Assembly: GCA_002269645.1 (NCBI GenBank) | Contig: NIVC01002894.1 | Location: 1 to 59,205, forward strand | Direction: 5' to 3' | DNA length: 59,205 nt | Origin: Macrostomum lignano | Taxonomy: Eukaryota | Shown here: one piece after another, positions 1-59,205 of the stretch | Layout of the letters: each line of letters begins with the position of its first letter | Numbering within the stretch: the first letter of the stretch is position 1 | Notes under the pieces: generated by a model | Database searches by the model: none | Told to the model about the DNA's origin: nothing | Seen by the model: only the letters and a program-made list of their open reading frames with translations | Made by a program: the position numbers and the translations under genes

Positions 1-296
1 AGAAGCAATGCAAGGGGCGTGTTCCCACTCTCTAAAGTTCTTTGTATCCTTCTTTGAAAGTCATTGGAACTTATCAGTATAGGAAAACTTATGCACCTGC
101 GTAGGCATAAAAGGTGAGCAAGGTGCACAAAAGAGGCACTACAGTGGCCTAGTTCGTGCGTGTTTGGAAATTTTGGAAACCTATTTACGCCGTACATGTA
201 CACCTTACGCACATCTAATTCATGTGACTAAAACATCAAGCTACGTTTTAATCTCAGATTCTAATTTGTTGTCCACCTCCCTCCCCTACTCCGCAG

Positions 297-2467
297 GTAG
301 CCGTATCCATAGAAATCAGCCGAGTCGGCTCGGACTCCGCCCAGCGCAATTCTCTCTGGCCGTCATACCGCGCCATCTCGATCGCGGCCGAGCGTCGCTG
401 CCAGCAGACTTTCACTCTGCGCTACAATCTGCAGCCGGACACCGAGGAGTGGGCCAACGCCTGGTTCCCTCACGTGGCCATTCTGAACGCCAGCGTCGAG
501 GTCAATCTTGGCCGAGTGTCGCCGCTGTCTAGCAGGCAGCCAGGCTACCGGCTGCTGTCCATCGGCCGAGAAGTGCGCTGTGCAGTTTGGCCGATGCTGA
601 CCCCGCGTTTGGCTCCTTGCCAGCCGCGGCCGCCGCCACAGACAGACCGGATGTTGTTCTGCGTCGGTTTGCCATTTACTGGCAAACTGAATTCGTAGAG
701 ACTTATCGGAAGCAGATTGGCCTGGCTAAGTCTGTGTGTTTGAGCATCAACGCATTGGCCGACGCCTGTCTAGTGCCGGAGCTGGGCGACAGCATGGATA
801 AGTCCGACACTAGAGAGAGAATTGGTCGCTACCTGCTCAACAATTGCTCAGAGATCCTGTTCGCCTTAGCCACTTTCGCCATGCAGCACAGGCTGGATGT
901 GATCATGGACATGTGCAACGCCTCTCCATTCACCAGGCGCCTCCGGCTTAACCTATTTCGACCGGCTGGCTACGCCTCCAAAGCTATTATCTTCTGTCCC
1001 GGCCCGAAAACTGAAGCCGGCTTCCGGCAGAAATCCTTGGCTAGATTAGGCCTCAAGGAGCCTTGCGGAGCTTATTATCAGCTGGCTGCTAATTTAGTTT
1101 ATCCTCGGCTGTATCAGGCTAGCCAAGCCGCTTCCGCCTCAGCTGCGGCGTCTGCTACATCTAGCGACTTGTTTGACGATGTCCGGTCCTACTGCGACAT
1201 TCCCCAGTCGATGCTGAACGATCGCCAGACTGACATCAATGCCGAAGCCGCGTCTAGAGGTTTCACTCCGCAGCCGGAGGAGGAACTGGACGAGGTGCTG
1301 CTTGAAGTGTGCCAGAAATTCGGATTAGATTACGTGGCCGAGTCTTGCGCCGATGAAGCTGTTCAACCAAGTGTAGAGACTGCGCCTGACCCAGCTAAGA
1401 AACCAGCGCCAGAGCACAGCCCAGCCACAGATTCTCGGCGCTCCAGTCAGGACCGACGCGACTGCGCGCCTCATCTGCCCCAGCCTACTCAGCAACACCA
1501 GCATCGGCCTCATCTCGAGCACAGACTCGAAGCATCCGCCTTGTCCCACGATCGCCACCGCGACCCGGCCAGATCCAGGCGATCCTTGGATGGCGACCGG
1601 GAGCGTAGTCGAGAATCGAATCGGTCGCATCATTCGCAGCATTCTTCTTATCGATCGCATCACTCCCGATCGAGATCCCGATCGCGCGACATTGCTCATC
1701 ATCCTCAGCATCATCAGCGTCCACCGCCACCACCGCCAGTGCGTCCGCATCCTCCTCTGCCGTCTGCGTCGCATCGAGATCGTCGATTCGAATCGTCGTC
1801 GTCAAGCTCAGCTAGCGGTTACCATGGCAACGATCGATGGAGAAGCAGCAGTCGCGGAGACGGTGCTACAATCGATAGGAAACCGCTGCCCACTGTTATC
1901 GGCAACAGTATTAGCAGCGGCAGTAGGAGTAGCCATGGTACATCTTTCAATCATAGAAGCTTGTCAAGAACAGCCGAGGTTCGCGATCGAGATTTTGATC
2001 GTCGACGCCAGTCGTCATCCTCGGCTGCTGCAGACCGGTCAGAGCCGTCTCTGGATCATTTCTATTCGCAGGCACATCTGGGCAGCAGGATACCTCAAGT
2101 TGCTCCGTACGGGCATGACAGGAGCAGTAGCAGCATCAACAGCAACAGTGGCGGCCTTAGCTCTCTGCGGCCATATCAGCATCGAAATAATCCGGCATTC
2201 TTCTCGTCCTCAGCGTCGCCAAGGCAACCGCCGCCGCCGCCGCAGCAGCCAGCAATCGGAGCCATCGGTGCCATGTCGGCAGCTAACAAGCGGACGGGCC
2301 AGTCTCTATGGGAGAAGCTGCATCCGCCCCCGGTTGCTTCCGGCTACGCCGCTGCCAGTCAGCCGCAGCGGCAGCCCGAGCTCGAGACCGCAGCCAGCTA
2401 CCACGCTCGATCGCTTTTACCTTCGCCGTCTGCTCCAGCAGCTGCTGCTAATCGAGAAAACTTCTGA
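297..2467 (+). CDS. Terminal coding exon of an unidentified protein (globular N-terminal part, then an R/S/H/P-rich disordered tail); apparent -1 frameshift near 575-590
   Basis: Pyrimidine-rich acceptor ctccgcag ends at 296. The frame from 297 reads VAVSIEISRV...RYNLQPDTEEWANAWFPHVAILNASVEV...REVRCAV. The 626-codon ORF 587-2467 continues in the -1 frame. No family motif recognised. Confidence 0.5.
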
Positions 2468-3303
2468 AATATTGACAGAGATGACGCTGAAAGGCGAAAA
2501 TTTAATCTTCAAAACTATAACTATTTCAGTACCCATGTGGACTGGACTAAATCATTTTTAGTTCGCATTTATATGAACTTTCGTGTCTCTTTGCTAAAAA
2601 ATCCAGTCTGTAAGCTGACTGATTCAAAACTGTATTTACATTTGCTCCTGTCAGCAGTCTGTAGTGATTATTATTTTTGTACAAGCTCACTGCTGCCAGT
2701 TTTGCTGAGACTGTTTGTCTTGTGTAGTTATATAATCAAACACAACTATTAATCCTAATAAATATAGTGGTTCAAGACTGCCAGCTTGTGATTATCCGTC
2801 ATCCTGTTGTTTAATTTGGAACAGCTATGGTCTGTTGAAATCTCAGTTGAGAGTTGAAGTGTTCTGTCTGTTTTTTGTTCAGTTTTTTGGGTTATTAAAC
2901 TCGTAAAATCCAAAATAATTGCGTCAGGTGCCAACAACAACCCTCCTGAGAAATATCAAGCGCTGGACGTGTTGCTCTCCGCAACCGCAACTCAGTCCGT
3001 CACTGGTCTTCCATATTTTTGTGCTTTTTTGTGCATGAAGACTACAACGCGTAGTGAGAACTTCGTTTCTTGTCTTCTCCCTAGCTAGGCTCGCACTCGC
3101 GGTTTTCAGTGGTAAATTACACGTAGATACAAAAATGGACTGCTTAGAAAGAACTGATAAAGAAAGGCCTAAAAACTCGAACATGTGGTTTTTTCGAACT
3201 GCACTGGCCTGATTACTTCTGCTGGTACAACAAGGTACAATAAAGATTAGGGCTTTATTTTTAATCCAAGCCTGAAGCAGCAAAAGGCCGCAAAAGACGA
3301 GAC

Positions 3304-5962
3304 ATGGCGTGTAGAAGTCTGCACACGGCATCATCGAGTTCGCAGTTGGAGACTGTGGCTGATTTAATCAGAGCCGGGGCAGATATTGACGAGCAGACGC
3401 CCGACGGCAGTTTCACACCCCTGCACTTGGCCGTGTATCACGGCAACGACAAAGTAGTTGCTACCCTGATCCGAGCCGGCTGCAATGTTGACTTGCCAGA
3501 CACTGCCGGATTTACCCCGGTGCACACAGCCGTTCTGAAAGGTCGCACCGCTATTCTCCGCCAACTGGTCAAGGCCGGAGCCAATCTAAACACGCACTGC
3601 TGCATGGGCAACACTCCGCTGCTCGCGGCCATCTCTCAGCGAAGAATCGCCGCGTTCAAGGCGCTGATCGAAGCGCAAGTCGACGTTAATCAGTGCTGTT
3701 CTGATGTGTCAGCATCGGCGTCGCCTCTTTTCGCTGCAACTCTCGGTGGAGACCAAGAATTTGTAAAGCGCCTGGTAGAAGCTGGCGCGTCCATCAATTT
3801 CCAGCAGCCAAACAACGGACTGACAGCTTTGCACGCCGCTGCTTTAACTGGCAATGCGAAACTCGTCAACTATCTGGTGGGCGTAGGCGCAGAAGCTGGG
3901 CTGGCGAACTTTCAAGGCATCACGGCCGCTAATATGGCCGACATGCGGGGCGATCACCGGGTTGCTGCCCGGCTTAACCTTGCCGACACAGAGCCAACGG
4001 TCTCAGACTCGGACCCGGCTGATCATGCTGAAGAACCCACAACCGAATCACTTCCTGGTGACAAAGGACTCGAAGAACTTCGTGAATTCAGCGTCACATT
4101 GTCCAATGCAATGTGCGCGGCCGGCTTCAAAGCCTTGAACGCCAGTTTGCAAAGCGGTGCTGCATTAGTTTTGCAAGACATCCTTCGAAGGTACTATGGT
4201 ACTGAAGATCTGTACGTGTTTGGAAGCTTCTCAGACGGATGGGGCAGCTGCTTGAGGACCTTGAATGGCAGAATCAGCCGTGACTCCGACATTGACGTCA
4301 CTGTGTTTCAGCCCGAAGCTCCACTCTGTTTGCGTGCCATGGATTCTGCTTTTTTCGCCGACTGCAACAACTGCAGGCACCTGGAAGTCGAATACGTTGA
4401 CGGGCACGCTCGCTATGGAATCGATGGTAGGAATTAATTACTAGTACATGTAGCTCAAAGGTTTACCGATAATTTTTTAGCAAACTTGTATCTTATATCT
4501 GACGACGTACATTATTTCGCTTTTTAGCCTCGGGTCCCAATGCAGCTCTGCTCGCAAACTACCCGCTGATTACTGCAATAGACTTAATCAAGGCTTTAAG
4601 ATGCTGCCGCTATCCCCGCATCGAGCTGTTGCAGCCCGACTACAGAAACCGGAAGTGTCAGACAACTGAGATGCCTCAGCGCATTCTGCAGCAACTCAGA
4701 GACGAGGCTCTCGGCGACTCTCCAAAGTGCCACGCGGTCGTTGCGGCACCTCCAGACGAGCCTCCGGCAGCTGCATGCGGGTGAGCACAACCCTGCTGGA
4801 GAGAGCCGTCATGCACAGCCTCACCACGGTGCAGGGCCAGTTCTTCATCCTTCTAAAGTTCCTCATCAAGAAGGTGATCAGCAGTCGAGTGAGCGGTCTG
4901 AAGACGTACATGGCCAAGAACCTGCTGTTCTACATGCTCGACGAAACACCGGCAGCGGACTGGGAGCCGCAGAACTTGCTGGAACTCGTGCGGCAGTCTC
5001 TGCAGCTGCTGGTTGAGATGATGGAGAGCTCAGACTCCGAGCATGTTTGCATGAAGCACTTCTTCCTGCGCGATGCCAATGTGTACTTTAAGAAAGATCA
5101 CGACTTGCAGAGTGTCATTATTGACTGTGTGCAAGCAACAAGCCGAAAACTGTTGGTAGTGACGAAAGACTTTAAAGACTCGTTGCGAGACAACACGTCT
5201 AACGTGATTCAGTTCCACCCGTTTTACTACGCAGCTCAGCTCATCCGGAGCGTTGGCACTACACATTCGGGTTACTTTTCAATCTTACCTTTGGTGAAGG
5301 ACTGCATCGTGAGACTAGGAAGCGGCTTCACAGAATCCACAAAGGAGCAACAGTTGGAAGATTTGCTTCATCAAATAAACAAACTTCCTGAACCGTCGGC
5401 AAAAACAACAAAAGAATGCTTGAAATTTTTGGCCTATTTAAAATTCGGAGTACCTTTGAACAGTAGCAACGTTGGTTTGGCGAGCTCAGCCAGTCCCGGG
5501 ATCCCCTGCGCCATTGGATGCCGAAGCCAAGACGTCGACGAACGAAAACTGACCGCAGAGTCGGCCAAGCAGATGGTGTGGAGCCATCTCAGCAGCAACG
5601 ACTCAGCCTGGAAGTTCGGCCTCTTGCTCAGACGTGACATTCGTCTGGACTTTCTGCCGTCCGACCTGACGGATCTTATCACCAAGAAAACTGGAGGCGT
5701 TAGCGTCGATGCATCCTACTACTTTTTAGACTTCTCGGCTCTTTGCGAGGCACTTAAAGCGCTTTACCTGGACTCGCTAGGTGTCCCAGCTGCCTGTGCT
5801 CCGCTGATGCGCAGCGGCATGTCCGATTTCTATGAGGTTGACCTGCTGCCCCAGGATCAAGGCACCGCTGCAGCTGGCGGTGTTGCCCCGGCTCCGCTTC
5901 CGGATTTGTCTGTGCAGTTTGGAGCTCTGAAGATGGTGCGTCTTTGGCAGCAGCTGAGCTGA
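3304..5962 (+). CDS. Ankyrin-repeat + Mab-21/cGAS-like nucleotidyltransferase (cGLR-like), about 850 aa; exons 3304-4426 and 4528-5962, with a -1 frameshift near 4750-4775
   Basis: 6-7 ankyrin repeats (TPLHLAVYHG, TPVHTAVLKG, TPLLAAI, SPLFAATLGG, TALHAAALTG). NTase motif VFGSFSDG...DSDIDV. Phase-1 intron G/gtagga...tttttag (4427-4527) joins to IDLIKALRCCRYP...KCHAVVAAPP. The Mab-21 helical part then reads RVSTTLLERAVMHSL...FFILLKFLIKK...GLKTYMAKNLLFYMLDE...W...LLELVRQSLQLL...MKHFFLRDANV. Confidence 0.85.
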
Positions 5963-5989
5963 GCTTAGTTGACATAATTAAAAGATTAG

Positions 5990-6230
5990 CTAACTTTAGG
6001 ACTTTTGACTTTAGATAAGCGAGGAGATAAGAGAGGAGAGGAGTGGGAAGAGAAGGGAAGATGAGGGGACAAAAGAGAGAATAATGAAGAGGAGAATGGA
6101 GAGAGGAAGGGGAGAGAGGAGAGAGGCGAGATGAGAGATGAGAGGTTAGATGAGGGGAGAGAGGAGAGAAGGGATAGGCGACCCCGGAGGAGCAAAGATA
6201 GGCGACTTGAGAAGAGACTCAAGCGGGCCA
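5990..6230. repeat. Purine-rich (GA/GGA) low-complexity tract
   Basis: Degenerate gagag/ggaga runs. Confidence 0.8.
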
Positions 6231-6261
6231 GATTGCTATTAATTGTGAAGTTTCATGGATC

Positions 6262-6310
6262 GAGGGCCGGATAGAGAGGGCTTCGCGGGACGCATGTTTG
6301 CCGACCCCTG
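6262..6310. mobile_element. Right end of a hAT (Charlie-like) non-autonomous element; partner end not seen
   Basis: gagggccggatag...cgcgggacgcatGTTTGCCGACCCCTG is the reverse complement of a CAGGGGTCGGCAAAC-type hAT terminus with gggcc-rich subterminal motifs. Confidence 0.4.
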
Positions 6311-8064
6311 AAGTAGACTATGCGACTCCGCACTGTCGGGTATTAAGTTAGGCACTAAAACAGATCATCATATTCACTATCTAATCTAACAAATAAAAAG
6401 CTTTTCTCACGCGGCAGGGACTTATTTTCCGTTCTTATGCAATTTTTACAGCCAGACAGCTGGGCACTGACCGACGACAACGAAGACTTGCGTCACTACA
6501 TCCGGATGTTCAAGGAATTTTGACTGACGCGTTCGCGGCCAACCGAGCGCGCTTTGCCAGTTCGCTGAGGCTGCGCAGCAGGTGGTGAGAAGAACCGAAG
6601 TAAATGCACTTTTAAGAAAAGAATTTGTAAGTACAAAATGTCCCTAAATTGTTTACCATTCCAGCCAGAAATTGTAGAATTTGTGCAGAGAGGATTTTTA
6701 CCGGCCGACTCAACAACAAGCGCTGATGTTGCTGACCAGCTTGAAGAGGATGACTTGGATCGATCTGAACGTTGATAAATTTTTGTTGGTGGCCAATGTT
6801 TTATATTTGACAGACTTTTGATTAACCGCACATAATGACAATTAAAATCAATTTAGTTAGACTTTGATTTAACAATATTGTTTTTATTTTTAACAATAAA
6901 TAAACTGTGAAACACATTCGAGCTTATATTGAATAGCTTGTGCACGTTTTGACAAGTTTCCGTTGAAAAGTACATTGCTGACTTTGCCGGCTTTTAAAAA
7001 TGCTACTATAGATTTAAAAAAACATATTTTGTTAATAACATACTTAAGTAATGACAAAAAATCACAAATATCGCCCTAATTGGATTAGGATCAAAGTTTC
7101 TTGACACACTGGTCTTGACACACTGGGGCCTCTAGTGATAATTAATAATTAAATTATAATAATTAATATTATAATTTTTACCGCATACGAATGAGCAAGG
7201 CGTAACGATATGAGCGATGGAAAAATTGATAACAGAATATCGCGCATCCATTTGAAGCATATGAAAGGAGCTCTTTTTATTGGATTTTTTATTATTTCTG
7301 TCTAGAAGTGTTCCGACACTTTCCCTAGTTTGTTTCTTTTGTTTCAGAATACAGCTTATAAAATCATTTAAAAGTTGTAAAGAAAAACTGTATTATTTAA
7401 AATAGCGTTATCACAGAGACGAGAGTAGATGATTGTGCTTTAATCCCGAATCACCGACATGATTTATTGTAAAAAAGGGGTCAGATTCTTTCAAACAGTT
7501 TCCTAGAAACCCAGACTTCTGATTTTATGGCAGTTCTAATCTTCATTTTTGACAATACAATTATGCTCTGTTGGCTCCAAACGAACGCAGAAGTCGTTTA
7601 AAACGAAAAAGATAAATTGCACTAAATACATTTCAAGAATTGACAGAAATGAAATTGGCCATGTTTTGCGTAATATGAGCCGATTATAAATATTTATAAC
7701 AATAACAATAAGTTGCACTACTGCATGCATGCTACTAGTTGGCTAATAAATTTTTCCTCAGTAGTATGTAACGTACGATGAGAGGCACAATGATATCGAC
7801 AGAGCGACAAAGTCCGTGACACCTTTAAAGTAAAAGTAATCGTATTTGCTGTAGGCACAATTTGCTGGGCTTATTTGTTTAGCCAAAATTTAGCTTTAAA
7901 ATTTGTCTCTAGTTCAAACTAGTTGCCTTCGCAGAAGTTAATAAGTAGACTGATTAAATTGCTTTAAAGTACAAATATATGCATTTACAATAGCCAAGCT
8001 TATTGTACTTACGACTCTTCCCATCTGATCCCATGTACCTTTTACGCTGGACTCAGTGGTGGCG

Positions 8065-8275
8065 CTGGATTGGCGCTAAAATCTAGACTGCGGAGCTGGA
8101 TTGGCGCTAAAATCTAGATTGCGGAGCTGAATTGGCGCTAAAATCTAAACTGCGGAGCTGGATTGGCGCTAAAATCTAGATTGCGGAGCTGGATTGGCGC
8201 TAAAATCTAAACTGCGGAGCTGAATTGGCGCTAAAATCTAGACTGCGGAGCTGGATTGGCGCTAAAATCTAGACT
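8065..8275. repeat. 31-bp minisatellite, about 7 copies
   Basis: Unit ctggattggcgctaaaatctagactgcggag; period 31 (8070, 8101, ...). Confidence 0.95.
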
Positions 8276-8400
8276 CACCTATATGAGTACAAACTATAAA
8301 TTCTTTCGATTTTTAGAACTTTTATCCTTCATTTTTCGAACTATGCAGTGACTGCACTTTTCGTTCACAGGCATCAGTTCACAGTTTACCATGTAGTCTT

Positions 8401-11400
8401 TCAGCTGCTCAGTTTTGGCGATCGATCATTCCTGTTGACCGACCGACCCTCTTTAATTGATCGGTCACTGCCAATTCGATTGCGCACCACCATGTAGGTT
8501 GGCAGCTGGATTGTCCGGGTCACCGGGTTCACCTCAAACACCGGCTCGTTTGTCCAAATCTGTTGCTGTAATAATTTTGATTTGAGAAGTGTTTGAGTCA
8601 TTTTTGGATGCGTTGGCGGTGAGTTGTCGACAATGTACTAGTGTGCGACTGACTGGACTGAGTGGTTTTATGATCGAATCAAATCGATTCTTTTGGCGAT
8701 CCCAGGGTCTAAAAATAGCATATACCACAACTTTAGGAAAACTCTGTGTCTAAAAATAGCATATACCACAGCTTTAATGAATCCTTGTGTCTAAAAATAG
8801 CACATGCAACAGTTTTCAGAAATCCCTGCGTCTAAAAATAGCATATACCACAACTTTAGGAAAACTCAGTGTCTAAAAATAGCAGATGCCACAGCTTTAA
8901 TGAAACCTTGTGTCTAAAAATAGCACATGCAACAGCTTTCAGAAATCCCTCCGTCTAAAAATAGCATATACCGCAGCTTTAAGGAATGCCCGAGGGTCAT
9001 CCCAAAAGTTTCAGCAAAGGCCTATTAATTTTCAACAAACGAGTGTCAGAACAATGAACATGTCAAAAACCTTCAAAATAACTTCCGTTGACTTGAATTG
9101 TGCGCTCCCAGCGGCCAGGCAACTTCTGAACGCTGTCAGCAGCGCCAGATTCGCACAGGTCTTTTGCAATGCGGCCGACCTCGCTGAACAGGTCATCAGG
9201 GCAATGGAAACGACGCCCTCGGAGCTGGTTCTTAAGCTTCGGAAAAAGGTCGAAATCGCAGGGACTGAGGTCTGGGGAGTAAGGAGGATGAGGCAGCACC
9301 TCTCACTGGTAGTCCCGCAGTAGGTCCTGCACAATGCGGGCTGTGTGCGAACTGGCATTGTCGTGCAGAAGGAGTGGACCAAGTTCCAGGGTCTGTGGCC
9401 GCTTTTTGCGCAAGGCAGGCCGAAGATGGTGAATAATGAAGCTCGACGAGGGGATTCCGGACAGCTCAGCCATTTCTTCGCATGTCTAACGACGATCGAT
9501 GTTCAGCAGCCCTTGGATCAACTCGATGTTCGACTCTGTGCGAGCTTCTTTTGGCCTTCCTCGTCCTCGACATCATCCTCGACATCAGAGCGGCCATTCT
9601 TGAATCGACTGTACCAGTCATACACGGCTCGCTGGCTCATCGCATTTGGCCCATGGGCCTGCAGCAACTGACGGTGAATTTGAGCTGCAGGGACACCACG
9701 AAGACATTCCGTTTTAATGTATGAGCGCTGCTCCAAGTTGAACGGAAATTCCATTTTATCGTTGTCGGCCGATGTTTGATTTAGTATCTCACAAAATGTT
9801 TTTTAGAAAACAGAATTTTGAAGCTAGAATGCTAAAAACTTACTCAGACACCCGAAATATGCTCATCTTTCGTGTGGTATAAGTGCTATAGTCCTAAAAG
9901 TTGTCTATGGCACAAAATCATTCGATTGCTGAAACTTTTGGGATGACCCTCGTGCCTTATCTAAATATAGCAAACGCCACGATTTTACCGTAGTCCCGGG
10001 TCTAAGAACAGTACATCCCATAAGTTTTGTAGGAATGAATCCCAGAATCTAACTAAACAGCAAACTGATATCCTTGAGTCAAGGAATACTCTACACAAAA
10101 AATTAATTCGTCAGAGCCTCGCGCTTACTTCGGAATTCTCCGGTCGCCATTTGAGCACAGCCTCATCCTCGCCGAATCTTCTCGAGCAGGAGACAATGCA
10201 GCCGCTGGGCGAGTCCAGTCTGCTCAAAGGGTTAAAAGGGGAAAGCTTGCAAAAAAGAATTTGGTAACTTTCGATTGCACTTTAGCATGTAGGGACGTCC
10301 AAGGTTAACCTCCCAGATCCTCAGTTGCTGGGCCAGTCTCCCAGAGTGTCAGTTGCTGGGCCAGCCTCCTAGATCCTCAGTTGCTGGGCCAGCCTCCCAG
10401 AGAGTCAGTTGCTGGGCCAGCCTCCCAAATCCTCAGTTGCTGGGCCAGCCTCCCAGATCCTCAGTTGCTGGGCCAGCCTCCCAGAGAGTCAGTTGCTGGG
10501 CCAGCCTCTCAGATCCTCAGTTGCTGGGCCAGCCTCCCAGATCCTCAGTTGCTGGGCCAGCCTCCCAGATCCTCAGTTGCTGGGCCAGCCTCCCAAATCC
10601 TCAGTTGCTGGGCCAGCCTCTCAGATCCTCAGTTGCTGGGCCAGCCTCCCAGATCCTCAGTTGCTGGGCCAGCCTCCCAGATCCTCAGTTGCTGGGCCAG
10701 CCTCCCAGAGAGTCAGTTGCTGGGCCAGCCTCTCAGATCCTCAGTTGCTGGGCCAGCCTCCCAGAGAGTCAGTTGCTGGGCCAGCCTCCAGATCCTCAGT
10801 TGCTGGGCCAGCCTCCCAGAGAGTCAGTTGCTGGGCCAGCCTCTCAGATCCTCAGTTGCTGGGCCAGCCTCCCAGATCCTCAGTTGCTGGGCCAGCCTCC
10901 CAGATCCTCAGTTGCTGGGCCAGCCTCCCAAATCCTCAGTTGCTGGGCCAGCCAGCCACCCAGATCCCTTGTTGCTGGGCCGCCACCGCCTTCCCAGCAG
11001 CTCACCTAGCAGGTATCAGGCACACTATCGCAGACTCGGCCACCTTGTTCCTGACAACCAGCTCCAGATCGCGGCTGTAGGCCACCCGACCCCCTCCCTG
11101 ATCTGCGGAATTCCTTTCTTCCTCGTTTTTATCTTCCTCCTCAGCAACAGTTTCCAAGGAAGCAACTGTCGGCGTTGACGGCGGAGTCCTGGCCGCCGCC
11201 CGCCCGCCAGTGTCGAACACTTCGCTGTCCGTCTCCGAGCCGCTGCTGCTGCCGCCAGCCTCCTCATCAAGCTCGAATCCGTCCTCGCCATCGTTCAAGT
11301 TTCTCACATCGAACACGATCAGATCCCCGGAGCCGGTGCCCACCCACAGCTGCCTTCGGCCGCTCCTCCGCCGCGTCCCCGTAGCCAGCAGCGAAGTCAC

Positions 11401-12134
11401 CCTGAAGGGATTCGCCGAGCCGGCCTGGCCGGTGCTCTCCGCAGCGTCGGCATCTAACTCGCTGAGCCGCTGCAGCGGGCGGGTCATGGTTGGATGTCGA
11501 ACCTCAGCCGGCAACTGGAGCCGTCAGAGCTCCACAGCTCTACAACTGGGGAGCCGCGGACCGCCAACCAGACACCGCAGGAGCGACCGCCGTCATGCAG
11601 ACAGAGCACCGAGTCGAACGGGCACTCGGACACTCGGACACGACAATACGCGTCCAGACTGTCCGATCGTAGCAACTGGACGAAGTTGCCGCAGGCCACC
11701 CACAGGACGCCGCCGCCATCCTCGGGCAGCTGAGCCAGCGCAACTGCAGTGGCCGGGCAGGCGCCGCCGAGGTTGATGAAGAACACGGAGGAGTCTGGCT
11801 GTTCTCGTCCGATGTCCTCCAGCACGGCCAGGGAGCCGCTGGCCAGAGCTGCGAACACTCGATGACGCCGGGGGCCGCCGATCGGAGCTGTGGACGGCTG
11901 CGCCTCCGAGCAGATGGCCAGGACTGAGTCCGGCATCCGGAACTCCCACAGCTGCTCGCTGGGGGATTGATTCGTAAATTAATCAATCAATGAATTAGTT
12001 AGTCAATCAATCAGACAATCAATCAATCAATCAGAATAATCAAAACAATCAATCAAGCAAGCAAGAAATAAAATAATCAATCAATCCATCAATCAATCAT
12101 TCAATCAATCAATAGATCAATCAGCCAACCAATA

Positions 12135-12205
<71 letters not shown>

Positions 12206-12210
12206 TAATA

Positions 12211-12241
<31 letters not shown>

Positions 12242-12430
12242 TAATCAATCAATCAATCAATTAATTAATCAATCAATCAGTCAATCAATCGATCAGTCAA
12301 TCAATTAATCAGCCAATCAAATCAATCAAATCAATCAAATCAATTAAATCAATCAATCAAATCAAATAAATCAAGTCAATCAAATCAATCAAATCAATCA
12401 ATCAATCAATCAATCAATCATCAATCAATT

Positions 12431-12485
<55 letters not shown>

Positions 12486-13154
12486 TAATTAATCAATCAA
12501 TCAATCAATCAATCAATTAATCAATCGATCAGTCAATCAATCGATCAGTCAATCAAATCAAATCAATCAATCAATCAATCATATAGTCATTAATCGGACA
12601 AAAAACTCTAATGTATCGAGATCTACAATGTATAGCAAACGGTCAACTAATAGATATATTATAACAATCTGTTTTCAAAAATATAAATAACTAATTGATT
12701 AATCAATCAAATAAATCGTCTACTTTATCACCATACATCCATAGCTACACATAGATGGCATATTAATTAACAAACCAGCTCAATCAAAAAAACCATAAAT
12801 CAATCACATTGCTCACCCGCTGCCAGCATCCAGGGCCGCGATGAACATGCCCAATGTGCCGAGCAGGACCACCTGGCAACTGTCCAACGAATAGGAGCAG
12901 CTCACCTGGGACTCAATCTGCGGGATTGATTCGATCAAGAAATGCTACTTTGGTTGATTTTATTCTGAGTTTGGGAGGAGTTTACGAGTTCGATATCTCA
13001 CCTCTACGCCCAGGCTGAACATGAGGTTGTCTTCGATTCTCAGGCGGCACACCTGGCTCCTGCCGCTGTCGCCGTAGCAAATCCACACACTGCCGTCTGG
13101 ACTGCTCAGACCGCTGCTCACCAGGGGCTGATTGGGGCTCTCCATATCGCCCCG
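8401..13154 (-). CDS. C-terminal WD40/beta-propeller-like exons of the TBC1D2-like gene
   Basis: Repeated blade-like segments (VWICYG, VVLLGT, RVFAALASGSLAVL, VLWVACGNFVQLL, VWLAVRGSPVVELW, LWVGTGSGDLIVFD) in frame with the TBC exon through phase-matched splice sites; TGA at 8403-8401. Confidence 0.7.
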
Positions 13155-16100
13155 CTGTTGGGTAAGATTGAGGGTGAGATTAGATGGTGAGATTTGATAG
13201 AAGCTGAGATTTAATGGTGAGATTGGATAGAGGCTGAGATTTGATGGTGAGATCGGATAGAGGCTGAGATTTGATGGTGAGATTTGATGGTGAGATTTGA
13301 TGGTGAGATTTGATGGTGAGATTGAATAGAGTGAGATTTGAGGGTGAGATTGGATAAAGCATGAGACTGGATAGAGTGAGATTTGAGGGTGAGATTGGAT
13401 AAAGCATGAGATTGGATAGAGTGAGATTTGAGGGTAAGATTGGATAGAGTGAGATTTGAGGGTAAGATTGGATAGAGTGAGATTTGAGGGTGAGATTGGA
13501 TAAAGCATGAGATTGGATAGAGTGAGATTTGAGGGTAAGATTGGATAGAGTGAGATTTGAGGGTAAGATTGGATAGAGTGAGATTTGAGGGTAAGAGAGT
13601 GAGATTTGAGGGTAAGATTGGATAGAGTGAGATTTGAGGGTAAGATTGGATAGAGTGAGATTTGAGGGTGAGATTGGATAAAGCATGAGATTGGATAGAG
13701 TGAGATTTGAGGGTGAGATTGGATAAAGCATGAGATTGGATAGAGTGAGATTTGAGGGTGAGATTGGATAGAGTGAGATCTGAGAGGTGTCTACACACGG
13801 CTGCTCTCCAGAGTTCCATTAGGACACTCCCTACTCCATCGAAATTAATTTCTTCCCACAACAAGGACACATGGGACAGACGGACATTCGGCCCAAATCC
13901 CATGTTTGGGCGTGTCCGCAACTCGCAGCTCGAATATCTGGCGATGGGCCTCCCATGAATAAAAATAGATTTGTTAGACAAATAAGCAGCCCCGTTTCTC
14001 ATTGCCGTATCGATTGATAATACGGCTGTAGTTTAGCCATCTGAGCAAAAGTATCAAGTTTCGGATCGAATCGGTTCTATATATAGCTTTTATTTTGTCT
14101 AAAATTGTGTTCATTGATCGATAAAAACGTGTCTTCTGTAGTTTCCCTGTTGTTTTTAATATAAATCTTGTTTTTCAGTTTGTTTTGTAGAAAATTACTA
14201 ACCATATCAGTCAGTGTACATTCAATGTCATTTTAATTTGGGTTTTTTTAATTCCTACCCTATCAGTCAGTGTACGCTTGTACGAGTACATTCAAGGTCG
14301 TTTCAATCTGCTTATATAAATTCATACCCTATCAGTATACATCCAAGGTTATTTTAATTTTCTTTAAATTCCTTTTTTACAAGGTATCAGTCAGTGTACA
14401 TTCAAGGTCGTTTTAAATTTGTTTTAGATTTCTACCTTATCAGCGTACATTCAAGGTCATTTTAAATTGTTTTAGATTCCTACCCTGTCAGTGTACATTC
14501 AAGGTCGTTTTAAATTTGTTTTTATTCCTTACTCTATCAGCCAGTAGTGAACATTCAAGGTCGTTTCAATCTGTTAAATAAAGCTTGAAACCCGCTAAAG
14601 CTACATTAAATGTACACTGAAGGTCATTCCACCCAGTACCCTCACATCCACAGCTGCTTCGTCCTCTTCCGCCTCCTCTTCTTCATCCTGAAGCGCTCTC
14701 CGCCGCAGTCGCTTCCGCCTCTCATCAGCCTCCGCCAGCGCCGCGATGTACACACCCCGCCTGGCGTCCAGCTCCCGTCTAGAAGGCACCCCGGCGTCGG
14801 CTCCCGCAGCAAAGGCCGTCCTGGCGAGCCCGTCAACATCGAATGCCAATCTGGCTGCGGCTTTGAGATGACGCCACAGCCCGATGGTGTCCGTCTGCCT
14901 CAGTAATGCCGCCTCGCTAGACTTCAACACCGCCAAGGCGAACCGGAACAGCACCTTGGGTCCTTCCAGTAGGAAACAATCCCACAGTCTCAGCAGAGTT
15001 TCAAACGGCAACGCGTCAAAGTAGATGGCTAGAAACCAGTTCAAAGTCACGGTGCCAACGTCGATGTCCAGATTGGAAATGTGCTCGTGCAGATTGGGCA
15101 TCTGGCGACGAATCAGGTCCTTCAGCACGAGCTGGTCGGCCTGGGCGCCCAGCAGGCTTCCGGTGAAGTACAACGGATGAAAGTAGCACTCGGTGACCGC
15201 TACGAGCAGCCAGAAGGCGTCTTCCTTGCTGAGGAAGAGCAGGCCCATGCCCGCAATAAAGTTCATGCCTTGGCAATAGCCCACGCTGGGATTGTGCAAG
15301 CAGAAGGCCTGCAGAATTTCCTGGAGCTTCTGAATCTGTAGGAGGTATATTGCACAGAATAGTAATTTTATTTTTTAGAAATTAATTTCACACGGCCAAG
15401 GATTAGCCTATTAAAAAAATTGCGCCTTAACCAGTGTACATTTATTCAATCACTTAGGCTGCTCAATCCCTTACTCTAGCTAGTGCACATTCAAGCCGCT
15501 CAATCCCTTACCCTAGCTAGTGTACATTCAAGCCGCTCAATCCCTAACCCTAGCTAGTGTGCATTCAAGAACATGCATTCCCTTACACTAGCCAGTGTAC
15601 ATTCAAACCGCTCAATCCCTTACCCTAGCTAGTGTACATTCAAACCGCTCAATCCCTTACCCTAGCTAGTGTACATTCAAACCACTCAATCCCTTACCCT
15701 AGCTAGTGTACATTCAAGCCGCTCAATCCCTTACCCTAGCCAGTGTACATTCAGAACATGCAATCCCTTACTCCAACGAGTACATTCAGCAACCATCTCC
15801 ACCCTGCTTCCGCTTACCCCTTCGCTATCAGACGACTCGAAGCGCACATTCCCGGGCATTGTGCGCATCAGATCCAGTGAAATCTGCTTCCGATGCTTGG
15901 CCACAATATCCGACTCCGTGGCCCGTTGCACCAACCCGGAATAGTACTGTTGGCCTCGCACAGACCGGATCTCTTGCACCTGGGCGTGGATTAGCTCACG
16001 CCACACGGCTGACCGGTACATCCGCGGAATGCCGCCTCGTATTAAGCTTTTAAGCTCGGTCTGTGAAAGGACACCAATTCCATTTAGTGAGTGCGCCTAA

Positions 16101-19100
16101 TCGATTGTGTTTATTAATAGCTTATTTTACCGTCTTTGTGAAAGATCTATTAGAAGCAATGAATGACTTCCAATGCCTCTGATGCTCGTCGTATCTGTCT
16201 AGAGTTGTAGCGTAGTGCTCGTGCAGCTGCCTGCTGATGTAGTGCAGCTGCATTGATTCGCTCTCCTGGCTGTGGCGGAAGCCGTAGCTGTCCACGTGAC
16301 CGTCTGGGGACACCAGGCTGCGGGTGGGAGCAAAACTCGATGAGAACGAGTGCAGTTGTCTAGGAGCTGGGGGCTGGGGTGAGGCACTGAGGGTAAGGCA
16401 CTGTTGCTATGGTCTCGGGTTCATGTTGCTATGGTTGGGGATGAGACATTGGGGGTTAGGCACTGTGGATGAGGCCATGAGGCACTGGGGGTGAGGCATA
16501 CTGGAAGTGAGGCACTGGGATTGAGGCACTGGGGTGATCAGGCACTGGGGTGAGACACTGAGGGTGAGGCACTGGGGTGAGGCACTGGGATTGAGGCACT
16601 GGAGCTGAAGTAATGAGCGCTGAGACTGAGAGCCATAGTAATTAGTAGTTGCGTTAAAAAATTGAAATAGCAAAAGAAAATCATGGCAATATAGGATTAT
16701 CCTATTGATAACTCATTGATAGGCCAATCCCCAGAGCAGTTATTGCTAGCAGAAATTGCTGATCAATAAACGAATTCAAACTAGTTGTGTTCCGCCAAGC
16801 CTTTGAAAGACTCAGGGCTGCTAGTACTAAGAAAACACATTGGGACTTGCCTTTCAGAGACGGAAGTGGCACAGAGAGAAGGATTTTGCCCACACAATGC
16901 GTCTTTAGTGTCCTAAATCAACCCCGTATAAAAGTGCATGGACGAAGTGGAAATGCCCTTGTGTGTGAATTTTTCTGCGATTGTTTCTCGTTATTACTAA
17001 GCTTGAAGAACTATAAGTTCAAAACAAAAATTACCTTTCAAAAGTTGGCAGCCGTGGATTAACAACGCGAGCCTCTTCTAGGAGCTCCCTAAGCCGTTCC
17101 TTGTGACGCCCGCCGCCATATAGATTGAGTTCGATGCCGTCTGACACGTCTCCAGTTGGCACAGTGATGCAGGATTGCAACAGGAACAAGTAGTCTCGTT
17201 TCCAGTTCTCCAGCTGCAGCTTGTGCTCGCGAAACAATCTTTAGGGTTATTGGGATTAGTAGCTTCATATATGCCTTTTACTAGTTATTGTAGCACAGGA
17301 ATTCCGTTGAATTTACGAGCTATTCTTAGGTGTCCCTTCGTGAAATGTGCATTCTCTTGGGCCACTCCCTTTACTCTGGCGTTCCTTCGTAAATTGTACA
17401 TTCTCTTTGGCCACTCCCTATATTCTGGCGTCCCTTCGTCAATTGTACATTCTCTTTGGCCACTCCCTTTAATCTGGCGTTCCTTCGTCAATTGTACATT
17501 CTCTTTGGCCACTCCCTATATTCTGGCGTCCCTTCGTCAATTGTACATTCTCTTTGGCCACTCCCTTTAATCTGGCGTTCCTTCGTCAATTGTACATTCT
17601 CTTTGGCCACTCCCTTTAATCTGGCGTTCCTTCGTCAATTGTACATTCTCTTTGGTCACTCCCTGTACTCTGGCGTCCCATCGTGATGTACTTCAGATCC
17701 GGTTTTCATATTTAGACATTCAACCACCTCTCCAACTAGCTGTAAAACGAAAGTAAAAAGCAAATCTGATTACTTGTCCTGATTTCGAAACTTCTCCTGT
17801 TCCATGTGTCTCAGCGAGGTGATTCGTCGAACTTCGCTGTTCACAAATCGATTGTTATTCTGCAGTACGCGGCACTGCTCCTCTAGGTGGCGCAGGTTGT
17901 CCGATTTCTCTTTTATCCAGTCTAGCATGGCTCTGTGTGGAAATTCAGAGATTGGGTTGGCTGTACTTCAAGTTACTTTTAAGTACAACAATAGGAAACG
18001 GAAGAGCTACTTAGCAAGTTTTCAGTCATTAACAAGAACTCCAAACAATCAAAGCGCTGGAGTTCTGGCTGTTTAGGTTAGGATTAGGTTTTTTAGTGTT
18101 AAGGTTATTTTTAGAGACTGCAGACAATTTTTGGTCCTTAAAATGTGATCCTGTCAGTCAAAGCTCAAAAGTCGCATAGACCCATTGATCACCATACATG
18201 CACGAGCAATCTCTTACAACTAAATAAAACCGCCTCATCTCTTAGGCCTCCAAGTACTTTAGGAATCTACAGCAGAAACTGTTGCTAAGTCGGTTTTACT
18301 GGAAAAATCTGGTTGAAAAAATACAGCAGACTTCGAAGGCTTGTCTCTAAGCATGAGAATGCACTCACGATTCGGACTTGAACCTCGGCGGCCCGGCGCG
18401 AGTGACGTTAAATCTGAGGGCTCTGAAAGATTGGCGTTGTGTCGGGAAATCGTGACTTCTTTAGCTGGGAAAGGTATTATTAAGACTAGCTTCTTTTTGA
18501 CAGCAAAGGATTAAATTACTGTGCCAGTCTGGCAAGGTCAACAACAGAAGCATGAACTCAACAGAAATAGATTGGATAGCATCGAATATCTATGATAGAA
18601 TTGAGGTTAAATGTTTAGTCATTCCAAAAGTGCAGTCTCGATCGAGCATGCCAACTGTTGTGCAGTGTGAAATTGTTGCTCAAGTGGTTAGGAAAGTGGG
18701 AAACATGCTCGAGATTATGGGAACAAAGACTACAATGTATACATCTAGTGCAAAATGTGTTATTTAATTATCGAATTGTTTTACCCGTTATCTTTTTGAG
18801 CATTCTCCAGCTGCTCAAGTCTATGGGATGGTTAAAGAAGCAGGTTTGCTATTAAGGAACTCAGCAGAATTACGGAACAATGTTTACTTATATAATGCTA
18901 AATGCATTCGCGAGACAGGGAGTCTTCAGTTTTCAACGTCTTATTTTAGCAAACATTCAAGATATCTTACATTCTTGAATTCACAAGTTAAAAAAGCTGA
19001 AACTGTACTTTTGGAGAGCAGCGATGCTCACAACACAGTTGTTGTGAGCCCGTATGCTCACAATACGGGCTGGTAATTGTGCTTTTCTAAACAGATTTTG

Positions 19101-22100
19101 CAAAGGTTTTATTTTTCGGCAAAATGTTCAATGGGATTTGGCCCCCGGACTCTCTTAAGTAGTCCATGATCTGGCCATAGACAAATTTGGTTGAAAATCT
19201 GGATTCGAAAGGATTGTCTAGGAAAAGTACAGAACACACGACAAAGTTTATCACCGTTCTGCGAGTTTAGTGTTTGTTAAACTTTAGTTGTCCATAGTTT
19301 AAATAGTGTATCAATTGAGTATTTCCTCCTCACCTGCTCAGTTTCAAGTCCAGTTCGGCGATCAGGGTGTCACGCTTTCTCAAAACCTCTTTCAACGCGG
19401 AATTCTGCTTTTGCAGGTCCTCCATTTCATGTCTGATATCGCTGTCGCTAAAAGTACAAACAGTGAATTATACTTAAATATTTAAAGTGCATAAATGCTG
19501 TGTACTTTCTACCACATTCCCATACCGATATCTCTGCCTCATAGCTCACCGTCTCAAAACTCTCTGCCCCGAAGCCACCCACCCAAAACTCTCTGCCCCG
19601 AAGCCACCCACCCCAAAACTCTCTGCCCCGAAGCCACCCGCCCCAAAACTCTCTGCCCCGAAGCCACCCACCCAAAACTCTCTTCCCCGAAGCCACCCAC
19701 CCCAAAACTCTCTGCCCCGAAGCCACCCACCCAAAACTCTCTTCCCCGAAGCCACCCACCCCAAAACTCTCTGCCCCGAAGCCACCCACCCAAAACTCTC
19801 TGCCCCGAAGCCACCCACCCCAAAACTCTCTGCCCCGGGGCCACCCACAGTCCCAAAACTCTCTGCCCCGAAGCCACCCACCCCAAAACTCTCTGCCCCG
19901 GGGCCACCCACAGTCCCAAAACTCTCTGCCCCGAAACCACCCACCCCAAAACTCTCTGCCCCGAGGCCACCCACAGTCCCAAAACTCTCTGCCCCGGGGC
20001 CACCCACAGTCCCAAAACTCTCTGCCCCAAAGCCACCCACAGTCCCAAAACTCTCTGCCCCGAAGCCACCCACCCCAAAACTCTCTGCCCCGAAGCCACC
20101 CACCCCAAAACTCTCTGCCTCGGGGCCACCCACAGTCCCAAAACTCTCTGCCCCGAAGCCACCCACCCCAAAACTCTCTGCCCCGGGGCCACCCACAGTC
20201 CCAAAACTCTCTGCCCCGAAGCCACCCACCCAAAACTCTCTGCCCCGAAGCCACCCACCCAAAACTCTCTGCCCCGGGGCCACCCACAGTCCCAAAACTC
20301 TCTGCCCCAAAGCCACCCACCCCAACAGACTCACCCAGCGTCGCTTTTCTTAACCGCGAAACCAGAAGCGGACGCTCCACCAGAGCTGCTGGCTTCAGAA
20401 CGGCAGCTGCTACCCGACCGGTCTCTGGACTCCTGCGCGCTGTCTCGCCCTGAAGTCGTGAAGCACGCCTGCAGCTGAGGACTGCCACCAGCACCTGCTG
20501 GGGTGGAGACGCTGTAACGTTTCGTTGGTTTTGTTTGTTGCTGCTGCTGACGCGACTTGCTGGGCGATTCTTCAAGCAAACTGTCGTAGTTGAAGTCGGT
20601 GCCAATCTCCGAGCCCTGGTCGGAATGCTGCGGCGACGCCTTGGTGAGGCTGACTGAGAAACTTTGCGACATTGACAGGCCGAAACGATTGCTAAGTGAA
20701 TCGCTGAGCTTGCGAGTCACGTTGCCTAGGTAACCTGCGATTAAGGAATGAAGATTTTTCGATTTGGTAAATTAGATTTTTAAGTATAAATTTAGAAATA
20801 GATCTCCAAGATCTCACCTGAATTTTTAAAGATCTCACTTCAATCTCACCGAATCTCATTCAAATCTCACAGAATCTCATTCAAATCTCACCGAACCTCA
20901 TTCAAATCTCACAGAATCTCATTCAAATCTCACCGAACCTCATTCAAATCTCACATAATCTCATTCAAATCTCACAGAATCTCATTCAAATCTCACAGAA
21001 TCTCATTTAAATCTCACCGAACCTCATTCAAATCTCACATAATCTCATTCAAATCTCACAGAATCTCATTCAAATCTCACATAATCTCATTCAAATCTCA
21101 CCGAACCTCATTCAAATCTCACAGAATCTCATTTAAATCTCACCGAACCTCATTCAAATCTCACATAATCTCATTCAAATCTCACAGAATCTCATTTAAA
21201 TCTCACCCAATCTCATTCAAATCTCACCGAACATCATCCAAAACTCACCGAATCTCATTCAAATCTCACCGAACGTGATTCAAATCTCATAGAATCTCAT
21301 TCAAATCTCACCGAACGTGATTCAAATCTCATAGAATCTCATTCAAATCTCCGTAAAATCGCATTGCATTTCGCTTTTTTAGCACATTTTTCTTTTGTAA
21401 AATACTTTCCCAATTAAACTCCCCTTTGCCATGGCAGTCGCTAAAAGTACTTTACGAGTTTTGCAGGACAACTACATGTAGAAATTAAAATTTTTTAATC
21501 CCAAGAAATCAGAGCTTGCTGTGCTGAATAGATCAGATAGTTAGGACTACGAAATAACTGACGACTCGACTCACCGTTCTCAGGGCTCAAATAGAGCAGC
21601 GGGAGGTCTGGAATTTTCCTTCCCGGACTAATCCTGGCCTGAGAGGAACAAGAGAAAACTAAAACGAATCCTTTTCTTCCTAGTGCCTAAAGGCAGTCTG
21701 AAAACTTAATCCCTTTAAAGAAGACTTTTTCGTCTGAGAGCAATTCAGAAACCGCAGAAAAGACTGAAAAACCAACCGTCATCCTCTTCTTCAATAGCCG
21801 ACCGAGTCATCAGAGCGCTGGCGTCTAGAATGCTGATCCGCGACACCCGCCTGTCCGCGCCACCGAAGCTGGCGAAATTTCGCCTTCCATAGCCGAAGCT
21901 GGCGTCGGGCGCGGACTCCCGCTGATTGGTTTAAAACAAATTTAAGCCATTTTACGAGCGTAAAACTTCTAAAACCCTATAGTTTTATTGCCCTCTCCGG
22001 TTGTTTTAAGTAATTCTACTGACACCCACCCCACTCCTTCACACCAGCGGTTTTATTGTTGACCCCTTCCTGTTCAAAATATCCCAATTTAAACCAACCC

Positions 22101-24876
22101 CACTCCCGACCCCCTTGTTTATTCACCCATTTCAAACACCCCAATTACCACCCGCCAACTCATCTAACCCTTTTTATGGCTCCTTTTTCCAGAGACCCAA
22201 TTCACACCAACCCCACCCACTCCCAGACCCGTTGATTTTATCGCCCGTTTCAAACACCCCAATTAACATCCGCCAACTCATCTAACCCTTTTTATGGCTC
22301 CTTTTTCCAGAGACCCAATTCACACCAACCCCACCCACTCCCAGACCCGTTGATTTTATCGCCCGTTTCAAACACCCCAATTAACATCCGCCAACTCATC
22401 TAACCCTTTTTATGGCTCCTTTTTCCAGAGACCCAATTCACACCAACCCCACCCACTCCCAGACCCGTTGATTTTATCGCCCGTTTCAAACACCCCAATT
22501 AACATCCGCCAACTCATCTAACCCTTTTTATGGCTCCTTTTTCCAGAAACCCAATTCACACCAACCCCACCCACTCACAGACCCGTTGATTTTATCGCCC
22601 CGTTTCAAACACCTCAAATTAACACGCGTCAACCCCTCAACCTTAGATTTTATGGCTCTTTTTTTCCAATTTATACCCTCCATTTAACTGCAGCCAGTAT
22701 AAAAGAACACCCTTGTTTGCACCCACCCCAACCGTTAAAACAATCGGTTTTCTCCCAAATCAAAAAACCCCCAATTTAACCCCCTCTCTTCAAACCCTCA
22801 GTTTTAGTGATTATGTTTTAAACACCCTTATTTATACCCAACCCAACCCCTCAAACCATAAATTTATTTCCATCGATTTTATCTCCTCTTAATGCAAACA
22901 AACTTTTATATTTCCCAATCCTTCCTTCCCACTCTATATCTTTACATCTGCAACTCCATTTAGTCCGACTATGCATTGAGCATACCCGTTTTTGAGCCTG
23001 CAAAGCCAGCTGTTTACTGGAGGCAGTGGCTCCCAGACCCTCCGGTCGCATCTCCTTAGTAAAGTAGGCATCTCTATTAGCCTGCAGCGCCATCACCCAG
23101 ATCATCATTGACTCGTGATTCTCGGCTTGCAGCACGAACTCCTTGCCCTCGGAGCTGCAATCAAATTGTTAAAACACAAAACACGTGATCTTCTAGTTTG
23201 TCTTGACAGTAAATTAAAAACCGAATACAAAAACGTTCCCTCATATCATTGTGAGCTATACTTAGATTGCAAGTGCGCAGTTAAACAAAAAGCTTACACA
23301 AAAATATAGCTAAGAGAGTTCCGATGTCACACTACAAGTGTGTGAGACAGCAGATACTGTATAGCCGCCATTGACACTGTCCACAGGCTGAGTATGTATA
23401 ATCTATGTAATTAGATTGAGTGCACCCGAACTTCCTCAACGTACTTGGACAAGTAATCTAGTATTGACACATACCAACTGAACAACCGTGTATACTGTGT
23501 GCACAAGACTGACTTGATTTAGCATTTGCAAAATAGGGAACTTATTGTGCAAAATAAATCACTTAGGCATTGCTACATACGGGCTACATATTGAGGTCAA
23601 CTCAAGGTCACATACGCAATGCAGGTACTGTAGGCTTGCCCACCTGATCAATAGCTGCATATTGTACTCAATTTTCATCTCCCTCTACTCTTTCCTTTCC
23701 TCCTCTCTCTCTTCCACCTTATTCCTCAACCTGGAATTGCTTGTGCATTCAGGTTGGAAAGAAAGGCGAGAAGTAAAGAGAGAAGGAGAGGGGGGAGAAG
23801 GAGAGGGGAGAGAAGGAGAGGGGGAGAAGGAGAGGGGAGAGAAGGAGAGGGAGAGAAGTAGAAGGGAGAGAAGTAGAGGGGAGGGAAGTAGAGGGGAGAG
23901 AAGGAGAGGGGTGAGAAGGAGAGGGGAGAGAAGGAGAGGGGAGAGAAGGAGAGGGGAGAGAAGGAGAGGGGAGAGAAGGAGAGGGGAGAGAAGGAGAGGG
24001 GAGAGAAGGAGAGGGGTGAGAAGTTCGATCAGTCAAAATCCGAATCCCGAATAAGGCAGCCAAGAGCAATAAAGATTAAGCTCTCAGTTTATCGCAAAAA
24101 TCATTAATGAATTCTCATTGCTCAAAGCAACCGGTTACTCACAGAATGCCAAAGCTATTTGGCTCATCGACTCTTAGCGTTATGGCGGCTCCTTTGATGT
24201 TGATGCAGCCAAGAGGCTGGCTATCCCGCTGCAGGGCCTCCCGCTGGTCCCTATAGAACTGAAGCCGGCAGCTCGACTCCTCGAATACATAGTAGTGAGC
24301 GCGCTTGGATTTGAACCGGCTGAAGGCTGAGAAACAGTTGAGTGACACTGTTATGCCGATATGCCGATATGTATCGAAGGACAGTTTTTTACTACTCTTA
24401 TATGCTATTGTAACCTGACTATTGTAGCTTGTTTACTTAGCTTTTCTGCTCTACTCTACGCTACTCTATCCTACTTCACATTCCACTCTACTCTATTCTA
24501 CTATACTCTATCCTGCTCTAATATATTCTAGTCTACTCTACCCTACTCTACTCTACTCCACTCCACTCTACTCTACTCTACCCTACTCTATCCTACTCTA
24601 CTCTACTTTACTCTACTCCATTCTACTCTATATCTATATCATGCTCTAATCTATTCTAGTCTACTATACTCTATCCTACTCCACTCTATTCTACTCTAAC
24701 CTACTCTACCCTACCCTACTCTACTCTATCTACTCTACTCTATCCTACTCCACTCTACTCTACTTTACTCTACCCTACTCTCAATGCACAGTCAAATTAA
24801 CAGATTTAGCAAAGCTGCACTCACGCCCAGTCGGCTTGCTGTACAACAACCCGGACAGGCTGTGCCAGGGTCCCAT
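8401..24876 (-). CDS. TBC1D2: TBC1 domain family member 2/2B-like Rab-GAP (PH, coiled coil, TBC, C-terminal beta-propeller-like region), multi-exon
   Basis: Phase-consistent GT-AG exons on the - strand: 24876-24825, 24326-24143, 23154-22986, 21921-21777 (or 21638-21575), 20734-20335, 19447-19334, 17932-17774, 17238-17035, 16317-16131, 16060-15818, 15335-14646, 13154-13002, 12917-12817, 11958-11006 (-1 frameshift near 11495), 10219-10129, 8565-8401. PH + coiled coil + TBC is the TBC1D2/2B architecture; the paralog (2 vs 2B) cannot be resolved. Confidence 0.85.
8700..8990. repeat. About 40-bp tandem repeat, about 7 copies, interrupted by the mariner
   Basis: Unit gtgtctaaaaatagcatataccacaactttaggaaaactct; degenerate copies resume after 9956. 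Confidence 0.85.
8991..9952 (-). mobile_element. Internally deleted mariner (DD34D) element, 962 bp
   Basis: Perfect 27-bp TIRs cgagggtcatcccaaaagtttcagcaa (8991-9017) and its reverse complement (9926-9952), enclosing transposase remnants. Confidence 0.95.
9063..9754 (-). pseudogene. Mariner transposase pseudogene
   Basis: N-terminal HTH (EQRSYIK...IHRQL...VYDWYSRFKNGR), GRP, LLLHDNASSH, LPHPPYSPDLSPCDFDLF. Two in-frame stops and a frameshift; the WVPHEL/TGDE segment is deleted. Confidence 0.9.
10310..10975. repeat. 28-bp minisatellite, about 23 copies (intronic)
   Basis: Unit cagttgctgggccagcctcccagatcct, with gagagt variants. Confidence 0.95.
11975..12580. repeat. (TCAA)n microsatellite
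   Basis: About 600 bp of aatc repeats. Confidence 0.95.
13160..13780. repeat. GA/T-rich minisatellite (9-28 bp subunits)
   Basis: gagtgagatttgagggtgagattggata units. Confidence 0.9.
14190..14575. repeat. Degenerate tandem repeat of about 55-60 bp
   Basis: Recurrent tcagtgtacattcaaggtcgttttaa. Confidence 0.75.
14646..16317 (-). CDS. TBC (Rab-GAP) domain exons of the TBC1D2-like gene
   Basis: DSYGF; LIRGGIPRMYRSAVW; ISLDLMRTMP (IxxDxxR arginine finger); GYCQGMNFIAG (YxQ glutamine finger); EDAFWLL; NWFLAIY; LRLWDCFLLEGPKVLFRFALA. Confidence 0.95.
15460..15790. repeat. 38-bp minisatellite
   Basis: Unit tagctagtgtacattcaaaccgctcaatcccttaccc-like. Confidence 0.9.
16365..16610. repeat. About 13-bp degenerate minisatellite
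   Basis: gaggcactggggt units. Confidence 0.8.
17330..17690. repeat. About 38-41-bp alternating minisatellite
   Basis: tcgtcaattgtacattctctttggccactccc followed by tttaatctggcgttcct or tatattctggcgtccct. Confidence 0.9.
18360..18425 (-). mobile_element. tRNA-derived SINE-like head
   Basis: Box B GGTTCAAGTCC on the - strand (18384-18374), preceded by actcgcgcc; no complete cloverleaf. Confidence 0.35.
19545..20325. repeat. 28/29- and 38-bp C-rich minisatellite
   Basis: ccaaaactctctgccccgaagccacccacc, with ggggccacccacagtc variants. Confidence 0.95.
20805..21350. repeat. 21-bp minisatellite
   Basis: ctcattcaaatctcacagaat units. Confidence 0.95.
22080..22660. repeat. 118-bp tandem repeat, about 4-5 copies
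   Basis: ttcacaccaacccc recurs at 22201, 22319, 22437 and 22555. Confidence 0.95.
22986..24876 (-). CDS. PH-domain exons of the TBC1D2-like gene
   Basis: Spliced reading MGPWHSLSGLLYSKPTGPFSRFKSKRAHYYVFEESSCRLQFYR...PLGCINIKGAAITL...FGILSEGKEFVLQAENHESMMIWVMALQANR, with the PH C-terminal helix Trp. Confidence 0.85.
23770..24020. repeat. 15-bp purine-only repeat
   Basis: gagagaaggagaggg units. Confidence 0.9.
24440..24780. repeat. (CTACT)n degenerate microsatellite
   Basis: ctactctactct runs. Confidence 0.9.
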
Positions 24877-25344
24877 GCTGTGATTTTGTGACGCCTAGTC
24901 TAAACTTTGATGTCAAGCAAAAAAAATTCGCAGAATCTCAAGCAATACTCCTCATACTAGTTATTAGCTTCTGTTATATGGCCAGTGGGGAGAAAGTGTG
25001 TCCATGACCGTTGTATTGTTCAGTCAAATTCACTTCAGTCTCATGCTTTTGTTGTGGGGGAGTTGCTGGGATCGCGGCTGCATGCAATTCTGGGGGGTTG
25101 CGGGACAGGGAGGCAAAGGAAATGCGAGAGCGGCGAGGGAAGAGAGGGTGAGATCGGTAGGCCAGTGGTTGGTTGCTGGGCGCAGGGGGACAGACAGACA
25201 GAATGGAGAATGGAGATCTCGGTCGTACCTGCGGCCAGGGACTTCTAGGGTATGCAGCATCTGGATTGGAAATCGGCTGGCCGGACAAAAGGAACGAAAT
25301 CAGAGACATTGAGCTGTGATAAGTTTAAGTTAACACTAAATATT

Positions 25345-25692
25345 CCCCTAGTGTTAAAGCCCCTACAGTTAAAGCCCCTGGTGTTAAAGCCCCTGATGCT
25401 AAAGCCCCTGGTGCTAAAGCCCCTGATGCTAAAGCCCCTGATGCTAAAGCCCCTAGTGCTAAAGCCCCAGGTGCTAAAGCCCCAGGTGCTAAAGCCCCTG
25501 ATGCTAAAGCCCCAGATGCTAAAGCCCCTAGTGCTAAAGCCCCAGGTGCTAAAGCCCCTGATGCTAAAGCCCCTGATGCTAAAGCCCCTAGTGCTAAAGC
25601 CCCAGGTGCTAAAGCCCCTGATGCTAAAGCCCCTGATGCTAAAGCCCCTAGTGCTAAAGCCCCAGGTGCTAAAGCCCCTGGTGCTAAAGCCT
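25345..25692. repeat. 15-bp minisatellite, about 23 copies
   Basis: gctaaagcccctgat / gctaaagccccaggt units. Confidence 0.95.
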
Positions 25693-26174
25693 GACGATTA
25701 GAAAGTCAAAGGGCCACTATACTCCTTTTGTGAGCGTGTGTATGAGTGCGTACCTGCTTGCAGCATTGCACTCCAGATATCCTAGTTCTAGAACTCCATG
25801 GGCGCATATTAGTTGGGTAAAGGCGAGACTCAGAAACCTGGGGAAGTGGGAGTAGAAGAGGAGAGAAATCCTGGCTTATTTGGTTATAGCCCGTACAATG
25901 CAGTGTGCGTCAGCTTGCATTATGCAAGTGTCTGACATGCATCAGGTCTTCCATTGTGTTTTAGTGCTGGCTTCAATGCTCTGCTGTGAATCTTTTCCTC
26001 TACCTGGTTCATATATGCAATATGCTTATATTTTTTGTTGTGTTGTGCAATCAACAAGCTCACAGTGTTGTACGAGCGTAGGATTATTATTTTGCACTTT
26101 TAGGACCACTTAACGGACACTTTGGATTGAAAACTAAGAGGTTGGGTAAAGGAAGACAGAGATTACTTAACAGT

Positions 26175-26500
26175 TAGAGTAGGAGAGGGAGAGGGAGATA
26201 GAGAGGGGGATGGGAGAGGAAGAGAGAGAGGGAGAGGCAGAGAGAGAGGGAGAGAGAGAGGGAGAGGGAGAGGGAGAGGGAGAGGGAGAGGAAGAGGGAG
26301 AGGGAGAGGAAGAGGGAGAGGGAGAGGGAGAGGGTGAAGGAGAGGGTGAGGGAGAGAGAGGGAGAGGGAGAGGAAGAGGAAGAGGGAGAGGGAGAGGGAG
26401 AGGGTGAGGGTGAGGGAGAGGGTGAGGGAGAGAGAGGGAGAGGGAGAGGGAGAGGGAGAGGGAGAGGGAGAGGGAGACGGTGAGGGAGAGGGAGAGGAAA
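26175..26500. repeat. (GAGAGG)n purine tract
   Basis: gagggagagggagag runs. Confidence 0.9.
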
Positions 26501-27044
26501 AGACGTACAGCAAATGGCAGGGTAAACTGTAAAAAAATACTATGATACAGTAATAAAAGCTATTTGAGTTCAAGGTGAAGTGCTCAGCCAGTTTCAGCCG
26601 ACCCGCCGTGTCCTGAGCAGACAAACACGCTCTGGCGTCCCTCCACATGCAGTCGAAAATCCTGTCAATTTAATCAGCGCCTCGTTTGCAAGTCCAAAAA
26701 TAGCAATTAGGCAATCAAAAATGAGAAAACTTCGACACCCACTCAAGCGCTGAGACAAATGACTCAGCGAGTGACGCGCCTAATCTCTTATCGTCTCTCT
26801 GGCCTCTAATTAGAAAAAGGCTGTTTTACTTGACAGCAAATTTTAAGGCTATGACAGACTAACAGACTTACTGGCGCTGTTTTAGAATTTTGTCTTAACA
26901 GTATATAATGAGGGTTGTAACACCTGCAGTTTACCTGTGGTTTACTTCTTTTGCATCGAGAAGTCTTTGTTATTAAGGTGAGTCTTACTGTTAATCCATG
27001 AGATTAAATATTGAAGCAAACTCACATTTAGTCATCGAATCATT

Positions 27045-27478
27045 TATATAGCTTATAGCGCCATTCTACGCGTAGCTTGTGGCGCCATTCTACACGTAGC
27101 TTTTGGCACCATTCTACGCGTAGCTTGTGGCGCCATTCTACACGTAGCTTTTGGCGCCATTCTACACCGAAGCTTGTGGCGCCATTCTACGTAGCTTGTG
27201 GCGCATTCTACAAAGCTTGTGGCATTCTACACCAAGGTTGTGGCGCCATTTTACACGTAGCTTTTGACGCCTTTCTAGGTCGTACACGTAGCTTTTGGCG
27301 CCATTCTACTCGTAGCTTGTGGCGCCATTCTACGCGTAGCTTGTGGCGCCATTCCACTCGTAGCTTTTGGCGCCATTCTACACCGAAGCTTTTGGCGCTA
27401 ATTTACGCGTAGCTGGTGGCGCCATTCTACACCGAAGCTTGTGGCGCTATTCTACGCGTAGCTTGTGGCGCCATTCTT
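27045..27478. repeat. 22-24-bp minisatellite
   Basis: tagcttgtggcgccattctacacg units. Confidence 0.9.
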
Positions 27479-27797
27479 TTATTACAATTTAATTGTAACA
27501 ACAATTAACAACAATTTAATTCAATTTTTATTGCAATTTAATGTATCGATTGTAATAAAATGCCTCGCTACTCTACTAAGAGTAGCGGGCCAGAGAATAT
27601 TTTAACCCATTTTTGTATTTTTAGTAGGAACCTTGGCCATAGAAGACAAAGATTTGTACTTTTTAAATATTTACGAGCATTTTTAACGTTAAGTAGTTTT
27701 TGTCAATAATTGGATGGGAGAAGTCTCTGAGGACGCAGACACAGAGAGGGAGCGAAAGGACTTAAGCTTATCAATAAAATTACGTCAAACAGTCGGA

Positions 27798-28052
27798 ATG
27801 AACCGATCGACCAAGTCATTGCGCACCGTCGGAGCTGCCGCATCCTTGCCTCCACTGTTGGCTTCCTTAACTCTGCTTCTGCTTCTGGCTAGTTTGCCCT
27901 CGACAATGGTTGCCATGCCAACAGCTGCTTCAAACGGCTCAAGGATCAACAGCAGCGCCAGCGGGAGGTCGCAGTACTCAGCTAGCGGAGTCGCCTCGTT
28001 CAGCTCGTCCAACCACCTTCAGGCTGAGTTCATCATGATCTACGAGAACTGA
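27798..28052 (+). CDS. Putative 84-aa secreted peptide (single exon)
   Basis: MNRSTKSLRTVGAAASLPPLLASLTLLLLLASLPSTMVA (signal-peptide-like) followed by a Ser-rich mature part ending HLQAEFIMIYEN*; a GC-rich island within AT-rich DNA. Confidence 0.4.
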   Translation: MNRSTKSLRTVGAAASLPPLLASLTLLLLLASLPSTMVAMPTAASNGSRINSSASGRSQYSASGVASFSSSNHLQAEFIMIYEN

Positions 28053-28414
28053 CTCTATTTTTTGCTTTTTTCCAATATATCAACACCATGTGCTACTGCT
28101 GCTACTTACAATATCATTATCAGTATTTGCTATACCGACTGACATTGTTTCCGGCTTTATCGCACATTGTTGGTAAAACAAACTATGTACAAACAACAGC
28201 CCCAATTCTGGGTGGTCTGTGTGTTTCTGAGAATTTCTTTAAAAAACTGCTTCTTCCGCTAATTTTTTTAAATTATGATATTAAAATAAAAAAACTTTAT
28301 ACCGGTTTAACACAAGGTAATGAACTCTGTGACATCAACACAATGATACTATAATTAACTTTGAGATTTTGGTTATTTAACTGTCTGTTTTTTGGTTTCA
28401 AACGTGCTCAACCC

Positions 28415-29060
28415 CAGAGGCACTGGACCCACCAAATGTCAAATATACCATTGGACCCACCAAATGTCAAATATACCATTGGACCACCAAAATGTCAAAT
28501 ATACCATTGGACCCACCAAAATGTCAAATATACCATTGGACCCAATGTCAAATATACCATTGGACCACTGTCAAATATACCATTGGACCCCACAATGTCA
28601 AATATACCATTGGACCCACCAAAATGTCAAATATACCATTGGACCCACCACAGTGTCAATATACCATAGACCTACCACAATGTCAAATATACCATTGACC
28701 TACCACAATGTCAAATATACCATACCTACCACAATGTCAAATATACCATTGGACCCACCAAAATGTCAAATATACCATTGGACCCACCAAAATGTCAAAT
28801 ATACCATTGACCACCAGTGTCAAATATACCATACCCACCAAAATGTCAAATATACCATTGGACCCACCAAAATGTCAAATATACCATTGGACCCACCAAA
28901 ATGTCAAATATACCATACCTGTCAAATATACCATAGTCAAATATACCATACCACCAGTGTCAAATATACCATTGGACCTACCAAAATGTCAAATATACCA
29001 TTGACCCACCAAATGTCAAATATACCATACCACCAGTCACCTACCAAAAACCATACCAAA
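28415..29060. repeat. About 28-bp minisatellite, indel-rich
   Basis: aatgtcaaatataccattggacccacca units. Confidence 0.9.
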
Positions 29061-29069
29061 AATGTCACC

Positions 29070-30195
29070 TAGAAATAACTGAAGCATCGACTTTAGGAAC
29101 TTTAAAATGATCAATGAAAAAAGATTAAATTTCACCACCAATACAATTTCAGTTGCTCGCGGCCAAAGAAACTCTGCAACATTTCGTTAGCTGCAAAATG
29201 GCAGTCGTCAATCCTCGCCATTCGCAGGCCTGCTTCGTTCACCGTCTGGTTGGTCATTGTCTGGCCAATGCTGTCAGCTCTGCAGTTGGCGATTCGCTCA
29301 TAAAATTCGGATCATACTGAGGAACAGAAGACAGTACCAACCGAACGACTCAGCCACTCAATGAAGCTGAGCAGGAAGCGGTGAAGCTGAGAGTCAAGGC
29401 TGGTAGACGATGTCGCGATACAATGCTGTCAATTCATGCAGTGCTCGGAATTAAAAAATCTGTTATACCATAGACCTACCACAGTGTCAAATATACCATA
29501 GACCTACCACAATGTCAAATATACCATAGACCTACCACAATGTCAAATATACCATAGACCTACCACAGTGTCAAATATACCATAGACCTACCACAGTGTC
29601 AAATATACCATAGACCTACCACAGTGTCAAATATACCATAGACCTACCACAATGTCAAATATACCATAGACCTACCACAATGTCAAATATACCATCGCTC
29701 ACCTACCAAAAATGTCAATGCACCATAGAGGGATAACTGAAGCGTCGACTTTAGGAACTTTAAAATGATTTTTATTTCAATGAGCCGCCAAAAAAAGATT
29801 AATTTTTTTCACCACCCAATCAACAATTTCAGTTGCTCGCGGGCCAAAGAAACTCTGCAACATTTCGTTAGCTGCAAAATGGCAGTCGCTCAATCCTCGC
29901 CATTCGCAGGCCTGCTTCGTTCAGCCGTCTGGTTGGTCATTGTCTGGCCAATGCTGTCAGCTCTGCAGTTGGCGATTCGGCTCATGAAATTCGGATCATC
30001 GCGTACTGAGGAACAGAAGACAGTCAGTTGCCAACCGAACGACTCAGCCACTCATTGCTGGGCTGATGAAGCTGAGCAGGAAGCGGTGAAGCTGAGAGTC
30101 AAGGCTGGTAGACGATGTCGCGATGTCAGCAATGCTGTCAATTCTGCTGCTGCTCATGCAGTGCTGATGTCGGAGGCTGATTAAAAAATCTGTTA
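29070..30195. repeat. Direct duplication (29070-29460 vs 29725-30195) separated by a 28-bp array at 29466-29720
   Basis: Same sequence twice (gactttaggaactttaaaatgat...ttaaaaaatctgttat). The first copy differs almost only by small deletions. Confidence 0.9.
29879..30184 (+). CDS. Possible small (101-aa) single-pass membrane protein or exon
   Basis: MAVAQSSPFAGLLRSAVWLVIVWPMLSALQLAIRLM hydrophobic stretch; acceptor-like caatttcag at 29832; no recognised motif. Confidence 0.3.
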   Translation: MAVAQSSPFAGLLRSAVWLVIVWPMLSALQLAIRLMKFGSSRTEEQKTVSCQPNDSATHCWADEAEQEAVKLRVKAGRRCRDVSNAVNSAAAHAVLMSEAD

Positions 30196-31387
30196 TGAGG
30201 TCTGTTTATTTGCTGTAAAATGCGTTGACCAGTGCATTTGGTTCTTCACTGCTTGTTGGTGATGGTCCTTAGAAGCCAGAAGCTTCAAGCACGAACCACG
30301 AGTTTGTTTTAAATAACAATTACCAAGAACGCTACATTATACATTCTGTTGTAATCGAACTTTTCCATTTTTTTCTTGTATTTCGACTCCATTTGTTATA
30401 ATCTGTTTATTGTTGTTTAATTACTGACAATGTCCGAACAGTTTTGGAGCTGTACACCCACATAAAACTAAACACAAAAATTCATACAGGTGAATTAAAA
30501 AATCACGCAGGCGTAAACTTAGATATAAAAATATTTGTTTATTACCCCTCCAAAACCGGCAGCGACGTGAGAGCGTTTTTGTACTTTTAATCCAAGCTTT
30601 ATTCATTTGCTTCAAGTCGCTAAAGAATGACAAAATAAAAGGTCAGACACGCTTTTTCGACAAAATTTTAGTAAGATAATAAAAATCTTAGAGTATAAAA
30701 AGTTAAAGCTAAATAGATGATTCAAACTGGCGCCAAAAATCTAGGATGTATTCAAACAAAAGCATAATATTCTACGTCACTACTAGTAGTGGCCTATAAG
30801 TCGAACGAAGAAAAACTATCGTAAGATTTTGGCGCTAATTTGAAAGTGAGGAACAGGGCAACAAGTTTTTTGTAGTGCTCTGGTTGTGAAAAAAATACGG
30901 TAACAATTCAAATGCAACGGAAATTGTTTATACTAGCTGCGAAATATGGCGAACCAAATTGAAACGAGAAATATAAAACATCACGTAACAGCTCTCTTAG
31001 AAAAAAGTGAACCGACTTTCAGCTAACAGTCAATCATCATTGACGTATGAAAAGTCACTTCAGATAAACAAAATGCATAAAAACTTACCAGAGAAAGAAA
31101 TGAACGGAAATAATTTAAGATAGAAAAACATCTTAAAAATACAAATATTGCATTGGCAAAAGTACACAAAAGATTTCTATAAAAGTAAACTTGTTAAAAA
31201 GCAGCAATTCATTGCATGCACAATGTTCATCAGCTATGCTTGAATTGTCGACAGTTGCATTTGATTAACCCAATAACAACAGGATATGTCGTAGAGAGCC
31301 TTAAAACATTTGTAGAGACGTGCGATTGTTACTCTTTAGCTACTGTATATGTACGTTTAGTTGCGTTTTGCAGGTTAGGCTGACGGG

Positions 31388-31846
31388 CTACTCGTAGGCG
31401 CTGCTTCGAGTTCTTGGCGAATCCCCGACGTCTCGGTGCCGCCTGCAGCAGCGGCTGTTGCAAGTCCACACGGGCAGCTTCACCCGGCACTGCTGCTCAC
31501 CAGCAGCGCCATTGAGTTCGGTGAAAATACCACCAGTAGGCGACGATTTCAGTTTTGCTCGACGTTGCTCGAACGCCTCGGCGACAGCGTTGTCTAAGCG
31601 ATTGGAGTTGTTTTTTGGCTGATGATGATCTTGCTGCTGTTGTTGTTGCTTTTTCGTTTGCTGCTGCTTCTGCAAGCTCTCCACATTGGTTATCGTGGCA
31701 CGCCGAGTTGACGTGTGACCTGCCGCAGACACGGCCGCGAACAGAGCGGTCGATGGCGCGGCCACTGCTGGCACTGACGGGGCTGAAGGTCGCGCATCCG
31801 CTGTAGGGGCGCTGGATATCTCTGACAATGGCCGGCACTGCTGCTT

Positions 31847-31897
<51 letters not shown>

Positions 31898-34856
31898 ATT
31901 GTTAGATTTAGTGTAGAAACGGTACTATGTTTCTAAGAAATGTTAGTTTTTAAATATGCGCAGAAATTTAAATTTTTGTTTTACTGTACGAAATATTTTC
32001 AGTACTCTATTTTTGTTTTAAATACACCCGAAAATTTGACTATAAGTTAGAATAGAGAAAGCAACCTGTTCCTACATAAATCTCAAGCTTAAACATTGAA
32101 CTTGTTCACTAAATTCATTCTCAGATTACTAAGTGTTGGTCATTTTACAGTAGGAGATCCTAAGAAGTGTTCAGAGAAACTCACTGAGGTGAAGGAGTTG
32201 GGAGATATCCAAAGAGATACGAAAAGTTGCGCCGTGACTCTCTGGTCCCGGTAAAGCCCGGATTCGAAAAGTACATATATCAGTAAGACAGGCCAGAAGT
32301 ACAGAGACGCTACCAGACTTATACAGAGACGCTAACAGACTTATACAGAGACGAACCAGACTTATACAGAGACGCTACCAGACTTATACAGAGACGCTAC
32401 CAGACTTATACAGAGACGCTACCAGACTTATACAGAGACGCTACCAGACTTATACAGAGACGCTACCAGACTTATACAGAGACGCTAAATACGCTACCCT
32501 TATACGAGACCAGAAGACGCACTTATTGCGACAGACTTCTCCGAAACATTCAACTAAGATTAGGATTTCTAAAAACGAGAGAAGAATCCCTGGCTCAACT
32601 TGGGTTGCAGTAGTGGAATAAGTTCTAGAAGACAGAAGTATCACCCCTGTTACAGTAGCAACGTGGTCCTTGGTCAATACTGAGCTGGTTGGTTGCATCG
32701 GTACCCGGCTTGTTGCTGTGACCTGATGCTGTCGCTTTTGCTGCATGTTTTTCTCTTGTCGTTGCTGTTTTGGTTGCATTTGTTGCTGCTGCTGCTGATG
32801 GGATTCTGCTGCTGCCGTTGGAAGGCTGCTGCAGAGTTCGCTGCTGTGCCTGCTCTGGTTCAGTACTAACACTGATCGGCGGACTGGCGGCGCAGTTTCC
32901 AATTTGGACCTTCGAAGCAACTGCCAGCCCGCCTGATTCTGCGCGGCCGTAGTGACGGCGACTTGGAAGGTTTCAGCTGTGATGGACGACAGAGTTCAGC
33001 AGTGTTCAGATTCGAACCAGGGACCGTAGCGCGAGAGTCGGACGCGTTCACCGCCATCGCATCGCCTCTCTGCCTATACGTACACCAAGAAGCGCTTCAA
33101 TCAACTCAAAAGCAGCTGGAATCTGCTTTTAAAAGTATGAAACTTTTCCAGGAAGCATCCCGGATGCTCAAGTCTCTCACTAACCTGCAGCTCGGTCTTT
33201 TCTCTTCCTCCCTATGCTGCCGACGCCGCTGCCTTCGCCACCGATGCCGCCAACGCCTGTAGCTGTGCGATTCTCTTTTGTCTGCCGCATCCCGCTGCTC
33301 AAACTCTTCACTGTCGCTCATAAACAGCCGATCGTCGGTGCAGCTGTCGCAGGTGTCGGCGTGGCTCTCGGCCGCCGCCACTGCCGCTGCTGCCTCTTGA
33401 TTGTCTCTCCTCAGTCCGAGACCGTCTCCGCCAGCCCGGGCAGTCGTGATGTGCAGCATGCCGTCACTGGTGGCGCTGTCGATGCAGCACGGCAGTAGGA
33501 ACCTGCGGCAACCGCGTGTTTTGCTCGGCTTGACTATACAACCGATTAACTGGGGCATGTAAGCACGTCATAACTCGTTTTTTAAGCATAGATTTTGTCA
33601 GCCAATGTTGATGAGGCAAGATAAGCGAGCTGTCTGTGGTCCAAGTTTCGAACTTATCAGCGCATGATCGACCTGACTGGATTAGTCATCTGCTATGTGC
33701 ACTGGGAGATGCAAATCTTTTTAGGATCTGTCCCGGAAGGATATTTTACATACGGGCGCTTGTGACATTTGGAGCTTGTGACATTTGGAGCTTGTGACAT
33801 TTGGAGCTTGTGACATTTGGAGATTGTGACATTTGGAGCTTGTGACATTTGGAGATTGTGACATTTGGAGCTTGTGATATTTGGAGCTTGTGACATTTTT
33901 AGCTTGTAACATTTGTAGCTTGTGATATTTGGAGCTTGTGATATTTGGAGCTTGTGACATTTGGAGCTTGTGACATTTGGAGCTTGTGACATTTGGAGCT
34001 TGTGACATTTGGAGCTTGTGACATTTGGAGATTGTGACATTTGGAGCTTGTGACATTTGGAGCTTGTGACATTTGGAGCTTGTGACATTTGGAGCTTGTG
34101 ACATTTAGAGCTTGTGACATTTGGAGCTTGTGACATTTGGAGATTGTGACATTTGGAGCTTGTGACATTTTTAGCTTGCGACGTTCTGAGCCTGTAACGC
34201 TCTGAGATTGTGACGTTTTGACTTTACAACTTCAAAATTGGTCTGAGTATTTGGTTCTGAGCGATATTTCACCTTAATATACGAGTGATAGTAATTTAGT
34301 GTACCCAAAGATATATGACATCGTTGACCAATTATTTAACCACAAACAGTTCCTAACCACAAATTTTTATATTTTTCGCAACATTAAAACAAAACATGAA
34401 AATTTATCTGCGGATTAAGCATTTGTAACTATTTAATTAGTAAATCGGTTCATCCAACGGAACAGCCCCAGACCGAACTTGACAAACATGCCGGCGTAGC
34501 ACAGCTTCTGCTCTCGGAAGCTCACCGTCATGCAGCACAGATGGGCCTGGAAGCTGCTCAGCATGATGCAGAATGCCACCTGCACGTTGGAGAGAAAGTA
34601 CATCAGCAGGTAGCTGTTGATGAAGGTCATGTAGGACTGGCTGCGGCGCTCACTATTTGTAACTGCGATGAGGACAGACGGGCGATATGGAGAAATAAAT
34701 TGGCATCTTAATGTTAATTAATTCAAACACACCCACACGAAGACAAACACTAATGAAAAAAATTAAGAAAACACGAAGGAAGTCAATACGACTGACGCTG
34801 AGACCAACCTAGACAGACAATAAGACAGATATGAAGACAGACACTAGAATTTTAAA

Positions 34857-34955
<99 letters not shown>

Positions 34956-35488
34956 GGCAGACAGACAGACAGGCAGACAGGCAGACAGACAGGCAGGCAG
35001 ACAGACAGACAGACAGACAGGCAGACAGACAGACAGATAGACAGCACACAGACAGACACAGACAGATCACATTGCGCACTGTTGTAACCAAGCGCGGCGA
35101 TGCTGAGCTGTCTCTGAGACATGTGAACGGCCAGGGCGCCAGTCAGGTGCGAGAAGCCCAGTGGCGGCAGCAGCACGGCCAGACAAGCGCAATTGGCTAG
35201 CAGGCAGGCGTAGGTGAAACCGCAGGTGCTCCACATTCGGACACCGCGAATCAGGAAGCCGCAAACGATGACACAGAGGCCGCACAGCAGGTGGCTGAGG
35301 TGGATCAGAGGGCGCAGCTTGTCGAGATCTGGACGGGTGCTCATCATCATCTGCAGGCCGGTGGTCACCTGCAGACTGGCGCCGAACCCCAGCTGAAGGG
35401 CGCCAATCTTCTCCATCCATCGGATGTTCTCGCGAATCACCAGCAGGTCGCTGCGCCACTGGTTCGCTCGGCGATTCTGGCTGAGCAT
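31388..35488 (-). CDS. CD20/MS4A-like four-transmembrane protein with a long Q/A-rich disordered C-terminal tail, about 5 exons
   Basis: Exons about 35488-35071, 34662-34488, 33502-(33185 to 33250, end uncertain), 32976-32645, 31894-31388. TM1 IGALQLGFGASL; TM2 LLCGLCVIVCGFLI; TM3 YACLLANCACLAVLL; TM4 LMYFLSNVQVAFCIMLSSFQAHLCC. Confidence 0.6.
32298..32490. repeat. 22-bp minisatellite, about 8 copies
   Basis: accagacttatacagagacgct units. Confidence 0.95.
32990..33065 (-). mobile_element. tRNA-derived SINE-like head
   Basis: - strand GATGGCGGTGAACGCGTCCGACTCTCGCGCTACGGTCCCTGGTTCGAATC (box A-like plus box B). Confidence 0.45.
33762..34170. repeat. 16-bp minisatellite, about 25 copies
   Basis: gtgacatttggagctt units. 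Confidence 0.95.
34820..35066. repeat. (GACA)n microsatellite
   Basis: acagacag run. Confidence 0.95.
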
Positions 35489-35659
35489 GACTCCGAGTTA
35501 TAGCGGTTTTGTTGTTCTTGTGTGCTCAAACTTCGCTGTGTTTTAGGTTTTTACGTGTATTTGCATTGCCTAGGCATGCCTATTTGCATGCCTATTTTAC
35601 GTGTATTTACGTGTCCATGGTTTTACCATAGACTGTTTATCTGTTCGCAGCGCGAGCCG

Positions 35660-35660
35660 C

Positions 35661-35705
<45 letters not shown>
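35660..35705. repeat. (CTAT)n microsatellite
   Basis: ctatctat run. Confidence 0.95.
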
Positions 35706-35706
<1 letters not shown>

Positions 35707-35956
35707 CTCTAGTGTTTGCCAGAAATAGGCACAGGGATATGCAAATAAAATCACTGCAGTCCTTGAAAAGCTGAGATGGCTGGTTCTGAGGCAATTTCCG
35801 AAAGATATTTGATACAAAAATTGTTTTTGATGGGTGAAAACTGTTGGCTGTCGGATGTGTTGACACAGCCCAGAGATTGCAGGTTTGTTTGGCCAGACGC
35901 TGTTGTTAGAAATATTTTTTAGAAATAAAATTATTTTAGTATCGAGCTGAAGCAAT

Positions 35957-36140
35957 AGGGAGTGACAGCTGGCCCTGAAAGATCAGGGAGTGACAGCCGG
36001 ACCTGAAGGATCAGGGAGTGACAGCCGGACCTGAAGGATCAGGGAGTGACAGCCGGACTTGAAGGATCAGGGAGTGACAGCCGGACCTGAAGGATCAGGG
36101 AGTGACAGCCGCCCCTGAAGGATCAGGGAGTGACAGCCGA
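35957..36140. repeat. 28-bp minisatellite, about 6 copies
   Basis: gatcagggagtgacagccggacctgaag units. Confidence 0.9.
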
Positions 36141-36451
36141 CAGTAACTCCAGGAATTTCCCATCTGTAGGCCAAACAGATTTTCGCCAAAGTTGTTCTAC
36201 CGTAAAAGTCCTTTGGCCCCTGCGATGCCATAAAAATACAGCAGAGGAACTCCTGACACCGTGCAGATTTTTTAGTAATGAATGCACAGGCTGAGACTGA
36301 GTACAGTCAGACACGGCTTCCTTCATGACAGCCAGCCAATAGGATTGCGTTGAAATATCTGGTTGGATAAAGTAAACCTGATTTGAGGATAAAACCGTGA
36401 ATCTGTTGCTTTTAGAAGCAGCGAAACAGCAGCAGAAAGAGTAGCAAAAAG

Positions 36452-39400
36452 ATGATGAACGGCACGAGTCGGATAAGCAAGAAGACGCTGAGAAAGCAGG
36501 TGCTGCTGAGCAGGCTGCAGCAGCTCATGACCAGCTCAACAGCTCACGGAATGAACAAGCTGGTGCAGTCGGACTCCAACTGGCCCATGAAGGTGGCGTG
36601 GTTCGCCATTTTCATTTGCGCCGTATGCGGCGTCACCGTCCACACCGCCACGGTCATCCGCCTGTACTTCAGCTACCCGGTCAGCTCCACAGTTCGCCAG
36701 CAGGTCAACGGCTTCGAGTTCCCGGACGTCACCATCTGCGACACAATGCTGAAGAAGTTCTTCCTGTACAATGTGTCTCACTACGACCGCCGCACGCGGA
36801 ACCAAGACTACAGCCGCTACTCGCAAGTTGTCCAGACCATGCTGGGCTACCAGTTCGGCTGGGAGAGCAAGAAGTTCCTCAAGGCCATCTACATCGCGTC
36901 CGGGCACAAGTTCAACATGTCGGAGGTCAGCGCCAGAGCGGAAGACTTCGTGCTCTATTGCGAGTTCGACCAGAAACCCTGCGGATTTGAAAACTTCAGT
37001 CTCTACTACGACCGGGAGTACGGCAACTGCTTTACGTTCCAGCCGCAGTCGCGGCAGCTGGAGAAGGCCGGAGCCGACATGGGCCTCATCATGGTGCTCT
37101 ACCCGCCATCGGTTGACGCAAACTTCGACGAGGATCGAATAATGAAGACCACAACCGGGCTGGAGAGCAAAGGCTTCCAGATCACTGTGCACCAGCGGGA
37201 CACCCAGCCGGATCCGCACGAGTTCGGCATCACGGCCCCCGTGGGGATGCGGGCTGACTTTGCCCTGTCCCAGACGAAGATCCAACTGGCCAACACCAAC
37301 ACGAGGCCTTGTTCCCCGGCCGGCAAGCAGACCTTCTGGAATCCGTTCTTACGAACTCGTCAAGAGTACGAGAACCGCCTGTACAACTGCGTTGACAACG
37401 AGGACGCCAACCAGATCCAGAGCGTCTGCCGGTGCACTATCGAAGGCCTGATTCCCATCAATGAGAAGCGACTGCGATCAGCTGACTACTGCCACGACAT
37501 CCTCGACATGCAGCGCTTCAACGAGACCAGATTTAGAAACCTCTCGAATCTGGTGCAGAGGATCTGGGGTCGCTACAGCGAGGTCGTGAAGCGGAAGTAC
37601 GCCAGACTGATTGTAAAGGTTGCTGGTAGTCAGGTGAGTCTGTGCTGGGATATGAAGCATTCCCTGACCAAATACAATATCAGAGCAGTTGACTCTCGCG
37701 CCGCAACCCCTGGTTCAATTCCGTGGGCGCGGCCACATTCATTTTCGGCTTGTGCACGAAAACTTGGAGTGGGGTTGTCGTGCGATTCACAGCTGTGAGG
37801 ACCAACCCCCAAGGCGCAGGGAGTGTTTCATGCCTGACAAATTAGAAAGTTTGTCGTAACCGGGTCGGTTTGAGTGCCCAGTCCGGAATACAATATAGGT
37901 TATATGTAATATAACAGGCGTAGTGACGCTCTGTCTCGTACTTATATGGATACAAGCAGGCGTGACGAAGCTCTGCGATAACAGGTTGCTCCGTCTGGTG
38001 ATGTGACACTCAGAGGCGCCCAACGCTGCGGCTCGAGGTGCGGTGACATTCTCGAGTGCTTATACAGCGGCGCGGGTATACAGTATAAGTAGAGGTACAT
38101 TTTAGTACGAGCTATATGCTCTCCCGGCGTTATGACGCTCTGGCAAGAACTCCCTGCTCCCCAGAAAAAAGTGAGCTCAAGCAGGCGGCTTACCAGTGGC
38201 CAAAGTACTGTTCGCATGTTTATTGATTTTGCTCGTTGGTCTCAAGCGCAGCTCGACTGACTTCTCAATTGGGCTAAGTGACTAAGGTGAACCGTTCCCG
38301 TATCGCTCGCAGTTTCTTTGATTCAGGTTGCTAATGTTGTGTCTCGACCTAATGGCCGCTGGACGGGTCAGGGTTCGGGTCCTCCCGCCTAAGACACCCC
38401 GGTCCCAGCCCTCTACCCCGGCTGCTCCTACGCGCCCTTCGCTCGGCTCGGCGAGAGTTCGCCGGACCGACCACCCTGGGATCAGCGAGAGTTCACTGGT
38501 CCCAGGTCCCTACAGATCCCGGCCCCACGCGGCAACCCAGGAGAAGAAAGCACGCGCTCACCTCTGCGTTACAGACTTATTCGCGAAGCGTTTATTGGCG
38601 AAGCGTTTATTGGCACGAAGCAGAATAATCAGCGATTGCGGGAGTCACGAGTTATTAGCTTGCAGAGAGCAGGTTTGCAGAGTGACGCCGACGAACGGGA
38701 TAGAATACAAACAAAAAGAAAGAAATGTGGAGCGCAGCACGCTCAGGGCTAGCCCTTAAATAATATTTACACAAAAAAGGTGGAGGGGTGGGGCAGAATG
38801 GAGAGGGCGAGCCAAACCCTGGGGCCCAGCCAGCTTATCAGCCAGCCAGCCAATACGAGCAGCCCCAGGGTGAGGCGGGCAAAGAGGGAGGGGGTAGGGT
38901 CAGCACCCAGATTGGACAGAAGTTGGGCCGGGGGTTGGGTGCAGAAAGGGGTAGGCCATAGAATTCTAGATTACTACTGGAAGTGAAGGCTTTTTTGGGG
39001 AGTGTACACAATCGGGCCGACTTGAAAACTTGCTTCATATTGAATAATACGAAAGTGATACTAATTTTTTTAAAATTCATTCCTATTAATTATAGGAATT
39101 CATTCCTATTAATTTTAGTGAAATTTACCCGTTATCTAGTAGAAGTATCGAACGATTATAATGATATTCACCAAGGGATAAAAACTTACAGGTCACTGTT
39201 TGTCGAATTTCGCAAGCTTTCTCGCAGGAGTCGCTAAGGCGGAAAGCCGCCGAGTCCATTTTTTTGCTGCAGTGTTGAACATTTTCCGGCACAGAAGTTG
39301 CAAGATCGGATGTTGAAACTCGCAGTGCGTTTGAAATCGCAGATCTGGGAGTCCCTCGAAGATCCTTGAGCAAATCGAATCGAACAGAACAACGTGGCGG

Positions 39401-42400
39401 TGTTGCGACTCCATAAATTGTTGGCTGCTCTGCAACTGCAAGATTACTTTCCATGCCTCCTTACAAATTGTGAAAGCAAGATCCGAAGGTTTAGCTAAGC
39501 CTCCTCTATTAACTTGCTGCAAAAATATAGAAGACACGGCGACGGCGTCAGTAGCGAGGTCATTGTTCTGAGCGGCAATGAGTAGTTCGGCACACGCTGG
39601 ACATTGCTTTTGTGTAGCAATAGATCTAGCAAATTTTCCTGCGACATAATACGTGATGTTTGAATCGGCGGGTGCAATCTCCTGATCCAGATTCAGTAGG
39701 CTCACTATTTGCTCAGCTTCCTCTTCGATTCCTGGACTATCAGTAATTCTGTCCGTTGCAAGAGACTGGATGTCCTGAGGTGCTACACAACTAAACTTTA
39801 GGAGCGAAACAGAACGAACAGCCTTCTCACCATCTAAAACATCTTTACATGAGACGTAGTAGTTCAGTCCCTTCCGGTGACGATACCATCCGAATCTGCC
39901 CTCAAGTGGGTCAGATTGCATCGCCCCTAGGAGAACGTACTCAAACATGAGACTGTTCAACAGGTGCCAGCATGCTTCAATCAGCTCATCCAGTGTGTGG
40001 CTAAGAGCCATAGAAGTTTCGTCACTCAAGCCTTTGCTTTTACAGGTCTTCCACTCGCGCACGTAGCTCGCCACATCTTTCAGATATGCCAACTTCCAAT
40101 CCATATCGGACCTAATGGGGTCTCTACTGTTGTCTCGCTTGTGCTTGCCGATTGTACTCGTCTTAACGTTGAGAACGTGCCAAAGTCGAGCAATCGAAGT
40201 AACAAAAAGTGCAGTACCAGACCACGGTTTGGCATAATTTAATGAGTAAAACTCGAGTGCACTTGCGGTGGATTCAGAAAAAACTGCCAGTGCGAGCTTT
40301 GGGGACGTTTTTTGGATGCTTTTAGGTTCAATCACACTTGCGTTTAGTTTTGGAGCCAGCTTCAGCGGTCGTTCTTTTCCCATCTCGTATAATTCTTTGA
40401 TGTGGTTAAAATCTGCAAGAATGAAGTCCGTCCCTGATTCTTTTGTCGATGGGTTGGCAAAAAATTGACTTTCTTGATTGGGAAGCTCCAGAATACGCCT
40501 GTTCCTAAAGTTGTTGTAGATATTCTTTACTGCGTGAGTCGGATCGAATAAGAGAAAAATTTTCTTGCTGGCATCGAATGGGTGAGGAATCCAAGGTTGG
40601 ATATTTCCCTGACAGAGCTTATGAACAAAGAATGCGCGGTTAGCGGCATGATTATCTACCAAGATCGTCACGATATTTAAGTTGGTGAGCTGCAGCATTT
40701 CCATGACACTCAGGTAGTGTCCATGCAAGATATCTGCAGTCAGCTTGATTAGTGGAAAAAGCCCAACAACGTCGCGGAATTTTCCGGCAATGGATTTAAC
40801 CATGAAGCAAAGCATAGTCGATGCTGGAGTAGCTTCTTGCATGCCCACGATCGTGCCTGAAGAGTAGTCTATTCTTCGATTAAGATGAATCTCATCAATT
40901 GTGAGATTTACATTGCACTCCGCGATTGAAAGATCTTGCGTTCTTAAATGAATATACCTTTTGTCCGAGACACCAGGACCGACAGATAGAGGACTAGCTA
41001 TCGCAGTCAATCGTCTTATAGATGGCAGCGTCATGACATCTTCGTCTAACAGCGCTTGATAGCAAGCCGTGCTTGTTGATTTTAGCATCATCGCAAATAC
41101 GATCAATTCTGGGGAATAGCGCACTGACTGCTTTGACTGGCAGCACAGCCTGAGCTGCTCTAAAAGAAACATTATTTTTTTCTGATTTTGGGGCACAAGC
41201 ATGCCGTCAGCTGATTCTTCAAGGCTGCTGCACAGGCACTCAATTGCAGCCTCAATCCATTTTGAATCACAATTGTTCTGTGACGTCCAGGATTTAATTA
41301 AGGCAAGCAAGTTTTGGACTTGTGAAAAAAGATTCACCCTACCAAGCGTCAAAAATTGCTCCACCTTTTTCTGTGGTACAGGCTGTCCCCTCAGACTCAC
41401 CAAGATACTCATGTCGTCATTCACCTTCAGAGAGCACATCAGTGTTGGAACGTCTTCAACAACGATGAAACAGAATGTAATGGAGTCCGACTTTGTAAGT
41501 ACTACAAAGTCTGCGGGAATCTGGTTGCTTTCAAGCTGGGTTTTTATGTCTGCCAGCGATTCAATTTGGTCAGATGACATAAAATCAAATGCTTCATTCT
41601 CTAAACGATTAGACTCTGATTCGTGTCTCTTTTCTGCGGTAGTTGAGTCCCCTCTTGATTGAGAAGCTACTGGCTGAAGCCGCGCCGGAAGTTGGGGAAA
41701 AATTGAAGGAATTGCGTCTTTTTTAAGCCTTCTCTTGTTCAATAGCTCTGATCTCTTTTGCGCTTGCGACGAGAGTTGGTGTCCAAAGAGTTGCAAACAA
41801 AATCCGACTCTGTGAAGTGCAAGGAGCACAACCGGGATTCTTTTGTTGGAGTGTAATTCTCCCGCCGAATGCGTCGAATCCATTCCTGCAGCAGTTGAGC
41901 ATCGTGCAGTGGAAATTCGTGGAAAGACACTTTTCGAATTGAAGTAGCTGGTGCATGGGTATCTTTCCTGGCATATCCAGAATTGCAGTTGAAAGCGGCG
42001 CACTTATAGCCCATTTAGTGTAGAGATTGTTGAATTGAGAATGTGCAGTCTTTGTAGAATCTCTGAATTTTAGTCAAGTCTTACCAAAGCCTGAGCGCTT
42101 CGTTATATCCCTAAGGCAAGGAAAATTTAATGTACAAGCTTTTGCCACTGCTCCAAAATGTGCGCTACTTGGATTTGTACACTCAATTTCAACCCCAATG
42201 AGGCCAGACCCGGCCTGGCTAGTATGTACTTGCTGGCCCATAGATGTGCGAAACCCCGATAGCCCCCCAGACCCCTGAGACCCCAACGAGAAAAAAGTTT
42301 AGTGGTTAAAATAAAGCCTGCCCTAGCAAAACAAGTCGGCCCGGTTGTGTACGCCTTTTATCAAGTCAAAAGAAGCCTTCACTTCCAGTAGTAATCTAGA

Positions 42401-43826
42401 ATTCTATGGGTAGGCCAGGGTTAAGGCTTACGCCTCTCACAAACCCTGGCCCGGGCGCGAGACGGGGGACGGGGGGAAGTCTCGCTTGCAATCTCGGAGA
42501 GCAAAAAACGACGGGCGTGGGCAAAACCCAGTCACGCAATAAATACCAACCAAACCCTGAGGCAGACGGCCCCACCGGCTAAGCCCACAAAACGAGCAAA
42601 CTACAAAAAATAGACTGGCCGCGCGGCCAGCCAATCAAAACCCCGCCAAGGGGGGGGGGCTGCACCCGCGTCAAAGTCGGTCCGGCCGCAGCCAACCAGT
42701 CCTGAGCACGGGGCAGGGGGGCACGGCTGGGGAGGGGCACGTGCAAAGCCCGGCCGCCGGCCAGACCCTGCCACGCCCGCCAACCCCCTAGCCAGCCCCA
42801 AAGTGCATGCGCCCTGCCAACCGACAAGGGCGCATGCACTACAAGTTAAAGGGCCGCTGTACACCCTGTGTGAGCGTGTGCCTGCTCAGAGGTCAGTGGA
42901 ATGTCGCACTCGATCTGCTGCAGTTCCCAGAGCCCCAGAGTTTCACAGCATTCAGAGTTACCCGAGATTTCGGTTCAGCTCGCGCCCAACAACTCCCGCA
43001 GGCAATCCGAAGCTTCCCCGAGTTGGCCGAACGCCTTCGCAATGTCGAATGCGCCAACCATTTCTCGCCGAAGCAGGCCAGGTCCGACTGTCTGAACGAG
43101 TGCAAGTACAGCGAGTACTCGTCCGCCATCGCCTTGGCCGAGTGGCCCGACCGCTCCTTCAGCAGCCGCGGCAGCCTCATCCGCACCAAGAAGCTGGGCA
43201 GCGTGCTTGCTGACTACACTCGACGAGTGGCCAACTGCAGCCCGCCGGCAGCGCTGATCACATCGCTGGGCATCAGCAACCGCAGTGTCTCCGGCTGCAA
43301 GGAGGACGACTACCCGAACTACGATCAGACGCCGCTGGAGAACACCACCTGCGGAGACTTGCAGTCGTTTGTCAGCAACACGCTGGTGCAGGTGCGGGTC
43401 TACCCCAAAACCCTGACCATCAGAATGCTGCTCGAGGTTCGCTCCTACGAGCTGGAGAAATTGTTCAGCGACATTGGCGGCATCCTCGGCCTGTGGGTTG
43501 GCATCAGCGTGATCACCATATTTGAGCTGGCGGAGATCGCCATCATCACGGCGGTGTACCTGTACAACCTGGTGCACGCCAAGGCAGGCATCGGGGACCC
43601 GTCCGCTTGGCGGCTCCGCTGCGGTCAGACATCAAGAAGTTCAAGCGAACCTGAGCCACATCACCTGCCCAGCTGCAATGGAGTTCCTTCGCAGCAGCAG
43701 CAGCAGCAGCATCCCCATCAGGATCCGGAGCCTCCCTGGCTGCCTTCAATATCAGCTCACGGCTGCGGCGGCAGCGACAGCAGATCCGTGATCTGCATCA
43801 AATACGACTTTGAGACAAATCTGTGA
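36452..43826 (+). CDS. DEG/ENaC (amiloride-sensitive sodium channel family) subunit, about 700 aa; exons 36452-37633 and about 42897-43826
   Basis: N-terminal HG motif (STAHGM); TM1 VAWFAIFICAVCGV; FPDVTIC; YGNCFTF; Cys-rich thumb; CLNECKYSEYS...WP; TM2 LFSDIGGILGLWVGISVITIFEL with GxS filter. Donor cag/gtgagt at 37633; phase-0 acceptor at 42896. Confidence 0.93.
37680..37900 (+). mobile_element. tRNA-derived SINE-like element
   Basis: GACTCTCGCGCCGCAACCCCTGGTTCAATTCC (box B), with a head similar to the 33.0-kb copy, followed by an unrelated body. Confidence 0.45.
38957..42408 (-). mobile_element. P-superfamily (THAP9-like) DNA transposon, 3452 bp
   Basis: Perfect 36-bp TIRs catagaattctagattactactggaagtgaaggctt (38957-38992; 42373-42408); 7-bp TSD GGTAGGC (38950-38956 and 42409-42415); encloses a transposase ORF. 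Confidence 0.95.
39193..42014 (-). CDS. THAP-domain P-element transposase (single -1 frameshift near 41755)
   Basis: THAP C2CH motif (CAAFNC...FHEFP...W...LCSLHF), then AIPSIF in the -1 frame. RNase H core TIDEIHL, VDNHAAN, FDPTHAVKNIYN, QSDPLEGRFG (D, D, E intact); C-terminal YYVAG, CPAC, GGLAKPS. Confidence 0.92.
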
Positions 43827-43864
43827 GGCACCGAGACGGCGCTTCTTGATAGCAGTGGCGCTAA

Positions 43865-44520
43865 GAGACAGGGGCGCCAACTAAGAGCCCCCAAGAAGAG
43901 ACAGGGGCGCCCCCCAAAAGACAGGGGCGCCCACCAAGAGACAGGGGCGCCCACCTAGAGACAGGGGCGCCCCCCAAAAGACAGGGGCGCCTACCAAGAG
44001 ACAGGGGCGCCCACCAAGAGACAGAGGCGCCCACCTAGAGACAGGGGCGCCCACCAAGAGACAGGGGCACCCACCAAGAGACAGGGGCGCCCACCAAGAG
44101 ACGGGGGCGCCCACCAAGAGACGGGGGCACCCACCAAAAGACAGGGGCGCCCACCAAGAGACAGGGGCGCCCACCAAGAGACAGAGGCGCCCACCTAGAG
44201 ACAGGGGCGCCCACCAAGAGACAGGGGCACCCACCAAGAGACAGGGGCGCCCACCAAGAGACAGAGGCGCCCACCTAGAGACAGGGGCGCCCACCAAGAG
44301 ACAGGGGCGCCCACCAAGAGACAGGGGCGCCCACCAAGAGACAGGGGCGCCCACCAAGAGACAAGGGCGCCCACAAAGAGACAGGGGCGCCCACCAAGAG
44401 ACAGGGGCACCCACCAAGAGACAGGGGCGCCCACCAAGAGACAGGGGCGCCCACCTACAGACAGGGGCGCCCAACAAGACACAGGGGCGCCCACCAAGAG
44501 GCAGCGGCGCCAAGAGACAG
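43865..44520. repeat. 20-bp minisatellite, about 32 copies
   Basis: ccaccaagagacaggggcgc units. Confidence 0.95.
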
Positions 44521-44987
44521 AGCACCCCCAAGTGTCCATTATCTTCCCAGAAACATTTCCTGCTCTCCCCACTGATTAACACTGCACAAATTTGAGCATG
44601 ACAGGCTGTGAAGGCAGGCAGTAAACTCACAATTGTTTTATTATCAATTTACTCACATTCAACAAGTATTTTGTGTCTGCCATGACTATTGCTTTATTGT
44701 AAGCGATATGTAAATCGAACGTATTAGGCGATATTTTTTAACATGATATCCCCCATCCAGGATTGTTTACTGGAGGAAAATAACAGTTGTCTCGCCAATG
44801 TATTCCGCACAAAAACCCCGGCCGCCAGCAAAACATTCTGCTTTAGCTTTTAAAGGGTATTTATCTTGCGAAAAAAGAATTCGTGTTTGTTATAAATTTC
44901 GACTTTTAATTATGATCCAAACTCTCCCTAACGAATAGTTACTCAATAAAAATCAATTATTAGAGTTAATTTGTCGCATAATTTCAG

Positions 44988-45235
44988 CAGATAGAATGCA
45001 GTGGCGCCAAGATAGAATGCAGTGGCGCCAAGATCGAATTCAGTGGCGCCAAGATCGAATGCAGTGGCGCCAAGATCGAATGCAGTGGCGCCAAGATCGA
45101 ATGCAGTGGCGCCAAGATCGAATGCTGTGGCGCGAAGATAGAATGCAGTGGCGCCAAGATCGAATGCAGTGGCGCCAAGATCGAATGCAGTGGCGCCAAG
45201 ATAGAATGCTGTGGCGCCAAGATCGAATTCAGAGG
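44988..45235. repeat. 21-bp minisatellite, about 11 copies
   Basis: gaatgcagtggcgccaagatc units. Confidence 0.95.
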
Positions 45236-45717
45236 CAAGAATTAAAACCGTGCTAGAATTAGAGCTAGTTTAAACAAACAAAACAAAGCCGGAACTTTGA
45301 GCTGTGTGGTATGAGCAAGCGAGACTGAAGCCGGTCTCATTAGACCGCTCGCATACTGGGCGAACTGCAGTGCTTGCTCGAAAGCAGTCATGCAGTTGCA
45401 TGCATGTGCCGCGCAAGAAGATCTCCCATGCCAGCACCGACTCAATCAGCGGGCGAGAGATATACAAAGTTAAAAGGGATGTTTTTAGCCTCGGGCGAGC
45501 GTAAAGTCAAACGAATTCGGGTGGAAAAGTTATGCAGAGAAACTGCACGGGCCAAAGTTGCCTGACTCTGGCTGCACTTTTATTGTCACGTCTGCTTGGG
45601 ATGTTTGGGATGTCACCTCAGACTATGGTCATTGAGTAATTAATGTATTAGACTTTCCAATTCAATCGTCTTATTTGTCTTCTTAACTGCCAAAGTTTCA
45701 TTTAGTACACGCGCGGG

Positions 45718-46485
45718 CATTCTATGACATTCTATGGCATTCTGTGACATTCTATGGCATTTTGTGACATTCTATGACATTTTTGCATTCAATGGCATTC
45801 TGTGACATTCTATGACATTCTGTGACATTCTATGACATTCTGTGACATTCTATGGCATTCTGTGACATTCTATGACATTTTTGCATTCAATGGCATTCTG
45901 TGACATTCTATGACATTCTGTGACATTCTATGGCAATCTGTGACATTTTATGGCATTTGTGACATTCTATGGCATTCTGTGACATTCTGTGGCAATCTGT
46001 GACATAGTATGGCATTCTGTGACATTTATGGCATTCTGTGACATTCAATGGTATTCTGTGACATCCTGTAGCAATCTGTGACATTCTATGGTATTCTGTG
46101 ACATTCTATGGCATTCTGTGACATTCTATGACATTTTTGCATTCAATGGCATTCTGTGACATTCTATGACATTCTGTGACATTCTATGGCAATCTGTGAC
46201 ATTTTATGGCATTCTGTGACATTCTATGGCATTCTGTGACATTCTATGACATTTTTGCATTCAATGGCATTCTGTGACATTCTATGACATTCTGTGACAT
46301 TCTATGGCAATCTGTGACATTTTATGGCATTTGTGACATTCTATGGCATTTTTGCATTCTATGGCATTCTGTGACATTCAATGGCATTCTGTGACATTCT
46401 GTGGCAATTTGTGACATAGTATGGCATTCTGTGACATTCTATGGCATTCTGTGACATTTATGGCATTCTGTGACATTCTATGGTA
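45718..46485. repeat. 10-bp minisatellite
   Basis: gtgacattct alternating with atggcattct / atgacattct. Confidence 0.95.
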
Positions 46486-47099
46486 TTTTTTCAGAATCCT
46501 GATAATACAATGATACTATCTTATATTTTATACATGTAGGATCTGTGACATCTTGTGAAATTCGAGACGTTGTTATGAAATTCGATGATATCCGAATCAT
46601 TCCAATGCATGCACAGACGTTGCAAATTCCTGCGGCTAACACATGTAAAAATAAGTACTCATAATTTCTATTTAATAGCAGAGTATAAGTTAGAATATTA
46701 AAACAATCAGCCTGAGAAATTGGCATTCTAATCAAGGCCGGACCTCATTCAACTGCTCATTTTTGCCAGGCTGGCCAGAGAAAATCAATCTGTTTAACCC
46801 TTTCGACCCTGGCCAAGCCTGCAAAGCAAATCCCCTCTTATCCCCATTTTTGTTTCGACGAAATTCCCTGTCATCACTTAGGAAGGGGATTAAAGAATAT
46901 TTTAAATGAATTCTCCATAGGATTAATGATATCTGCTCCATAGTGGGAAATTGCTGTTGAAATATTTTCCTATGACGAATATGCAAGTTGAACTACAAAG
47001 GGGATTCGTATAGCTGAGGACTATAAAAACGAATTTTTCTGTATTGCAAACCTTTCCTGCAGGTACAAATACATTGGGTTTCTATTGATCTAATTCATT

Positions 47100-49545
47100 G
47101 ATTCCTAGAAACCTCGTCATCCACTGATTCTTAGAAATCTCATCATCCCCTGATTCTTAGAAACCTCATCATCCACTGATTCTTAGAAATCTCATCATCC
47201 CCTGATTCTTAGAAATCTCATCATCCCCTGATTCTTAGAAACCTCATCATCCACTGATTCTTAGAAATCTCATCATCCCCTGATTCTTAGAAACCTCATC
47301 ATCCACTGATTCTTAGAAATCTCATCATCCCTGATTCTTAGAAATCACATCATCCCCTGATTCTTAGAAACCTCATCATCCACTGATTCTTAGAAATCTC
47401 ATCATCCCCTAATTCTTAGAAATCTAATCATCCCCTGATTCTTAAAAATCGCATTATCCCCTGATTCCTAAAAATCGCATCATCCACTGATTCTTAGAAA
47501 TATCATCATCCACTGATTCTTAGAAATCTCATCATCCACTGATTCTAAGAAATCTCATCATCCCTTATTCTTAAAAATCGCATCATCCACTGATTCTTAG
47601 AAATATCATCATCCACTGATTCTTAGAAATCTCATCATCCACTGATTCTAAGAAATCTCATCATCCCTTATTCTTAGAAATCTCATCATCCCCTGATTCT
47701 TAGAAATCTCATCATCCCCTGATTCTTAGAAATCTCATCATCCCCTGATTCTCAGAAATCTCATCATCCCCTGATTCTTAGAAATCTCATCATCCACTGA
47801 TTCTAAGAAATCGCATCATCTTCTAATTCTTAGAAATCTCATCATCCACTAATTCTTAGAAATCTTATCATCCCCCAATTCTTAGAAATCTCATCATCCC
47901 CCGATTCTTAGAAATCTCATCATCCCCTGATTCTTAGAAATCTCATCATCCCCTGATTCTTAGAAATCTCATCATCCCCTGATTCCTAAAAATCTCATCA
48001 TCCCCTGATTCTTAAAAATCGCATCATCCACTGATTCTTAGAAATCTCATCATCCACTGATTCTTAGAAATCTCATCATCCCCTGATTCTTAGAAATCTC
48101 ATCATTCCCTGATTCTTAGAAATCTCATCATCCCCTGATTCTTAGAAATGTCATCATCCACTGATTCCTAAAAATCTCATCATCCACTGCTTCTTAAAAA
48201 TCGCATCATCCACTGATTCTTAGAAATCCAATCATCCTCTGATTCTTAGAAATCTCATCATCCCCTGATTCTTAGAAATCTCATCACCCACAGATTCTTA
48301 GAAATCGCATCATCCACCGATTCTTAGAAATCGCATCATCCACTGATTCTAAGAAATCGCATCATCTTCTAATTCTTAGAAATCTCATCATCCACTGATT
48401 CTTAGAAATCTCATCATCCCCTGATTCTTAGAAACCTCATCATCCACTGATTCTTAGAAATCTCATCATCCCCTGATTCTTAGAAATCTCATCATCCCCT
48501 GATTCTTAGAAACCTCATCATCCACTGATTCTTAGAAATCTCATCATCCCCTGATTCTTAGAAACCTCATCATCCACTGATTCTTAGAAATCTCATCATC
48601 CCTGATTCTTAGAAATCACATCATCCCCTGATTCTTAGAAACCTCATCATCCACTGATTCTTAGAAATCTCATCATCCCCTAATTCTTAGAAATCTAATC
48701 ATCCCCTGATTCTTAAAAATCGCATTATCCCCTGATTCCTAAAAATCGCATCATCCACTGATTCTTAGAAATATCATCATCCACTGATCTTAGAAATCTC
48801 ATCATCCACTGATTCTAAGAAATCTCATCATCCCTTATTCTTAGAAATCTCATCATCCCCTGATTCTTAGAAATCTCATCATCCCCTGATTCTTAGAAAT
48901 CTCATCATCCCCTGATTCTCAGAAATCTCATCATCCCCTGATTCTTAGAAATCTCATCATCCCCCGATTCTTAGAAATCTCATCATCCCCTGATTCTTAG
49001 AAATCTCATCATCCCCTGATTCCTAAAAATCTCATCATCCCCTGATTCTTAAAAATCGCATCATCCACTGATTCTTAGAAATCTCATCATCCACTGATTC
49101 TTAGAAATCTCATCATCCCCTGATTCTTAGAAATCTCATCATTCCCTGATTCTTAGAAATCTCATCATCCCCTGATTCTTAGAAATGTCATCATCCACTG
49201 ATTCCTAAAAATCTCATCATCCACTGATTCTTAAAAATCGCATCATCCACTGATTCTTAGAAATCCAATCATCCTCTGATTCTTAGAAATCTCATCATCC
49301 CCTGATTCTTAGAAATCTCATCACCCACAGATTCTTAGAAATCGCATCATCCACCGATTCTTAGAAATCGCATCATCCACTGATTCTAAGAAATCGCATC
49401 ATCTTCTAATTCTTAGAAATCTCATCATCCACTGATTCTTAGAAATCTCATCATCCCCTGATTCTTAGAAATCTCATCATCCACTGATTCTTAGAAATCC
49501 CATCATCCTCTGATTCTTAGAAATATCATCATCCCCTGATTATTA
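47100..49545. repeat. 26-bp satellite, about 94 copies, with a higher-order duplication
   Basis: gattcttagaaatctcatcatcccct / ...ccact units. Confidence 0.97.
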
Positions 49546-50334
49546 GAAGTCTTACAATACCACCCACTGAGCCTTCCTCATGCCAAATCCTCAAAATTTA
49601 AAATTAAAAAATTTCAATCCCTTACCCTGGTTTATGGAAATCTCATCTAACACACAACGGAATGCTCTATCCCTAAATCTGTGGTCTCAAATACATAGGT
49701 TTATAGGTTATACACATAGGTTATAGGTTTGCATAACTAAAACTTATAAGTTTTCAGGACTTTAACAGTGTTAACCTATGGATGACTATTTATAATTCAT
49801 TGAAAACACTGCTGATCGATTAAGTCTCAACAGAACTACATGTATCCCAAGTGTGCCCTGCTTTATCCCATAGTTATAAGTTACAACCCTCCACACGTTA
49901 ATCCTCCTTGTAATTGCTCTTATCAGAGGGTCTCCAACCCGCGGAAGAAAATGATTGACAACACAGCTGGATCCATTTTGCCCGAGATCAGTAAGTGGCA
50001 TAAAAAGTCAATCTCTTAGACCCTGGCAAGCTCCTTTGCCACCCTAATCCAGTTCCGTGACGAGAATAACGGTAGTAATAAAATTAATCAAACAAGGGCA
50101 TAGAAACACACAATTACTGTTGCATTTGAAGCACGCAGTCTCAAGCAGAAAGAAGCCATAATAGCTCAAGTAATATAGTGTCTTCTATTCAGATTATATG
50201 ACCATTTTATATTCCAAGCAAGTTAACAAACAAATCGCTGCAAATTTGACAAAAAAAATTAACAAGTTGGGAGAAATCCTTTTAATTGGCGACAATACTT
50301 TGCGACACGTGTGCAGAGATGGGAGAGACTGGCA

Positions 50335-50787
50335 CAGATGAGAGGGTGAGAGGGTGATAGAGGGTGAGAGAGTGATATAGAGGGTGAGAGGATGATAGAG
50401 AGGGTGAGAGGGTGATAGAGAGGGTGAGAGGGTGATAGAGAGGGTGAGGGTGATATAGAGGGTGAGAGGGTGATAGAGAGGGTGAGAGGGTGATAGAGAG
50501 GGTGAGAGGGTGATAGAGAGGGTGAGAGGGTGATATAGAGGGTAAGAGGGTGATAGAGAGGGTGAGAGGGTGATAGAGAGGGTGAGAGGGTGATAGAGAG
50601 GGTGAGAGGGTGATAGAGAGGGTGAGAGGGTGATAGAGAGGGTGAGAGGGTGATAGAGAGGGTGAGAGGGTAATATAGAGGGTGAGAGGGTGATAGAGAG
50701 GGTGATAGAGAGGGTGAGAGGGTGATAGAGAGGGTGAGAGGGTGATAGAGAGGGTGAGAGGGTGATAGAGAGGGTGAGAGGGTGATG
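50335..50787. repeat. 20-bp purine-rich minisatellite
   Basis: gagagggtgagagggtgata units. Confidence 0.95.
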
Positions 50788-50983
50788 GTGCCAAGGCAGC
50801 ACACAGAGCCAATACGAGAACCAGTGACAGGAGCAGCATTCGCAACTCACGCAAACAGAAAAATGGCAGCCAAAATAAAAAATGCTCATAGGAAATCTAA
50901 TCAGCTTTAGATTTGGGGGAGTCTCTCAAATCCTCTGAAGCACTTAATCCGATTTTTAGCAAACTTTTATAGTAATCAGCGGC

Positions 50984-51290
50984 TTCCCCAATAGAATGGG
51001 ATATTTATGAAATGACCGCTTCCCCAATAGAATGGGATATTTATGAAATGACCGCTTCCCCAATAGAATGGGATATTTATGAAATGACCGCTTCCCCAAT
51101 AGAATGGGATATTTATGAAATGACCGCTTCCCCAATAGAATGGGATATTTATGAGATGACCGCTTCCCCAATAGAATGGGATATTTATGAAATGACCGCT
51201 TCCCCAATAGAATGGGATATTTATGAAATGACCGCTTCTCCAATAGAATGGGATATTTATGAAATGCCCGCTTCCCCAATAGAATGGGAC
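50984..51290. repeat. 36-bp minisatellite, about 8.5 copies
   Basis: ttccccaatagaatgggatatttatgaaatgaccgc units, directly head-to-tail. Confidence 0.95.
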
Positions 51291-51330
51291 ATTAATTTGC
51301 TAAAAACAGAACAGCCCAGCCTCTGCCCCA

Positions 51331-54300
51331 TCACAATCCGGCCCCAGTCTGATTGTCCTCCTCAGCCGCAGCTGCCAGCACCGCAGCCTCAGCTTCAAGC
51401 CGTTTCTTAGTCCGCTTGTCAGCGTGCGGCACGGCGCCCCAGGCCAGCTGGTGTCGGCACAGGGCCTCGATGGGACCCAGCACGGCGGGAAGGCAGTCTG
51501 ACCGGTGCTCCAACGCATCGACAGCCAAGGCGGCAGCCTCAGCGGTGCACAGACAGCCGACATCTGGCTGTGTTCGAATCACGTAAGCTGACGGGGTGTT
51601 GGGCGCGGCAACCCGGATATGGGGCAGCTTGTGCAGGAAGTCGTTGTGAAAGTGCAGCCCGCTGGCCTGCTGCCAGGTGCCGTCGAGGACCACCAGAGTG
51701 GTCACGCTGCCGCGGGGCAGAGACTCCGCTAGCACCGAGTCGCTGCTGGGATACAGCACAGCGCAGCCGGGGGAATCGAGCTCGCGACGTCGCTTGTGGC
51801 TGGCGAAATGACGGCCGCGCCAGATTTCAACTCGACCGGGCGCCGCGGCCAGCTGCAGCATGCGGGCCGTCTGCAGCTTGCGATGCTCCTGCCAGGGGGG
51901 GGGGATTTGTCCTCATTTGTAGGTTTGTAGGAACAATAGAGCAAGGTACTGCTGCTTTGCATTCCGGTCCAATGTTCACTCTACTGATTCTTAGAAATCG
52001 TTTCTTTCCAGTGACTCTTAGAAACCCATGAACTGATTCTTAGAAATCTCATCAACCATATATTCTTAGAAATCTCGTTATACTGATTCTTAGGAATCTC
52101 ATCATCCCCTGATTCTTAGAAATCTCATCATCCCCTGATTCTTAGAAATCTCATCATCCCCTGATTCTTAGAAACCTCATCATTCACTGTTTCTTAGAAA
52201 TCGTTTCTTTCCAGTGACTCTTAAAAACCCATTAACTGATTCTTAGAAATCACAGCATCCAGAGTTTTCAAGAAATCACATTGACTGACTCTTAGAAATC
52301 AAATCCTCTGATTCTTTAAAATCTCATTCACTGATTCCCAGAAATTTCAACCAAACATTCTCAGAAATCTCATTTACTGATTCTCAAAAATCTCATCATC
52401 CAAAATCACATCCTCAGATTCTCAGAACTCTCATCCTCAAATTCTCAGAAATCTCATCTGCTGATTCTCAGAAATCTCATCCACTGATTCTTAGAAATCT
52501 TATCATCCACTGATTCTTAGAAACCTCATTCATTCACTGATTCTTAGAAACCTTATTCATTCACTGATTCTTAGAAACCTCATTAATTCACTGATTCTTA
52601 GAAATATCATCATCCACTGATTCTCAGAAACCTCATTAATTCACTGATTCTTAGAAATATCATCATCCACTGATTCTCAGAAACCTCATTAATTCACTGA
52701 TTCTTAGAAATATCATCATCCACTGATTCTCAGAAACCTCATTAATTCACTGATTCTTAGAAATATCATCATCCACTGATTCTCAGAAGTCTCATTACAT
52801 ACTGAATTTTAGATATCCAGAAATTTCTTAGATTTCCCTTATTTTAGTCGGTAAAACTTGTTGGTACATGTGCGAGCACCCTTTCTCCCTACAGAACAGG
52901 CCCCAGCCTTAGTTTTCATCTTAGGCTTTCCGTGCATTTTTTAGAACATTCTATTTTTTCCGCACACACCTCAGACAGCTCAAAATGCAAATATGAACGT
53001 GATTAAAAAATGCAGCCCTCCAAACTCTACCAAAAATGAAGAAATTCAAGCCAACACATTAAATAGCAGCTAACTAGCATGCTCCAAGTCTGCAAACTTT
53101 GCGTACGTGTAGGGAGCTCTGTGAACCAACACGTTAGTAAAATACGAACCAATGTCTGCATAGCTAACACCAAAGCAGGTGAAAAAAGTTTGCATGACTG
53201 CACGTGTGACGGTTAACTTTTTATTAGAGACCCAACATCATTTTTATGCGGTATTTACTCGGGGGAGGGGGTAGATGGCTGCTGAGGTGAAGGAACTTCA
53301 GCACTGGACTGAGATGCTTCAGGAAGGGGGATAGCCGGTCCTCAGGGTGACTGGAGGTGCTGCTTCAGGAAGGGGGATAGCCGGTCCTCAGGGTGACTGG
53401 AGGTGCTGCTTCAGGAAGGGGGATAGCCGGTCCTCAGGGTGACTGAGGTGCTGCTTCAGGAAGGGGGATAGCCGGTCCTCAGGGTGACTGGGATGCTTCA
53501 GGAAGGGGGATAGCCGGTCCTCAGGGTGACTGAGATGCTTCAGGAAGGGGGATGGCCGGTCCTCAGGGTGACTGAGATGCTTCAGGAAGGGGGATAGCCG
53601 GTCCTCAGGGTGACTGGAGGTGCTGCTTCAGGAAGAGGGATAGCCGGTCCTCAGGGTGACTGAGATGCTTCAGGAAGGGGGATAGCGGTCCTCGGGGTGA
53701 CTGGGATGCTTCAGGAAGGGGGATAGCCGGTCCTCAGGGTGACTGGGATGCTTCAGGAAGGGGGATAGCCGGTCCTCAGGGTGACTGGAGGTGCTGCTTC
53801 AGGAAGGGGGATAGCCGGTCCTCAGGGTGACTGAGATGCTTCAGGAAGGGGGATAGCGGTCCTCAGGGTGACTGGGGTGCTTCAGGAAGGGGGATAGCCG
53901 GTCCTCAGGGTGACTGAGATGCTTCAGGAAGGGGGATGGCAGTTTAAAGTAGCAGCAGAATATCGAACTAAAGCTTCAGAATTGCATAAAACCATCTGAA
54001 TTTGCCTTTTAGTTTCTCAAAAATTTCAGCTAACAGAAAAGGTCGAATGGCATATAAAACCAAAAGCAGACTGGGCAGGAAACTCTTGCCGATTCCAAAT
54101 TAAGTCGGGTCTGCAACCCCGGCTATTCCCTAGGGAAATCTGTCCTAAGGCAGATAACGACACACGACGCAGGCAAAGGCGGACAATACGAGTATCTGTG
54201 GGACAACCTAGAGGCGTGAAAACTGTTATTCCCGCAGTAACAACCGAGCCCACAGCGGATTATCCTAGAGTTCTCTAGTTCGAAAATTACAGAGCGTGGC

Positions 54301-55606
54301 ATAATGAAAACTCGGGAATCGTGAAAAGGAGAACAATTTTCGTTTCACAGTGAAGTCCTACAGCAGACAGGATTTTAGCGCCACATTGGAGATTTTAGCG
54401 CCACTTTAGCGCCACACTTGAGATTTTAAGCTCTGCAGTTAAAATTTAAGCGCCCTATTCTAGATTTCAGCGCCACAATCTATATTTTAGCGCCATATTA
54501 TAGATTTCAGCACCACATTCTATATTTTAGCGCCATATTATAGATTTCAGCACCACATTCTATATTTTAGCGCCATATTATAGATTTCAGCGCCACATTC
54601 TATATTTTAGCGCCATATTATAGATTTCAGCGCCACATTCTATATTTTAGCGCCATATTATAGATTTCAGCACCACATTCTATATTTTAGCGCCATATTA
54701 TAGATTTCAGCGCCACATTCTATATTTTAGCGCCATATTATAGATTTCAGCGCCACATTCTATATTTTAGCGCCATATTATAGATTTCAGCACCACATTC
54801 TATATTTTAGCGCCATATTATAGATTTCAGCGCCACATTCTATATTTTAGCGCCATATTATAGATTTCAGCGCCACATTCTATATTTTAGCGCCATATTA
54901 TAGATTTCAGCGCCACATTCTATATTTTAGCGCCATATTATAGATTTCAGCACCACATTCTATATTTTAGCGCCATATTATAGATTTCAGCGCCACATTC
55001 TATATTTTAGCGCCATATTATAGATTTCAGCACCACATTCTATATTTTAGCGCCTTATTCTAGATTTCAGCGCCATATTCTATATTTTAGCGCCACATTA
55101 TAGATTTCAGCGCCATATTATAGATTTTAGCACCACAGTCAAGATTTTAGCGCATTATTATAGATTTCAGCGCCATATTCTAGAGTTCAGCACCATATTA
55201 TAGATTTTAGCGCCACAGTCAAGATTTTAGCGCATTATTATACATTTTAGAGCCACATTCTAGATTTCAGCGCCACATTTAGACTTTAGCGCTACGGTCA
55301 AGACCAAGATTTTATTGCTGTAGTCTAGATTTAAGCGCCATATTGAAGGTTTTTGCGCCAATTTAGCGCGCATTTGATGCCATCATAAAGCTACACATTC
55401 AATTTAAGAGTGTATAGAAGACTGACATTCACCTCAAACGGATGCTGCAGTATGATCACTTTGGTGGCAATGTCAACTGGCACTCGGGGCAGCGAGGGGC
55501 ACCAGCAGGTGGGGCTGGGTCGGCCGCACCTGCCGCAGGTGGCCCGTTTGATGTGTACCGCCTCCTGCATGTCGAACAGCTGACTGAGATCGTTGAAATT
55601 GTCCAT
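51331..55606 (-). CDS. DTWD2: tRNA-uridine aminocarboxypropyltransferase 2 (DTW domain protein 2), 243 aa; exons 55606-55433 and 51888-51331
   Basis: RATCGRCGRPSPTCWC...KVIILQHPFE/EHRKLQTA; LYP; LVVLDGTWQQA (DXTW motif); YVIRTQP...LCTAEA; phase-0 GT-AG intron. Confidence 0.9.
51983..52800. repeat. Degenerate continuation of the 26-bp satellite inside the DTWD2 intron
   Basis: ctgattcttagaaatctcatcatcc units and variants. Confidence 0.9.
53290..53940. repeat. 40-45-bp minisatellite, about 15 copies
   Basis: gcttcaggaagggggatagccggtcctcagggtgact(gagat/ggaggtgct). Confidence 0.95.
54372..55370. repeat. 40-bp (20+20 dimer) minisatellite
   Basis: tagatttcagcgccacattc + tatattttagcgccatatta. Confidence 0.95.
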
Positions 55607-56139
55607 TTAATAGAAATATTTATAATCTAATGATTCTGGAATGTTGAATACAGATTAGGCTAACTTCTATCTCTAAGATAAACATCGATTCTTAAGATGG
55701 AAACTTTAATAACTAATATTGATCGTTTAATCAATCATCAATATTACTATTTTTAAGAGATACTGCTAAAATTAGCCATTATCAATCAAGATACACTACT
55801 TATTAGTGGTGTTATATAAAGTAGCTATATATGAGTATAAATATGAAAAGTCTGCTTATAATAAAACGACTCTGAAAGCCCCATACAGTACAAATAAGTA
55901 GGCTATTTGGCATTTGCCTTTTTTGGCATAACTGATAAATTTAATAAGTCCAAATAATATTGATTGTCCCAGAAGTCTCAAATCTTAAAAATTAAATATT
56001 AGAATTCTAGCCTTTAACTCCATTTTTGTGGTTCATTCTCATATAGTTTTCATTGATAATAAAAACTAGATCAAAGTCTTGGCAAATAAATGCTTGATCT
56101 AGCTTGATCCAACTTGAGGGGCAGATATAGAATCTAGCA

Positions 56140-56420
56140 CTTGACGAACAATCAGAGGGAAGATAAGGAAAAGAGATGAGAAAGAAAATAAAAGGTAAAA
56201 CAAGAAGGAAAGGATAACAAGAGGGGAAAAAGGGAGAGGAGATGATAAGGAGAGGAGATATGAGAGATAAGAGAAAAGAAATAAGAAAAGGAAAAAGAAG
56301 TTAAAATGTAAAAGGAAAAGGAGAAAAGAGAGAAAAAAGAAAAGAAAGTGAAGACAAAGAAGATGGAGAAAATAAAATCAATAATGAAGAGAGGTAAAAA
56401 AATAAAAAATAACTAAGAAA
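56140..56420. repeat. A/G-rich low-complexity tract
   Basis: aagaaaag/ggagag runs. Confidence 0.75.
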
Positions 56421-57577
56421 ATGCAAATGTTGAGCAAGCTAAATTATTATTAGGCCCTATGATATGAAGTTTCAAAGGACCCAAAGGCCTAATAGAAAGG
56501 CTATATAAGCTGCATATAGGCCTAGCCTTGTATTAGTTTTACAATCTAGTTTTTTATTAGGGCCAATTGCCATCTAAGTTTTAAAGCCAAATAAGATAGA
56601 GTAAAGCTTAGAATTTTTTATTTCTAGATCTTTATGTTATATTATATTAGGCCTATGCTTTATACTTTAGATCTTTACATTAATAATCCTAATAAAATAG
56701 AAGCACTTTTATTTTTAATGAATCTTGTTTTTTATATAATGGAAAATCATTCATAGGCCTATAAAGTCTAAAGACTAGGCAATAGGCATTGCCGCATTAG
56801 GCCCTATTTAAAAAAATTAGTTGAAGTCTATTATGTTCAAGGCCAAAGGGTAAGGGTAATATTAGATATTTTTAATAAATGTATTATAAACTAAGTTGCA
56901 AAATGTATTAGTATTAGCAAACAAAGCTAGCCTTTTTTCTTTATTAAGGTAAATATATTTGATGATTTCAATTAATTGAACTTAACATATAAAAGTTTTT
57001 TTTAATTCTGTTTATAGTATAAGTTATACTATATTCTATAATTATATACCAAGTATTGATACTAAATACTTTTATCTTGACTTTATCAAGTAGGCCTATT
57101 TTAGCTAAAGCAAGCTAACTTTTGTTAAGAAAGTTAGTTAACATACATGCACAACAGTTGGCTAAGTCAGCCAATCTGGCGGACCGATTCGGTGGCCAAC
57201 CAAGGAAGTCGCAAAAATGCCCACCTGAAAAATACCAAAGTAGTAGTACTAAGTAGCTGACGAGGCATTTTGACTTAATAAGACAGTCATAGTTACTCCT
57301 GCCGTTTACCCAAAGTTGCGTTAATTTTGCGTTAGGTTTTTTTACATGTAAGTCACATTTTTGGCCAAAAACTACGTCGCATTTTTGTTAAAACTAAGTC
57401 GCATGGCCGACCCAATTTTGGAGGTTGCGCATGTACGTTAGTTAAGTTAGTGAAGTTAGAATTTTAGCTAACTTTTTTTTAACCTTGGGCTTGGGCTTGT
57501 TGAAAGCCTTTTATAAATTTGATTAAAACAATACACAATTTAGAAACAAAGGGCATATACAAGGCAGGCTTAGTAGT

Positions 57578-57972
57578 AGGGTTGTTTTCATAAACCCTAA
57601 ATTTCACAATGTTGCAAGACACAAACTTTCATAAGATTAGGCCTAAGCTCTAAATTTCATAAACCCTAATTTTCACAATGTTGAAAGCAAAACTTGTATC
57701 AGATTGCATAAACTATAAATTTCACAAGCCTTAAATTTCACAATGCCTAAAAACACTATGGAGATACAGAAGAATTGTAGAAGAAAGATGTATCTCCGGT
57801 GCTGTATCTGTATCTCCATAGTGTTTTTAGCCATTGTGAAATTTAGGTGTTGTGAAAATCTGCTGCATTGCTTATTTTCACCATTGTAAAAATTAGGCTA
57901 GGGTTTATGAAATATAGGTCTTATGAAAGGTTCTGGTTTTGACATGAAAATTAGGGTTTGTGAAACGACCCT
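57578..57972. mobile_element. Foldback MITE-like element of about 395 bp
   Basis: Termini agggttgttttcataaaccctaaatttc ... gaaaattagggtttgtgaaacgaccct; inner arms of about 38 bp (aaatttcacaatgcctaaaaacactatggagatacaga and its complement) with one mismatch; no clear TSD. Confidence 0.55.
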
Positions 57973-58584
57973 CTAGCAGTAGGTAGGCCTAGCCCAGTAT
58001 AAAAGTGGCAAAGGCTACAAATTTTATCAGTGATACTAGGCCTACCTAGTTTTGATCAAAATTATAATTTATAAATGCAAACAAATTAGGCCTACTTCAG
58101 TATTTATTTTCCATTGGCCTACTATGGCATAAATTAGGATTGATAAAATTGCTTTGTATTTTTATAGCCCAAGTATATGAATTATGATTTATGAACCATT
58201 AGGCTAAGTCCAAGTGTTAATGACAATGAAAATGCAATGACGATGTACAGTTAAACTAAAGCTGTTTAATTTTAAGCAAGTGAAAAACTTTAAATAAACT
58301 ATGGCTATGCCTAGATGAAACAGTCAACAAATTATTTAGAAATACGTAGGCTCAGGTGTATAAGTACAATAGACAATTGTTGGATATTTAGAATAGTCAG
58401 TTAGCAGATAATCTACATAACAGTAATATATAGTGGGTGGGGGTTCTTGGAACTGCTTGCTTTTGAAAATTTGCAGACACCATTGAGGTGGGGCGCGGTT
58501 CCTCGTTTGAATAGCCAGCTGGCGTTGAGTTCGCACGAATAAAGCCGGAAAAAATCGCGCAGGTGAATCTCAACGAATTTCTTC

Positions 58585-58700
58585 TCCTTTTACTCCGACA
58601 GCCGGGGTCCTCAAATTCCGGGAGGGTAGTTGCAATCGTAGCGGAGCGGTCGTAAGCGGCGCGGTCGTTCAAATGGTAGACGTCGAAGATTTCGTCACGT
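58585..58700 (-). other. Possible isolated coding exon (LRDEIFDVYHLNDRAAYDRSATIATTLPEFEDPGCR)
   Basis: GC-rich island with acceptor-like caaccag and donor-like A/gtaaaa; no recognised motif. Confidence 0.25.
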
Positions 58701-59205
58701 AGGCTGGTTGGTCGATTTGTTGCACAGATTACTTTTAGTAGGGTAGAGCTGCCACCACCGTAATTCTCGTATTACGGAACGATTATGTCTCAGAGCTTTC
58801 TTCGAGTTGAGACCTTTGGTAATTTTACGCCCCACGGGCAAATAACTCAAGATGGGCTATGGGCTTAACGAAGTAGTTACGAAACAGTGTTATCGATTAT
58901 TATTATTATTTATTATTTATTAACTGAATGATTATAGTTTAGCAGGCAGGTAAAAGTTATTTAGGTACGACGGAAATAATTTCTCGAGCAGAGCCGCGGT
59001 GCACTAAGAGATTAAAATGCGGCTTGTACGCCTTATAAGGTTACTTACTTGAGACTTAATATACTAAGGGGTAGGAGAGGGGAGGTCTAGAGAGGAAAAA
59101 GGAGGGGGGGTGGTTAACAGCAGCGCTTGAAATTACAGGCAAATAAATAGATAGCAAAAAGAATCAACAACAGGGGCGAAACTTGGACGGACAGCTGGGC
59201 AGCAG

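Follow-up and report, generated by a model that had tools for sequence, protein, structure and literature searches.

To our knowledge, the characterised animal cGAS-like receptors (cGLRs) are all responsive to nucleic acids or auto-active. The question of what switches on the many 'orphan' cGLRs was posed by Li et al. 2023 (PMC9980059), in whose survey the fusion of ankyrin repeats to a cGLR (ANK-cGLR) is a recurrent architecture (Fig 1C, S2A); its Table S2 lists at least six Macrostomum lignano accessions with Ank_2 (PAA86972.1, PAA45980.1, PAA68676.1, PAA67649.1, PAA58690.1, and PAA68216.1), and ANK-cGLRs of Stylophora pistillata are likewise catalogued. The 140-protein biochemical screen of the same study included five M. 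lignano relatives of the protein described below (numbers 89–93), as NTase domains apparently deprived of their ankyrin repeats; the 'active' column of Table S3 (dsDNA/poly I:C) is blank for these five, and 15 enzymes were active overall. Regarding other flatworms, Schmidtea has neither a cGLR nor STING (PMC13563047), and STING is absent in planarians (PMC13563047) and cestodes, the six cestodes of Table S5 in PMC9980059 having neither cGLR nor STING; M. lignano does not figure in that table, and a search of the literature on STING or cGLRs in Macrostomum retrieved nothing other than Li et al. 2023.

The ANK-cGLR gene analyzed here lies in a window of 59,205 nt, the term window being used for the whole stretch of DNA examined, which is an entire contig of M. 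lignano (assembly GCA_002269645.1). An earlier note on this DNA had suspected a flatworm-like genome, correctly, as M. lignano is a flatworm, and had proposed an undescribed pattern-recognition system. This novelty does not hold: the gene is already deposited in GenBank, and the architecture was catalogued in 2023 with members from the same species, relatives of this protein having been screened as well. PAA54515.1, PAA90457.1, and PAA80893.1, the accessions of this gene and of its sister copies, were not found in the portions of Tables S1 and S2 of PMC9980059 that were consulted.

Gene model of the locus

The gene is copy g2 of Mlig016540 (BOX15_Mlig016540g2), located at 3304–6775 (+) of contig NIVC01002894.1, and is composed of four exons (Table 1); after restoring three bases, the CDS of 2778 nt encodes 925 aa identical to PAA90457.1. 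The frame of exon 1 is open from its ATG to the donor G|GTAGGA at 4427, and residues 1–374 match both PAA54515.1 and PAA90457.1 exactly, while the frame-corrected translation of exon 2 equals PAA90457.1 without a single difference; the position of intron 1 is common to the M. lignano paralogues of locus L001. The GenBank product of this copy, PAA54515.1, corresponds to exon 1 of the window plus the frame-0 product of exon 2, and it is truncated at 459 aa because the first frame break produces a false stop at 4783–4785. The correct product of Mlig016540g2 is the 925-aa PAA90457.1, not the 459-aa PAA54515.1.

Two statements of the earlier note on the extent of the gene need revision. The single reading frame that it described is real for exon 1, which carries the ankyrin repeats, the linker, and the GS and DxD motifs, but beyond this exon the frame is broken by intron 1 and by the deletion after 4763; and the end assigned at 5962 corresponds to an in-frame TGA (5960–5962) that falls in intron 2, the real end being at 6775, after two further exons. 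An exact look-up of ORF 3304–4437 as a called gene gave no match, and a paralogue search revealed no second copy of the ANK-cGLR gene within the window. Other genes of the same window include a RabGAP-TBC exon and an ASC exon; in a word-index search that missed the M. lignano entries, the former matched molluscs and nematodes at only about 50%, and the latter had no match at E<=1e-20.

Table 1. Coordinates of the ANK-cGLR gene (Mlig016540 copy g2) and of its features in the window.
Feature	Position	Strand	Description and basis
Exon 1	3304..4426	+	Residues 1-374 and first base of codon 375; start codon, ankyrin repeats, acidic linker, NTase N-lobe
Ankyrin-repeat array	3310..4008	+	Residues 3-235; 6 full repeats and capping half-repeat; Pfam
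Acidic low-complexity linker	4009..4089	+	Residues 236-262; pI 4.05, computed from sequence
G307-S308, G[S/G] activation-loop motif	4222..4227	+	Motif scan
D329-I-D331, catalytic acidic residues 1 and 2	4288..4296	+	Motif scan, sequence reading
Intron 1	4427..4527	+	101 nt, GT...AG; splice sites
Exon 2	4528..5935	+	Residues 375-844; remaining NTase core, Mab-21_C, family-specific C-terminal extension; tblastn of PAA90457.1
D393, catalytic acidic residue 3 (in I-D-L)	4581..4583	+	Motif scan
Conserved core block	4620..5070	+	Residues about 406-555; codon-level comparison, identity by region
Frame break 1	4763..4764	+	One C missing; alignment to 3 paralogues and sister locus L002
Mab-21_C (HhH/H2TH-like) domain	4859..5131	+	Pfam PF20266
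Intron 2	5936..6451	+	516 nt; donor GTGCGT (ATG|GTGCGT at 5936), acceptor TTTTTACAG
Exon 3	6452..6584	+	Two 1-base deletions: after 6503, after 6542
Intron 3	6585..6664	+	80 nt; donor GTGAGAAG, acceptor CCATTCCAG
Exon 4	6665..6775	+	True stop TGA at 6773-6775

Domains, fold and paralogues

Two Pfam models recognize the N-terminal part of the protein, Ank_2 with E=3.6e-39 and Ank with E=4.6e-31, the latter in six separate stretches, as expected of tandem 33-residue ankyrin repeats; six full repeats (residues 3–205) and a capping half-repeat (205–232) are recognized by eye, in agreement with the 6–7 repeats previously noted. In the catalytic part, Mab-21_C (PF20266) reaches 28.3 bits, above its cut-off of 24.1, but the N-lobe gives no above-threshold match to PF03281 (Mab-21 NTase), only sub-threshold signals of MTPAP-like (E=0.056) and Pol-beta (E=0.32) domains, so that Pfam recovers one of the two Mab-21 models. 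The bivalve and annelid proteins retrieved by the family-profile search match both Pfam Mab-21 and Mab-21_C and thus provide an indirect bridge for the N-lobe. Neither half of the protein has a Pfam match to NACHT or NB-ARC at E<=1.

The AlphaFold2 model covering the NTase together with the C-terminal part (pLDDT 79.8, pTM 0.85) retrieved only Mab21-family structures among the 50 PDB matches listed by Foldseek (best E=1e-5, probability 1.00), among them MAB21L1, cGAS (4k9b, E=1.7e-5), Cv-cGLR1 (8gjw, E=2.2e-5), Sp-cGLR1 (8gjy), MiD51, MB21D2, and Tc-cGLR, which agrees with the Mab-21-type NTase of the earlier note. When the family alignment was used as a profile against PDB sequences, nothing matched even at E<=10, and the hhalign comparison with human cGAS aligned the expected motifs but did not reach significance (E=0.29); homology therefore rests on the fold search, on Pfam Mab-21_C, and on the bridging homologues. 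The C-terminal extension, of about 250 residues, is family-specific and of alpha/beta type; modelled alone (pLDDT 70, pTM 0.69), its best match in the PDB has E=0.57 and probability 0.11, and consequently it can be assigned to no known fold.

The cGLR definition of Li et al. 2023 (PMC9980059) combines a Mab21/cGAS fold with the motif G[S/G], 8–20 residues, [E/D]h[E/D] X50-90 [E/D], and the predicted fold, the G[S/G], and the catalytic triad are each present in this protein. The layout is G307-S308, 20 residues, D329-I-D331-V, 59 residues, I392-D393-L394; S308, D329, and D331 are invariant among 19 homologues and D393 (D141 in the trimmed alignment numbering) nearly so, and the three catalytic acidic positions are thus intact, as previously claimed. 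The 20-residue gap between GS and DxD is at the top end of the published range and holds an invariant DGWG...L...G insert absent in cGAS; with F instead of Q or T ahead of GS (V-F-G-S), the protein falls outside the stricter search motif h[QT]GS. The NTase core is near-neutral to acidic, with a pI of about 6.

The fusion of ankyrin repeats and NTase is physical, since the repeats and the GS/DxD motifs lie in one exon; moreover, the transcript-based gene models of two sister copies place both parts within one CDS, in line with the single transcript that the earlier note presupposed. Sequence and structural model together support the assignment of the predicted protein as an ankyrin-fused member of the Mab21/cGAS-like receptor superfamily.

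The gene is one of many in a much-expanded set of divergent cGLR-like genes. The family search yielded 450 matches with a limit of E<=1e-3; at E<=1e-30 there are 76 clusters, and the strong-match clusters that were looked up (13 of 13) are from M. lignano; at least 31 of the 80 listed core-motif members, which include some weaker non-Macrostomum matches, carry at least two ankyrin repeats N-terminal to the core. An N-terminal ankyrin array, of 2 to more than 16 repeats, is the commonest added module in the family, and some paralogues (PAA59752.1, PAA80948.1, and PAA93319.1) contain a caspase domain. The identity to paralogues is 53–83% in the core, 26–32% in the ankyrin region, and 18–29% in the C-terminal extension, and the conserved core block shares about 89% of its nucleotides, including synonymous sites, with diverged tandem paralogues; by these sequence comparisons, the paralogues have kept a conserved, homogenised NTase core, and divergence is fast in the ankyrin and C-terminal parts. 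Beyond Macrostomum, the nearest relatives come from bivalves and annelids, at profile E values of about 1e-16 to 1e-9.

Candidate function and alternative readings

Judged by sequence and predicted fold, a role as a cGAS-like receptor is the most likely one for this protein. The ligand-free protein would be inactive, and a ligand would reposition the GS activation loop; NTPs would then be condensed at the D329/D331/D393 site with the help of two metal ions, and the resulting cyclic di- or oligonucleotide would be read by a downstream receptor. The specificity element would most likely be the fast-evolving ankyrin array, which may bind a protein ligand, either pathogen- or damage-derived, or may keep the enzyme auto-inhibited or localised. 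Nucleic-acid-sensing cGLRs are more positively charged (PMC9980059), and a nucleic acid appears less likely as the activator in the M. lignano clade; a protein ligand acting via the ankyrin repeats, or auto-inhibition by these repeats, is plausible. The lack of a dsDNA/poly I:C activity mark in the five relatives and the core pI are compatible with a ligand other than nucleic acid and, to the same degree, with inactivity, and the position of these relatives outside the 15 active enzymes of Li et al. counts against the enzymatic account. Taken as a whole, the account in which a functional four-exon ANK-cGLR gene, with frame breaks that are errors, encodes a ligand-gated cGAS-like receptor is favored with slightly better than even confidence.

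A non-enzymatic role is unlikely, although several observations lend it weight. The protein would then be a Mab21 scaffold for protein–protein signalling, whose ankyrin repeats and C-terminal extension recruit kinases, caspases, or other effectors with no nucleotide messenger, as MiD49/51 act through protein–protein contacts. The Foldseek scores for MAB21L1 and MiD51 equal those for cGAS and cGLRs, the caspase domain fused directly to the paralogues named above is a hint that effectors may be coupled without an intermediate, none of the M. lignano relatives screened bears an 'active' mark, and shrimp Mab21 proteins bind and activate IKK-epsilon and neither bind nucleic acids nor make cGAMP (PMC12928593). 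On the other hand, GS, D329, D331, and D393 vary hardly or not at all in dozens of paralogues that are otherwise 30–50% identical, a conservation hard to account for without catalysis, and no functional active site is predicted in non-catalytic Mab21 proteins, MAB21L1-3 for instance (PMC9980059).

An active nucleotidyltransferase of different chemistry, producing OAS-like linear oligonucleotides or nucleotidylating RNA or protein presented by the ankyrin repeats, is improbable to a greater degree. The only N-lobe signals in Pfam are the weak MTPAP-like and Pol-beta ones, an unusual insert, long and invariant, separates GS from DxD, the C-terminal extension has no match in the PDB, and STING has been reported missing in the other flatworms examined; nevertheless, the fold and the C-lobe are of Mab21/cGAS and not of PAP/TUTase type, the closest outside relatives are bivalve cGLR-type proteins, and the characterised active enzymes of the Mab21 clade all produce cyclic dinucleotides (PMC9980059).

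The remaining question concerns the frame breaks. At the first, the window has CC where the sister copy has CCC, PPDEPPGSCMRVS is in frame at this point in UniProt A0A1I8H1V8, PAA90457.1, and PAA80893.1, and the frame stays open for about 394 codons past the break; at the second and third, GG and CC replace the GGG and CCC of the sister copy taken as reference. A small extra intron in exon 2 was considered as a source of the break and rejected, as there is no GT...AG pair of suitable length and the sister copies have one base more. Positions 1–16775 of the window are 99.86% identical to NIVC01000110.1, with 8 substitutions and 16 indel bases; in the ANK-cGLR gene, the comparison with sister copy g1 gives no substitutions in 3.5 kb and four single-base differences, each of them +/-1 base in a 3- or 4-base homopolymer, and similar errors are bunched near the contig end (343–683). 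The M. lignano assembly derives from PacBio/Canu, and its blocks duplicated at 95% identity or more add up to 180 Mb (PMC5730564); the host contig is a redundant, poorly polished part of the Mlig_3_7 version. The absence of substitutions, with breaks that are losses of single homopolymer bases, indicates that the three frame breaks in g2 are best read, at the sequence level, as long-read consensus errors in a functional gene and not as marks of a pseudogene. That g2 is instead a genuine, recently inactivated pseudogene, as three frame-breaking deletions in one gene and a truncated GenBank product might suggest, is highly improbable, given that an excess of indel bases over substitutions across 16.8 kb is the opposite of true divergence, that comparable errors recur at the contig end of a redundant PacBio-derived assembly, and that copies g1 and g3 are intact. 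The breaks could in principle be real in g2 alone, and the two intact copies would be unaffected; the frameshift in all alleles that the earlier note named as grounds for abandoning its proposal is absent from two sister copies.

If the cGAS-like receptor account is extended to the whole family, M. lignano could possess an NLR-like repertoire of immune receptors built on a cGLR chassis, in which ankyrin arrays would bind protein ligands, the gene-converted NTase core would act as switch or signal generator, and the output would bypass canonical STING, either via another receptor or directly via fused caspases. This extension is doubtful; if true, there would be dozens of fast-diverging ANK-cGLR genes, together with cGLR-ANK-caspase genes, in a phylum where the loss of cGLR-STING signalling is otherwise reported. 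For the search for protein-type ligands, the clade offers an obvious starting point, as its enzyme recurrently carries a variable ankyrin array and, in some members, a caspase. Transgenesis and RNAi are possible in M. lignano, an apt species for such study in view of the lack of the pathway in most other flatworms examined. The practical yield of the present analysis is modest, namely that the GenBank model PAA54515.1 is truncated by assembly errors; the architecture itself is not new.

Comparison with known systems

With NLR/STAND receptors there is a functional analogy only: a variable repeat array is joined to a conserved nucleotide-handling switch in a large, fast-diversifying tandem family with a caspase in some members, but the central domain is a nucleotidyltransferase instead of a STAND NTPase, and there is no homology. 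MAB21L1 (5eom) and MiD51 (4nxt) are equally good structural matches and, together with shrimp LvMab21-1/2/3, provide the precedent for Mab21 proteins that work via protein–protein contacts; unlike these proteins, which lack a conserved triad or synthase activity, the window protein and its paralogues retain the triad.

The likeness to cGAS, Cv-cGLR1 (8gjw), Sp-cGLR1 (8gjy), and Tc-cGLR (7lt2) resides in the bilobed Mab21 fold (Foldseek E=1e-5 to 1e-3, target-normalised TM about 0.5) and in the GS loop and acidic triad at the expected spacing, shared also with Drosophila cGLR1; RxSFSxxE-like and SYhxK-like motifs align with those of cGAS. The differences are as follows: identity to cGAS and the characterised cGLRs is only 10–15%, with no significant sequence-profile match, the H(X5)CC(X6)C zinc thumb is missing, the 20-residue GS-to-DxD loop bears the invariant DGWG insert, the pI is near-neutral, and the window protein has two extra parts, its ankyrin repeats and the roughly 250-residue C-terminal extension. 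The cGLR-TPR proteins of bivalves and annelids (Mercenaria XP_053382747.1 and Sinanodonta KAL3855470.1) likewise combine a cGLR with a repeat-type interaction module in expanded lophotrochozoan families, although their TPRs are C-terminal and PF03281 is matched directly, whereas the flatworm protein has N-terminal ankyrin repeats and an N-lobe without a PF03281 match.

The closest described systems are the ANK-cGLRs of Li et al. 2023, with the same order of N-terminal ankyrin repeats and cGLR NTase; their M. lignano proteins, apparently expressed minus the ankyrin part and known from the screen alone, differ in this from the full-length ANK-cGLR described here, but belong to the same lineage-specific clade. 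In particular, PAA57558.1 (screened number 91) contains P0004, a sequence 46–51% identical to the window protein, with which motifs such as GSFSDGWGS, SDxD, and RVSTTLLER are shared.

Gene structure and integrity of the reading frame

For the ANK-cGLR gene (BOX15_Mlig016540g2), identity, structure and integrity are all shown; the ankyrin repeats and the NTase, GS and DxD included, meet within exon 1, and the fusion proposed in the earlier note is therefore physical and does not arise from joined gene models. The start given there, the ATG at 3304, holds, but the stop at 5962 lies inside intron 2, and a tblastn search of the window with PAA90457.1 carries the gene on to 6775.

Features of the window, with positions on the contig
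Feature	Position	Strand	Source
3' part of hnRNP-U-like SPRY/AAA_33 gene BOX15_Mlig023272	1-2467, on to 3285-3303	+	
ATG-initiated open frame	3304-4437	+	ORF scan
Exon 1 (ankyrin repeats, acidic linker, first half of NTase with GS and DxD)	3304-4426	+	
Intron 1, 101 nt, canonical (G/GTAGGA...TTTTTAG)	4427-4527	+	DNA read directly
Second long open frame, in a phase other than 3304-4437	4727-5962	+	ORF scan
Single-base deletion (CC, CCC in g1)	after 4763	+	
Intron 2 donor (ATG/GTGCGT)	5936	+	tblastn with PAA90457.1
Exon 3	6452-6584	+	tblastn with PAA90457.1
Single-base deletion (GG, GGG in g1)	after 6503	+	
Single-base deletion (CC, CCC in g1)	after 6542	+	
Exon 4	6665-6775	+	tblastn with PAA90457.1
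RabGAP-TBC exon, TBC1D2-like (Pfam E=5.6e-38)	14601-15299	-	
Sodium channel (ASC/DEG-ENaC) exon	36452-37798	+	
936-codon ORF with TNP-like (P-element/THAP9-type) transposase domains	39193-42003	-	
Sodium channel (ASC/DEG-ENaC) exon	42807-43826	+	

The sister copies PAA90457.1 (g1, 925 aa, NIVC01000110.1) and PAA80893.1 (g3, 921 aa, NIVC01000561.1) are both intact and lack the frameshift. In an exhaustive profile search UniProt A0A1I8H1V8 was 99% identical over residues 1-527, with no break at the frame-break site. Window positions 1-16775 and the g1 locus are 99.86% identical, differing by 8 substitutions and 16 indel bases, and no substitution falls within the gene, where the differences comprise the three tabulated deletions and an additional C within intron 2. 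Once the three bases are put back, a 2778-nt CDS results, which translates into the same 925 residues as PAA90457.1. Differences that are mostly indels and confined to homopolymers are the signature of long-read consensus error. This pattern, in a PacBio/Canu assembly (Mlig_3_7) where blocks duplicated at 95% identity or more add up to 180 Mb (PMC5730564), is the reason why the frame breaks are best read, on the sequence comparison, as consensus errors and not as marks of a pseudogene. The GenBank annotation is truncated owing to these assembly errors, PAA54515.1 (459 aa) being the product of exons 1 and 2 up to the false stop. The annotation of M. lignano rests on RNA-seq (PMC5730564) and the sister models are intact, which places the ankyrin and NTase parts in one transcript.

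Near the contig start, within the upstream gene, six single-base indel differences from the sister contig fall in 350 bp (343-683), which suggests a poor consensus at the contig end. The product of this upstream gene, which has a long low-complexity tail, is joined in frame to ANK-cGLR in A0A1I8H1V8 (…LLPSP-GRKRRD-MACRSL…), likely because the transcript is a precursor or polycistronic, or because models were merged; no canonical splice pair for this junction was found in the window. Further along, the RabGAP-TBC exon drew no M. lignano entry in a word-index protein search, although the contig comes from this species. The transposase ORF, flanked by two exons of one amiloride-sensitive channel gene, is presumably an intronic transposon insertion. 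Minisatellites occupy much of the 59-kb contig in over 35 arrays, with periods of 4-171 nt and as many as 95 copies (e.g. 47099-49552, 10309-10953, 19555-20325, 43896-44511 and 54444-55292), several yielding long spurious ORFs in multiple frames.

Domains, fold and the cGLR motif

Pfam recognises Ank_2 (E=3.6e-39), Ank in six stretches (E=4.6e-31) and, in the downstream part, Mab-21_C (28.3 bits, cut-off 24.1), in agreement with the proposed Mab-21-type enzyme, except that PF03281 (Mab-21) had no match in the protein and the N-lobe matches, MTPAP-like and Pol-beta, were all below threshold. Searching PDB sequences with the family profile gave no match, and hhalign against the verified human cGAS sequence was not significant, though it placed RVSTTLLER opposite RLSFSHIEKE and KTYMAKNLLFY opposite SYHVKTAFFH. 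The closest non-Macrostomum relatives, bivalve and annelid proteins (E ~1e-16 to 1e-9), match both Pfam Mab-21 models and thereby bridge this gap in the sequence evidence. AlphaFold2 models the NTase and C-terminal part with confidence (pLDDT 79.8, pTM 0.85), and all 50 PDB matches listed by Foldseek belong to the Mab21 family (MAB21L1, cGAS, Cv-cGLR1, Sp-cGLR1, MiD51, MB21D2 and Tc-cGLR), the best among them at E 1e-5, probability 1.00 and a target-normalised TM of ~0.5. No fold known from the PDB could be recognised in the C-terminal extension.

In the definition of Li et al. 2023, a cGLR is structurally homologous to cGAS and has a G[S/G] loop, followed after 8-20 residues by an [E/D]h[E/D]-X50-90-[E/D] triad (PMC9980059). 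The protein reads G307-S308, 20 residues, D329-I-D331, 59 residues and D393, so that the three acidic positions reported as intact are present at the spacing of the motif; S308, D329 and D331 are invariant across paralogues and D393 nearly so. The long GS-to-DxD loop, with its invariant DGWG insert, counts among the weak points.

A diverging Macrostomum family

Of the 24 homologues retrieved with the NTase part, 23 belong to Macrostomum lignano; identity reaches 52%, and about half have ankyrin repeats. The guess of a flatworm-like genome was correct. A profile search drew in 450 proteins at E<=1e-3, while at E<=1e-30 the matches formed 76 clusters (50% identity); the 13 strong-hit clusters looked up were all from M. 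lignano. Among 80 listed core-motif members, which include some weaker non-Macrostomum matches, at least 31 carry two ankyrin repeats or more on the N-terminal side of the core; other architectures lack ankyrin repeats, are tandem, or add both ankyrin repeats and a caspase domain to the cGLR-like domain. The last, found in PAA59752.1, PAA80948.1 and PAA93319.1 of M. lignano with a C-terminal Peptidase_C14, may be direct sensor-effector fusions or else merged gene models. On NIVC01000561.1, three tandem ANK-cGLR paralogues ~9 kb apart (1400-4000, 10100-12900 and 19300-22300) have their intron at the position of intron 1 of the window gene. A 347-aa relative with Mab-21_C (37% identity) comes from a 1,065-bp contig that NCBI assigns to a Kangiellaceae bacterium MAG; the likely source is animal DNA that was wrongly binned with a bacterium.

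Conservation among paralogues is mosaic (core 53-83%, ankyrin region 26-32%, C-terminal extension 18-29% identity). The core (~450 nt, ~4620-5070) retains ~89% nucleotide identity to the three diverged tandem paralogues (2944-3449, 11774-12318 and 21278-21783 of their contig), whereas flanking coding sequence falls to ~50%; since codons agree at 85-95% of the identical residues in the core but at 10-45% elsewhere, the core looks to be under gene conversion or nucleotide-level constraint.

Putative function and comparison with described cGLRs

The function of the protein is inferred. The main alternative to nucleotide synthesis is a non-enzymatic scaffold, which has a precedent in shrimp Mab21 proteins (PMC12928593) and is suggested by the caspase-fused paralogues; the triad is kept in a fast-diverging family, which argues for catalysis. 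The near-neutral pI of the NTase core, together with screened relatives without flagged dsDNA or dsRNA activity, fits a non-nucleic-acid activator, and the variable ankyrin array would be the obvious candidate sensor or regulator. STING is absent from planarians (PMC13563047) and cestodes (PMC9980059).

The suggestion of an undescribed system does not stand, as the architecture and the M. lignano family had been catalogued before and the gene itself annotated in truncated form. Ankyrin or TPR modules occur on some cGLRs (Li et al. 2023, Fig 1C, S2A; PMC9980059), and in Table S2 at least six accessions from M. lignano are given Ank_2 domains (PMC9980059); the literature search for this clade gave no later paper. 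The 140-protein screen of that study took in five M. lignano proteins (numbers 89-93), for all of which the active-enzyme column of Table S3 (e.g. '08, Cv-cGLR1') is blank (PMC9980059); number 91, PAA57558.1, contains a homologue with 46-51% identity to the window protein. As cGLRs beyond Mab21-like proteins are absent from nematodes and most platyhelminths (PMC9980059), Macrostomum is by implication an exception within its phylum.
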